Source: a virus. Taken from it: a stretch of 64,000 nt of DNA. A model generated the notes under the pieces. That model did no database searches and was not told the origin of the DNA. It worked only from the letters and a program-made list of their open reading frames with translations. Shown here piece after piece: positions 1 through 64,000 of the stretch; the first letter of the stretch is position 1; each line of letters starts with the position of its first letter. The DNA is taken from positions 1 to 64,000 of the IMG/VR virus record IMGVR_UViG_3300034107_000725; one strand, 5' to 3'. The position numbers and the translations under genes are program-made.

Positions 1-18341: not shown

Positions 18342-20144
18342 ATGCAAAAGAAGAGAACACTAGTCCCACGTTCCCGTGATTCAATCTTCCGACAGCTTGA
18401 GTCCGACAACGAAGTCAAAACATACACCTCAATGCGAGGTGACATGTCTATCAACCCAGCCTTGAAGGATGTTCGACATCTTAAGTTGAACAGCTACAAG
18501 AAGGGCAAAACGGTTATCCGTATTTGGCCCATGATGGCTCCAGAACAGCCCAGAGAGCGTTTGTTGAACGGACGACTGACGGACGAGGACGTCACTGGTC
18601 TAAGCGGCATGTCAATTTCAGAACCCGTTTTCTGCGTGCAGTACGCGGGTATAACAAAAAATCACGGCAACTTTTTGACAGATCCGAAGAAGGCGGAACC
18701 TTGCAGCTATATCATCGCTCGAAACAAGGACCATGTTGTGGAAGGTGTGGGCTTCTGGCAAGAGCCTTATGTCTTGCTGCAAGTCACGGCCAAACGAGCC
18801 ATGATGGCTGGAGAGTTTGCGGACGGACGGGCTTGGGATCCTCGTTGGAACAAGCTGCTGCCGCCCAATAACAATCCTGCAATCTCACCATTCAAGCAGA
18901 TGTATTTCGTAGTCTGCTCGGTCTACAACAACGGACCTAATCTGGACCTGGTTCGAGAGCACGAAGAGTATACGTCAGGCAGCAAAACGGTTAACAAGGA
19001 TCATCCAAGAGACGGTATCCCGCTAGGGGAAGCTCCGGGAGACCCGATGATTGTGATGCAAATTCCGATTTCAGCAGGAAAGTCCATACTCAAACTGGCC
19101 TGCACTAGAAAAGAAGACTGGGTAACAAACTCGAAAAATCCATCGGCAACTTTCAAGTATGGAGATCCTACTGGTATCTTCGATCCGACCACTAACACGG
19201 TTAAGGGTGGATTGTTTTTCACCCTGTTCAACCCGGAAGTGTGTAAGGAAAAATTTAAACACTGCACTAACAGTGAATCTCCTAGCGATAAGGGATTCCC
19301 TGGCTATGAGGCCGCAGTTACGACTATCTATGAAGGGCCAAACGGAAACCTGTCTGCCAATCTTGCAGAAGATCAGGTGAAGCACATACTAGAAAAACAT
19401 CTGTTTTTCTGGAAAGAAAGTGAGCAGGATCCGGCGGATTCTTATCTGCTGCATGAACCCAGCATTGAAGAGCGTTGTGTGATGCTGGCTAAAGCCTTTC
19501 ATCCTGTACCTAAACTGTTGGAGTTTGCCTGGCTTAGCAATCCAGAGTACTTAGACTTCGAATCGGTTCGTGGTATTCTCCGCAGCCGCACAACAGTTGC
19601 CGTAACAAAGCCAACACGGTTGGACGAACCTGAGGATGCATTTGAGGATGAAGACGATGATCAAGTTCTTCACCAGCAAAAGCGATTAGAATCTGCTGCG
19701 AAAGCCAAGCCCGCTGCTCCAATCAAACCTACCGCGAGTAACAAGTCTGCGGCGAGTCTGGTAGATGACTTTGACGAAGACGACGACGAGTTGGACGAGG
19801 ATGAGTTGGAAGATGATTTTGAGGAAGAAGAAGTCAAACCTAAAAGCAAAGCCAAGGCGGCACCAGCCAAGGCTAAACCAGCAAAGTCCAAACCAGTAGT
19901 CGAAGAAGAAGACGACGACGATCTGGAAGACGACGACCTGGAAGAAGACGACGATGATTTGGACGATGCGGACGAAGCAGTCGCATCTGAAGATTTTGAC
20001 GCGTTTGACGACGAAGTCGATAACTCTGACGCAGAAGACCAGCTCAACAACAGCTTGTCTAAGGCCAAGGCAATCTCTCGCAGTAGCAAGCGAGTGATTA
20101 CTCCCGAGCCGGTTAAACCTCCAACCAAGAGAAAAGCCAGATAA
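18342..20144 (+). CDS. Putative ssDNA-binding protein with very long acidic/Lys-Pro tail
   Basis: TVIRIWP near the N-terminus (gp32-like), D/E-rich C-terminal third, position between tmk and recA. Confidence 0.5.
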   Translation: MQKKRTLVPRSRDSIFRQLESDNEVKTYTSMRGDMSINPALKDVRHLKLNSYKKGKTVIRIWPMMAPEQPRERLLNGRLTDEDVTGLSGMSISEPVFCVQYAGITKNHGNFLTDPKKAEPCSYIIARNKDHVVEGVGFWQEPYVLLQVTAKRAMMAGEFADGRAWDPRWNKLLPPNNNPAISPFKQMYFVVCSVYNNGPNLDLVREHEEYTSGSKTVNKDHPRDGIPLGEAPGDPMIVMQIPISAGKSILKLACTRKEDWVTNSKNPSATFKYGDPTGIFDPTTNTVKGGLFFTLFNPEVCKEKFKHCTNSESPSDKGFPGYEAAVTTIYEGPNGNLSANLAEDQVKHILEKHLFFWKESEQDPADSYLLHEPSIEERCVMLAKAFHPVPKLLEFAWLSNPEYLDFESVRGILRSRTTVAVTKPTRLDEPEDAFEDEDDDQVLHQQKRLESAAKAKPAAPIKPTASNKSAASLVDDFDEDDDELDEDELEDDFEEEEVKPKSKAKAAPAKAKPAKSKPVVEEEDDDDLEDDDLEEDDDDLDDADEAVASEDFDAFDDEVDNSDAEDQLNNSLSKAKAISRSSKRVITPEPVKPPTKRKAR

Positions 20145-20165
20145 GGCAATTCAACAAGTTGTACG

Positions 20166-20197
20166 AACGAAGCTGGGTAGTTCCAGCTTCGTTTTTT
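20166..20197 (+). terminator. Rho-independent terminator
   Basis: aacgaagctgg/ccagcttcgtt stem followed by a T-run. Confidence 0.85.
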
Positions 20198-20223
20198 CAC
20201 GCACATCTAAGCAAGGTGAATTA

Positions 20224-20370
20224 ATGGCTAAAGTCAAAGATAAACCCAGGCTACGTGTATACTTGTGCAAAGAAGGCCGCGAAGAATTTACGCTGGAGGC
20301 GGTAGATTTAACGCAGGCAAAAGAGTACGCTGCACTGTACAATGCAGTCGTAATCTGTGAACTAAAGTAA
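20224..20370 (+). CDS. Small hypothetical protein (48 aa, below ORF-track cutoff)
   Basis: AAGGTG RBS, ATG 20224, MAKVKDKPRLRVYLCKEG...ICELK*; fills the gap before recA. Confidence 0.6.
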   Translation: MAKVKDKPRLRVYLCKEGREEFTLEAVDLTQAKEYAALYNAVVICELK

Positions 20371-20380
20371 GGAAGCCCGC

Positions 20381-21922
20381 ATGACTGATGAGCAACTTGA
20401 CGATACGACAAGAGAACTGATAGATCTGCTGAATTCTGCTCCAAAGCAGATTAAAGCACCTGTTCCGCCTAAGCCTAGTAAGCCAAAACCTCCGGCTAAG
20501 GCCAAGGGGAAAACTGAGACCAAACCTTCCGGCAAACCGGCAGCTAAGGTTCCTAAAAAACCCGTGGCAGTTAGCCCAAAAAAACCAGTTAACTCAGCTG
20601 AGCCAGTCAAGGCTTCAGCTGATTTCAAGCCTGGAGTGATGATTGATGACCGTAAGCTGACCAACAAAGGTAAGGAGTCACTGAGGTCTCGTTGGTCCGC
20701 AGAGGCCAGCGGAGAAAGCCGCGACGGTCTGATGACAGGATTGCGTGCTATTGCCCGGGATAAGTTTGGGGCTGAACGCGTGTTTGGTTCTCGGGCGGAT
20801 CTTGAGCAGCTTGCTATCGGTATTCCTATGCCGTCGCTGGCCTTGGAATACTTACTGGCTAACAACATATTTCCAGTCAACAGTTTGGTGATGCTGGCTG
20901 GAAGTTGGGGTTGTTGCAAGTCGGCACTGTCTTATGAGATCTTCCGCTGGTTTTACGAGCAAAGCGGTATGATCACACATATCGACACCGAAGATAAATT
21001 CGACGCTGACTTTGCTTGCGACATCATGCAGGTGCCGAGAAACTCTAATCCTTTCATGTCCAACCGGGCAAAATCTATTGAGCTGATGCAGGACATGCTT
21101 ACGTTCTATATCGGCGAAGCCAAGAAGGTGTTGAAAGGAACGAAAGAGGAACCAGGTCCTGGCAACTCTGTGCCTTGCTGCTTCTGTATCGACAGTTTGG
21201 CCGGTGCTTCATCTGAAGAGGTACAAGAGAAAATCTTGAAAGAAGGGCACGCCGGTAGATCCCACCCCGTTGGTGTGTTGAAAAACACCACGTATTTGAC
21301 GGGCATCAAGCCGATGTTTGAAAATTGGCCTTTTACTTTGTTGGTGGTAAACCACCTCAAAGAGAAGACCGACGACATGGGTAACACTCGTCAGTACACA
21401 CTTGGCGGGCAGAGCTACAATTTCCACGAGAGTTTTGAGCTGCGGAACTCTGTGTTCAAGCAGAGTTTCAAAAATACCGAGTGGGAAGGTATCGGGATTA
21501 GGATACAGTGTGCCAAGAATTCGTTCGGACCTACGGGTCGAGTGATCAAGACTCGATTCCTGTGGTGGTGTGAGGATGATCCGGAAACCGGAGAACCTAG
21601 AGATAGGTTTATGTGGGACTGGAATTGGTCTCTTATCACACTGCTACACGAGCTGGACGGTATGGCAAAGCAGCGATTGCTGGCAAGGGGTGTGAGGGTT
21701 GAGGTCAGATCGGCTAAAGCTGAGCTCGAGTGCTTGGCTAACGTGCGAGCGTTGGGCATGGGTAAAGATGAGTACCTACCTTTTCAGCAGGTAGGTCAGA
21801 TGATTCAGGATGACGAAGAAGTCAGTAAGCTGATTCGTGACGCTCTGAACATCAAACAACGTAGACAGCTGATCCGTCCGTATGACGAAATTGTCAACGA
21901 TTACCTAAAATCTGCGGAGTGA
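20381..21922 (+). CDS. recA: RecA/UvsX-like recombinase with Lys/Pro-rich N-terminal extension
   Basis: Variant Walker A GSWGCCKS, IDTE, Walker B CIDSLAG, VVNHL, LGG, CAKNSFG. Confidence 0.85.
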   Translation: MTDEQLDDTTRELIDLLNSAPKQIKAPVPPKPSKPKPPAKAKGKTETKPSGKPAAKVPKKPVAVSPKKPVNSAEPVKASADFKPGVMIDDRKLTNKGKESLRSRWSAEASGESRDGLMTGLRAIARDKFGAERVFGSRADLEQLAIGIPMPSLALEYLLANNIFPVNSLVMLAGSWGCCKSALSYEIFRWFYEQSGMITHIDTEDKFDADFACDIMQVPRNSNPFMSNRAKSIELMQDMLTFYIGEAKKVLKGTKEEPGPGNSVPCCFCIDSLAGASSEEVQEKILKEGHAGRSHPVGVLKNTTYLTGIKPMFENWPFTLLVVNHLKEKTDDMGNTRQYTLGGQSYNFHESFELRNSVFKQSFKNTEWEGIGIRIQCAKNSFGPTGRVIKTRFLWWCEDDPETGEPRDRFMWDWNWSLITLLHELDGMAKQRLLARGVRVEVRSAKAELECLANVRALGMGKDEYLPFQQVGQMIQDDEEVSKLIRDALNIKQRRQLIRPYDEIVNDYLKSAE

Positions 21923-21925
21923 TGC

Positions 21926-22486
21926 ATGGATCGTGTAAATCCGCTAAATCCGCTACTGGGTAAAATTGAAAAATTTGAACAGTCGGATTTTCAGCTCAAG
22001 CAGTGGGAGTCCAGTCGTGTTGAATGGACACTACGACGACTAAAACTGGAACGACAGCGTAAAGAAATACTGTCCGAGTCGGTCGGCGGCAAGTATACTT
22101 TTGCTGAGTTCAACAGAGTAGTAGACTTCCCGATGTACCTGGCAGCAGAGCCGATGATTGGAACACCTCCAATACATCGAGATCCGCACTCAATTCACCC
22201 CATGTGGTTCAAGTCGTTTTGTAGCTTGCCATTCGTCAAGCTCTACGAAGAGAAACTTGAAGCCTGGTTCAGCGGTAAGCGAGATCGTCCGCTGGGAATG
22301 GTCTTTCCAAGGAAAGGCTTTTTGCACGGGTTGATTCTACACAACGGTGATTTGGAGAGGTTCATAGCTCCACAATCCAGCTGTCATGTGTTTAAAGGCG
22401 GCAAGAAGCACATGATGAACTTGATCGTACAACCCTATACGGGGTTTATCGATAACTTGAAGGGTGACTTTTCGGAAAGTCACTGA
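21926..22486 (+). CDS. Hypothetical protein
   Basis: 186-aa ORF directly after recA. Confidence 0.7.
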   Translation: MDRVNPLNPLLGKIEKFEQSDFQLKQWESSRVEWTLRRLKLERQRKEILSESVGGKYTFAEFNRVVDFPMYLAAEPMIGTPPIHRDPHSIHPMWFKSFCSLPFVKLYEEKLEAWFSGKRDRPLGMVFPRKGFLHGLILHNGDLERFIAPQSSCHVFKGGKKHMMNLIVQPYTGFIDNLKGDFSESH

Positions 22487-22490
22487 GTCT

Positions 22491-22504
22491 AAAATACGGA
22501 ATTG
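22491..22504 (+). promoter_or_regulatory. Repeated motif copy AAAATACGGAATTG
   Basis: Intergenic, immediately upstream of the RBS; same motif at 28338, 41089, 58475. Confidence 0.65.
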
Positions 22505-22517
22505 AAAGAAGGTAGTG

Positions 22518-23465
22518 ATGTCCACAACAACTGAATTGGATATAAAGGCACGGGAAATCATCTTTAAAGAGATGGACCCAGTCACGCAGGTTGCAGCTGA
22601 ACAGGGTATTGCAAAAGTTGGGCTGGGTCAAAAGGCAGCCATAATGGTGCTCTATGACCTGGGTCTGTTGGTAGACTCCGTGCTTAAGACAACACACTTG
22701 AGCGAAGCTCAGAAGGCTCAGGAGATCAAGAAACTTTCAGCGTATTGGGGTCAGTCCGAGTGGGACTCCAGCACACTGTACAATCTGCGGAATGTGTCTG
22801 TAGCATTTGACCGCGACTTCCTGAAAGATCAGATGGAAGAGCGGATGACCAACGGGCGGTACTTGAGTTGGTCTCACTTCAAGGAACTTCAAAAGTTACC
22901 TGTGAAGGCTCAGATGGCAAAACTTAAGCAGATTCGCCAGCACTGTTGGAGTGCTAAAGAATTGGCTCAAGATATTCAAGGACGGCAGGAGTCAGAGATT
23001 CGCAGGACAGGCGGACGAAAGCCCGCACTTCCAAAGACACCAACAGCGATGTTGCAGAAGATCTTCACCTCGGTGCAGATGACGGACAACTACCTCATGG
23101 CAATTTCTGAGCCCTTAGGTGGGCTGTTCCTGGAGATGTCTCCACAGGATTTGAATGAGCAGTTTGTTGAGCACATCGATAGTACGCTGGCTCGGATGGC
23201 AGAGACGCAAAAACACATCACAGAAACGACTGAGAGTCTCGAGAAGGTTAGAACGCGAGCTCAATCTGTGTTACAGCAGGGCGGCAAGGCGGTGGCGGCC
23301 AAGCGATCACCCGACGCGTTGATTGCGGAAGTGCTGGACGAGGTAGACGAGGTAGACGAGGTAGAAGACGACGACGTGGACGAGGTGATTGAAGCGGCTC
23401 TAGCCAAGTCGACAGTCGAAGTCGGACGCAAGTTTACTAAAAGAACAACAAAAACAATTGCCTGA
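22518..23465 (+). CDS. DUF1016 N-terminal-like (LSWSH) putative DNA-binding protein
   Basis: YLSWSHFKELQ...WSAKELAQDI resembles the YhcG/DUF1016_N motif; acidic tail with (gacgaggta)x3 at 23337-23363. Confidence 0.5.
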   Translation: MSTTTELDIKAREIIFKEMDPVTQVAAEQGIAKVGLGQKAAIMVLYDLGLLVDSVLKTTHLSEAQKAQEIKKLSAYWGQSEWDSSTLYNLRNVSVAFDRDFLKDQMEERMTNGRYLSWSHFKELQKLPVKAQMAKLKQIRQHCWSAKELAQDIQGRQESEIRRTGGRKPALPKTPTAMLQKIFTSVQMTDNYLMAISEPLGGLFLEMSPQDLNEQFVEHIDSTLARMAETQKHITETTESLEKVRTRAQSVLQQGGKAVAAKRSPDALIAEVLDEVDEVDEVEDDDVDEVIEAALAKSTVEVGRKFTKRTTKTIA

Positions 23466-23496
23466 TACCGGCTGGGTTTGCGGTACCGGGTAACTA

Positions 23497-23537
23497 GGCT
23501 GTAATCGGTTCTCACGAACTGATTACAGCTTTTTTTT
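23497..23537 (+). terminator. Rho-independent terminator
   Basis: ggctgtaatcggttc-tcac-gaactgattacagct 15-bp stem (G-U pairs) plus T8. Confidence 0.9.
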
Positions 23538-23561
23538 ACCTGTCACGTGAAAGGTGAAACC

Positions 23562-24374
23562 ATGTTCTCAGTATGTGCGATGTTCTACGGCGACTACCCG
23601 GCATTGGCTAACCGACTGCTGCTCTCGTTGGAGCAGCATGATTACGTTCAAGACTTTCGTTTTGGGCTTAATCAGGTAAGTGATGACACACGAAAATGTG
23701 TTGAAGACTGGGCGGTACGAAATATGACGCGACAGCCCGTCTATCTATACGAAGACTCAAAAGGTACAAACCTGGGCAAGTACCCGCTCATGCGGGCAAT
23801 GTTCAGGGATAGACCTTTGGGTCGAGACATCATGTGGTTTGATGACGATAGTTATCTTGACGCCTGTGTGACCGGCGACTGGTGGCTCAAGGTACGGGAA
23901 TTGATGGAGTCATTTACGCAGGTTGGGGCTTTGCATCGGATAAACCAACAAGGCAAGCAGCACAACGCAATACGGCAACAAAGCTGGTTCAACGATAAAC
24001 CAGTGCATGAACGCCACACGTATTTGTTTGCCACTGGCGGTTGGTGGGCAGCCAACTCTGCCTTCTTGCTGGAATGGGACTATCCGTTTCCAGCGTTGTA
24101 TCACAACGGTGGTGACTCCATTCTGGGAGAATTGCTACGACAACAGGACAAAAAAATCCACAACTTTGCAGAGGGTATTCAGTGCCACTGCGAAAGTTGT
24201 CAAAGGCGGGGCATTGCACAGGACAAGCCAGTGGTTCATATTAATGTCGGCGGTCGAGCAGGTCGCCGCGGCATTGGTGTGACAGGTGAAAACTATGTCT
24301 GGCGAGACGGTAATCCGCAACCGGCGTTACAGCATCAACGATTTGAATTGAAGGTGTGTCGCTATGCAGTTTAA
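23562..24374 (+). CDS. GT-A fold glycosyltransferase-like protein
   Basis: NLGKYP...IMWFDDDS (DxD), ATGGWWA, HNGGD; AAGGTG RBS favours ATG 23562. Confidence 0.6.
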   Translation: MFSVCAMFYGDYPALANRLLLSLEQHDYVQDFRFGLNQVSDDTRKCVEDWAVRNMTRQPVYLYEDSKGTNLGKYPLMRAMFRDRPLGRDIMWFDDDSYLDACVTGDWWLKVRELMESFTQVGALHRINQQGKQHNAIRQQSWFNDKPVHERHTYLFATGGWWAANSAFLLEWDYPFPALYHNGGDSILGELLRQQDKKIHNFAEGIQCHCESCQRRGIAQDKPVVHINVGGRAGRRGIGVTGENYVWRDGNPQPALQHQRFELKVCRYAV

Positions 24375-24756
24375 GTACGAGCCGTTTGACGTAGAATTTT
24401 ACCTGAAACAGAAGGTTCAACCGATCTTTCTGATTTCAGAACTAAAACCGGCTACCAACTACTACACGTTACAAAATCCGTATACCGGAGAGTTCGCAGT
24501 TACTACAAGTAACAGTGAAGCAGTTCGCGTGCCTGTTTTTGGTGTCACAGCAAGGTCTGACGACCTTACCATGACGCACGGTAGTTTACTGACAATTATG
24601 GGTGTAGAATCGGCGGCCAAGTTCATAAGTCAACTACCGTTACGAACAACATCGATTACGTGTTTGCGTATGTTCGTATCTAAAACTTGCCACGAACTAC
24701 CTGACGGTAGTTTTCGAGCCTACTTCGGGCTTGTGGTTGAAGCAGATTCTAGATAA
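24364..24756 (+). CDS. Hypothetical protein
   Basis: 130-aa ORF overlapping the previous stop. Confidence 0.65.
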   Translation: MQFKYEPFDVEFYLKQKVQPIFLISELKPATNYYTLQNPYTGEFAVTTSNSEAVRVPVFGVTARSDDLTMTHGSLLTIMGVESAAKFISQLPLRTTSITCLRMFVSKTCHELPDGSFRAYFGLVVEADSR

Positions 24757-24774
24757 CTATTCAAGGAGAGCAGT

Positions 24775-25326
24775 ATGAGTGCACCTAACTGGAGCGAGAT
24801 GCAACCTGATGACGGATACTTCGCAAAACTTCACGTGATTGGCGAAGTCCGAGCTTGGTTGGTTTTGGGTGTATCCGAAGGCGGAAAAATACGCCAGATC
24901 AAAGATGTTGCCGTAGTACATTGGCCATCTCTTGAGCAGATTGGCGATCTACGTAGACAACTGATCGTGTTAAAGGCTGTGGCTGAATATCTAAATGCAG
25001 GCGGCAATCCGGACGAACTGCAAAAAATGGTCATAGGTATCGACGAAACGCTGTGGTTACACGGTTGGAGCTACTTCAACAGTGGAATCACGTCAGACGG
25101 TTCTCAGGTGCACGAATACGTCGATGTGTCAGGGAAACGCTTTGTCCGCTGGGTTCGTAACGAATTTATCGACATCGATTTGACACTGGAGCAGATTGCA
25201 GATGACAACACCGCCTACACCAGAGCATCCGCCGATACCGTCGATAAACATCGAATCGGTATTGGCTCGGAGGGACAAGATGGTGACGGCCCTGGCGGAG
25301 TATCTGGGGCAGGATTTGCAGGGTGA
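24775..25326 (+). CDS. Hypothetical protein
   Basis: AAGGAG RBS; the 3' end overlaps the next ORF. Confidence 0.6.
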   Translation: MSAPNWSEMQPDDGYFAKLHVIGEVRAWLVLGVSEGGKIRQIKDVAVVHWPSLEQIGDLRRQLIVLKAVAEYLNAGGNPDELQKMVIGIDETLWLHGWSYFNSGITSDGSQVHEYVDVSGKRFVRWVRNEFIDIDLTLEQIADDNTAYTRASADTVDKHRIGIGSEGQDGDGPGGVSGAGFAG

Positions 25327-26122
25327 CACGTTTTTCTTGTTTGTTGACGCACTTCAAAGGGCGTTGCCAAATGGGATTTCCAGGATTACCGTGCACAACA
25401 GTGTTAAACATTTACTCAAAAAGGAACTGACTCATCAGTTGCTTTCTGATACTTGTTGGAGACTGGCTGGCAATATCAATAGTCTTGTTGCGGCTAAACC
25501 TGTAGCCAAGTGGACGCGACAAGACCACTTTGAATGGATTCCAGTGCAAGTCTCTGAAATCCAGACAATCAAAAAGCATGGTCAACTCATGCATGACATC
25601 ACAGTCCGTGGCTTGGCGGGTTCAGTAGCTCCGGGTTATCTGACTCAGACCTGGTCTTTGAAAAAAACAAGCTATCTGGCTGTGTACCGCAACGAAAAAG
25701 GCTTGGGGTTTGGTTTTGGACGTTCCCGCATCAACGGTAGGGGCGAACAAACGGGCCGCAGTCTTTTTAACGACATCCGACAATTTTACGGTTTGAGGTT
25801 CTACCTCTTACTGGACCCGAAGCGATCGCAGACAGATCCTGTAGCGATAGAGGTAGGTCACACAACAGCCACAATGAACTATAATAAACGGCTCATTGTG
25901 GCTCGAGATCGTACTCGAACATCCTGCCTAAGGGGTTTACCTGATACGCAGGAATGTTATCATTGCCCCTACGGTACGGATAAATGTGTGCTAGCAACGC
26001 ACCCTAAGACGTATACAATTGCTAAATGCTCTCGCTGCTGTAAGCCAGGATTCTTTGATCCAACAGAGCAAGAGTATTCCAAGATGTGCGTCAACTGTGT
26101 GTTCGCGGAAAGGAAAAAATGA
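25196..26122 (+). CDS. Hypothetical protein with C-terminal Cys clusters
   Basis: C-terminal CYHC, CSRC, CVNC; start uncertain (25196/25202 or 25280). Confidence 0.7.
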   Translation: MQMTTPPTPEHPPIPSINIESVLARRDKMVTALAEYLGQDLQGDTFFLFVDALQRALPNGISRITVHNSVKHLLKKELTHQLLSDTCWRLAGNINSLVAAKPVAKWTRQDHFEWIPVQVSEIQTIKKHGQLMHDITVRGLAGSVAPGYLTQTWSLKKTSYLAVYRNEKGLGFGFGRSRINGRGEQTGRSLFNDIRQFYGLRFYLLLDPKRSQTDPVAIEVGHTTATMNYNKRLIVARDRTRTSCLRGLPDTQECYHCPYGTDKCVLATHPKTYTIAKCSRCCKPGFFDPTEQEYSKMCVNCVFAERKK

Positions 26123-26637
26123 CTATACAAGCTCGCATGGCCGCGGAGGATCCACGGCTATATAACCCAAGTCGAGACGTAGCCCATAACTTTCAAAAAG
26201 TGATGGAGCTAGTTGCCGGGCGTCTGGAAGATAACGCCTGGCCGGAGCTTGACGAGATACTAAAGAGAGAAGGTGTCACCCTAGACGATTTAGGTGAGGC
26301 TTGCGGAGCATACTGCAAGTACTTAACGGTTGCGGTCACAGCTCCAGAAATGTCTATGCATGCAGGTATGGAGCTATCCGGATTTTTTGACTGCAAACCG
26401 GCAGCACAGGTTGCTATTCTGGCTATGATTGGCACTTGCTATGCCGGGATACAGTTTGGTGGAATCCGAGAAGCGACCATAGGTGGAAAAGGGCCAATGG
26501 AAACTGTCGGGGACGTAATCAAACACGCGGAACAGTTTCAAGCCTACGTGGGAATACCCCGCTGGCGACGCAGACTTATTCGCACAAAAGCCCGGATAAT
26601 AAAGGCCGTTCAGATTTTACGAAATTCGTCAAACTGA
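26119..26637 (+). CDS. Hypothetical protein
   Basis: ATGA overlap with the previous stop supports start 26119. Confidence 0.7.
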   Translation: MTIQARMAAEDPRLYNPSRDVAHNFQKVMELVAGRLEDNAWPELDEILKREGVTLDDLGEACGAYCKYLTVAVTAPEMSMHAGMELSGFFDCKPAAQVAILAMIGTCYAGIQFGGIREATIGGKGPMETVGDVIKHAEQFQAYVGIPRWRRRLIRTKARIIKAVQILRNSSN

Positions 26638-26644
26638 GGCTGGA

Positions 26645-26890
26645 GTGAATATGGAAAGCGAGCAATCAAGTCTGGACGTGGTGTTATCAGCTCTAAAGGA
26701 GTTTATACCCAACTACGTCGGACCGGGAGCTGTCTGTTTCTATAGAGATTCACCGTCTGGAAGTTGGAAGGAAGCCATCTTCCACAAGTGGATTGAACCC
26801 GGCTATTCGCCAAAGGCAATAGTGCACGATAAAATCACAGGAAAATGCTTCCTGCACATGATGCCCGACCTGAGATTTAGAAAGCCTTAA
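26645..26890 (+). CDS. Small hypothetical protein
   Basis: GGAG RBS; tight packing. Confidence 0.55.
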   Translation: MNMESEQSSLDVVLSALKEFIPNYVGPGAVCFYRDSPSGSWKEAIFHKWIEPGYSPKAIVHDKITGKCFLHMMPDLRFRKP

Positions 26891-26891
26891 C

Positions 26892-27863
26892 GTGATCATC
26901 AATGATTGGGATCCGGCGTTTACCTCAAAATACGGACATCAGTTTCCGGATTCCTATCTTTGCTTTGACACGGAATTCACAGGAAGTGACGAACGTAACG
27001 ACTTGATTGTCGAGATCGGCCACACGATGGTCGAGAACGGCAAGGTTGTTGATAAACTTAACCTGGTGCTCAACTGGTATGCCCACCCGGACATCCAGGA
27101 CACCTGGCTAACCTATAAGCTCAACAACATGCGGTCAATTGTTGGGCCTAACTGGCGACTGACTCCTGAGGTAGTTGCCAAGGAAGGTATGGACCCGTTG
27201 CAGGCCTTACGGTTTTACCAAAAACTGTTTGCCGTGTGGAAGAAACGGGATTTACCTTTTGTAGCTCAAAATGGTCAGACCGCAGATGAACGGCTCTTGC
27301 GGGGAAACTTTGACAGGTTTCTCCACAAGAGTTTTGAGCTACCGCCGAACGGGTATTTTGATACGGGTGGCATCTTTAAGGCAACACAGATATGGGAAGC
27401 CACAGATGGAAATCTGGCGAACTTTCGAGTTGTCATGATGCCTCACCGTACGGATACGCTAAAAAGCTACTTTCATAGGGTAATTCATACCAGGATTGCG
27501 GGGGTAAAGTGGTCTTTACCTGCGATCCTGGAACATTACAACTTGATTGAAAAGCACAACGCAGACATGTCTCAGCACCACAACGCGGGCTTCGATTCCA
27601 TGTGCCTTCACTGGATTATGGAAGAGTATCGTAGCCACATACGCCCAAGGCCTGAGACAGATCTGGCTTCGACGGAAGACTACTTGTCTCCGGCGATGTT
27701 CCAACGAGTCTTTGAAAAAGAAATGGCAGATTACGAGCAGGAGAAAGAACAAGCCAAGCAACACAAGTTGCAAGGTAATCCGACTGCTCCGGTTCCTGCT
27801 ACTCGAACTAAACCTGCTTTGTCGCAGTCCAACCGACCACGACGAAGACAACGCCCTATCTAA
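26892..27863 (+). CDS. DEDDh 3'-5' exonuclease (DnaQ-like)
   Basis: CFDTEFTG (Exo I), AQNG..AD (Exo II), HNAGFDS (Exo III). Confidence 0.8.
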   Translation: MIINDWDPAFTSKYGHQFPDSYLCFDTEFTGSDERNDLIVEIGHTMVENGKVVDKLNLVLNWYAHPDIQDTWLTYKLNNMRSIVGPNWRLTPEVVAKEGMDPLQALRFYQKLFAVWKKRDLPFVAQNGQTADERLLRGNFDRFLHKSFELPPNGYFDTGGIFKATQIWEATDGNLANFRVVMMPHRTDTLKSYFHRVIHTRIAGVKWSLPAILEHYNLIEKHNADMSQHHNAGFDSMCLHWIMEEYRSHIRPRPETDLASTEDYLSPAMFQRVFEKEMADYEQEKEQAKQHKLQGNPTAPVPATRTKPALSQSNRPRRRQRPI

Positions 27864-27872
27864 AGGAAGTAC

Positions 27873-28325
27873 ATGGAGAAGAAGCGTAAGAATTCTCGAA
27901 ACAAGGGAGCCGTTGGCGAGCGTGAGCTTGCTGGTGAGCTCAACCGGTTGTTTGGCACAGAAGCTCGACGAGGACAGCAATACAGCGGGCTTGAGGGGGA
28001 GGACGTGGTAGGGCTGGACGGTATCCACGTCGAGAGCAAACGCGTAGAGAGCTTGAATCTGGGCAACGCGATGGAGCAGTCAATCCGAGATGCTGCCGGT
28101 AAAAAGGTTCCCGCGGTGTTCCACCGTAAAAACCGTAAACCTTGGCTTGTGACTTTGAGGCTGGATGATGTCGAAGACTTCGTCAAAGCCATGAATGGGG
28201 TGCTGGAGCGTCGCGACTCTCCGGAAGAACAACCAGAAGTCCACAAGGCGGAGATAGAAATTGCCACGGTACAGCCCAAGGCACGACTGCGGGCTAAACC
28301 CAGGGCTCGAGCGATAACTGAGTGA
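27873..28325 (+). CDS. Hjc-like PD-(D/E)xK Holliday junction resolvase
   Basis: KGAVGERE...GQQYSG...DVV...HVESKR. Confidence 0.8.
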   Translation: MEKKRKNSRNKGAVGERELAGELNRLFGTEARRGQQYSGLEGEDVVGLDGIHVESKRVESLNLGNAMEQSIRDAAGKKVPAVFHRKNRKPWLVTLRLDDVEDFVKAMNGVLERRDSPEEQPEVHKAEIEIATVQPKARLRAKPRARAITE

Positions 28326-28337
28326 GTGTACCAGTCT

Positions 28338-28351
28338 TAAATCCGGAATTT
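28338..28351 (+). promoter_or_regulatory. Repeated motif copy TAAATCCGGAATTT
   Basis: Intergenic, directly before the AAGGAG RBS. Confidence 0.65.
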
Positions 28352-28365
28352 AGAAGGAGTAGCTG

Positions 28366-29436
28366 ATGTCTGAAGAAGAACGAGTTCGCGTGGCAGAGCA
28401 GATGACAGAGATGGCCGAATTAGCGAACAAGCTAATGCCGGAGAGGTCTGAGTTTAAAAAACTGGTTGGCAGCATGCTGGCCTCTCGTCAGATGTATTCA
28501 GTGTGTCTGTACGAACTTGAAAGACTTACAGATGAATACGACTTCAGTGCCCACTTGCCGGAAGGCGTAGAGCAGCTCACTGACGAACAGAAGATGATGT
28601 TTCGTGAGGTGTTGATCAGTGCCGCTGCGGCTACAGCTCAACGACCTTTCGAGGAAGCTGTGCTTTTCCAAGGCATGGTTGAAACTGTGTTCCCTTGGTT
28701 GCGAGAAGTTGTGGTCAAGCATGCAGCCAAGCAGGAGGCAGACCGCCAACGCCTGACGGAAGAAAAAACGCAGGCAAGGCTTACGACTAAAATCGATCTG
28801 GGTATTCCAATTTTTCCTGAGAATATTGGAGAGAGTACCTACGAGCTGGATCGCACCAGTTCAGTCCTGTTTGTAGGTGAAGAGGCTCCGCTGAGGTGGT
28901 TGACGAATCACATTCTAAAACACCTTACAGGGGGAATTCAGCAACTGGAGCAGATACTCAACCTGACGGAACGTGAGTCGGATTTCACGGACTCTAAAGT
29001 GCAGAGTGTAAGCAAAGCAGCTTGGGCAGGTTGTGCAAACACAATCAATAACACAAACAAGCAAAACATCGTGCGGCTGAAGCTGGAAAGCGATGTCGTA
29101 GATGTGGTGCTTGTAAGTGATGTCTGTACAGCTTATCGTGAAATGTTGTCTGCACCTCGTACTTCGGTTGCCAACGAAGCACAGAGAAAGCTAAAACCTT
29201 GGACAGACAAAGCAGGGGCGTTGCTTGTATCAAGTCTGCCATTCACTCGGTCACTACGTCCAAATGAGTTGAACATGCCTGAGTATGAGCTACTGCGTAC
29301 TCACAACATTTTGCGGGGTGTTTCTGCGGTACCTACAGACGATGGTTATCAGATCATGGTGGGTACCCAATTGGTGGCCAAGATTCCAAAACAAGAATTG
29401 GAGTCATATAAGGTTTCCAATATCATTGTGCCGTAG
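28366..29436 (+). CDS. Hypothetical protein, possibly a degenerate RecA/DnaB-fold
   Basis: C-terminal VDVVLVSD strand resembles a Walker B; no intact Walker A. Confidence 0.5.
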   Translation: MSEEERVRVAEQMTEMAELANKLMPERSEFKKLVGSMLASRQMYSVCLYELERLTDEYDFSAHLPEGVEQLTDEQKMMFREVLISAAAATAQRPFEEAVLFQGMVETVFPWLREVVVKHAAKQEADRQRLTEEKTQARLTTKIDLGIPIFPENIGESTYELDRTSSVLFVGEEAPLRWLTNHILKHLTGGIQQLEQILNLTERESDFTDSKVQSVSKAAWAGCANTINNTNKQNIVRLKLESDVVDVVLVSDVCTAYREMLSAPRTSVANEAQRKLKPWTDKAGALLVSSLPFTRSLRPNELNMPEYELLRTHNILRGVSAVPTDDGYQIMVGTQLVAKIPKQELESYKVSNIIVP

Positions 29437-29444
29437 GAGATGCT

Positions 29445-30146
29445 ATGTACGTTTTTGTCAGCTGGGCCTACACGGAAGTTGCGGAAGAGGCGGATGCCAC
29501 TCGAAAGCTACAAGTCAACCAGGCCAAGAAGTCCAAATCTTCAGAAGATAAGGAATTAGTCGCAACCTTGTCGCAGGAGAACTGTCTTCCGGAATACGCG
29601 GAGTATGTAAAAATGCTCAAGCAGTCCGACAAGATGCCTTCTGAACTGGAAATGGACGTACTTAACCGCAACCTGCTTGCAGTACGATTCGTGATACCGG
29701 CTTTGGGTAAGACCGTAACTTACCAACTGTCTCGCAGGGCACCTGCTGACGGTAAACTACCAGTCAGTCTGGCAGCAAGAGCATTCTTGCTTACGACATT
29801 TTATGGCGAATGGACTGGAGACTTACAAGCTCCAGGTGTCAGTCGTGCAATTTTTGTCGGGCTGCCAGGAGTCAAAAGGTTTTTGCAGCAGCTAGCACTG
29901 TGCTGCGGGGCGTTGGGTCAACCCTTACCGGTGGATCTCTATGTCAATTCAAAGCAATACGAGTTGCTGCCCGAAACGGATCTTTGTCAATTGCTGGAGG
30001 CTTGTGCCTTCTATCAAGAGTCAGAGGACGACGCACAGCAATACAGAAATTTGACAGCCAGCTGGTGTGGAACTGCGGCAAGTGCGGAGCGAGATAGCAC
30101 GTTGCTACTGGCCGCAGCTTTCAAGCTGGGCTTCAAAGGAGTTTGA
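29445..30146 (+). CDS. Hypothetical protein
   Basis: AGGAG RBS; 233 aa. Confidence 0.7.
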   Translation: MYVFVSWAYTEVAEEADATRKLQVNQAKKSKSSEDKELVATLSQENCLPEYAEYVKMLKQSDKMPSELEMDVLNRNLLAVRFVIPALGKTVTYQLSRRAPADGKLPVSLAARAFLLTTFYGEWTGDLQAPGVSRAIFVGLPGVKRFLQQLALCCGALGQPLPVDLYVNSKQYELLPETDLCQLLEACAFYQESEDDAQQYRNLTASWCGTAASAERDSTLLLAAAFKLGFKGV

Positions 30147-30847
30147 CGATGAGCACAGGATTGCCTGAAAAGCAGGAAGATAAATCTTATGTATTCCGAC
30201 CATTTCAGGTCCCTAAGCATCGTGTAGAGTTTCAGCGGGCGGGGAAGCTGGCTGACATTCCTGGGTATGTTTGGTACACACCTGCCCCACTTTACCTGTG
30301 GGGCAGGTATACCGAAACCAATCTGTCCGACATGGTACAGAATCGAAATGTACAAATTGCTTGGTATCAGTTCGACAAGCCAGTGTTTCAAGGATTTCAA
30401 ATCAACGGTGATGCGAGCTGGAACCACATTTTGTGGGCAGCGAAGACGGAAGATTGGAAAAAGATTGTTGACGGGATTCTGGAGACAGTCCAGTTCGACA
30501 TACCTAACTCAAGGCTGTATCAGTATGCGATGCAAAATCTTAAGATATATGATCCACTGGCTCTCGACATAAGCAGGGTACTAACACAGAATGTACCGAC
30601 CACAACTATTCACGCGTTTGCGGTACTGACCAACGAACGACAATACGCTTTCGATGTAAGGAATCCTGATGTCAGAGTACAACCAAGCGTAATGAGCTTC
30701 AAGCCTAGCGATCTGCATGTAAATGCGGCTCGTAAGTTGTTTGCACGTAAAAACATGACACAGGATGGAGCGGTTGAGCGATACAAAGAAATCTTGCTTT
30801 CCCAGCAGGATTTGAATTACCAACAGTCCGTTAAAGACAGGAAGTGA
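30143..30847 (+). CDS. Hypothetical protein
   Basis: Overlaps the previous stop; 234 aa. Confidence 0.7.
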   Translation: MTMSTGLPEKQEDKSYVFRPFQVPKHRVEFQRAGKLADIPGYVWYTPAPLYLWGRYTETNLSDMVQNRNVQIAWYQFDKPVFQGFQINGDASWNHILWAAKTEDWKKIVDGILETVQFDIPNSRLYQYAMQNLKIYDPLALDISRVLTQNVPTTTIHAFAVLTNERQYAFDVRNPDVRVQPSVMSFKPSDLHVNAARKLFARKNMTQDGAVERYKEILLSQQDLNYQQSVKDRK

Positions 30848-30856
30848 GTCACGTAT

Positions 30857-31477
30857 ATGGCAAAGCCTGATCCAAAATGGGAAGCCTACAAGGCAAAAGT
30901 ACCAGGGCTTGAAGATATGTTGCAGCAAGCTGCCCCCATTCTGGACGATTCCGATCTGGAATTTCAGGGGCTGCTTAAGCAGTTGCCAGCAGAAATTGGT
31001 AGCCAGTTGAAAGCGGAAAGGCGTGCGGTTGTCCCTAGTACTCAACTGAAGCCTGCGGAGCACCAATGGTGTCTATGCGAAATGGCGGAAGGTGAGTTTC
31101 CTCGTATGCAGGTATACGCCAACATACAAGGAGCGGCAGAAGCCATAGCACGTAAAGAAGGACAAGAAACCGCAGTGTGGTTGGTGTATGGTCTTCCGAT
31201 TCGTCTTACCGAGACGATCAGTATCGACGATACAACTAAGATTCGTTATCTCATGTTGCCTAACCACAAAGCCGTTGTGGTCAGTCTTACGGAACCATTT
31301 CAGGTGGTTGAGCAGGACTCGTTGCCTGCAAACATTGAAATATCCGACGACGGTTGGTTAGGTGATCCGATTTATCGCCAGACTCAGCAGTTTTATACTC
31401 CAGGTTTTGCGGAGAATGAGGAATCATTCAACGCAAAACTTGAGGAGAGTGAAGACGAAGACACAGAAGAGGTTTAA
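30857..31477 (+). CDS. Hypothetical protein, acidic C-terminus
   Basis: 206-aa ORF in the operon. Confidence 0.7.
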   Translation: MAKPDPKWEAYKAKVPGLEDMLQQAAPILDDSDLEFQGLLKQLPAEIGSQLKAERRAVVPSTQLKPAEHQWCLCEMAEGEFPRMQVYANIQGAAEAIARKEGQETAVWLVYGLPIRLTETISIDDTTKIRYLMLPNHKAVVVSLTEPFQVVEQDSLPANIEISDDGWLGDPIYRQTQQFYTPGFAENEESFNAKLEESEDEDTEEV

Positions 31478-31506
31478 CCTTTTCTTTAGCTATCAGGAAT
31501 TCAGAC

Positions 31507-32535
31507 ATGGCAGATACATCGATTCGCACGAACTCACCTGACCCAACCAAGTACCATCCAAATGTTGGAGGTATGCCGGGTACAATGCTGCCCCGATCCG
31601 GATCCGACGGACAGTCTTTGGGCTTTGATCACAATCGCCCGCAGATCGTGATTGTGGACCCTGGAGAGCTTGGCGGTGGATTTACCCTGGATATGTCTTC
31701 GCTCTCCAAGTTGAAACAAAACTTCAACTCCGCAGCTATCCGAAAAGAAGTTGCAAGTGACGTCAGTTCGTTTTATCGTGAGATCAGTCAACGTATGATA
31801 AACGAACCAAAAGTCCCCGCAGCTCCAACCATACCATCAATTCAGAAAGTCCAAGTCGTGCCAGAACCACTGAAGCCATTAAGTAGCTTACCACCTGTGT
31901 CAGTAGTCCAGGAAATTGAGTCACCTGAATCAATTTCACTGCAGATTGATACGCTGTTGCAAGAAGAATTCAACAAGGCATCTGCGTTACGCCAGCAGTT
32001 CAATAATCCAACTGCTCCCGTACAGCCGCAACCTTCGTCTCCGTCATTAGAGGCACAACAGCTCAGATTACAGGTAGCCCAGCAGACTGCTATGATCAAC
32101 TCGATGGTTTCTCGACTCAACATGCTGACAGATAAAGCTGTAGTACCCGAGACAAAACCCGTTGAGCCTGTGACACCGCCAGTTGACGTAGACGCCATTC
32201 TGTCAAAAGCGTTTCAAGGGCTTCAAATTCCGTTTTTTAACAGCGACAAGCCGGAACGCCCACAGTATGAAACCTATTTTGAGATGGCGAAAATGGGTAC
32301 AATGGCGGCTCGCTACCATGCTGTGATACTGGGCCAAGACTGTTTGGCTCTTGTCTATGACACACGCTTTGCTGACGGTTTTCAGTATCTACCGCCAAAC
32401 TTGGGCGAAGAGTTGATCACAGTCTCGGTTCCGAAGCTCAAAGAAGCAAACTGTGTATGCTCTTCGTTGGGGCTACACTGGACGCTCGGTTGTCTGGATG
32501 TTGTCATCCTCATTCGACACAAGGGAGAAGTTTGA
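31507..32535 (+). CDS. Hypothetical protein, Pro/Gln-rich centre
   Basis: 342-aa ORF upstream of the probable portal. Confidence 0.7.
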   Translation: MADTSIRTNSPDPTKYHPNVGGMPGTMLPRSGSDGQSLGFDHNRPQIVIVDPGELGGGFTLDMSSLSKLKQNFNSAAIRKEVASDVSSFYREISQRMINEPKVPAAPTIPSIQKVQVVPEPLKPLSSLPPVSVVQEIESPESISLQIDTLLQEEFNKASALRQQFNNPTAPVQPQPSSPSLEAQQLRLQVAQQTAMINSMVSRLNMLTDKAVVPETKPVEPVTPPVDVDAILSKAFQGLQIPFFNSDKPERPQYETYFEMAKMGTMAARYHAVILGQDCLALVYDTRFADGFQYLPPNLGEELITVSVPKLKEANCVCSSLGLHWTLGCLDVVILIRHKGEV

Positions 32536-32744
32536 TGGCTATGGAAAAGAACGGTGCGATCAGTAACGAAACTCCAAACTGCGGCAACAACTGTGGCTGC
32601 TCCAAGCAGGCCAGTGCACGGCAGCAAAATTTGACTCCGGGATCTCTGTTCCCGGATACGATTAAAGAAGCCAACGCAATGGACGACGATATCACTAAAA
32701 GAGCTGTAGAAGCCGTTCGTGCTTCCACAAAAGTCACACAGTAA
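32535..32744 (+). CDS. Small protein with KQA/KEA/KRA motifs
   Basis: ATG overlaps the TGA of the previous gene; CGNNCGCSKQAS. Confidence 0.6.
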   Translation: MAMEKNGAISNETPNCGNNCGCSKQASARQQNLTPGSLFPDTIKEANAMDDDITKRAVEAVRASTKVTQ

Positions 32745-32768
32745 TTGTAGCTCACGGAGGATCGGCGA

Positions 32769-34685
32769 ATGTCATCGCTTGTTTCTAGCGGTAGTCCTTA
32801 CTTCAGCCGCGGTGCTGGTGCATCCTACGGTGAAACAGGATTTGCCGATCCTTGGAATGATCTAGCAACTACCCAGATGCCGACGACCATGAAGTCGGCA
32901 CTGTGGTGGTCTGAGTATATCTGGACGGTGCATGGTACCTACCGGATGGCTATGGAGCGGATTGTAAGCTACTTCCTAACCGACGTAGAGATTGGCGGCG
33001 AAGCCAGCGACGAAGAGAAGAAGAAGTACGAAGGCTTTCTTAACGATCAGCTACAGATCATGCCGTTTCTGGGCATGGCGATGAGAGACAGATTATGTTA
33101 CGGAAATGCCTTCGTCAGCGTGGTCGTGCCTTTTCGTCGTTTTCTACAGTGTCCCAAGACGGGTGATATGTATCCGCTCAAGGTCGCGTACAACAACTTT
33201 GATTTCAAACTCAACGATGAGTTTGAATTCATAGCTACCTGTCCTAAGACTGGCTGGCGTGGAGCTTGGCAGGTTGTGGACAAGCCGCGAGAAGAAGCAG
33301 AGCACATCATTCTCAAACGCTGGAATCCACACGAAATCGAAATCCTGCACGATCCTTATACAGATGAGGCTGCTTATCTGTGGCGGATCCCTGAGTACTA
33401 CAAGCGGATGGTAAAAGAAGGTAATCTGTTTCACCTAGAACGCTGTAGCCGTCAAGTGATGGAAGCGATCCGGCACAACAAGCTGTTTAGGTTCAACCAA
33501 GATGCCATCTTCCACCTGAAGGAACCAACTCTGGCCGGTATTCGAAACATGGGTTGGGGCTTACCTCGCAGTCTGACAAACTATCGTCAAATCTGGTACG
33601 TACAAGTGCTGCGACGATACAACGAAGCAATTGCTCTGGATTACGTGATTCCTTTTAGGTTAATCACACCGGGTAACAGTGGTGGTGCAGGTGCGGGCGG
33701 CATCTCAACACAAGACCCGATGTCGATCTACGCTGCTGGAGACTTCAGGTCTCAGGTGCGGAACATGATCAACAAGCGTCGCCGAGATCCTGCCAGCTGG
33801 CAGATGTTACCGTTTCCAGTGAACTATCAGATGCTGGGTGGCGACGCCAAACAGCTGGCACCTACAGAAATGATTCAACAAGGCACGGAAACCCTGCTGA
33901 ATGAAACCGGTGTACCGGTGGAGTTCTATCAAGGGTCGCTGTCTTTGCAGGCTGCCCCAGTGGCTCTACGGCTGTTTGAAAGTACACACCGCAGTCTTGT
34001 CTCCGATGCCAACATGCTACTGCGTTGGATCTGCGAATCCATCGGACGGATCATGTCTTGGGAGAAAGTGGACTGCCATCTTCAACGTGTCACAATCGCT
34101 GATGACATGCAGAAGCAAATGTCGGCTCTCCAGCTGATGATGGGCCAACAACTCTCTGGGCATTCCGGACTCAAAGCAATCGGATACGACTGGGAGACAG
34201 AACAAAATCTTATTGCAGCCGAAGCTCGCAAGCAGCAAGAGCTTCAGGCCCGACAACAAGAAGAAATGGAACAAGCCGGTTTTGCCGCCGAAGTGGCCAA
34301 GGGAAACAACCCAAACGCAGCGATGGCACAACCCGGCGGTGGGGCTCCGCAGCCAGGTGGAGGTGCTCCTCAACAGGGTGGAGCTCCGCCGCAAAGTGGT
34401 CCAGATATGGCGGCAGCTGGTGGGTCTCCCGTTACCAACTATATTCAAACCATGGGTGCAAATGCTGCGGTTACGCCAAACGATCTGCAATCCGCAGCAG
34501 GGCAACTGGCTCAAGAACTGCTTGGATTGCCAGAAGGCGTGAAAGACTCGCAGTTAAGACAGTTGAAGCAGTTCAATCCGACGTTGCACTCGTTGACACG
34601 TACTAAAATGGATGAAATGCGACAACAGTTTCGCACTCAAGGCGGAGCCATGCTACAACAACAACAGATGGGCGGAGGCCAGTAA
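32769..34685 (+). CDS. Probable portal protein
   Basis: 638 aa; RDRLCYGNAF resembles portal D..x.GNA(Y/F); helical Q-rich C-terminus; GGAGG RBS. Confidence 0.55.
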   Translation: MSSLVSSGSPYFSRGAGASYGETGFADPWNDLATTQMPTTMKSALWWSEYIWTVHGTYRMAMERIVSYFLTDVEIGGEASDEEKKKYEGFLNDQLQIMPFLGMAMRDRLCYGNAFVSVVVPFRRFLQCPKTGDMYPLKVAYNNFDFKLNDEFEFIATCPKTGWRGAWQVVDKPREEAEHIILKRWNPHEIEILHDPYTDEAAYLWRIPEYYKRMVKEGNLFHLERCSRQVMEAIRHNKLFRFNQDAIFHLKEPTLAGIRNMGWGLPRSLTNYRQIWYVQVLRRYNEAIALDYVIPFRLITPGNSGGAGAGGISTQDPMSIYAAGDFRSQVRNMINKRRRDPASWQMLPFPVNYQMLGGDAKQLAPTEMIQQGTETLLNETGVPVEFYQGSLSLQAAPVALRLFESTHRSLVSDANMLLRWICESIGRIMSWEKVDCHLQRVTIADDMQKQMSALQLMMGQQLSGHSGLKAIGYDWETEQNLIAAEARKQQELQARQQEEMEQAGFAAEVAKGNNPNAAMAQPGGGAPQPGGGAPQQGGAPPQSGPDMAAAGGSPVTNYIQTMGANAAVTPNDLQSAAGQLAQELLGLPEGVKDSQLRQLKQFNPTLHSLTRTKMDEMRQQFRTQGGAMLQQQQMGGGQ

Positions 34686-34776
34686 TGTGTGATAGGCTTG
34701 TAGCCTGCTAGAATACTACGATTGCCAAATCGATATCCTGGCGGGCACCAACACGCACAAAAGGCAGGCTCACAAT

Positions 34777-35574
34777 ATGATTAGGATTGGATTTATCTGC
34801 CCAACATATGACGCTCTGTCGTTGGCCAGCTACACTCATAAGGCGTTGGAGTCGTTCTTCGACACAACGCCTTCAGGTGTTGCTATTGTCGTAGACGACG
34901 GTTCAAAAGGTTGGACGAAGGAATACGCGGATTCTTTGTACGAGATAGGAAACCAACAAGCAGGAACAGAGACACATATTATTAGGTTTAAAGAAAAAGG
35001 AGGTTTGACTAGAAGCTGGAATGCCGGGCTAAGAGAGGCAGATGAGTTAGGGTTGGACTACGCGATAGCCGGTAACAACGATGTGATATTCTCGTACCGC
35101 TGGTACGAGGGTTTACTTCATGCCTTGACTAATGGCTATGATTTGGTGGGTCCGCTATCCAACGCCCCTGGAGTGACAGCACAGGGTTTGCAGGAAATTC
35201 AGCGGTATATCCCTACGTATGAAGCTACAGACGACTTGGTAGCGATAGATAAAGTCGCAGCTGAGTTAAAACGTAAAAACACTGGAAAGGTGGCAAAGTG
35301 TACTGTCAACGGATTTTTTCTGATGGCAGCTTTGTCAACGTGGCGGGTGGGCAAATATGACGATGCAAACTACTTTTGCCCGGTAAACGAGAAGATGCCT
35401 TCGGGTCGACCCAATCTTACACCGCTCATGACTGGTAATGAGGACGAACTACAGCACAGATGGCGGGCCAAGGGTTTGAAATCGGCTGTAGCTTTGAGCA
35501 GCTTTATTTTCCACTACAGAGCGGTTTCACGTGGCGAACGATACAAGAAAGGTCTTTGGTATCGACAATCATGA
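34777..35574 (+). CDS. GT2-family glycosyltransferase
   Basis: ICPTY, IVVDDGS, GGLTRSWNAG, GNNDV, GNED, IFHY. Confidence 0.85.
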   Translation: MIRIGFICPTYDALSLASYTHKALESFFDTTPSGVAIVVDDGSKGWTKEYADSLYEIGNQQAGTETHIIRFKEKGGLTRSWNAGLREADELGLDYAIAGNNDVIFSYRWYEGLLHALTNGYDLVGPLSNAPGVTAQGLQEIQRYIPTYEATDDLVAIDKVAAELKRKNTGKVAKCTVNGFFLMAALSTWRVGKYDDANYFCPVNEKMPSGRPNLTPLMTGNEDELQHRWRAKGLKSAVALSSFIFHYRAVSRGERYKKGLWYRQS

Positions 35575-36311
35575 GTAAAACATTAGTTTACAGCTGTGTT
35601 ACAGGTAACTACGACGACCTGCTTTCCGCAATCCTTGCTTCAACAGGTGTGGCGGAGAAAGACGTGCGTTATGTGCTATACACGGATAAAGTGCAACCAG
35701 ATTCTAATATTTTCATCTACACCGCAAAACATTCAGACATCACCTGGGAACTTCACCCGTTACTTTGGCAGCACCCGTCCTGTCCGAGACGAACAGCCCG
35801 ATGGCATAAAATTAACAGTCATCTGCTACCAGGAAGACATAAATACACGATATGGCTTGACGGGTCTCAAAAGATAAAGAAAATTCCGCTGGCCTCTCGC
35901 GTGCTGGCAAGCGTGCCCAATAATACGTTGCTGGCTGCCTTTAAACATCCGCAAAGAAGCTGCGTATACGAAGAAACCTCGGCATGCATGAACCAGAAAA
36001 AAGATGACCCAGCTCTGCTAAGAAGTCAGGCAGGTCATTATCGGAAGGAGGGCTACCCGGAAAATAATGGCATGGTTGAGACTGGTTGTGTACTCCGTAA
36101 AAACTGTACTCAGGTTGCAAACTTTAACAAAAATTGGTGGCAGCAGTTGGAGAAATTCAGTTCGCGAGATCAGATGGGATTTAACTATGCAGCCTGGCAG
36201 ACTGGTATTTCGTATCATCTTCTACCGGGCAGCGGCACTAAATCGGAATTCTTCGATTATGTGAAGCACAAAAGGCGGGGAAGTAAAAGCAACAAAGGCG
36301 ACAGTCAATGA
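35571..36311 (+). CDS. DUF616 (TOD1/MUCI70-like) glycosyltransferase, copy 1
   Basis: VYSCVTGNYD, LYTD, RWHKINSH, IWLDGS, HPQRSCVYEE, SRDQMGFNY; ATGA overlap supports start 35571. Confidence 0.85.
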   Translation: MSKTLVYSCVTGNYDDLLSAILASTGVAEKDVRYVLYTDKVQPDSNIFIYTAKHSDITWELHPLLWQHPSCPRRTARWHKINSHLLPGRHKYTIWLDGSQKIKKIPLASRVLASVPNNTLLAAFKHPQRSCVYEETSACMNQKKDDPALLRSQAGHYRKEGYPENNGMVETGCVLRKNCTQVANFNKNWWQQLEKFSSRDQMGFNYAAWQTGISYHLLPGSGTKSEFFDYVKHKRRGSKSNKGDSQ

Positions 36312-37021
36312 GTAAGCTCTTGGTCTACAGTTGTGTCACAGGCGGTTATGACGACATCTACGCTGGAATACTGGCTTCAACGGGTGCCGAGAGTCCTGAC
36401 GTTCGTTACGTGCTTTACACAGATCAGCTAGCTCAAAATGCTCCACCCAGACAGTTCAAACTCAAAGAATCTGCAATCAGTTGGGAGTTGAGACCACTGA
36501 TCTGGAGTCACCCTCTGTGCAAGATCCGAACAGCTCGATGGCACAAAGCGAACAGCCACCTGCTACCTGACGACGTGGATCATGTCTTGTGGCTTGACGG
36601 CACACAGCGGATTAAAAACATATCGCTATCAACCCAGCTGACAACTCCGCTGCAGACTGTCTGCGAGCTTGCCGCGTTCAAACACCCTGACCGCATATGT
36701 GTCTATCAAGAACTCATGGCCTGTCGCAAATGGAAAAAAGACAACTTTGAATTGATGCAGCGGCAGCTGGAAGGCTACAAAGCAGAAGGCTATCCAGCAT
36801 ACAACGGTCTAGTCGAAACTACTTGCGTATTCAGAGCTCACCGCAGTCCAAAAATCATAGCGTTCAACAGACTTTGGTGGCAGCAGATGGATCAACACAG
36901 CTTCCGAGACCAGCTGAGCTTTAACTATGCCGCTTGGAAGTTGAGTCTCCCTTTTGGTATTATCCCAGGCAACCGAACAAACTCTCCATTCTTTGACTAC
37001 GTACATCACAAGCACGGTTGA
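36308..37021 (+). CDS. DUF616-like glycosyltransferase, copy 2
   Basis: VYSCVTGGYD, LWLDGT, HPDRICVYQE, RDQLSFNY; paralog of the previous gene. Confidence 0.85.
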   Translation: MSKLLVYSCVTGGYDDIYAGILASTGAESPDVRYVLYTDQLAQNAPPRQFKLKESAISWELRPLIWSHPLCKIRTARWHKANSHLLPDDVDHVLWLDGTQRIKNISLSTQLTTPLQTVCELAAFKHPDRICVYQELMACRKWKKDNFELMQRQLEGYKAEGYPAYNGLVETTCVFRAHRSPKIIAFNRLWWQQMDQHSFRDQLSFNYAAWKLSLPFGIIPGNRTNSPFFDYVHHKHG

Positions 37022-37042
37022 GTTTCACCTCAGGAGCATCCC

Positions 37043-38110
37043 GTGCTTAAAGTCGGTATCTTCACTCCCTACGTCCGCGGCGAGACTACGTTGGCGGCGG
37101 TACAGTTAGCCGACTGGTTGTTGCGGTGTGGCATCGAAGTTACGATCTTGGCCGAAGGTCGTATTGATTCCGGTATCCACCCAGTATGGGATAACAAAGT
37201 AAAACGAGCTACTCGCAAGACAGTCTATGCCTGGGCATATGGCTGTACGCATCTTTGCTGGTTCAGTGCCAACTTTGCAGCTGTGCGTGCAGCTCGACTG
37301 GTTGCACCGGACAGTCCTAAACGACGTACGCAAAACTTCTTCTTCCCCAGTTGGAATGGTTGGGGTCGAGAGCAGGAAGCGATGGTTTTGTTGTGCCAGC
37401 AGACCATATGCCTGAGCCAGGACATGGCATACTGGATAGATAAAAAATACTTTCAAACTGCGGTGATTCGCACGTGGGTCAATCTAGTCTCTCCAGCGTC
37501 TTTACTCTTTCCCAGAGTTGGTAGGCTGGACGTGACTGCAACACGGCTACTGGCAGTGATCACCAAGTCTGTTGAACTGGACATCGGTAACCAGTTGTTC
37601 AGCGTGTTTGACACCCTCTTAGACGGACACTCTGGACTACATGTGACCTTCCTGCTGGAACATTCGCTTCCCAAGGACTATCGAAAACAACTTGCAAATA
37701 TTAAACAAAAGCACGAAGACCGCGTAACTATTGTTACCGGACCACCATACTACGAGTACGTACAGTTAGCCAGACAACACGACTGGGTTTACCTGGCTAG
37801 CACAAGGCACACTTATGGTTCAATACTATCAACACTGATGAGTAGTTCTGTGCCCATCATCTGCCACGACGTCCCACCTGTGAGGAGTTACGTGGCAAAC
37901 AATTTCTCAGGAAAACTGATCAACTGTGACTTGATAGAAAGCCCGGGACCTGTGGCGGTAGTCGAGCTTGACGATGTGAGTCATACATTGGATAGCCTGC
38001 TTATCAGTCCTGACACAGTGATGAGAGCGATACAGACAAATATGGCTATATCACTGCAAAACAAACAAAGAGTCTTTGAACAGTTCATCTTTAGCGAGTT
38101 CATGAAGTGA
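37043..38110 (+). CDS. GT-B fold (GT4-like) glycosyltransferase
   Basis: KVGIFTPY...GETT; C-terminal YG..L.TLMSS.VPII..D.PP..SYV resembles the GT4 motif with the Glu missing. Confidence 0.6.
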   Translation: MLKVGIFTPYVRGETTLAAVQLADWLLRCGIEVTILAEGRIDSGIHPVWDNKVKRATRKTVYAWAYGCTHLCWFSANFAAVRAARLVAPDSPKRRTQNFFFPSWNGWGREQEAMVLLCQQTICLSQDMAYWIDKKYFQTAVIRTWVNLVSPASLLFPRVGRLDVTATRLLAVITKSVELDIGNQLFSVFDTLLDGHSGLHVTFLLEHSLPKDYRKQLANIKQKHEDRVTIVTGPPYYEYVQLARQHDWVYLASTRHTYGSILSTLMSSSVPIICHDVPPVRSYVANNFSGKLINCDLIESPGPVAVVELDDVSHTLDSLLISPDTVMRAIQTNMAISLQNKQRVFEQFIFSEFMK

Positions 38111-38685
38111 TTGGACATCCACACAACATTATCGTGGCCGGAACTCCAGGAGCCTGGACAAACACAGTAGCTACTGCGATAGCAAGCCAAGGCTGGGCCG
38201 TTACATGGCCCGGACAAGACCTGAGTAATCCGGAGGTTCAGAAGTTTCTGAACAACAATGCCCAGAATATTGAGATGCACAATATCCACCAGCAGATATG
38301 CGAGTGGCACAATGTTTCTCTTTTCAGCCCCAAGCTGCCTGACTATTACCATCCACCATACCCAGGACCCGCGGAGTACCTTTCCAAGTTTGAAGGCCCG
38401 GTAGTTCTCTCAAGTATCTCACTACCTCCGTTCTTGGACTTATGGGCGAATGCCAGTAACGTGGTGATTCACATCGAGGCCACTGAAGCGGAAGACCTTG
38501 CCATGCTCAACCAGTGGTCGCAAAACAAGTTTGCCCTAGACCACGTCAAAGCAGTTCGTGACAATTACATCAACCGATACCATAGACACCTGAAGTTGTT
38601 TCCAAAGGTGTTTACCATGACCAATGCGGAAGCTAAAGATCGAAAGCTAACCGAGCTGGCTCGATTTTTAAATTCCGCATTTTAG
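38107..38685 (+). CDS. Sulfotransferase-like (degenerate P-loop) protein
   Basis: IIVAGTPGAWTNTVA resembles the 5'-PSB loop G..RSGTS. Confidence 0.4.
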   Translation: MIGHPHNIIVAGTPGAWTNTVATAIASQGWAVTWPGQDLSNPEVQKFLNNNAQNIEMHNIHQQICEWHNVSLFSPKLPDYYHPPYPGPAEYLSKFEGPVVLSSISLPPFLDLWANASNVVIHIEATEAEDLAMLNQWSQNKFALDHVKAVRDNYINRYHRHLKLFPKVFTMTNAEAKDRKLTELARFLNSAF

Positions 38686-38724
38686 CCCGTAGAACCCTTC
38701 TTCCAAGAAAGCAGAAATCGACTC

Positions 38725-40002
38725 ATGCCAGACGAATCACTAGAACAACAGATGAACGCGTCCTTGAGTAAGGCCGTAGGTCAACCCGTTGCAAGCATTG
38801 CTCCAGCACCTCCGGTAGCTGTGTCAGCACCTACACCACTGGCTCCACCAGTTGGTGCAGTCAACCTGGGGAACATCGCAGCAGCTTTGCACCCCACAGC
38901 ACACCGACAGGCGGCAACGCAAGTCGTCGTCAACGACACGTTCCCATACGATGTTGCTTTCAACATGGCATTCCTGGGTTCAGGCCAAGGCGGAGCCAGG
39001 CTGGCTTCCAGCTTCTACGGTCTGGGCTACAGACGTGTAGGGTTGTTCAACACAGCAGAAAGCGATTTCCAAGGCCTGCCTGAAGAGATTCAACGACACA
39101 CGCTGCCGTTGGGCGGTGCAGCCAAAGATGCTCGGTTCGCCGAGCAGGCACTGGTAGGACACGAAGAGGAAATCTGGGATTTGCTACAGAGGTCCTGGGG
39201 CAACGACACAGACTACGGTTTGATCTGTGTAGGGCTTGGCGGCGGCACGGGCTCAGGCACAAGCGGCAGGCTTGTACAGATCGCTCGAGAATACATGGAG
39301 AGCAAGGGCAAACAACCTCGTGTTGGTGTGATTGCTTCAATTCCTTCCCCTACAGAAGGACAACAAGTCTGTCGTAACGCGATCACAGCATTCCAGCATC
39401 TGCTGGAGTTGAAGGTCAGCCCGCTGATTCTGATCGATAACGCTCGGATCAATCAACTGTACCGTCCAGGCATGTCACAGTTGTACACCGTGGCTAACAA
39501 CACGGTCAGTCAACTGTTTCACCTGTTCAACCAATTAGCAGCTGTACACAGTCCGCTAATTACCTTTGACCGAAGCGAACTGGCTCAGTTGCTGGACAAC
39601 GGCATCTGTGTCATGGGGGCAGCCAGCCTCCAGAACGTCACGAGTCCAGCAGACATCTCTGCGGCCATTCGGGATCAGCTCACCAACAATGTGTTGGCTG
39701 AAGTGGATCTCAAGCAAGGCACAAAGGGAGCCTGCCTCTTTGTCGGGGATCAGAATCACCTGGACAACCTAAGCATGGATTTCTTCGATGCCGGATTCGT
39801 TCAGATGAATCGCACGCTCAAAGGCGGCGACAGTGTGGTTCACCGTGGTGTCTATCTTGGAGCAGCTCCGGGACTTCAAGCCTATGCCATGATAAGTGAT
39901 TTAAAACCCCCAATTGCCACGTTGGCAAAGTTGGCCAAAGAGGCCAATATTACAAAGAATCAACTCGGTGGAATCGCCAAATTCTTGGGCGTAAATGACT
40001 GA
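38725..40002 (+). CDS. Tubulin/FtsZ-family GTPase (PhuZ/TubZ/CetZ-like)
   Basis: GSGQGGA (T1), tubulin signature GLGGGTGSG, IDN, T7-like FDRSE; lacks the FtsZ C-terminal core peptide. Confidence 0.9.
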   Translation: MPDESLEQQMNASLSKAVGQPVASIAPAPPVAVSAPTPLAPPVGAVNLGNIAAALHPTAHRQAATQVVVNDTFPYDVAFNMAFLGSGQGGARLASSFYGLGYRRVGLFNTAESDFQGLPEEIQRHTLPLGGAAKDARFAEQALVGHEEEIWDLLQRSWGNDTDYGLICVGLGGGTGSGTSGRLVQIAREYMESKGKQPRVGVIASIPSPTEGQQVCRNAITAFQHLLELKVSPLILIDNARINQLYRPGMSQLYTVANNTVSQLFHLFNQLAAVHSPLITFDRSELAQLLDNGICVMGAASLQNVTSPADISAAIRDQLTNNVLAEVDLKQGTKGACLFVGDQNHLDNLSMDFFDAGFVQMNRTLKGGDSVVHRGVYLGAAPGLQAYAMISDLKPPIATLAKLAKEANITKNQLGGIAKFLGVND

Positions 40003-40054
40003 GTTGTCCTATATCTTTTTTCGACCTGACTACATCCTTGGGAGGAGTTGACCC

Positions 40055-40366
40055 GTGTTTACCAATACAACTGCGTCGTTATCCGGCGAGTTAGCGGACC
40101 TTTTGACACACTTAGAGTCGGCTTACCGGGCCAAACTTGACGTGAAGCCTGGTGTTGTTTGCGATTCTGACGCGTTCTGTCGATGGGCTCACGACTACCT
40201 GACGGACAATCGTCCTTCAGAAGTCTTCCCCGTAGCTAATAACTACGGGGTATTGCTCACAAACGGCCAACGAGTAAAACTGTGTCCAGACGTTCCAGGT
40301 ATTTCCTATACAACAGGAGATATGGCGAATCCGGACACATCAATCTCGATAAGTCGAAAGGTTTGA
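40055..40366 (+). CDS. Hypothetical protein
   Basis: GGAGGAG RBS before GTG. Confidence 0.65.
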   Translation: MFTNTTASLSGELADLLTHLESAYRAKLDVKPGVVCDSDAFCRWAHDYLTDNRPSEVFPVANNYGVLLTNGQRVKLCPDVPGISYTTGDMANPDTSISISRKV

Positions 40367-40373
40367 GACACAG

Positions 40374-41090
40374 GTGATTCATCCACTCTTCACCGGATTT
40401 GTCGCGTTTATCATGCAAGAGTTGTCTGACTACTCTTTGGAACATTTCCAAAGTGCTATGCTCGAACGACTTACAGAGTTTCAAGAAGCTGAAACGCCAC
40501 AACTCCTTGACTGGTATGCAGATCTGGAAAGCTACTGGCGAGAGCATCTCGCGGACGAGATGATTGACGAAGACCTTGAATCGTTCAACGTGTTGCTATC
40601 CGCCATAGACCTTGAAGAGTTAATGCAGCTGTCGTTGATCATCCGCCGAGAACTATCGGCGGAGGATTTACCAGATTTAGTGCACACAATCAAAGCCTTT
40701 TCGGCCACCTACACCCTTGAATGGGAAGACGGGCGAAGGCTGGAGTACAACTGCAAACCGATCAAGTTGCAAAATAAGCTGCGATTTGAGACTCCCATGC
40801 TGTTGGATCTAGCCGTTGTGTTTGATCGACAGATTGCAGAGACGCTCATCTCTCCAGGACCGGACACGCTGTACGAGCAAGCGGCCAGGCCTTATGACGT
40901 GGCCAAGTATGACGAGTTGATGAATGTCTTACAGAACCACATCGCTCAAAAGCCTGGCGGCGAGCGTGATCCCTACATTGATGTCTTGGCCCGCATCATG
41001 CATCAGTTTGGGCCCGCTCCCAAATTGGAAGTGGTACTATCGTCCGAAGACGATACCATTGAGTGGTTGGACAACGGAGGCGGTTTCTAA
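40374..41090 (+). CDS. Hypothetical acidic protein
   Basis: 238-aa ORF. Confidence 0.7.
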   Translation: MIHPLFTGFVAFIMQELSDYSLEHFQSAMLERLTEFQEAETPQLLDWYADLESYWREHLADEMIDEDLESFNVLLSAIDLEELMQLSLIIRRELSAEDLPDLVHTIKAFSATYTLEWEDGRRLEYNCKPIKLQNKLRFETPMLLDLAVVFDRQIAETLISPGPDTLYEQAARPYDVAKYDELMNVLQNHIAQKPGGERDPYIDVLARIMHQFGPAPKLEVVLSSEDDTIEWLDNGGGF

Positions 41091-41102
41091 AATACGGAAT
41101 TT
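41089..41102 (+). promoter_or_regulatory. Repeated motif copy AAAATACGGAATTT
   Basis: 18 nt (aaaatacggaatttgcca) identical to 58475-58492; followed by the GGAG RBS. Confidence 0.7.
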
Positions 41103-41116
41103 GCCAGGAGAATTAC

Positions 41117-41224
41117 ATGGACGTTATTCACAGTATCCTGCTTGTTCTATTGATTTTATGTGGCTTATCCACCGCGAGACTCCTGCATACTTTGTGGGTG
41201 TTTCTCTGGGACGATAAGGATTGA
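41117..41224 (+). CDS. Small membrane peptide (35 aa)
   Basis: AGGAG RBS; MDVIHSILLVLLILCGLSTARLLHTLWVFLWDDKD*. Confidence 0.55.
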   Translation: MDVIHSILLVLLILCGLSTARLLHTLWVFLWDDKD

Positions 41225-41250
41225 TCTACACCTAACATAAGGGGCTGAGT

Positions 41251-41820
41251 GTGACAGGCGACGAACTGAAGTATGAGATGAGCTACTGGGGCAACTGCTG
41301 CAACACGTTCGACGAAGAACAGAAGCAATATGTCTATGCCCGGTTCATGGGATTGGAGGTCAATCACTACAAGATCCAGTTACCAGCTTCAGACATTATG
41401 GACGTAGGTGGAGGACCTGCGAGCATGTTGCTCAAGGTTCCAAACCTTATCCACGGCTTGGTAGTAGATCCGATCGAATACCCTGATTGGACCGTACAAC
41501 GCTATAAGACAAACAACATTACGGTACGCAAAGCGTATGGCGAGAATATACTAATCGACCGTAACTGGGATGAGGTCTGGCTCTACAACTGTTTGCAGCA
41601 CGTTAACGATCCAGAAAAGATCGTAAATAACTGCATGCGGTCTGGTAAGGTTTTTCGAATCTTTGAGTGGATCAACACTCCAGTGTATGAAGGGCATCCA
41701 CACTCTTTGACGAAAGAGATGCTTGATCGCTGGATCGGGCAATCAGGTGGAACTGTGTTGCTGAATGAAAGTGGCTGTGATGGCTGGGCATACTATGGCT
41801 GCTTCAAGACAGGGAATTAA
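41251..41820 (+). CDS. Class I SAM-dependent methyltransferase
   Basis: IMDVGGGP, VVDP, YNCLQHV.DP. Confidence 0.8.
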   Translation: MTGDELKYEMSYWGNCCNTFDEEQKQYVYARFMGLEVNHYKIQLPASDIMDVGGGPASMLLKVPNLIHGLVVDPIEYPDWTVQRYKTNNITVRKAYGENILIDRNWDEVWLYNCLQHVNDPEKIVNNCMRSGKVFRIFEWINTPVYEGHPHSLTKEMLDRWIGQSGGTVLLNESGCDGWAYYGCFKTGN

Positions 41821-41822
41821 CC

Positions 41823-42182
41823 ATGTGGGTTGTCATGTCCAGTGATGGTCAGATGTCAAAAGCGGAGATGATGAAAGAGCTTAATGAGCTCAGCATCTAT
41901 CCGCTTTTGGTTTACAAGAAGGATGGACGAACAACCGTGCCACTGTTCCCGACGTTGGGACTGGCACTGTCGTTTGCAAAGCGAAATACCCATCGCACGT
42001 GGCCAATTGCTACGATGGAGATAGACGACGACGTGCAAGAGAAACTGGATCAGGAAAACTTGGCCACTGAAGTTTTAACATGGCCTAGTCGCAGGGATAC
42101 GTCAGTTCATGTGCTGTATACAGATCATGAAGTTGTAACGCATTCTTACGGTAACCGCAGTACGGTCATGAAAGGGCTCTGA
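41823..42182 (+). CDS. Hypothetical protein
   Basis: 119-aa ORF in the tandem run. Confidence 0.65.
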   Translation: MWVVMSSDGQMSKAEMMKELNELSIYPLLVYKKDGRTTVPLFPTLGLALSFAKRNTHRTWPIATMEIDDDVQEKLDQENLATEVLTWPSRRDTSVHVLYTDHEVVTHSYGNRSTVMKGL

Positions 42183-42221
42183 CGGCGGATTTGAACTAGT
42201 TCCATCAGGCGAGGGATAGCC

Positions 42222-42452
42222 ATGGGAATAGATAAGGCGAGTCAGCACGGCAAGCATTTTCGCAAGGTCGCGAAACTTGAGGCCATCAGACAGAAAAAGG
42301 GAGGACGATCACGTTACCGGGACACTCGGTTCTACAGTGAGCGTATGGTAAAGCGGCGAGCCAAGCAGGTAGCCGAAGAATTACACCACAAACGTCAGGA
42401 AGACCTAGAAAATGATGCAGCTGATTCGCGAGATAAGTCAATTCTTCGTTGA
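42222..42452 (+). CDS. Small basic hypothetical protein
   Basis: GAGGG RBS; Arg/Lys-rich. Confidence 0.55.
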   Translation: MGIDKASQHGKHFRKVAKLEAIRQKKGGRSRYRDTRFYSERMVKRRAKQVAEELHHKRQEDLENDAADSRDKSILR

Positions 42453-42837
42453 GATCTGGTTGGGCATTGCCTTCTGGTACACCACGATAGGTGTACGCAC
42501 AGGACAAAGGCTGGCAGGTCAAAAGATGGGTGAGATCAGGACAACCGGTGTGAAAACCGTTTGTCGCCGAGTCAACTTGCCTGCCAAGTTTGTTGTGACG
42601 GCGATGATCGAACCGGGCGATGGTACGCTGACTCTGTGTTGTCTTCCTGAGCCAGGCACTCACGGTGATATCACCTGGCTCAATCCTACTCAGATACAGA
42701 TTGGACCAGACGTCCGTGAGTTGATAGACTCTCCCAGCAGTCAGGTCATTGCGGACAAGTCACAAAGGCACCCAGCGGGTGAAACACTTTATCCTGCATG
42801 GCAGGAGAGAATCCAGTTTACAGTTAGGCTAAAATGA
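42412..42837 (+). CDS. Hypothetical protein
   Basis: 141 aa; overlaps neighbours. Confidence 0.55.
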   Translation: MMQLIREISQFFVEIWLGIAFWYTTIGVRTGQRLAGQKMGEIRTTGVKTVCRRVNLPAKFVVTAMIEPGDGTLTLCCLPEPGTHGDITWLNPTQIQIGPDVRELIDSPSSQVIADKSQRHPAGETLYPAWQERIQFTVRLK

Positions 42838-43037
42838 CTATCTTTGAACCAGTTAACCAGCTAGAAGTTGATACGCCTAAAGGTCGTGCGTCAGTGTGGT
42901 TGGTAACGGAGTACGGAACGGAGACAGAAAAGGTTTTTACCTGTATCCTCAAAGAAACGGGTGAGATCTGGGAGTTCACCAACCACGATATCAAAGCAGT
43001 GATAAACATCACTTTTGGGCGAGGAACTGTTAAATGA
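42834..43037 (+). CDS. Small phage protein
   Basis: TPKGRASVWLVTEYG...VFTC...GEIW; ATGA overlaps at both ends. Confidence 0.65.
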   Translation: MTIFEPVNQLEVDTPKGRASVWLVTEYGTETEKVFTCILKETGEIWEFTNHDIKAVINITFGRGTVK

Positions 43038-44296
43038 TTGCAGGGCAGAAGATCCGGCTGGCCGGGTTTCGAGTTAGCGGTTTCGCTGCTCGGGATCTGG
43101 CCACGTTCCTTACCTGGCCTGATGTTGAGTTAGTTGCTGTTGCAGATGTAGACCAGCTGGCTGTTGATGCATTCTGTGGCCGGTATCCTGAAACGGTTGG
43201 TTTTCAGGACTATCGTCAGTTACTGGCTGAGTACGGTTCTGCACTGGATGCTGTGATTATTGCGACACCAGATCACATGCATGCACCGATGGCAGCAGCA
43301 GCAATGCAGCACGATTTAGCGGTTTATCTGCAAAAGCCTTTAACCCACACTGTGTATGAAGCAAGGCAGTTAAGCCAGATTGCAAAAGAGCGTAATCTGG
43401 TGACTCAAATGGGTATTCAGATACAGGCTTCCAGCGAGTATCGTACGGCTGTGCACTGGATTCGATCGGGAGTGATTGGGCAGGTTAAAGAGGTGCATAT
43501 CTGGAGCGGCGATAACTGGGGCGACGAGGCAGAAAAACCCATGGCAAATGATCCCGTACCCCAGACGCTTGATTGGGATGGCTGGCTGGGCGTGGCAGAG
43601 TATCGCCCGTATATTGACAGATATTACACGCCGTATGAGTGGCGACGCCGTGTTGATTTTGGAACAGGTGCGATCGGGGATAAAGGTTGTCACTTATTCG
43701 ATCCGCTGTTTTGTGCTTTGGATCTAACTGCTCCAATCTCTGTTTGCAGCAAAGCCAAGCCACCAGGATATAACTGGCGACCACACAATCAAATCAACTA
43801 CACCTTTCCTGAGACAGACCAAACTAAAGGCCCGCTGCCCGTATATTGGTACGACGGTAACAACAAACCACCAAAGCACTTCAATCGCTTGTTTAACAAA
43901 CAGTGGTTTCCAGCTCACGGCTCAATTTGCGTAGGCACAGAAGGCTCGCTGTTTTTGGGTCATCTTTTTGAACCCGTAGTTGTAGGTGGACGACCCGGAC
44001 CAAGGCCTGTGCTGCCTGCGGGAAATCACTACCGCCAGTTTCTTGATGCCGTCAGGGGGCAGGGTAAAACCACAGCAGATTTTGAGTTCTCAGGACCGCT
44101 GACAGAGGCGGTCTTGTTAGGCTGTATTGCGTTGCGGTTTCCCGGAGTTGAGCTGCACTGGGATGCAAAAACGATGACGTTTCCAAACCACCCGGAGGCG
44201 AATGCATTCGTGCATAAAACTTACCGAAAGGGCTGGGAAGTTTCAGGAATCCTTGGCATAATACCTGAGACTTTTAACCACCAACACGGCTTCTAA
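43034..44296 (+). CDS. Gfo/Idh/MocA-family oxidoreductase
   Basis: VAVADVD, DAVIIATPDHMHAP, VYLQKPLTHT, TQMGIQ, LDWDGWLG, FGTGAIGDKGCH, HYRQFLDAVRG, YRKGW. Confidence 0.92.
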   Translation: MIAGQKIRLAGFRVSGFAARDLATFLTWPDVELVAVADVDQLAVDAFCGRYPETVGFQDYRQLLAEYGSALDAVIIATPDHMHAPMAAAAMQHDLAVYLQKPLTHTVYEARQLSQIAKERNLVTQMGIQIQASSEYRTAVHWIRSGVIGQVKEVHIWSGDNWGDEAEKPMANDPVPQTLDWDGWLGVAEYRPYIDRYYTPYEWRRRVDFGTGAIGDKGCHLFDPLFCALDLTAPISVCSKAKPPGYNWRPHNQINYTFPETDQTKGPLPVYWYDGNNKPPKHFNRLFNKQWFPAHGSICVGTEGSLFLGHLFEPVVVGGRPGPRPVLPAGNHYRQFLDAVRGQGKTTADFEFSGPLTEAVLLGCIALRFPGVELHWDAKTMTFPNHPEANAFVHKTYRKGWEVSGILGIIPETFNHQHGF

Positions 44297-44311
44297 CCAA
44301 AAGAAGTTCTC

Positions 44312-44542
44312 ATGGCAACGAAGTACGTACAATTCACAAGCGTAGAGATTCGCCATCTCCAGGAAGTCTTGCAAGAATGTAAGTTGGTTGGCAATTATAG
44401 TGGCGAACGGGAACAATATTGGAAGCGGCATGATCGGATTGTCAATAAACTGTCAAACGGAACAACGGATAACCCAAACAGTATTCAAGAACACCGAGAG
44501 CGTGCGATTCAGAAACTAATCGAAGCCAATCGAGGACGTTGA
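44312..44542 (+). CDS. Small hypothetical protein
   Basis: 76-aa ORF. Confidence 0.6.
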   Translation: MATKYVQFTSVEIRHLQEVLQECKLVGNYSGEREQYWKRHDRIVNKLSNGTTDNPNSIQEHRERAIQKLIEANRGR

Positions 44543-44543
44543 A

Positions 44544-44780
44544 ATGAGCAATGCCGAAGTGCCAGACAGCGAACTGCTTTGTGAAGAATGCGGTGATACG
44601 CTGGAAGACTGTGAGTGCGATGACGAGTTCTGTGACATTTGCGGCGGTCTGATTGGGGACTGCGACTGCGACGAAATCGACGACAGTGATTTCGACGACT
44701 ATGACTATTGTGTCGCCTGTGGTGATGAGATTGATAACTGTCAATGCTCCGAAGAGGAAGAGGAAGACGAAGAGGAGTGA
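44544..44780 (+). CDS. Small Cys-rich, highly acidic protein with three CxxCG-x5-CxC repeats
   Basis: CEECGDTLEDCEC, CDICGGLIGDCDC, CVACGDEIDNCQC; poly-Glu tail. Confidence 0.7.
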   Translation: MSNAEVPDSELLCEECGDTLEDCECDDEFCDICGGLIGDCDCDEIDDSDFDDYDYCVACGDEIDNCQCSEEEEEDEEE

Positions 44781-44867
44781 TCCGTCACTCCTGATTGTTT
44801 GACGAATGCAGCTTGTTGCTCATTCATGGTTGGTGCAATCTCCGTTGCGTTTTGAGGAAGGATAGTA

Positions 44868-45077
44868 GTGTTTATGATCACGCTAGCAGACATCGCAGGT
44901 ATTCGTGACCAGTACGAAGGCAAGGCAGTGGCTTTGGCTTTGTGGAACGAACGTAACAAAGAAGTGACTGGCATGGTTTGCCACGTTGAGGGTGATGTAG
45001 AAACCTCAAGGCAGCTGTGGCAGGACATCCCTGGCACCGTCTTCATGACGGAAAGCAATGAAGGGGGAGCAGAATGA
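44868..45077 (+). CDS. Small hypothetical protein
   Basis: GAGG/AAGG RBS; start 44868 or 44874. Confidence 0.5.
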   Translation: MFMITLADIAGIRDQYEGKAVALALWNERNKEVTGMVCHVEGDVETSRQLWQDIPGTVFMTESNEGGAE

Positions 45078-45457
45078 ACAGCATTTTCGCTGCCCGCAGA
45101 CAGTACTTCAAACACAAGAGAATTTCGATGGATCTCAAAGACCACACGCCTACAACAGAAATTCTACGGTTAACAGTAGATCGTCTGGTAGACGCGTACA
45201 ACAAATATGGTAAGGCACAGGATCCCAACTGGCAGCCAGCCACTGCCGAAGAGTGGATCAGGACTTCAAGGCAGTTCTTCGTGTACGATCAGCTGAGAAA
45301 GATAAATATCGTACCAGGCGAAGTCAACCTGAGTTCAGCCTATGGTGAACCTGTCTGTAGCGGTTCTCCCTTGCTGGGTACAGCCTGCGGCAAGTGCGAA
45401 CGCTGTGCAATTGCAAACCGTAAGAACATACGACGACGTAAGCACAAGTCAACTTGA
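45074..45457 (+). CDS. Hypothetical protein with C-terminal CGKCERC
   Basis: ATGA overlap; Cys motif. Confidence 0.6.
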   Translation: MNSIFAARRQYFKHKRISMDLKDHTPTTEILRLTVDRLVDAYNKYGKAQDPNWQPATAEEWIRTSRQFFVYDQLRKINIVPGEVNLSSAYGEPVCSGSPLLGTACGKCERCAIANRKNIRRRKHKST

Positions 45458-45516
45458 TTTAAAGCCACTGATCAAGTTGACTTTACTTTTGCCACCACTC
45501 CTCCCAGTGGTGGCAA
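45446..45516. promoter_or_regulatory. Two tandem perfect inverted repeats
   Basis: aagtcaacttgat/atcaagttgactt (13 bp, 45446-45483); ttgccaccact/agtggtggcaa (11 bp, 45489-45516). Confidence 0.7.
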
Positions 45517-45538
45517 TTTAATTACTACAGGAGAGAAA

Positions 45539-45772
45539 ATGACTGAGACACTTGAGAAGAAGATTCGTAAAGCAGTTGCCAAGCACTACGAGCCTGTGCA
45601 GGTATGTTATCCAGCTGATCGACAGAACGACGCGGGATATCAGTTGATTGGTGGGCAGTGGTGTTATCCGCTGGATGGGTGCGATGCGGTTGAGAACATG
45701 ATTGATACGCTTGTGCTGGTTTTAACGAACTCGAGGGTTATACTCACAGGAACAGAGGAGGAAGTGCGATGA
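45539..45772 (+). CDS. Small hypothetical protein
   Basis: AGGAG RBS. Confidence 0.65.
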   Translation: MTETLEKKIRKAVAKHYEPVQVCYPADRQNDAGYQLIGGQWCYPLDGCDAVENMIDTLVLVLTNSRVILTGTEEEVR

Positions 45773-46086
45773 ACGATGCAATCTCTATCATGCTGGTAAC
45801 ACTGAGTGTGTCAGCGGTATGGGCAGCTTATCTGGCTCCGTGGATACGTAGATGTTCAGTGAACACGGATGAGTTGAACATCGACTTGGCACGGGCAAAG
45901 AGAGACCTACGTGAGTTGCAGTTGAAGCTGTGCATCTCACGACTCAAGTTTCGGTTGGTGACAGCAGAGCTTAATAGACAACGAAGGGATTCAGATGTCA
46001 TACAAGCCGAGATACCAAGTGAAACCGAAACAGTTGAACTCACGGTTTCTGACGTTGGTGGAGACGGAGACGATAAGGGGATCTGA
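45769..46086 (+). CDS. Membrane-anchored coiled-coil protein
   Basis: N-terminal hydrophobic helix followed by a heptad-like region. Confidence 0.55.
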   Translation: MNDAISIMLVTLSVSAVWAAYLAPWIRRCSVNTDELNIDLARAKRDLRELQLKLCISRLKFRLVTAELNRQRRDSDVIQAEIPSETETVELTVSDVGGDGDDKGI

Positions 46087-46279
46087 GGTATCGCTGGAAG
46101 ACTTGGCAGACATCCTGACAGCTGCGATTGATAGTGGTGTAGTGAGTCCACCTGTAGAGGCGTTGGTCACACCGCTGGGAGCGTATGCCAAGGACAAGTG
46201 GGGCAATCTCCTACTCAAGCCTCGTGGCGACAAGGTGCCGGGATACACGGACAAAGACTGGGTACACTACAGGAAGTAA
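45995..46279 (+). CDS. Small hypothetical protein
   Basis: 94 aa; 92-nt overlap with the previous ORF. Confidence 0.5.
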   Translation: MSYKPRYQVKPKQLNSRFLTLVETETIRGSEVSLEDLADILTAAIDSGVVSPPVEALVTPLGAYAKDKWGNLLLKPRGDKVPGYTDKDWVHYRK

Positions 46280-46308
46280 ACTGGGTTTATTCTCAACTGG
46301 GCAGGACG

Positions 46309-46722
46309 ATGAAAACTCGAAAACAGTTTAACAAACAAACTCAGTCAGGGCCGAATGCCGCCTCACAGCCTCGCGTCCTCGAGCTGCTTGAGTGGCCTGC
46401 TGTACACCACTCAAGCAGACGCTATGAGGTCTGTAGGCTCTACGACACGAGTCCGGACGCCCTCCCAAGTTTAATTTGCGAACAGTGGGAGCAGGTTTCA
46501 AACCCGGAATTTAACCATCTTATTCTTCAACCCATACCCAGCATGCAGTCATTGGCTCGACGTTGGGCAGATCGCTTCAGCAGACTTGGACACAGCCGAA
46601 ATGTTCTGGCATACTTGACCGGGCCAGAGATTAAAGAAACGGTTGTCACGCTCTACCGGCCAGTGTGCACAGAGATTGACAAGGCTTTTCTCTGCTTCTA
46701 CTACCTTCACTACAGAGACTAA
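46309..46722 (+). CDS. Hypothetical protein
   Basis: AGGA RBS favours ATG 46309. Confidence 0.6.
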   Translation: MKTRKQFNKQTQSGPNAASQPRVLELLEWPAVHHSSRRYEVCRLYDTSPDALPSLICEQWEQVSNPEFNHLILQPIPSMQSLARRWADRFSRLGHSRNVLAYLTGPEIKETVVTLYRPVCTEIDKAFLCFYYLHYRD

Positions 46723-46724
46723 AG

Positions 46725-47480
46725 ATGCCTATACGCACTGACTCGGTTTCAAGCCTACCCAAGTTTGAACTCCCGATCGTGATACCGGTGTTCAACGGTG
46801 TGACCTACCTCTCAAATACGATCGACTTCTTCAAGGCTCGCGGCTTTGACGAGTACTTGATCTTGAACAACGGGTCAGCGTATCCACCGTTGGAAGAGTA
46901 TCTCAGCAAAGTGCCGGACGGTGTCACTGTGCTGGACCTGCCACACAACCCAGGACCGCGAGTTTTCAACGATCCTGGAATCTACAGCAGACTGCCAGAG
47001 CAGTTTATCCTGACAGACCCTGACTTGGGATTTAAGCCTGAGCTGGATAGGGAATCTGTCCTGCACCTGTTCGAACTGTGCGAGCAGTACAAGCGGTATA
47101 AGCTGGGTTGTGCTCTAAATATCTGGACCGAGGAACCGAGCTGCGTCGATACAGACATAACTACAAAGAAAGGTGAGACCACGATACGCAATATCGAGGA
47201 CAAGTATTACAGACAGTTCCTCGGGGTTACGAAGTACGGCGATACAATCTACGACGCTCCCATCGACACTACGTTCGCGGCTTACGATAAAAGATACTCT
47301 GCAGGTAAGGCTTCCGGAACAAGTGGACGTATCGTTGGTCGCTACTCGGCAGAACACTACGGCTGGTATGACGTGCCACCCATTCCGGCAGACGAATACG
47401 AATACTACAAGGTAGCCGTTAGTACGACTCAGTTTGCTTCCACAGAGTGGGTCAAGAGCGGTAAGAAGTACACATACTGA
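46725..47480 (+). CDS. GT2-like glycosyltransferase
   Basis: IVIPVFN, ILNNGS.YP, ILTDPD, APIDTTFA, AEHYGWY. Confidence 0.8.
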   Translation: MPIRTDSVSSLPKFELPIVIPVFNGVTYLSNTIDFFKARGFDEYLILNNGSAYPPLEEYLSKVPDGVTVLDLPHNPGPRVFNDPGIYSRLPEQFILTDPDLGFKPELDRESVLHLFELCEQYKRYKLGCALNIWTEEPSCVDTDITTKKGETTIRNIEDKYYRQFLGVTKYGDTIYDAPIDTTFAAYDKRYSAGKASGTSGRIVGRYSAEHYGWYDVPPIPADEYEYYKVAVSTTQFASTEWVKSGKKYTY

Positions 47481-47487
47481 GGTGCTC

Positions 47488-48096
47488 ATGCCGCACAAAA
47501 CGTCGATCAATCAGTTGGTGGAACATGTCTATTGTCTCAACCTGACAAGACGACCTGATCGATGGGCTATGGCTGAAGCCGAGTTTGGGAAAGCCGGTAT
47601 CACAGGCGTTGAAAAGTTTGTTGCAACAGATGGACAAAAAATGCACGCCAGCAAGCTCAAGCCAGGAGCGATGGGACTGACACACACGGTCATGCGAGTG
47701 TTTCACGACGCTGTGCAGAAGGATTATTCAAGCATCCTGATCTTGGAAGACGATGTTGAATTTGCCACAGATCTAAATGAGTCGTTGAGCTGGGCACCTG
47801 ATGACTGGGAAATATTACACTTTGGCGGCAACCACTCACGAGGCAAGCCGAAAAGGCTCAACAATAAGATTGCAGTACCTCACCAGACTTTGGCCTCGCA
47901 TGCCATTGCATTCAAAAGCTGCACGTATGCAAAACTGTTAAGTTTGCTGAACTACGAGAAACAGGTGGTGGATGTCACTTACTCTCGCAACTTGCATCAA
48001 TTCAAGAGCTACGTCTTCGTGCCGTCCATAGCGTGGCAGAAACCATCTTACAGTGATCTTGCAGAGGCGTTTGCCGACTACCCGTTCCTTAGGTAA
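47488..48096 (+). CDS. GT25-family glycosyltransferase
   Basis: YCLNLTRRPDRW, ILILEDDV, WQKPSYSD; GAGG RBS favours ATG 47488. Confidence 0.88.
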   Translation: MPHKTSINQLVEHVYCLNLTRRPDRWAMAEAEFGKAGITGVEKFVATDGQKMHASKLKPGAMGLTHTVMRVFHDAVQKDYSSILILEDDVEFATDLNESLSWAPDDWEILHFGGNHSRGKPKRLNNKIAVPHQTLASHAIAFKSCTYAKLLSLLNYEKQVVDVTYSRNLHQFKSYVFVPSIAWQKPSYSDLAEAFADYPFLR

Positions 48097-48173
48097 CAGC
48101 TGGGCTTGAGTGCAAGCCAAACGATTGTCACAATAAGAATCTAAGGTCAGTTGCCAACACAAGGAGGTGTGCG

Positions 48174-48818
48174 TTGCCATACAAATCAGAAGCTCAACGA
48201 CGCTACTTCAACGCTAATCGCGATAAGTTGGAAGCTGAAGGTGTTGACGTCGACGAATGGAACCAATCCAGTAAGGGTAAAAAAATGCCAGAAAAGACTG
48301 CAATCGAGAAGTTGGCTCGCTGTTGGAAAGGGTACGAACCAGTACCAGGCAAAGCACCCTACAGCGACGATAGCTGTCGCCCTAAAGGGTCAAAGGCTAA
48401 AAAAAAGGATGAGAAGCAGGCTTCTTTAATTCCGGATTTTAACAGTGTCCGAGGACTGGCCAAGCTAGCGGCTACCAGTGTGGCTTACAGCCTTGGAATG
48501 CCTGCGGCGTCATCGGCAATTGGTGCGGGCATGGGTTATCTTGGACATAAATTGTCTGATGCCATCCATCCTTATGAAGATGAGGATGATCGGAGACAAG
48601 CTCGTAATACCTCAATGCTGATGGGAGCGGGTGGAGGTTTGGGGCGAGGCATGTTACACGTAGCTATGCGAAATGCTAACCAAGCGTCCATGGATCCCGG
48701 AGCGTCGACATCCAAAGAGCGTCAGGCTGCGTTTGAGTTTAAGATGAGTCAGCGGGCAAAGGAAAACGCGGCAAAGGTTAATGCCGTGATGGAACGCATA
48801 AAAGCAACCGGCAAATAA
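48174..48818 (+). CDS. Modular putative virion protein with K-x-A junctions
   Basis: AAGGAGG RBS plus TTG; modules MPYKSEAQRRYF..., RCWKGYEPVPGK...SCRP and a Gly-rich hairpin, separated by EKTA/EKLA/EKQA/AKLA. Confidence 0.7.
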   Translation: MPYKSEAQRRYFNANRDKLEAEGVDVDEWNQSSKGKKMPEKTAIEKLARCWKGYEPVPGKAPYSDDSCRPKGSKAKKKDEKQASLIPDFNSVRGLAKLAATSVAYSLGMPAASSAIGAGMGYLGHKLSDAIHPYEDEDDRRQARNTSMLMGAGGGLGRGMLHVAMRNANQASMDPGASTSKERQAAFEFKMSQRAKENAAKVNAVMERIKATGK

Positions 48819-48842
48819 GTAGTTACACACAAGGATCAGATC

Positions 48843-50477
48843 ATGCCAACAGGTGAATTCTTAAAAAAGTTGCTCTTGACTGCGGGGGCACAAGCAAAGC
48901 CTCTTGCGTCAAGTGCCGCCAAGAATATCCTGCCGTCTGCTGTAGCAGGTACGGCAGGATATGCTGCAGCTCCTTCCCTGAGTGACTGGGCGGGTATTGA
49001 TACAGATATGGGCAGGAAAGTCAATCAGGCAGGTACGGCAGCAGCTTGGGCCTTGGCGGCATCACCGCAAGGGCGTATGCACATATTGACGAAAAGCAAC
49101 GTGCGGGGGTTGAACGATCTCAGTAAGTCTACTGGTAGATCTGTTAAAGAATTACTGGAGCAGGATCCAAACCTTGCTCGTAAGTTTGCTCCGATAAGGG
49201 GTCCGTTGCAAGCAGGGTTGGTAGGATCGTTACCAACAACAGCAGCCCACTACGGGGACTCATTTAGAGGATTAAAGAAAAAATTGGACTTGGCGGTTAA
49301 GACACACGCGGACGACCCAAACCTGTTTAACCCGGATTACCACGTTAATAAGCTATTTGACAAAGGTGTCAACAAGCTGCACGGTTACTTGCCGGGAGCA
49401 GGTACAGTGGCAGGCAGTGCTATCGGTAGTGGCTTAGGCGGTGGGATGGGGCGAATTATATCTAACATGCTCTTACCAGTGGGTCACGGTAATCATGATC
49501 CAATGGACGAAAAAGAATACTACCAACGACGGCGGCGTGAACGTATTCACAGTTTGGCAGGCCTGGCTGGCATGGTCGCAGGCGGTGGGCTGGGGGCACA
49601 CTTTGGTTCGCTGTATGCTCCAAATCTAGGCGAACGTATGCTTGCTAAAGCTCGACCGCTCATAGATCAGGCATACAAAACTCCGTTGCGTGATTTTGTT
49701 AGCGAGCAGACAAGTATGCCAAAGCTCCCGGACATGTCTCGGCTTGCTGGTTTAAGCAAGGCTAGCTCAATACGGGAACTGGCAGTTAAAGCCGCTTTCG
49801 ACACTGCGACAATCAAGGATAAGGCGACTCGCCTGGGAAAATCTGTATGGGGCCACACCAAGGATACGGGCAGATATCTTGCTGATATGCCCACACCGCA
49901 AGCTATGGTGGTTGGCTCCGGATTAGGTAGTGGTTTAGGTTACCTGCGACACTCGGTGCGAGAGTTGATAGACCCTGCGGAGAAAGAAGAGGATCGAAAG
50001 ATTCGGCGTAATGCCGCAATGATCAACGGTGCTATGTTTGGCGGCGGTGCTGTGTTAGCCCGCACCGGGATCAATCGATTTAGGGATTATAATAGTGAAA
50101 TGAGTAAGCTCAATGAGCAAGAAGCTAAGCTGGACAGCAGTTTGGCTGATTCAAACGCAAAAAGCATAGCAAAGCAAAAAGCCATGAAGTATCTTGAATC
50201 ACGCAGAGGTCAGCGGGAGTTGGCGGAGCACGAACGACCTTGGTCAATTAATTTTAATCGAGTTAAGCCAACAGCTTGGCCAAAAGAGGCTCTCAAAGCT
50301 ATAGCACCTTACAGCCCAGAGGCACAAGGATATGCCAATTGGTTGCAGGAACACTGGTGGAACGAGTCTGATCCAAACAAGTCCAAACTTGCGTTAGCTC
50401 TACAGGCCCTCGGCAGCGACAAACCAAAATCACCCGGGGCAAAGACAGAACCAGTCATGACCATGGGTGCAAAGTAA
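48843..50477 (+). CDS. Gly/Ala-rich putative internal virion / membrane-inserting protein
   Basis: Several glycine-zipper-like hydrophobic helices; SKASS..LAVKAAF junction. Confidence 0.65.
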   Translation: MPTGEFLKKLLLTAGAQAKPLASSAAKNILPSAVAGTAGYAAAPSLSDWAGIDTDMGRKVNQAGTAAAWALAASPQGRMHILTKSNVRGLNDLSKSTGRSVKELLEQDPNLARKFAPIRGPLQAGLVGSLPTTAAHYGDSFRGLKKKLDLAVKTHADDPNLFNPDYHVNKLFDKGVNKLHGYLPGAGTVAGSAIGSGLGGGMGRIISNMLLPVGHGNHDPMDEKEYYQRRRRERIHSLAGLAGMVAGGGLGAHFGSLYAPNLGERMLAKARPLIDQAYKTPLRDFVSEQTSMPKLPDMSRLAGLSKASSIRELAVKAAFDTATIKDKATRLGKSVWGHTKDTGRYLADMPTPQAMVVGSGLGSGLGYLRHSVRELIDPAEKEEDRKIRRNAAMINGAMFGGGAVLARTGINRFRDYNSEMSKLNEQEAKLDSSLADSNAKSIAKQKAMKYLESRRGQRELAEHERPWSINFNRVKPTAWPKEALKAIAPYSPEAQGYANWLQEHWWNESDPNKSKLALALQALGSDKPKSPGAKTEPVMTMGAK

Positions 50478-50482
50478 CACTG

Positions 50483-50800
50483 TTGAAGTACTTTGAGTTC
50501 AAACCCATATCGATTCTGATGCTCGCCTTGTTTTCAAGCCCGTGTGGGCTGATTCTCCGAGCTTATCTACCGATTACCGCCTGGGTGTTGATCATGGGCG
50601 GTGTTTTCTTTGGTACATGGATTTCTGTGGTGGGTGATGGCTGGTTGCAGTATGTGTTATGCTCCGGCTGGTTCTGTCTGGGTTACGCTCTTTCAACCAA
50701 TGCTCCGGAGATTCACTATGCTAAGACCAACGCTTCACGAGCTGGGTATCCATCACCACACCGACAAAGCCGTTTATCACCTGTTCACCGTGATCTATGA
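50483..50800 (+). CDS. Small membrane protein
   Basis: Hydrophobic segments; TTG start and 83-nt overlap with the next gene make it uncertain. Confidence 0.4.
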   Translation: MKYFEFKPISILMLALFSSPCGLILRAYLPITAWVLIMGGVFFGTWISVVGDGWLQYVLCSGWFCLGYALSTNAPEIHYAKTNASRAGYPSPHRQSRLSPVHRDL

Positions 50801-51356
50801 CACGTGGTTTTCAAAGATAAGAGACGAGCAGATTCGTTTGTTGGAGATAGGTGTTTTGATCGGCGGCTCGCTACGCATGTGGGAAGAGTACTTTCCAGGT
50901 GCTGAGATTCACGGAGTAGATATTGACGACAGGACAGAACATGCAACCTCCCGCATCTCTGTTTACCGTGCGGATCAAACCAAGATAGAAGATCTAGAGG
51001 CACTACCTCGAGATTGTCACATCATCGTTGACGACGGTGGCCATACGATGCTGCAACAGCAGATAACACTCAACACGTTGTTTGACAGTCATCTCCTACC
51101 GGGCGGCACCTACGTTCTTGAAGATCTGCACACCTCTGACGTGGAACACTATCCGAAGTGGGCAGCCTACGGTTCAAACATGAGAAACAACACACTAAAG
51201 CTGCTGGAAGATTTGCAACGAGGCGTACTTTCAGAGAATAATGAGTATTACATCAGTGGTGCTGATTTCTGTCGATTAAGGGATCAGATCGCTTTTATTG
51301 AGATCGTAAGGGTCAAAGCGGACTCAGTCACGTCACGCATCGTCAAGAAGACATGA
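50718..51356 (+). CDS. Class I SAM-dependent methyltransferase
   Basis: TDK, LLEIGV..GGSL, GVDID, IIVDDGGH, YVLEDLH; GGAG RBS favours ATG 50718. Confidence 0.88.
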   Translation: MLRPTLHELGIHHHTDKAVYHLFTVIYDTWFSKIRDEQIRLLEIGVLIGGSLRMWEEYFPGAEIHGVDIDDRTEHATSRISVYRADQTKIEDLEALPRDCHIIVDDGGHTMLQQQITLNTLFDSHLLPGGTYVLEDLHTSDVEHYPKWAAYGSNMRNNTLKLLEDLQRGVLSENNEYYISGADFCRLRDQIAFIEIVRVKADSVTSRIVKKT

Positions 51357-53428
51357 ACCCTATGCCCACACTGCAAGACTTAGCCAAGGTAGCCGCACTC
51401 CGAAGTGAGGTGACGCTGCAACCACACCAGCAGAAGGTAGTCGACCGCATCAACAGCGGCGATAAACGCCTTCTGCTTTATCACGGACTGGGAAGTGGTA
51501 AGAGTCTTTCGTCATTGGCTGCCGCTGAGGCTGCTGGTGACGATTACGACGTTGTGGTCCCTGCAGCTCTGCGGCCAAACTACCAGAAGGAAGTTGCCAA
51601 GTTTACAGAAGGCTCAAACCCAGAGGTTCTGAGCTACACCGGGATTGGTGCAGGCAAGACATTCCAGACATCACCCAAGACAATCATCTTTGACGAAGCC
51701 CACAGACTTCGTAACCCGGGCACAGCGAGCACACAGGCTGCGACAGAGTTGGCCAATGAAGCGGAGAACCTTCTGCTCCTGACAGGCACACCGATCACCA
51801 ACTCACCGACAGATCTGGCACCACTGCTCTCGATGCTTCGCAAAGAGAAGATCACACCAGAGCAGTTTGAGCGAAACTACATTGGACACCGCAAGGTCTA
51901 TCCAACCTGGCTCAGTCGTCTGACAGGACGAGGCGTAGGTGAAGAAGCCTATGTCAAGAATGAAGACAATTTGCGGGAACAGCTCAAAGGCCTGATCGAC
52001 TATCAGCCCAGCAAGACACCGGAAGGCGTAAACGTCAACGAAGAAACGGTACGGGTGCCGCTGAGTCGAGGACAGTCACGCATACAGCAGGCGGTGAGGG
52101 ATAAGATCCCGCCAGAGTATGCCTGGAAGTTGGACAAAGAGTATCCGCTCACTCGAGAAGAGTTGAGTCGGATGAACTCGTTTCTGACGGGACTACGGCA
52201 GTCAAGCCTCTCGACTCAACCCTTTCGCGGTGATCGTGACCCACTCAACGCGTTTGACGAATCAAGCAAACTCCAAAAGGCGTTTGGAGATTTGCAAGAA
52301 ACACTGAAGACAGATCCACGTAAAAAAGCCTTGGTGTATTCCAACTACATCGACGCAGGCCTGGGTCCATATGCAGCAGCTCTTCAGCGAGCCAAGATCC
52401 CGTATGGCATGTATCACGGCAGCATGCCAGTTGAGGAACGTAAAAAAGCTCTTCAAGACTATAACGAAGGAACACTGAAAGCTCTGCTGCTTGGCCCAGC
52501 CGCTGCGGAAGGCATCAGCACACAAGGCACAAGTTTGATTCAGCTGCTTGATCCTCACTGGCATGAGTCACGAGGACGACAAGCCGAAGGACGTGGGCTG
52601 CGATTCGACTCACACGAAGGCTTACCATCTGAGCTGAAAAACGTAGCGATAAAGCGTTATCTATCGGAAAGTCAGGATCCGTCCTTTATAATGTCACTTC
52701 TTGGTGCACGAAGACAACGCACAGGTGACGAGATCTTAGAACGGCTGGCTGCTAATAAAGAGCAGCTCAATAATCAGTTTCGTAAGATCCTTCAGGAGGA
52801 AGGCAGTTCGATGAATAAGCAATCGTCCCACCGCAGGAATGTTCCAATCGGTATTGCCTATGACCCAGAGATGCACGCGGCGTTGATTCGCTGGGAAAAT
52901 GCCAAAAGCAAGCGGTTGTCACCCGGATTGCAGCGACAAGTGCAGGCAAACCTGGGTTGGACAGGCAAACAAGTGGCGGACGACCTGGATCTTGTTGAGT
53001 TGTTGATGGAGCAGGAAGACGCCAAAGAACAAAGCATGAAAGCCACTGGCCCGATACAGGCGTTGGCCAAGATGGCTGCATGCGGCGACACATGCAGATG
53101 CGGGCAGACTGAGAACGAATGCACCTGCTCTGACGTTGAGAAGCTGGCACGCCTGGTCGCCAAACAGGCTTCCGGTGGAGCCTGGACACGAGCGGAGGGT
53201 AAGAGCGAGTCAGGCGGTCTCAACGCCAAAGGACGAGCCAGCCTCAAAGCTCAGGGACAGAACATCAAACCACCAGTGACCGAAGACAAACCTACGGGCG
53301 AGCGAGCTGGGCGTAAGTCCAGCTTTTGTGCTCGTATGGGTGGCATGAAGAAAAAGCTGACCAGCTCAGAGACTGCCAATGATCCAGATAGCCGTATCAA
53401 CAAAGCACTGAGAAAATGGAATTGCTGA
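51353..53428 (+). CDS. SNF2-family helicase fused to a C-terminal DUF6321-like module
   Basis: HGLGSGKS, IFDEAH, LTGTP, AAAEGIS, QAEGRGLR; C-terminal AWTRAEGK..GGLNAKGR..SFCARM..SRINKALRKWNC. Confidence 0.88.
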   Translation: MNPMPTLQDLAKVAALRSEVTLQPHQQKVVDRINSGDKRLLLYHGLGSGKSLSSLAAAEAAGDDYDVVVPAALRPNYQKEVAKFTEGSNPEVLSYTGIGAGKTFQTSPKTIIFDEAHRLRNPGTASTQAATELANEAENLLLLTGTPITNSPTDLAPLLSMLRKEKITPEQFERNYIGHRKVYPTWLSRLTGRGVGEEAYVKNEDNLREQLKGLIDYQPSKTPEGVNVNEETVRVPLSRGQSRIQQAVRDKIPPEYAWKLDKEYPLTREELSRMNSFLTGLRQSSLSTQPFRGDRDPLNAFDESSKLQKAFGDLQETLKTDPRKKALVYSNYIDAGLGPYAAALQRAKIPYGMYHGSMPVEERKKALQDYNEGTLKALLLGPAAAEGISTQGTSLIQLLDPHWHESRGRQAEGRGLRFDSHEGLPSELKNVAIKRYLSESQDPSFIMSLLGARRQRTGDEILERLAANKEQLNNQFRKILQEEGSSMNKQSSHRRNVPIGIAYDPEMHAALIRWENAKSKRLSPGLQRQVQANLGWTGKQVADDLDLVELLMEQEDAKEQSMKATGPIQALAKMAACGDTCRCGQTENECTCSDVEKLARLVAKQASGGAWTRAEGKSESGGLNAKGRASLKAQGQNIKPPVTEDKPTGERAGRKSSFCARMGGMKKKLTSSETANDPDSRINKALRKWNC

Positions 53429-53466
53429 GTGCTTTTTCTCAACCCTCAACTCGTTAGGAGACTCTT

Positions 53467-53967
53467 GTGAAGCAAGCCGCTGACACTGGCCCACAAAGCA
53501 TGCTGCAAAATCTGGTTTTTAACTGCATCGACCTGAGCTTGCTGTTCAAGCATTGCCACTGGAATGTCAGAGGCGTGATGTTTAAACCACTACACGACTT
53601 TCTTCAAACGGTCTACGAAACTCTGTCTGACATCACTGATGACGTGGCCGAGCGTCAGGTGATTATGGGTACTCCGTCCAGCGGCCTGATAGCTGGAGTT
53701 GTAGCCCAGACAGCCATGGATCCTTTACCGGTCAAATTCCTCTCTCCTGAGGAAATTGTTAACGAATTGACCGACCGGCTTACTCAGCTGGTTGAGCAGT
53801 TCAACGACGCGATACGTACTGAACAGAATCCAGTCACCGGCAATATGCTTCAGGACATGACTGCAAGACTTGAGAAACATTTATGGATGCTTCGAAGTCA
53901 AAAGGCAGAGGTTGAGTATGCCACCAAGGTGGCCCTAGCTCGAGCTGCAGTCCATTTACGAGGTTAA
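53467..53967 (+). CDS. dps: Dps-family ferritin-like protein
   Basis: HWNVRG, LHDF, DDVAER ferroxidase-site motifs; EKHLWML; AGGAG RBS plus GTG. Confidence 0.9.
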   Translation: MKQAADTGPQSMLQNLVFNCIDLSLLFKHCHWNVRGVMFKPLHDFLQTVYETLSDITDDVAERQVIMGTPSSGLIAGVVAQTAMDPLPVKFLSPEEIVNELTDRLTQLVEQFNDAIRTEQNPVTGNMLQDMTARLEKHLWMLRSQKAEVEYATKVALARAAVHLRG

Positions 53968-53983
53968 ATTCCGTTGACAATTC

Positions 53984-54009
53984 CCCAGGAGGGAACGCCA
54001 TAATGCCAC
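53984..54009 (+). repeat. 26-bp direct repeat copy 1 (RBS plus start)
   Basis: cccaggagggaacgccataatgccac; 25/26 identical to 54875-54900. Confidence 0.9.
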
Positions 54010-56594
54010 CGCCAACCAAATATGGACCAAACACTCCGGCAAGTCCAGTTGCACCGGCTCCCACACCAGTCGCACCCATTCCGGCAAGTCCAGTTGCACC
54101 AGCAGCCACACGTGTTGCACCAGCAGCCACACCAGTCGCACCCATTCAGCACCGGCCAGCCATAGTACGTAGCACGCCGCAAGGTCTGGTTGCTTCGTTG
54201 GCGGATCAACTGCCTTTAGGGTATAAAAATGAAGCTCAGGCGGCGGCCTCCGCTTATCGGAAGCTCAACCCAAAATTAAATTGGCCTTCGGATATCTCAC
54301 ATCGGGCACTCAATCGGCAAGTTCCGGTGAATTACGTGTCAGAGTTTGATGATCCAAGTACTAACGGACAATACCAACCGGCCACAGATCAAATATCTTT
54401 GCGGGCAGGGCTTAAGCCAAAAGCCATGGGAACGACATTGCAGCACGAGTTGACACACGCAACGCAGTTCCAGGGCAATATACCTGTACAACGCAGTTCG
54501 ACTACGCAGCCTATGCTTCAAAAGACGATGGAGAGCCAAAACTACGATCCTGCTACGGCTAGATCGTATTCAAGCTATATGACGGATCCAACAGAACAAG
54601 AGGCTTTCTTGGCGGGGCTTAAGCGAAATCACTATGTACAAACGGGTAAGCATATACGAACTAAAGATGAAGCTCGAAAAATGCTAATGGACTTGCCAAA
54701 CACACCCGAAAATAAGGATCAAGAGGCGTCTATGGGTACTTTGCTTAGGGCTCCGCAACTAAACAATACACCCGAAGGTGCAGCGGCCAAGGCTCAGTGG
54801 ATTGAGTCGCTCAGTAAAATGCTACCCGGACTGGTCCAAGGTAACTCACTAACTCTCGGCAAGACCGCAAACTTCCCAGGAGGGAACGCCATGATGCCAC
54901 AAGCAGCTCCAAACGGTTTCAACCCAAATGTCTTTAGTCACAACAACTTCTCCGGGACTTTCCCGATGAGTCAGGCTTTGCCCGCTAAACCGAACCCACT
55001 GTCCGCAGCACCACAAATGGGTGGTGTGAAAGCTGATGCCAATGGCATTCAGGCTGCGATGGCCAAGCGAGGCTCGCAGGATAACAGTGCTCCTCGTTGT
55101 TCATCCGCTGGTGAGAGTAAGGGTGTTGGTTACAAGATGGATGATGAAGGTCACACGACTGGTGGCAGTGCGTTTAGCACACTTGACAAATACATGAAGA
55201 AAGCTGGGCTTAATAGCTTTCAAACTCAGTTTTTCGGGCGTCTAATTCAGTCTGGCATGAATGAAGCTCAGCTACATCATGCGGTTAAACAAGCTCAAAT
55301 TCAGTTTGGCGAAAAGGTTGCCAGCGAACTGGTTGACGGATTGGAAAAGCTGGCGGTTACACCTTTCTCAGGTGCGGGTCGTCTGGCAAGAGAATTTGGC
55401 ACTGATTTGCTTAACACAGGAACGCGATATGCCGGTAATGCGATTAACGGTATTGGCGGGTTTGCCAGAGGTTTAGTGGGCAAGAAAGTTGCTCCCGGAG
55501 CGTCCGAGATAGGAGCCATGGCACAGCAGGCAGGACGTAAAGCAAAAACGCTCGGTCGTAAGTATGTGATAAATCAGGACGTGGGTACAGGCATGGCAAC
55601 CGGTGCCTTTAACCCGTACACCAGTACGCTATACGACGAACAGGGAAATCTGGACTTAGCCACTACGGCTCGCAATGCAGCCCTTGGTGGATTGGCTGGC
55701 GGTGTTGTGAAGCAAACTCCACTAAGGTGGAACGCAAGACAACGCCAGGAGCAGCTGATGGCAGGCAGCGGTATTGGGCTTGCTGGAGGACATTTGGCAA
55801 ACGCGTTAGGTGCCGATGTTGATCCGACGCGAGCGGCTCAAATTGGAGGTGCTGCGGGTTTACTTCCTCGCAACATCAGAGGCAGGAACATGTCAAAAGT
55901 TATGCCAAAATTTGATCCTACGGACATCGGTGCCCAGGCAAAGAATGTAAGGGCAGCTGGCCGTTACGCTCGTGACGCAGCTAAAAACGCTCCGGAAGGT
56001 AGTTTGGCAAAGGCTACAATGATTGGCGGCGGTTTGGGGCTGGGCGTAGGTATGCCTATGGCAACTTATGCAGGGCTTTCCCAGATGGGGACCAACGCAG
56101 GAAATGCAGCCATGCAGCAGCCTGAAGTGCAATCAACTCTAAAAAGGTTAAATGCTACACAACAACAGGTGCAGCAAGTTGCAGACAAGGTAAACCGGTT
56201 TGCCGCCCCGTTTCAGGATGACAAAGGCCAGTTCGATCTCATGGGCGGGCTTAGACGCCAGCTCGGTTTAGGCGAAGGCGGCACTGGGTTGGGTGCTGTG
56301 GGTGACTACTTGCGACAAAATCCACAGCTGGCCTCTGCCGGTTTGTTGAGCTTGTTGGGCATGGGTACTGGTTACATGGCTGGCGGTGGGCGTGGTGCGG
56401 CTTTGGGCGGCCTGTCTGCTCCTTTGCTAAACTACTTGGTGCAGTCACAACTTGGCGGAAATACCGCACCTGACATAGCTGGTACAAACCAAGCCGCAGC
56501 TCCTGCGGCTTCAGCAACTCCCGGCGTAGGTGAGTTTGACAGGAATCGGGAGAATGAAATCGTACAGCAACAACTCGGCTATAGTCCTAACTAA
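54003..56594 (+). CDS. Large modular putative virion protein: Pro/Ala repeats, HExxH zincin-like domain, Gly/Ala-rich C-terminal region
   Basis: PASPVAPA repeats; LQHELTHATQ plus downstream EQEA; KTAN/KKAG/EKLA junctions; in-frame internal start near 54891. Confidence 0.75.
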   Translation: MPPPTKYGPNTPASPVAPAPTPVAPIPASPVAPAATRVAPAATPVAPIQHRPAIVRSTPQGLVASLADQLPLGYKNEAQAAASAYRKLNPKLNWPSDISHRALNRQVPVNYVSEFDDPSTNGQYQPATDQISLRAGLKPKAMGTTLQHELTHATQFQGNIPVQRSSTTQPMLQKTMESQNYDPATARSYSSYMTDPTEQEAFLAGLKRNHYVQTGKHIRTKDEARKMLMDLPNTPENKDQEASMGTLLRAPQLNNTPEGAAAKAQWIESLSKMLPGLVQGNSLTLGKTANFPGGNAMMPQAAPNGFNPNVFSHNNFSGTFPMSQALPAKPNPLSAAPQMGGVKADANGIQAAMAKRGSQDNSAPRCSSAGESKGVGYKMDDEGHTTGGSAFSTLDKYMKKAGLNSFQTQFFGRLIQSGMNEAQLHHAVKQAQIQFGEKVASELVDGLEKLAVTPFSGAGRLAREFGTDLLNTGTRYAGNAINGIGGFARGLVGKKVAPGASEIGAMAQQAGRKAKTLGRKYVINQDVGTGMATGAFNPYTSTLYDEQGNLDLATTARNAALGGLAGGVVKQTPLRWNARQRQEQLMAGSGIGLAGGHLANALGADVDPTRAAQIGGAAGLLPRNIRGRNMSKVMPKFDPTDIGAQAKNVRAAGRYARDAAKNAPEGSLAKATMIGGGLGLGVGMPMATYAGLSQMGTNAGNAAMQQPEVQSTLKRLNATQQQVQQVADKVNRFAAPFQDDKGQFDLMGGLRRQLGLGEGGTGLGAVGDYLRQNPQLASAGLLSLLGMGTGYMAGGGRGAALGGLSAPLLNYLVQSQLGGNTAPDIAGTNQAAAPAASATPGVGEFDRNRENEIVQQQLGYSPN
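54035..54147 (+). repeat. Imperfect tandem repeats encoding a Pro/Ala linker
   Basis: tccggcaagtccagttgcacc at 54035 and 54080; ccacaccagtcgcacccattc at 54061 and 54127. Confidence 0.85.
54875..54900 (+). repeat. 26-bp direct repeat copy 2 (internal RBS plus in-frame ATG ATG)
   Basis: cccaggagggaacgccatgatgccac. Confidence 0.9.
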
Positions 56595-56617
56595 AGAAGT
56601 ATCCAGGAGACACAACG

Positions 56618-57295
56618 ATGCTTGAGCTACCAACCGTCACAGCAATCTGCTACGAAGGCAGTCGGCTGAGTCCTGACCAGATTAAGTACTATGAATTAAT
56701 GCTGCGGCATGTGAATAGGACTGTCCGGTTCAACTCTATCAAGTTTTTTGCTCACACTCCCCACCAGTTTGAAGGAGTTGAGCAGATTGCCGTGCCGCAT
56801 ACTAGCCGAGCCGACTACAGTCAATGGTGCATTCATAACTTGGGAACATACTTTGACACGGAACACGTGTTAATTTTTCAGTGGGATGGTTATCCGCTGA
56901 ACCCACACCTGTGGACTGATGAATTTTTACAGTATGACTACATTGGAGCCCCTTGGTCCTGGAAGCAGCACCATAGATTTCGCCGATCAAACCCAGAGCA
57001 CCTGGTTGGTAACGGGGGTTTCAGTCTTCGCAGCCGTAAGCTATATCAAGAGCTTTTAAAGCACCCTGTAAGCAAAGAAAACGAGGATCTCTACATCTGC
57101 TGCGATTTGCGACCAAAACTAGAGGCCAACGGAGTCAAGTTTGCACCGATGGACGTAGCCAAGCGGTTTGCCGTTGAGGTGCAGCTTTCCCCTGAGCACA
57201 CGATAACAAATACTTTTGGGTTTCACGGTGGGCATAAAAGCTGGGTCGAAGCCATACCATCATACCCACAGTATGCGAACAACTTCCTGCCGTGA
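56618..57295 (+). CDS. DUF5672-family glycosyltransferase-like protein
   Basis: IFQWDG, YDYIGAPW, VGNGGFSLRS, NED, FAVE, FGFH. Confidence 0.85.
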   Translation: MLELPTVTAICYEGSRLSPDQIKYYELMLRHVNRTVRFNSIKFFAHTPHQFEGVEQIAVPHTSRADYSQWCIHNLGTYFDTEHVLIFQWDGYPLNPHLWTDEFLQYDYIGAPWSWKQHHRFRRSNPEHLVGNGGFSLRSRKLYQELLKHPVSKENEDLYICCDLRPKLEANGVKFAPMDVAKRFAVEVQLSPEHTITNTFGFHGGHKSWVEAIPSYPQYANNFLP

Positions 57296-57360
57296 GTAAA
57301 ATCGCAGCTTATTTCAGATTTCATGGTGGACATGGAAGTCGGATTGAGGCTATAAATACG

Positions 57361-57660
57361 TAGTCGCAATACACGGGAAGAGTCTTCCACTATGACCTTG
57401 ACCTGCGAAGATGAGTGAGTAGCCAGCTGGGGTGAGGCGGGTCTCTCAATTACCGGACTACACCAGCTGGTAGGTTGTTTGTCTTATCTTCAGGACAAAT
57501 AACAGGACGTTGCCGGAGGGAACACCTCGCTAACGACGTCTCGGGCAACTGTAACGTGATGGATCCATGGAAGTTTTGACTCCTCCGGGTCTCCTTTTGC
57601 TTCCCCGTCACAAACTTGGAGCCGCTATCGCTCGCAGACGATATGCTTCGACTGAGGTAA
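57361..57660 (+). ncRNA. Candidate structured non-coding RNA (unassigned)
   Basis: ~400-nt ORF-free gap between convergent genes with six adjacent stems; G-U pairs favour the + strand. Confidence 0.55.
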
Positions 57661-57691
57661 AGCCCAAAAGGCCGATGCCAGGTGTGGTTGC

Positions 57692-58414
57692 CTAGCTCAT
57701 CTTTTCTTCTTCAGCTGCAGCTTCGGCTGCAGCTTTTTCTTTTAAGCGGTGCTTGTGAGCAACACCCAGTAGACCCGATAGCCCTGAGTATCTTGTGCCT
57801 TCGAACTGACGGGCGTTGACGCAAACAAACCAGTCCACGATGACGGATTCCAGGCTGGTCTGACGCAAGTGCCGGGATGGCTCGATCACTTCAGTGACAA
57901 CCACGCGATCGCCGTAGTGTTCCATAAACTTACGTTGAGTATCGAGGTTGTCTGTGGCGAGAAAGAGCTTCTCGTCGGGACGCAGTTCAGCATCAAGCCA
58001 CTCAAAGAACTCTTCGTCACGCGTGACACCATCGTGGCCCGTTGCCGGTATCTTGTCGGTTCTACGAGCATGGATAGCCAGATAAGACGGAGTCAGGCGA
58101 CTCATCACTTCATCGATACGAGCCTGAGTGCGAGGTCGGGGAATCATATCGTGGAAGTAATAGTTGCTAAACGGATCGTAAGGAGGAAGAAAATCGTAGC
58201 CTTTGTAGTGTGGTTTTTTTGTATCGTCGGTGAACTCTACCCCAGGAATTGGTTCTAAGTGATCCAGATAGCGTCCAGGACAGTCGGCGTTGGGAACCCA
58301 GCAGACGACCAGGATGTTATTGTTGGCTCGGGAGCGTTGCAGGAAGCTGAAAAGAACACGTATACGGTCGGCAAAACCTGTAGAGGTCTGGACCTTGAAT
58401 CGTTGACCTGCCAT
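57692..58414 (-). CDS. GT-B O-fucosyltransferase-like glycosyltransferase
   Basis: STGFADRIR, LAIHARRTD, LFLATDN, VIVDWFVC..A..F.GT..SGLS; AGGAG RBS favours start 58414. Confidence 0.7.
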   Translation of the reverse strand: MAGQRFKVQTSTGFADRIRVLFSFLQRSRANNNILVVCWVPNADCPGRYLDHLEPIPGVEFTDDTKKPHYKGYDFLPPYDPFSNYYFHDMIPRPRTQARIDEVMSRLTPSYLAIHARRTDKIPATGHDGVTRDEEFFEWLDAELRPDEKLFLATDNLDTQRKFMEHYGDRVVVTEVIEPSRHLRQTSLESVIVDWFVCVNARQFEGTRYSGLSGLLGVAHKHRLKEKAAAEAAAEEEKMS

Positions 58415-58448
58415 GATATCGGGGTCTCCTGTGACATGAATAGGGTGT

Positions 58449-58476
58449 ATTATAGTCCAGCTCAAGTCTTCTGCAA
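58449..58476 (-). promoter_or_regulatory. Possible sigma70-like promoter for the minus-strand gene
   Basis: TATAAT (58449-58454, - strand) with TTGCAG 16 bp upstream. Confidence 0.4.
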
Positions 58477-58488
58477 AATACGGAATTT
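58475..58488 (+). promoter_or_regulatory. Repeated motif copy AAAATACGGAATTT
   Basis: In the divergent intergenic region, 3 nt before ATG 58492. Confidence 0.7.
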
Positions 58489-58491
58489 GCC

Positions 58492-59283
58492 ATGAAATCT
58501 GTGCATGCTTACAGCTTCGAAACCACTGGGATGGCGATTATCCCAAAAGCCCTGAGTCTTGAGAAGGTAGCTGAGGCCAAGCAGCTGATACAGAATAACT
58601 GGCCGAGCGGTGCTCCCTGGAAGTTTCCTGTGTTGCACCTGGGCCGAGTCTTCTGGGAGATGATGACGCAGCCTGTGATGCTTGAGCTGTGTCAGCAGTT
58701 CGCCGGAGATCACTTCAGAATGGATCACGCCTTCGGTCTGACAAGTAACGGGGCTCACGCTCAACTCCACGGTGGACCGCAATCCAGCCAGTACTCCTGC
58801 TTCTACTTGCCGCTAAGCGGTGCTCAACATCCTGGAATTGCCGGGCAGTTGAACTTTGGGTTTTGCCTGGAAGGACAAAGCTCGTACACAGGTGGATTTT
58901 GCTATATACCGGGCAGTCATAAGTCTGTTGATCCGAGAGCGGGTCGTGAGGTCCTGGCTGAGGTTTACCGTAACGATTTTACTCATCATTCGATCGTAGT
59001 ACCACGCCTGGCAGCCGGAGACATGATTCTGTTCACAGAGGCTCTGATTCATGGTGATACGGGTTGGCGGAACCTCACACCCGGTAGTTGTCGAATGCAG
59101 GTCTATTACAAGATGACACCCGGGTTCATGTGCTGGCGTGACCCTGCGGAAAATGCTCACCTGTTGCAGTATGCCAAGACAGATTTAGAACGACGAATGA
59201 TGGCAGCACCTTGGACAGGGCGGTATAGTGAGACGGCCACGGCCATGGGCATCACCAACTCAAGACGGGAACCAACAGTATGA
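58492..59283 (+). CDS. PhyH-like 2OG-Fe(II) dioxygenase
   Basis: FRMDH, LHGG, GGFCYIPGSHK, AGDMILFTEALIHG. Confidence 0.85.
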   Translation: MKSVHAYSFETTGMAIIPKALSLEKVAEAKQLIQNNWPSGAPWKFPVLHLGRVFWEMMTQPVMLELCQQFAGDHFRMDHAFGLTSNGAHAQLHGGPQSSQYSCFYLPLSGAQHPGIAGQLNFGFCLEGQSSYTGGFCYIPGSHKSVDPRAGREVLAEVYRNDFTHHSIVVPRLAAGDMILFTEALIHGDTGWRNLTPGSCRMQVYYKMTPGFMCWRDPAENAHLLQYAKTDLERRMMAAPWTGRYSETATAMGITNSRREPTV

Positions 59284-60209
59284 AGCTAGCCGTAATCATC
59301 CGCATCCTTGGTAACGAAAATCCACCACGAGACATCCCCGGTGAACGCGTCAAGGTGTTAAAACACATTTTGGAAAACGAACCGCAGCCTCCTGAAGTCG
59401 TACGGTTCTTCATCCTTAACCGAATCGTTTCAGACGAGTACCGTAAAGAGCTTCAGACTTTGCTGGAGTCTTACCAGCTTCCAGTGGTGATAATTCCGTT
59501 TAACTGGCGGATAAAAACCACTGTGGAATCGGTGGCTATCCACGGAATTGCGATCAACCATGCCCGTAATGTTGCCATTGCCTGTGGGGCAAACGTCGCT
59601 CGTTACACGATCGTGCTTGACGGTGACTGTGGGTTCACGGAAGAAGGTCTGTCTCCAGTGTTAGAAGAGATGAGACGAGACAGGTACAAGTATCTCAGCA
59701 TCCCACACCGAAGAGACGGGCAGGAGCGGCAAGGCGAACCCATGCTGGCGTTTCGTAACGACTCAGAGCTTAGGTTTGACGAGCTCTTGGCGTTTGGGCA
59801 AAAGGATAAATTAGAGCTGCTGTTCCAGCTGGGCCATGATCCAACACCATACTCTGGACACCTTAAGATTGAAGGAGACCAGACCAAGTTGGTAGGCGAA
59901 GTCATACACTACGCGACAGGCGAACCGGAGATTGAAGCGGACAACAAAGCCAGAGAAGCCGCTCGTCGTGCGTCTTTACAGGGGCTTGCAAGACAAATAG
60001 TAAAGCAAAAAGCCGAACGACTGCAGGAACAACGAAGACTCAGATACGAGATAGTCAGGCGGGAATGGGAAAAAAAAACTACAGGCTCTTCCATTCAGCG
60101 ATTTGATGGACACGGCAAACTAGACACTGTTACAATGATTTGCAGCTGTGGTTTGCCACAGTGTAGCTCTTTCAGGGACGAAGGAGGTTCGCCATGCAAG
60201 TATCTTTGA
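59280..60209 (+). CDS. GT-A-like glycosyltransferase
   Basis: AINHARNVAI, TIVLDGDC (DxD), EPMLAFR. Confidence 0.6.
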   Translation: MKLAVIIRILGNENPPRDIPGERVKVLKHILENEPQPPEVVRFFILNRIVSDEYRKELQTLLESYQLPVVIIPFNWRIKTTVESVAIHGIAINHARNVAIACGANVARYTIVLDGDCGFTEEGLSPVLEEMRRDRYKYLSIPHRRDGQERQGEPMLAFRNDSELRFDELLAFGQKDKLELLFQLGHDPTPYSGHLKIEGDQTKLVGEVIHYATGEPEIEADNKAREAARRASLQGLARQIVKQKAERLQEQRRLRYEIVRREWEKKTTGSSIQRFDGHGKLDTVTMICSCGLPQCSSFRDEGGSPCKYL

Positions 60210-60326
60210 AAGGCAGGTGATCGTATCTCGGTCGTGCCCGCCCCAGAAAATACTGTTAGGACGGGCACGATTCGTTCTCTGTGAATTCCAGGCAAGGATA
60301 TCTCTGTGCTAAAGTGGCTTCCGAAG

Positions 60327-60932
60327 ATGTACGACACAGGCTTCGACAAACTTGAACAGATTCTGGCCCAACAGGCACAGATTCTGAAAAATCAAGAAAC
60401 CCTGGGGCAAGAGCTTAAAGCCCAGGTTGTCAAATTGATTGACTTGGTTCAAAAAAACGGAACCAAGAAGAAACCAGGTCCGCTACTCGTAATCATTGCA
60501 GGAGAAGACCAAATGGCTGACAAAATTCTGTTCCGCGTCGTGCTTCCAGCACCATCCGCAGCTGACGTTGTAACACGTGAGCTTACTGTTGACATCAACG
60601 GCACCGTACAGGTGCTGACATTGGCTGTTGAAGATTCCAACCCGCTGGAGTTCAGCGGTGATCAAGGTGCACAGGTTTCTGTCTCCTTGGTAGACATTGA
60701 CGATTTCGGCAATCGTTCAGCAGCAACATCGACGATGCCGCAGCAACTGGCAGATAACTTTGCTCCACCTGCTCCAGGTGATCTTGGTTTTGAACTTGTT
60801 GGTGAGATTCTTGACGACACAATCGAGATCTCAGAAGAAGCAGCTGAACCAGAGATCTCCGCAGTTGATACCGCGGACGACCTGGATGCAGATACGATTG
60901 ATGACTCGGAAGACGAGTTTTTGATTGGCTAA
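60327..60932 (+). CDS. Beta-rich (FN3/Ig-like) protein with acidic tail; possible second start at 60513
   Basis: VSLVDIDDFGNRS...D..APPAPG; internal AGGAG plus ATG 60513. Confidence 0.55.
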   Translation: MYDTGFDKLEQILAQQAQILKNQETLGQELKAQVVKLIDLVQKNGTKKKPGPLLVIIAGEDQMADKILFRVVLPAPSAADVVTRELTVDINGTVQVLTLAVEDSNPLEFSGDQGAQVSVSLVDIDDFGNRSAATSTMPQQLADNFAPPAPGDLGFELVGEILDDTIEISEEAAEPEISAVDTADDLDADTIDDSEDEFLIG

Positions 60933-60947
60933 GTTCGGATAATACTG

Positions 60948-60984
60948 GGACCTGAAGCTGTGGCCACAATTTCAGGTCCTTTCT
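60948..60984 (+). terminator. Possible intrinsic terminator
   Basis: ggacctgaa/ttcaggtcc stem followed by tttct. Confidence 0.55.
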
Positions 60985-60997
60985 CTAGATCTCAAGG

Positions 60998-61849
60998 ATG
61001 ACCCTCATGACCGCGATCAGTGATAAAAACCGTGCCCTTGTTTTCAGGGCTTTGCAGGAAAAGAAGGCTTCGAGCAACTTACGTGTCAAGGTAGCTCGAC
61101 ACGTAATCAACATGAAGCTGCTTGAGCGTGAAATCGCAACTTACAATCTCGACAGGCTACAAAAAGCTGCGTCGGACGGACACTCTAAAATTGCTCGTAT
61201 GAAGTTTGCTGCTTTAGTTCTGCAACACCAGGTTGAGAAGCAAGCGTTAGGTCGAGCTCTTCTTGGCGGATTAGCAAGTGGAGCTATTGGCCTGGGTAGA
61301 AGAGCGATTGGCCGTGCTGCGGGCCTAGGTGCTCAGGCGTTAGGTACAGGTGCTAGTGCTATCGGTGCCGGGTTGCGAGCAGGAGTAACAAGAGCTCCTT
61401 TGATGGCAACTGGAGCGGCGGGCCTTGGAGGCGTTTACGCCGGTTCACAGATGCCAAGCAGAGAAGAGATGGGCAACACGTTTCAGAAAAGGGTTATAGA
61501 CCCAGTGTATTACGGAGGAGCTCGTAGGTATAACGATGCTACGTTGCCGTTCCGTAAAGCTCGTGCAGCCGCTGGTGGTGCTATTGAAGGTGCGGGCCAA
61601 GGTGCCCGCAATCTAGTTTCAATGCCAGGTCGCGGACTCAGTGCAGTCAATGACATGCTGCCTGCTAGACAAGACGTCAGTCAGTCATTGGGTACGGGAA
61701 TTGGTGACGCAATGCGGTTTGTAGGGCGACAGTTCACGCCATCGGCAAGACCAAGTCAGCCTCAAGCCAGACCTAATCCGCCTGCTCCATTTGCTGACCC
61801 AGTGAGCAGACTTCCGGAAGGCGTACCGCAGAACGACGAACCAGCGTGA
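60998..61849 (+). CDS. Gly/Ala-rich putative virion protein with K-x-A leader
   Basis: EKKASS, QKAASD, EKQALG followed by a long Gly/Ala-rich region. Confidence 0.65.
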   Translation: MTLMTAISDKNRALVFRALQEKKASSNLRVKVARHVINMKLLEREIATYNLDRLQKAASDGHSKIARMKFAALVLQHQVEKQALGRALLGGLASGAIGLGRRAIGRAAGLGAQALGTGASAIGAGLRAGVTRAPLMATGAAGLGGVYAGSQMPSREEMGNTFQKRVIDPVYYGGARRYNDATLPFRKARAAAGGAIEGAGQGARNLVSMPGRGLSAVNDMLPARQDVSQSLGTGIGDAMRFVGRQFTPSARPSQPQARPNPPAPFADPVSRLPEGVPQNDEPA

Positions 61850-61905
61850 TGACAAGTTCGTGATTGATACAAAGTAGAGTCATGGGTCTCGCTACCCCAG
61901 GAGAG

Positions 61906-61939
61906 TGGCAGTCTGGTTTCGACCGGACTGCCATTTTTT
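61906..61939 (+). terminator. Rho-independent terminator
   Basis: tggcagtctggt-ttcg-accggactgcca plus T6. Confidence 0.9.
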
Positions 61940-61988
61940 ATTGATTATTGGTTAGAATAGCGACTCGATATTCATCCTGGAGCCACGC

Positions 61989-62756
61989 ATGCGAAAAGCG
62001 ATTCTCGTCACCTCTGTTATTGCACCTGAAATGGAGTTGCCGTTAAATCTGGGCAACCGCAGATCCGCATTCACAATTCGTGAGCGACTGATTCAAACCG
62101 TCAGCACACTACACTCGCTAACCGTACAGCAGGGTGATGCTCAGATCTATTTCTGCGATGCCTCAGAGCCTGACTACAGTGAGTTCTTTGATCAGTACTA
62201 CCCCAACGTAAAATATCTGCACTTACAGGCAACAGATCCCACATTGGCTGCTGAAGTCAGAACTGTGGCAAACAAGAGTATTGGCGAAGCTCATATGGTT
62301 CTGTCCCTGTGGGACGTCTATCGCAAGGAACTACTGGAGGCGGATTTTATCATCAAGGCCACAGGTCGGTATTTTTACGAGAACCTGCACAACGAGTACT
62401 TCACCGCAGAGAATCTTGACAAGTTTTTGTTTACCTACCACTCCACTGATCAGCGACCTTGGATTGACCATGAGGGCTTCGACTGGTCGCTGGCCAAGAA
62501 TTTACTCAACCCAACAGAGTATCGGCACGTCTTGAAGACGACTCTCTACGGATTTGGACGGAAACAGACGCTGCGATACTTTAAAGCAGTCAAAGAACTC
62601 ATGTTCAAGCTCTATCGTCCGCAGTACACGTTGTACGATGTCGAAAACTTATTGGCTTGCGAATTAGGTTACGAACTGGCCAGCAATCAGTTTGTTCGCG
62701 TGAATTGGCAGTACTTAGGCTGGAACAGTGTCAGTGGAGAATTTATTAAAATATAG
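61989..62756 (+). CDS. Hypothetical protein, possibly GT-like
   Basis: ILVTSVI, YFCDAS, KSIGE, IIKATGRY pattern recalled from phage glycan loci. Confidence 0.55.
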   Translation: MRKAILVTSVIAPEMELPLNLGNRRSAFTIRERLIQTVSTLHSLTVQQGDAQIYFCDASEPDYSEFFDQYYPNVKYLHLQATDPTLAAEVRTVANKSIGEAHMVLSLWDVYRKELLEADFIIKATGRYFYENLHNEYFTAENLDKFLFTYHSTDQRPWIDHEGFDWSLAKNLLNPTEYRHVLKTTLYGFGRKQTLRYFKAVKELMFKLYRPQYTLYDVENLLACELGYELASNQFVRVNWQYLGWNSVSGEFIKI

Positions 62757-62816
62757 TTGTACTCTTTAGGGGGACTCGTTATAGTTTCAAAACCAATCAC
62801 CCCTGGAGTCAATCAC

Positions 62817-63020
62817 ATGACTGATGACTATCCCGTGTCTGATGTTTGCTTCGTGGCTTGGCGGGTTCTGTTCGATCCGCCCGTCCCTTCTGAGTTGTCT
62901 CGCTCTTTGGCTTTCTGGCACTTGGAGCTACAGGCAGGAAATCAGACAGCACAACAAGCCGGGTATGTTACGGACTACACGAAGTTACGTAGCTACTCTC
63001 GCAAGGCTAAACAAAAATGA
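62817..63020 (+). CDS. Small hypothetical protein
   Basis: GGAG RBS favours ATG 62817. Confidence 0.5.
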   Translation: MTDDYPVSDVCFVAWRVLFDPPVPSELSRSLAFWHLELQAGNQTAQQAGYVTDYTKLRSYSRKAKQK

Positions 63021-63313
63021 ATGAAGAGATACACCCAAAGCGGGCAGCCATCCTGGAGCACATCGAAGCTCAGGAGCTGGAAGACGTAGTCTTGTTGGAT
63101 GGGCTCGACACGGCCATTCTTGGTCTGGTCAAGCTGCACCCCAACGGAGCTACCGTCGTGGCCTATAGCATCAAAAAGATTTTGACTAGCTTGGTCGCTG
63201 ACGGCATGGACGAGGACGAAGCATATGAGTACTTCAATTTCAACATTGAGTGCCTGTATGTGGGTCTAAATACTCCAGTCTTTGTTCAGGATGAGCAGGA
63301 CTTCACTCTTTAG
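63017..63313 (+). CDS. Conserved small phage protein of unknown function
   Basis: LDGLDTAILG...GMDEDEAYEYFNFNI..LYVG..TPVF. Confidence 0.75.
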   Translation: MNEEIHPKRAAILEHIEAQELEDVVLLDGLDTAILGLVKLHPNGATVVAYSIKKILTSLVADGMDEDEAYEYFNFNIECLYVGLNTPVFVQDEQDFTL

Positions 63314-63331
63314 TCGTATAGGAGACACTAT

Positions 63332-63820
63332 ATGCGACATCAGAAAGGTTTCAACATGCGGAAACTCGTGCTGGCAACAGGTATTTTCTTCGGCGGTATG
63401 GCAACAGCTCAGGCTGTTCAGCCTTTACATGCTGATTTGAATCCCGCGAACTACACGCCATATGTTGACTACTACGACACCGGGTCGCAGCAGACGTTTT
63501 ATTACGACAGTGCTGCTGGCTCATTCTTTGTACGACTTGCACCGGCGACGCAGCCTTTGGCTACAACGACGGTACCAGCAGGTTATGAGCTGGTCTATGG
63601 TGGCAATGACCAGTCGGCTTGTCAGGCCAAAGCAAACTACTTGGCAGCCACCGGCGTGCTTAGCCACGGAAACTACACCATTGGTGCCTTTGAAGGAATC
63701 GGTGTAGGTGGCAATTCGCTATGCAACACATGCGTACCCGGCGGAGCCATGTCTCTGTCAGGTGATGCTTCGGCTCTGTCTGCCACCGGTATGTGGTACA
63801 GGGTGCGGGCGTGGAGATAA
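63332..63820 (+). CDS. Secreted protein with small Cys-containing CAP/SCP-like C-terminal domain
   Basis: Signal peptide MRKLVLATGIFFGGMATAQA; CQAKA...LSH...FEGIG...C..C...WYRVRAW. Confidence 0.55.
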   Translation: MRHQKGFNMRKLVLATGIFFGGMATAQAVQPLHADLNPANYTPYVDYYDTGSQQTFYYDSAAGSFFVRLAPATQPLATTTVPAGYELVYGGNDQSACQAKANYLAATGVLSHGNYTIGAFEGIGVGGNSLCNTCVPGGAMSLSGDASALSATGMWYRVRAWR

Positions 63821-63831
63821 GGAAACAGCTA

Positions 63832-63898
63832 CCACTCAACAATTCTCTCTTCATTCTAGTACCGTCAAATTTGATGGGTTTAGAATAAGGTTGAGTGG
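63832..63898. other. Long imperfect hairpin after the last + strand gene
   Basis: ccactcaac/gttgagtgg, attcta/tagaat and ccgtcaa/ttgatgg nested stems. Confidence 0.6.
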
Positions 63899-64000
63899 CA
63901 GTTAAAGAAGAGTCGCGTGCGGGTAGGAACCGCAACCTAGCTTTGTTTTGTATTTCAAAGCCAGGTCTTCATCAGCTCAATCACGTCAAGCACCTTCGTG

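Follow-up and report, generated by a model that had tools for sequence, protein, structure and literature searches.

A Lys-x-Ala motif at module joints and in head proteins of an uncultured lake phage, a probable recognition code of a gp21-fold protease

In the 194-kb genome of an uncultured lake phage, a helicase, a Dps protein, a metalloprotease and small basic modules are chained via a Lys-x-Ala motif (K-x-A), which raises the question of what the motif does at their joints. The genes concerned lie at positions 48174-61849 (hereafter, the block) of the window, that is, of the whole stretch of 64,000 nucleotides that was analysed. An earlier note on this DNA had proposed that modules delimited by (E/A)K-x-A(A/S) are released by a dedicated maturation protease, and each of the strings that it cited was found at the gene given for it. 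The enrichment that it claimed held for one form of the motif. Loose K-x-A was observed 34 times in the block versus 25.6 expected (p = 0.05), which is not above chance, whereas the tight form [EA]K-x-A[AS] was observed 8 times versus 0.8-1.1 expected (Poisson P 2e-6 to 2e-5). The tight motif reaches 1.9 per 1000 aa in the block; the corresponding density is 0.20 in a background set of unrelated viral ORFs (150,000 aa) and about 0.13 in the rest of the study genome without the head cluster. Taken singly, most block proteins are unexceptional for K-x-A, which counts against reading the motif as a cleavage code; the single protein that is remarkable by itself is encoded at 60998 (K-x-A at 6 of 11 lysines, p = 0.004).

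The SNF2 chain of 691 aa (51353..53428, plus strand) comprises a SNF2 helicase (aa 15-485), a tail module, a Cys-rich mini-module and DUF6321 (aa 616-689). The Pfam scores of SNF2-rel_dom and Helicase_C exceed the cut-offs, and the protein is homologous to gp217, a virion helicase of the cultured relative Salmonella phage Arash. Its 14-residue N-terminal leader, MNPMPTLQDLAKVA, terminates in K12-V-A14 (51386..51394, plus strand), a site on which conservation and the AlphaFold model both bear. Among 62 aligned homologues K12 never varies and A14 is retained in at least 90%. Of 120 SNF2 homologues, 110 have a variable leader that terminates in K-x-A right before the conserved sequence [AD]LxxD[VI]QLQ. 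K12 and A14 persist even where the "leader" is reduced to M(G)K-x-A, so both residues could belong to the helicase fold. In the model, K12 lies within coil ahead of the first strand, and the short helical leaders described earlier were not confirmed here, this leader being predicted as coil. The three linker motifs before DUF6321 (AKMAA, 53069-53077; EKLAR, 53141-53149; AKQAS, 53162-53170; span 53069..53170, plus strand) have their lysines, K573, K597 and K604, within a stretch of pLDDT <50 (residues 560-623), and two K-K-A sites that are not the motif lie inside the folded helicase. Over the folded cores of the 120 homologues, which are mutually related and whose counts are therefore not independent, K-x-A occurs 114 times versus about 389 expected and the tight motif 0 times; 30 tight motifs are found in the tails.

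The C-terminal modules are swapped among these 120 homologues, in architectures such as SNF2+kinase+Dps, SNF2+NUDIX+Dps and acylphosphatase+SNF2+Dps, and K-x-A is present ahead of every added C-terminal Pfam domain examined (Dps, NUDIX, kinase and DUF6321). In other DUF6321 fusions, the motif lies 3-6 residues upstream of the Trp of the domain in 50 of 75 cases; the remaining 25 joints are without it, which counts against a cleavage code.

A string of modules of 214 aa (48174..48818, plus strand), homologous to proteins of the 205-kb relative G004 and of G005, is arranged as a KSEAQ module (aa 1-40), KTA (codons 48294-48302), KLA (48309-48317), a CWKGYE..SCRP module (aa 49-73), KQA (48414-48422), KLA (48462-48470) and a Gly-rich hydrophobic tail. 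The homology stops right after E-K-T-A (aa 43), resumes right after E-K-L-A (aa 48) and stops again at E-K-Q-A (aa 83); three of the four K-x-A coincide with homology breakpoints at a distance of 0-1 residue, and in relatives the modules are found within different proteins. A 544-aa Gly-zipper-like protein (48843..50477, plus strand) has K-x-A at 4 of 42 lysines, the tight form 0 times and no relatives at E < 1e-6, and is a tentative candidate for membership of the system; the VKAAF cited for it, and the EKVAS cited for the chain at 54003, found no independent support. The product of a methyltransferase-like gene inside the block (50601..51356, plus strand) is probably not a substrate, because the motif is absent from it.

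The Dps/ferritin-like gene (53467..53967, plus strand; Pfam Ferritin, E = 3e-16) carries K-Q-A at codons 2-4 (53470-53478) and, close to the C-terminus, K-V-A (53926-53934). The motifs do flank the fold, as had been noted, but the N-terminus of the protein corresponds to the joint of SNF2-Dps fusions in relatives, and "MKQAA" is what is left of a former fusion joint and does not represent a leader. A K-x-A C-terminal to the Dps fold recurs in 13 distinct fusions examined. The gene stands alone here, without a carrier, which counts against its product being cargo.

The chain of 863 aa at 54003..56594 (plus strand) has a Pro/Ala-rich N-terminus, a zincin-like domain with HELTH (aa about 113-173; Pfam DUF6782, 26.7 bits at a cut-off of 27), a conserved middle module (aa about 316-451) and a Gly-rich hydrophobic C-terminal half. 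Two of its motifs, GKTAN (54861-54869) and EKLA (55347-55355), have comparative support as homology breakpoints. G004 carries its zincin in one protein and the middle module in another, the latter sitting behind a NUDIX domain and K-E-A; this joint, "TKEA|SMFP", aligns 6-7 residues past GKTA, and the homology stops exactly at A451. Of the sites in between, KKA (55197-55205) is conserved inside the module and EKVAS (55314-55322) is not conserved.

The 283-aa protein encoded at 60998..61849 (plus strand) begins with 83 residues that contain six K-x-A (61061-61246) and continues in Gly-rich hydrophobic and Pro-rich sequence. The G004 gene at 67452, in a similar position, has four K-x-A in its N-terminus and showed no homology to it by BLAST, and the same design is seen in the head-cluster protein at 97224 and in the Arash virion proteins gp221 and gp224. 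The genes at 56618..60932 (plus strand) encode DUF5672, a PhyH-like dioxygenase and two further proteins, one of 309 aa and one, acidic, of 208 aa; together with a minus-strand ORF in the same region (57692-58465), they are probably outside the system because conserved K-x-A joints are absent from them.

When five related phages were compared, 9 of 26 homology breakpoints were found at most 3 residues from a K-x-A, versus 1.75 expected (P < 5e-5). The block modules are shuffled among relatives and K-x-A marks their joints; across wider diversity K and A alone persist, and both the flanking residues and the distance to the module differ. Pfam coordinates, the SNF2 model and the homology breakpoints concur in placing the sites at domain boundaries, where the earlier note had put them.

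Outside the window, in the head-assembly cluster, the pattern K.A was observed 71 times versus 20 expected (z 11-12) and ranks first among the 952 two-residue patterns tested. No enrichment was detected in this cluster for A.K, R.A, KA, [LI].E, [AGS].E (53 vs 55.5) or [VLI].A; the z score of (L/I)-x-E is 1.7 and that of (S/A/G)-x-E is -0.4, compared with about 12 for K.A. In five proteins of the cluster K-x-A takes about half of the lysines, and the strongest per-protein binomial p values range from 1e-7 to 4e-4. The pattern occurs 71 times in frame versus 12 and 4 times in the other two reading frames, and its synonymous codons are used freely, which places the constraint at the protein level. 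Between the study phage (G000) and G004, 76% of the head-cluster K-x-A are retained versus 22% in the first 48 kb of the window (P = 6e-9 for the difference), and 84% of lysines are retained when in K-x-A versus 59% of other lysines (P = 2e-4); in replication genes no difference in retention was seen between these two kinds of lysine. The K-x-A of the head cluster is directional, Lys-specific and selectively conserved, and the comparison of structural with replication proteins that had been suggested earlier favoured the head-morphogenesis proteins in both enrichment and conservation. The hot spots of the motif recur in G004, in the head cluster and in the block that corresponds to the one studied here, and one K-x-A of the study phage directly precedes the N-arm of the major capsid protein.

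A search for a prohead protease outside the window identified a T4-gp21-fold protease within this cluster, at genome positions 98409-99893. Its AlphaFold model has a pLDDT of 88, and residues 1-236 were aligned to T4 gp21 (5JBL_B) by VIA-align with Z 11.1 and an rmsd of 3.1 Å over 151 of 164 residues. The best three Foldseek matches of the model are 5JBL chains (probability 1.0), and the herpesvirus assemblins come next after gp21 (Z 4.2-4.9); no match was obtained at the sequence level in Pfam, PHROGs or PDB. Among the candidate catalytic residues, Ser166 does not vary across 101 protease sequences, and His103 and His62 show about 90% conservation; some homologues have inteins inserted beside Ser166. 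The family has 2,387 representatives; among the homologues listed, the 112 of normal length have a median of 47% of their lysines in K-x-A, and 150 listed homologues contain 2087 K.A versus 425 A.K. The protease carries an extra folded helical C-terminal domain, and many of its K-x-A sites are in confidently folded parts to which a protease would hardly have access, which counts against a cleavage code.

The gene order around the protease is the same as that of Arash gp218-gp226, and the annotated Arash capsid protein has its match in the 315-aa product of the gene at 102422 (E = 1e-39). In Arash, gp220, gp223 and gp225 are enriched in K-x-A as in the study phage, and an aligned K-x-A lies ahead of the capsid protein N-arm. 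The SNF2 homologue gp217 proved abundant in Arash virions by LC-MS, with 38 unique peptides and 1148 spectra (PMC10585845), the one experimental hint that proteins of the block may be packaged; it has neither leader nor K-x-A motif, which argues against a leader being strictly required for packaging in that phage. The Arash virion proteome covers 116 of 272 annotated features, many metabolic enzymes among them (PMC10585845), so that presence on such a broad list is weak proof of packaging.

The arrangement resembles that of T4 in the protease fold (Z 11.1 to 5JBL), in a protease gene that adjoins scaffold-like and capsid genes, and in a three-residue motif of which the scaffold-like proteins and the protease carry many copies. 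T4 gp21 processes gp23, gp22 and, as internal proteins bearing a capsid-targeting sequence, IPI-III and Alt. A short N-terminal leader ending in the motif likens the enzymes found here to IPI-III and Alt, which T4 carries in its head (in part PMC5512222). The motif itself differs, being K-x-A here and (L/I)-x-E in T4, and the substrates here include multi-module chains with internal joints, beyond N-terminal leaders. Like phiKZ and SPN3US, the study phage is large and also encodes pieces of a multisubunit RNA polymerase, and many of its head and ejection proteins are expected to be extensively processed; the propeptides of giant phages hold several motif copies (PMC10052503), as would those of the study phage. 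However, phiKZ gp175 and SPN3US gp245 cut after S/A/G-X-E or A-X-E (PMC10052503, PMC13282480), and the head cluster studied here shows no excess of [AGS].E. The herpesvirus assemblins have, distantly, the same fold. They cleave (V/L/I)-x-A|S sites at the bond that follows Ala, P1' being Ser; these sites resemble a putative K-x-A|(A/S) by analogy only, and the P3 residue would be Lys in the study phage, compared with an aliphatic residue in the assemblins. The polyvalent proteins of phages and conjugative elements, described by Iyer, Burroughs, Anand, de Souza and Aravind in 2017, were predicted to be delivered by the virion with the DNA and to be processed proteolytically (PMC5512222). As in these, unrelated enzymatic domains share one polypeptide (SNF2 and DUF6321 in the window), and the hallmark SWI2/SNF2 ATPase and zincin-like metallopeptidase are present, but in separate proteins here. 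In contrast to them, there is a defined joint motif, which matches the apparent substrate motif of the head protease and not of the zincin, and most of the modules are either small and basic or are Dps, NUDIX or kinase domains, with no adenine methylase partner.

We consider it fairly likely that K-x-A| is the cleavage code of the head protease and that the block encodes processed virion cargo; the cleavage, the scissile bond, the packaging and the injection are what we infer here. Alternatively, K-x-A could be a conserved joint or linker that is never cut (a hinge, a capping motif or a recombination joint), the chains acting intact as "polyvalent" proteins. The inserts of SNF2 fusions are indeed flanked by repeated "RKILQEEGTP(M/V)-K-x-A", which resembles recombination at the joint, and both the retention of the motif with minimal SNF2 leaders and its frequency in folded parts of the protease would fit. 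We regard this as unlikely, because the motif codons are not conserved at the DNA level, only K and A persist while flanks and module spacing vary, and an uncut linker would leave unexplained the z of about 12 for the scaffold-like proteins and the protease, the site ahead of the capsid N-arm, the restriction to Lys (R.A shows no enrichment) and the scarcity of the motif within the helicase core.

That a different enzyme cuts the motif, maybe outside the capsid, appears quite improbable. The zincin-like metallopeptidase of the block, which has HExxH, would be the obvious enzyme, given the 2017 proposal of Iyer et al. that zincin-like domains process the polyvalent proteins that contain them (PMC5512222), and another phage or host protease could act as well. 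However, the zincin was found in G000 and G004 only and, by a single-sequence search, not in the complete phage Arash or in contigs G001-G003 (76-84% complete), all four of which use K-x-A. Moreover, the densest K-x-A targets are the gp21-fold protease and its neighbours, as in T4, phiKZ and SPN3US. Finally, the strict Lys specificity and the many phage transferases, with methyltransferase- and glycosyltransferase-like genes interleaved with virion genes, would suit a sequon for lysine modification (methylation, acylation or glycation) or for a head-protein cross-link. The position at joints, the homology breakpoints, the variable leaders ending in K-x-A, the match of "...KIA|KSPAW" to a standalone N-terminus and the depletion within the folded helicase core would all be left unexplained by it, and we give this very little credence.

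In the literature searched, we found no description of a K-x-A motif or of such a head-protease specificity. The maturation protease proposed in the earlier note withstood the computational tests, among them enrichment over background, on which that note had staked the proposal; its release of cargo is still a conjecture. Under the cleavage-code reading, K-x-A, with the consensus (L/F)-E-K-x-A followed by A/S, would be the recognition motif of the prohead maturation protease, the enzyme would be the T4-gp21/assemblin-fold serine protease at 98409-99893, and the cut would most likely fall after Ala. Within the head cluster, K-x-A would tag the scaffold-like proteins, as well as the enzyme that cuts them, to be degraded, and N-terminal propeptides to be removed. 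In the block (48-62 kb), cargo chains would be made, loaded into the prohead and cut at their joints. The cargo would include the SNF2 helicase with its short leader and C-terminal add-ons, which are DUF6321 in the study phage and Dps, NUDIX, kinases and acylphosphatase in related phages. It would also include the strings made of small basic modules, the zincin-like protease and the Gly-rich hydrophobic block proteins, which would probably act at ejection. A cut at "...EKIA|KSPAW" in such a chain would regenerate the N-terminus of standalone DUF6321, "(M)AKSPAW".

The contig that holds the window is a single sequence of 193,990 bp, of which the window forms the first 64 kb, and replication genes (an SbcC-like protein, helicases, a DNA polymerase and UvsX) lie within 1-22 kb. 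The block of candidate cargo genes at 48174-61849 encodes a 214-aa chain of small modules (gene start 48174), a Gly-rich protein of 544 aa (48843), a methyltransferase-like protein, a fusion of an SNF2 helicase with DUF6321 (51353), a Dps/ferritin protein (53467), an 863-aa protein (54003) containing a zincin-like HExxH domain, a DUF5672 protein, a PhyH-like protein, two proteins without assignment, and a 283-aa protein (60998). The domains assigned to these proteins in the earlier note were right, and every K-x-A string that it had listed was found. A Megablast search with the block as query found no match among 50,697 phage records. The sole minus-strand ORF of the block (57692-58465, 257 aa), a putative gene, shows a weak O-fucosyltransferase match (E = 0.002) and carries EKAAA close to its C-terminus. 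Elsewhere in the window, a small ORF at 32457-32744, located 5' of a 638-aa gene, contains Cys pairs and three K-x-A (SKQAS, IKEAN and TKRAV).

The proposed enrichment of the motif in the block held for its tight form, [EA]K-x-A[AS], and was marginal for the loose form, plain K-x-A. Per-protein shuffles gave 34 loose motifs versus 25.6 expected (p = 0.05), and 60998, in which K-x-A accounts for 6 of 11 lysines, was the sole block protein individually significant in per-protein tests of this form. The tight motif was present 8 times, with 0.8-1.1 copies expected (P 2e-6 to 2e-5). Its density in the block is 1.9 per 1000 aa, compared with 0.20 in ORFs of unrelated viral contigs (150,000 aa) and about 0.13 in the same genome outside its cluster of head-morphogenesis genes (the head cluster). 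Because the tight motif was derived from the block itself, the independent tests described next weigh more.

In the remainder of the genome, the tight motif was found 25 times (5.6 expected), and these copies concentrate in the head-cluster genes at 91.7-104.2 kb. About half of the lysines belong to K-x-A in five of these genes, starting at 95861 (14/29), 98409 (17/32), 99935 (16/28), 101327 (7/10) and 103759 (4/6), the strongest binomial p values ranging from 1e-7 to 4e-4. A ranking of 952 two-residue patterns (gaps 0-3) puts K.A first by far in the head cluster (71 vs 20, z 11-12), and the patterns that come next (EK, K..A/S and F.K) belong to its own consensus. No enrichment of A.K (16 vs 21), R.A, KA, AK, K.S or K.G was observed there, so the motif is directional and Lys-specific. 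The consensus of 59 sites, (L/F)-E-K-x-A-(A/S)-(A/D), agrees with the (E/A)K-x-A(A/S) form originally proposed for the block. At the nucleotide level, AARNNNGCN occurs 71 times in frame compared with 12 and 4 times in the other frames, and synonymous codons vary freely; the signal therefore acts at the protein level. The T4-type, phiKZ-type and herpes-type cleavage motifs were not enriched, and the head-cluster proteins matched almost nothing in PHROGs and Pfam.

A DNA-level motif was ruled out by the free codon choice and the frame specificity of the pattern. An effect of Ala/Lys-rich helices was also dismissed, as A.K, KA, AK and R.A were unenriched and shuffles within 30-residue windows gave the same outcome. 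A 7-position scoring matrix trained on the 59 head-cluster sites yielded about 2-fold enrichment elsewhere; it was judged over-fitted and was abandoned in favour of plain motif counts.

The head cluster includes a 494-aa protein (98409-99893) with no sequence match in Pfam, PHROG or PDB; its profile retrieved just one chance flagellin match from the PDB sequences. As sequence searches failed, its fold was obtained by predicting the structure. A profile search recovered 2,387 representative relatives, and an AlphaFold model built with 101 relatives (pLDDT 88) predicts an N-domain (1-236) joined by a disordered link (237-260) to a helical C-domain. The only specific Foldseek matches were three chains of T4 gp21 (5JBL), with probability 1.0 and target-normalised TM-scores of 0.61-0.66. 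VIA-align superimposed 151 of 164 residues on T4 gp21 (Z 11.1, rmsd 3.1 A) and placed the herpesvirus assemblins next (Z 4.2-4.9). In the family, Ser166 is invariant, and His103 and His62 are conserved at >= 90%. Homologues of 850-1297 aa contain inteins (LAGLIDADG_3, Intein_splicing and Hint, in P0001 and P0007) at profile position ~165-175, adjoining Ser166. Across 112 representatives of normal length, with mutual identity of at most about 50%, a median of 47% of lysines are part of K-x-A, and among all 150 relatives listed K.A outnumbers A.K by 2087 to 425. On the basis of this abundance across diverse relatives, the putative code is a property of a very large phage clade.

Five related IMG/VR contigs were found, and one of them, the complete 205-kb G004, was examined in full. 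It contains the tight motif 33 times versus 8.8 expected; hot spots coincide with the head cluster of G004 and with its counterpart of the block, at 57-65 kb. Pairwise orthologue alignments answer the comparison of structural with replication proteins suggested in the earlier note: K-x-A is kept at 57 of 75 head-cluster sites (76%) and at 10 of 46 sites (22%) in window 1-48 kb (P = 6e-9). Lysines of the head cluster are conserved at 84% within K-x-A and at 59% elsewhere (P = 2e-4), whereas the corresponding values in the replication part are 41% and 39%. G004 also encodes a 687-aa protein (L100:14737-16800, G004 54737-56800), with four repeats of ~150 residues split by (KKAEEA)n runs, which has no counterpart in the window.

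Modules of the block recur in the relatives in different orders and in different proteins, and because this shuffling made most global orthologue alignments of block proteins to G004 unworkable, local breakpoints were analyzed instead. Local alignments (↓ marks the supposed cut point) show that the KSEAQ module ends in PEKTA↓ in the window and in PEKKA↓ in G004 and G005, that the CWKGYE module starts after EKLA↓ in the window and after DK(V/D)AA↓ in G004 and G005 and ends in EKQA↓ or KKAA↓, and that homology of the middle module of 54003 stops at EKLA↓. Of 26 internal breakpoints, clustered by hand, 9 lie at most 3 residues from K-x-A, with 1.75 expected (P < 5e-5). DUF6321 also exists as a highly conserved standalone ORF of 81 aa (MAKSPAWQRKEGK...), ~72% identical to the window copy, in hundreds of small viral contigs (loci L017-L092); the relatives encode it fused to other carriers. 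Among 75 fusions, 50 have K-x-A 3-6 residues ahead of the DUF6321 Trp, although the upstream sequences are very different. We placed the cut after Ala mainly because cleavage at the fusion joint ...E-K-I-A↓KSPAW would restore the standalone (M)AKSPAW.

The SNF2 helicase was compared with 120 homologues (core identity 61-99%, length 462-1201 aa). Of these, 110 carry a leader that varies in length and sequence and terminates in K-x-A directly before the conserved [AD]LxxD[VI]QLQ, and K12 is invariant in an alignment of 62 sequences. The folded core of the 120 homologues contains K-x-A 114 times versus about 389 expected and the tight motif 0 times; their tails contain 30 tight motifs. Between Pfam domains, P(M/V)-K-x-A precedes each C-terminal Dps, kinase, NUDIX, acylphosphatase or other module. 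In the AlphaFold model of the window protein, K12-A14 lie in coil ahead of the first strand, three distal K-x-A sites fall within a stretch of pLDDT < 50, and two off-consensus K-K-A sites are located within the folded helicase. The start of the window Dps gene (53467-53478), M-KQA-ADTGPQS-MLQNLVFNCI, matches the joint of the SNF2-Dps fusion P0167, PM-KQA-ADGTQS-TLQNLVFNCI; judged by this match, the gene is a split-off module that retains the fusion joint.

In the cultured relative Salmonella phage Arash (OQ632216), the protease has a homologue, gp222, within the same gene order, and K-x-A accounts for 10/21, 8/16 and 7/13 lysines in gp220, gp223 and gp225, respectively. The 315-aa protein at 102422 aligns with gp226, annotated as the major capsid protein (E = 1e-39), and K-x-A is aligned directly ahead of the conserved N-terminal arm (GLEKQA↓IDAVNDF vs GLVKEA↓GAAMSAF in Arash), a site retained in G004. 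Arash gp217, a homologue of the SNF2 core (34% identity, E = 6e-63), was detected by virion LC-MS with 38 unique peptides and 1148 spectra, compared with 1333 spectra for the capsid protein; the link to the virion is limited by the leaderless gp217 and by a proteome of 116 proteins, many of them metabolic enzymes (PMC10585845). The Gly-rich gp221 and gp224, also detected in the virion (PMC10585845), carry K-x-A near the N-terminus in a design like that of 60998 and 97224; BLAST detected no similarity between the Gly-rich block proteins and Arash head-cluster proteins. Directly upstream of the head cluster lies a fragment of a multisubunit RNA polymerase beta-prime subunit (Rpb1 domain 5; L002:4153-7335, genome 88153-91335). 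Such a fragment is likewise located upstream of the Arash head cluster, and the most abundant Arash virion proteins include RNA polymerase subunits.

To our knowledge, head-protease cleavage codes have been established experimentally in few phages only; these codes are (L/I)-x-E in T4 and (S/A/G)-x-E in phiKZ and SPN3US. In these phages, the motif recognised by the gp21-type protease is three residues long; it occurs densely in scaffold and propeptides and lies at the end of the leaders of packaged proteins (PMC10052503, PMC13282480, PMC5512222). The pattern seen here matches theirs, the difference being that the motif is K-x-A. As the pattern fits these three systems and their own motifs are unenriched, the gp21-fold protease probably uses K-x-A↓ as its cleavage code, and the block would encode chains that are loaded into the prohead and cut there at K-x-A by this enzyme. 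The nearest known parallels are T4 gp21 and the cargo that carries its capsid-targeting sequence, the proteases of phiKZ and SPN3US, and the polyvalent proteins, for which Iyer et al. (2017) propose processing by a zincin domain (PMC5512222).

K-x-A might instead be an uncut linker or a recombination joint, which we consider unlikely, even though longer joint repeats surround inserted modules: in the metagenomic SNF2 fusions P0155, P0156 and P0159, repeats of RKILQEEGTP(M/V)-K-x-A flank a kinase and other modules, and it looks as if these cassettes were inserted via recombination at the joint. Cleavage by the zincin or by some other protease seems less likely still, the zincin domain not having been found in Arash or in three relatives, and a lysine-modification sequon is the most improbable of these alternatives. 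Cleavage by the gp21-fold protease is the reading we favour. No description of a K-x-A cleavage code was found in the literature searched, and such a site is described neither in the papers on Arash and on phage G nor in a 2026 jumbo-phage review.

If true, Lys-x-Ala would be the third head-protease code and a specificity new to the assemblin fold, in a family of ~2,400 representative clusters. It would become possible to predict mature protein termini and virion cargo directly from the sequences of thousands of genomes lacking profile-library matches, and the code is testable now, since Arash has published virion mass-spectrometry data. For polyvalent proteins, it offers a testable mechanism by which the chains are taken apart. 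At a defined joint, modules (among them Dps, NUDIX, kinases and DUF6321) are seen to switch carriers. More tentatively, K-x-A joints may constitute a plug-and-play cargo grammar across a very large, mostly uncultured clade of aquatic phages, in which any module inserted between K-x-A sites on a carrier (an SNF2 helicase or a Gly-rich ejection protein) would be packaged in the prohead, freed by a gp21-fold protease switched to an assemblin-like P1-Ala specificity, and delivered with the DNA to the host. Such a grammar would allow quick exchange of take-over and anti-defence cargo.

Follow-up and report, generated by a model that had tools for sequence, protein, structure and literature searches.

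The window analysed here is a stretch of 64,000 nucleotides, the first 64 kb of an IMG/VR record of 193,990 bases (50% G+C, 94% complete according to CheckV), and derives from a phage lineage without any cultured relative, whose DNA polymerase has a best identity to any deposited phage of about 25%. A crude gene call on the full record gave 95% coding sequence, with 197 of the 216 genes on the + strand. Against this background, two convergent genes, encoding a DUF5672 protein and an O-FucT-like protein, are separated by an ORF-free gap (Table 1). By the same gene call, no true gap in the window is larger, as an earlier note on this DNA had stated, and the gap ranks among the top three by size in the record. 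The record contains two other ORF-free gaps outside the window, each of about 400 nt (71825-72239 and 193261-193657), and neither showed similarity to the RNA described below in short-word BLAST comparisons.

The earlier note had proposed that the gap contains an unassigned, highly structured phage non-coding RNA on the + strand, and covariation in five clades of homologues bears this out. From these sequence comparisons, we conclude that the gap holds a genuine folded, + strand non-coding RNA with a conserved core of about 300 nt, and that this conserved structured RNA very probably founds a new family. Its sequence is single-copy in the phage genome.

Table 1. Coordinates of the genes, signals and RNA elements at the locus (numbering of the window).
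Feature	Position	Strand	Remarks
Upstream neighbour, DUF5672 gene	56618-57295	+	
ORF-free gap	57296-57691		396 nt, between convergent genes
Putative sigma-70-like promoter	57327..57357	+	TGGACA 57327-57332, 18-nt spacer, TATAAAT 57351-57357
P1, clade-specific 5′ hairpin domain	57359-57366 with 57399-57407; apical hairpin 57376-57388	+	predicted by RNAalifold
Conserved core	57407-57704	+	closing helix P2, five-way junction (P2-P6), nested four-way junction (P6-P9)
P2, closing helix	57407-57416 with 57695-57704	+	
P3, hairpin	57422-57431 with 57463-57471; apical 57438-57440 with 57453-57455	+	
P4, hairpin	57474-57504	+	length and sequence vary among clades
P5	57505-57541; P5a 57505-57512 with 57534-57541; P5b 57516-57519 with 57525-57528	+	A-rich loop in P5b
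3′ domain	57543-57693	+	found by models R1/R2
P6, long-range helix	57543-57551 with 57685-57693, plus 57554-57555 with 57682-57683	+	encloses P7, P8 and P9
P7, three-part hairpin	57556-57562 with 57605-57611; 57569-57574 with 57599-57604; 57578-57582 with 57587-57591	+	
P8, hairpin	57616-57622 with 57645-57651; 57626-57631 with 57637-57643	+	
P9, hairpin	57656-57659 with 57676-57679; 57662-57664 with 57670-57672	+	
Downstream neighbour, O-FucT-like gene	57692-58465	-	convergent; weak O-fucosyltransferase match
Intrinsic terminator	57713-57744	+	9-bp G+C-rich stem, UUCG loop, U-run

Fold and strand of the RNA

The earlier note had suggested a covariation check on collected homologues, and this check revealed abundant compensatory changes. 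On model-fitted alignments, which lean towards the structure and represent only about five or six independent lineages, 95.7% of the cells in the 3′ domain were paired and 30 of its 49 pairs had changed on both sides, as compared with 33-44% paired cells and 2-8 such pairs when the partners were slid by one to three columns. The 5′ half behaved likewise, with pairing in 90.9% of the cells and two-sided changes in 24 of 32 pairs. Overall, register-shifted controls gave 25-49% paired cells versus the 91-96% observed, and none of 500 shuffles matched the observed paired fraction or covariation score, so that compensatory changes exceed both the shuffled and the register-shifted controls, the behaviour by which we define a structured non-coding RNA. 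Alignments made with MAFFT only were discarded in favour of the model-guided ones, as they misaligned P7 and P4 between clades and generated spurious consensus helices.

The alignments contained 135 G.U cells versus 24 A.C cells, indicating that the RNA is read from the + strand and upholding the argument from G-U pairs by which the strand had originally been assigned. When the full gap was folded by energy, the + strand did only modestly better than its shuffles (z -1.8), and the - strand gained nothing over them (z +0.7). The signal was clearer for the window core (57405-57706; z -2.9), whose minimum-energy prediction coincides exactly with the comparative structure, and a divergent homologue from clade D (L051), folded independently, adopts the same architecture (z -2.6). 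RNAalifold, run on close homologues, predicted 118 pairs, including 12 in which both bases had changed in a compensatory manner, and exposed two long-range helices missing from the earlier note, one closing the core and the other closing the 3′ domain.

Several of the stems drawn in the earlier note correspond to helices supported by covariation, namely gccagctgg/ccagctggt to P3, gttgtttgtc/gacaaataac to P4 and ggagc..tatcg/cgata..gcttc to P8. The first helix of P3 was 98% paired, with four of its five pairs changed on both sides, as were all three pairs of its apical helix; the corresponding values for P4 were 84% and 8 of 10. The helix tagtcg/cgactg, put forward as possibly closing the structure, found no support, and the conserved closing helix is instead P2, present in 13 of 13 sequences tested with a sequence that differs clade by clade. 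In P7, 15 of 18 pairs had changed on both sides, and one of them appears as U-A, U.G or C-G among the near-identical sequences of the window's clade; the stem aagttttgac/gtca-c-aaactt was likewise unsupported, its place being taken by GUGAUGG/CCGUCAC, GGAAGU/GCUUCC and GACUC/GGGUC. The 3′ internal loop of P7 carries a pyrimidine stretch, CUCCUUU (57592-57598), which every clade conserves and which is similar to the anti-Shine-Dalgarno end of 16S rRNA. The inner helix of P9 changes from GCC/GGC to GAG/CUC in L014, amounting to two compensated pairs, and a single hairpin takes the place of P8 and P9 in clade E (L049 and L050).

P5a (GGACGUUG/CGACGUCU) was 98.9% paired, with six of eight pairs changed on both sides, despite an alignment fitted to a competing pairing, and P6 (GGGCAACUG/UGGUUGCCU) was 100% paired, with five of nine such pairs. 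The stem gttgcc/ggcaac with an inner gagg/cctc, also drawn in the earlier note, holds in part: the inner helix is P5b and acceptable, but the outer one, GUUGCC (57509-57514) with GGCAAC (57544-57549), would replace P5a and P6 and is the weaker alternative, with 3 of 10 pairs compensated. It is nevertheless kept in most clades, chiefly through wobble pairs, and may represent an alternative conformer of the RNA. Column complementarity was also used to look for further helices or pseudoknots and returned only one candidate kept in all clades, ACUUG (57613-57617) with CAGGU (57680-57684), which competes with the base of P8. Unpaired bases are conserved in the junctions and internal loops, and several hairpin loops are A-rich. 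In all, about 80 conserved pairs and two multi-helix junctions are kept across about 40-60% protein divergence.

The core is flanked by additional signals in the window's clade. On its 5′ side, P1 contains two compensated pairs (G-C to A-U and U-A to C-G) in the RNAalifold prediction and is not alignable in other clades; its apical hairpin, the ggaag/cttcc (57376-57388) of the earlier note, is present, with a hairpin of different sequence in its place in the sister sub-clade (L014 and L017). Further upstream, the hexamer TGGACA and the TATAAAT motif are invariant in L013, L014, L017 and L020, were found only in this clade and constitute a possible sigma-70-type promoter, which escaped a consensus promoter scan owing to an A at the final position of the -10 hexamer. 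The sequence TATAAATA at 57351 had been read as a T4-late-type promoter. It is indeed present, and invariant in the close clade, but it occurs only three times in the 193,990 bases (two copies on the + strand and one on the -) and is thus not a recurrent late-promoter motif; moreover, most homologues of the RNA leave no room for any promoter, which further weakens that reading. On the 3′ side, the intrinsic terminator, a strong one, is kept in close homologues, with one U-A to U.G change, and clade C also has a terminator after the RNA. About 17 codons at the end of the convergent O-FucT-like gene (57692-57744) overlap the 3′ strand of P2 and the terminator, so that one stretch serves as protein tail, RNA helix and terminator.

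Homologues and genomic context

Proteins similar to the DUF5672 neighbour led to close homologues in metagenome contigs L013, L014/L015, L017, L020 and L047/L048, all with a gene order identical to that of the window and a gap of equal length. The window and L013 share 97.5% identity across the gap, as compared with 85-93% for the flanking genes, which we count as selection on the RNA. BLASTN comparisons of the gap, and of the 6 kb around it, with deposited phages yielded zero matches, as did a BLASTN-type search with the gap in ten related IMG/VR records picked by DNA-polymerase similarity. Distant homologues were reached only with covariance models built from the window, R1 and the rebuilt R2 covering the 3′ domain and R3 the 5′ half. 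R1 produced full-length matches (E about 1e-14) in four of the ten related records, and R2, with filters off, gave weaker matches in two further records and in contigs fetched via the large neighbouring protein; R3 detected the 5′ half in four of the five clades. About 16 distinct sequences were recovered from lake and marine metagenomes, placing the family in at least five clades (A-E) of large (150-200 kb) uncultured phages.

Searches with short patterns were unproductive: an exact 17-mer had no match among viral contigs, the three matches to a degenerate 19-mer were all due to chance and in G+C-rich coding DNA, and three of the four genome matches to a two-block pattern were likewise chance matches. 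A clade-B copy (L058/L059, G012:C47:3012-3169) is carried by a 79-kb contig that had been binned with a MAG of the Gemmataceae (Planctomycetota), which may be taken as a weak hint of the host of this phage lineage. A search of 150 other Gemmataceae genomes did not recover the RNA, so that none of these carries it as a chromosomal RNA of the host.

In every genome examined, the RNA adjoins the 3′ side, and lies on the same strand, of a gene homologous to that at 54003-56594, the exception to direct adjacency being the window's clade, where the DUF5672 gene intervenes between the large gene and the RNA. This homologue is the only conserved neighbour, and the partnership with the 7630/8496 proteins suggested in the earlier note is without support. 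The DUF5672 and O-FucT-like genes were also discarded as partners of the RNA, being absent from the five relatives searched; on comparison of these gene orders, the DUF5672 gene beside the RNA is a clade-specific insertion. DUF5672 genes are widespread, with over 4000 homologues, and the distant ones in L018/L019 occur in an unrelated phage context, with no gap, no RNA and an unrelated large protein upstream.

Homologues of the 54003-56594 product (among them L027:4759-7830, L028:4640-7648, L039:6409-8091 and P0121-P0178) comprise 560-1230 residues and combine a conserved domain of about 140 residues with variable N-terminal modules. The conserved domain is mostly helical (residues about 315-451 in the window's protein), and the proteins have Gly-rich tails; the N-terminal module is a zincin-like DUF6782 in the window and NUDIX, SNF2, Peptidase_M91 or ferritin elsewhere. 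An AlphaFold2 model of residues 300-500 was too poor for use (mean pLDDT 54).

The genes downstream of the RNA vary, encoding PhyH, glycosyltransferase-like, sulfotransferase, cytidylyltransferase-like and deacetylase proteins, all of the glycan-tailoring kind. In clades B, D and E, the RNA occupies the entire intergenic space, starting 0-37 nt past the stop codon of the gene before it and followed, 23-37 nt past its end, by the next start codon. Clade D has no terminator, and G008 lacks a clear ribosome-binding site.

Known families, coding potential and possible function

The earlier note had also considered that homologues might reveal a small protein-coding gene. Neither strand has a frame that stays open throughout the clades, close homologues differ by 1-nt indels, and L014 lacks the ATG of a 42-codon ORF, the only sizeable one on the + strand. 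Open frames of 40-100 codons are scattered on both strands in single genomes, with the frames differing at homologous positions, and the peptide similarities, which occur in several frames of either strand, are what nucleotide conservation by itself would produce. No open frame stays in register across the homologues, arguing that the region is not a small protein-coding gene.

A search of the whole window against Rfam 15 (4227 models) at the gathering threshold returned no matches; the set included RNase P, tmRNA, SRP, 6S, GOLLD, ROOL, OLE, HEARO and raiA, as well as riboswitches, small ribozymes, group I/II introns and pRNA. Relaxing the threshold to E up to 10 on positions 57200-57800 gave only chance-level matches of about 6-16 bits at the edges, and seven divergent homologous loci, searched with E up to 5, gave none within the RNA. 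ARAGORN found no tRNA or tmRNA in the window. These results agree with the earlier judgement, made by eye, that the RNA does not match tRNA, tmRNA, RNase P or SRP, and we found no description of it in the literature. A self-splicing group I or II intron was rejected as well: the upstream gene has its own stop codon, and the downstream families vary by clade, that of the window being convergent.

GOLLD and ROOL, large structured phage and prophage RNAs that form RNA-only cages (bioRxiv 10.1101/2024.12.08.627333), are the nearest analogues in kind to the gap RNA. Like them, it is phage-encoded, large for a bacterial-type non-coding RNA, multi-junction and defined by covariation, with A-rich hairpin loops and no known partner or function. 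Unlike them, it measures about 300 nt, as opposed to about 580 and over 800, has a fixed place after one protein gene rather than near tRNA genes, of which the window has none, and did not match their Rfam models even with E up to 10. Multi-junction riboswitches (lysine, cobalamin and FMN) share with it a closing helix around a multi-way junction, conserved junction bases, a terminator directly after the closing helix, here in two clades, and a nearby gene start, here in three; however, no Rfam riboswitch matches the gap RNA, and the window copy has no downstream gene on its own strand. RNase P RNA, tmRNA and group I/II introns are comparable in length and helix count, but gave no covariance-model or ARAGORN match, and the gap RNA does not interrupt any reading frame. 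The phi29-type pRNA is a phage-encoded structured non-coding RNA that acts with phage proteins; the analogy is functional only. pRNA is about 120-174 nt long and of different architecture, and no Rfam match was obtained. The lack of any model match, the smaller size, the distance from tRNA genes and the fixed protein-gene neighbour place the gap RNA outside any described family.

As to function, we favour with middling confidence, from comparative evidence, a stand-alone functional RNA over a riboswitch-like leader. The RNA would itself act as a stable folded molecule, whether protein-bound, catalytic or self-assembling. In most clades, it would be cut from the operon transcript at the A/U-rich stretches flanking P2; in the window's clade, genes were inserted on both sides, and the RNA there seems to have turned into a small, separate transcription unit about 380 nt long, extending from the promoter-like TGGACA-18-TATAAAT to the terminator. 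We favour this reading because the core remains constant while the downstream gene families change between clades, and because the RNA ends at a terminator in two clades (the window's and C). Likewise, in the window's clade it is bracketed by the conserved promoter-like hexamers and the terminator, and the next gene is convergent, leaving nothing on the RNA's strand to regulate. RNAs with tertiary folds typically show numerous conserved bases at their junctions and A-rich loops, and the presence of both here points in the same direction. On the other hand, the short spacing to the next start codon in clades B, D and E also matches a cis-acting leader, and the constant place after one gene family would fit a role as a 3′-UTR as well.

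A leader, acting in cis as a riboswitch-like sensor for the downstream glycan-tailoring genes, would have the core as an aptamer for a metabolite, such as a donor of sulfate or of sugar, and would exert control through the terminator in clades A and C and, in B, D and E, through the conserved CUCCUU loop masking the ribosome-binding site. The close start codons in these three clades and the identity of the genes that follow agree with such control, as do the intrinsic terminator immediately behind the closing helix in the window and clade C, a riboswitch-like layout, and the conservation of the anti-Shine-Dalgarno-like CUCCUU in an internal loop; the alternative GUUGCC/GGCAAC pairing could be the switch. 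We nevertheless consider a leader unlikely. Control in cis would require transcribing 770 nt antisense in the window, where the next gene is on the opposite strand; no antiterminator pairing was found, and the energetically best structure of the whole gap contains both the core helices and the terminator, which lies outside the separately folded stretch 57405-57706. In addition, clade D has no terminator to use, G008 offers no clear ribosome-binding site for masking, the gene family that follows the RNA varies, and at 300 nt the core would be a large aptamer. The invariable position after the homologues of 54003-56594, on their strand and right behind their stop codon in B, D and E, might instead denote a 3′-end or operon-punctuation element for the large gene, that is, a folded block against 3′ exonucleases or for processing between operon halves, with no function of its own. 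This we find quite improbable, since a simple hairpin would be enough for protection, yet the RNA keeps its numerous pairs, two junctions and conserved unpaired bases, and the DUF5672 gene and the promoter-like site separate it from the large gene in the window's clade. The close clade has CAGCTG palindromes in P3 and the terminator, and these, together with the scattered open frames of single genomes, would suit an element acting at the DNA level (an origin, a packaging site or a hairpin recombination hotspot) or a decayed or small protein-coding gene. Such readings deserve very little credence in view of the strand asymmetry of wobble pairs and the poor folding of the - strand, the indels and lack of a frame shared across clades, and the single copy of the RNA in the genome.

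Implications of a new phage RNA family

Large structured RNAs with well-supported folds but no known function are rare, and RNase P RNA, riboswitches, GOLLD, ROOL and OLE each opened new biochemistry. The present case shows that visual inspection of raw sequence can point to a genuine RNA family missed by annotation pipelines and Rfam, and models R1-R3 can seed a family-wide search. With about 300 nt, the RNA is compact enough for chemical probing and cryo-EM, and it has a fixed genomic partner to test. We tentatively entertain the possibility that it represents a new class of large functional phage RNA, either a ribozyme or RNA-protein machine working with the injected or packaged multi-module protein of the gene immediately before it, or a riboswitch class that would sense a metabolite used in glycan synthesis and control the phage's glycan-tailoring genes. 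If either were true, this uncultured phage lineage, which possibly infects Planctomycetota, would have its first functional RNA.
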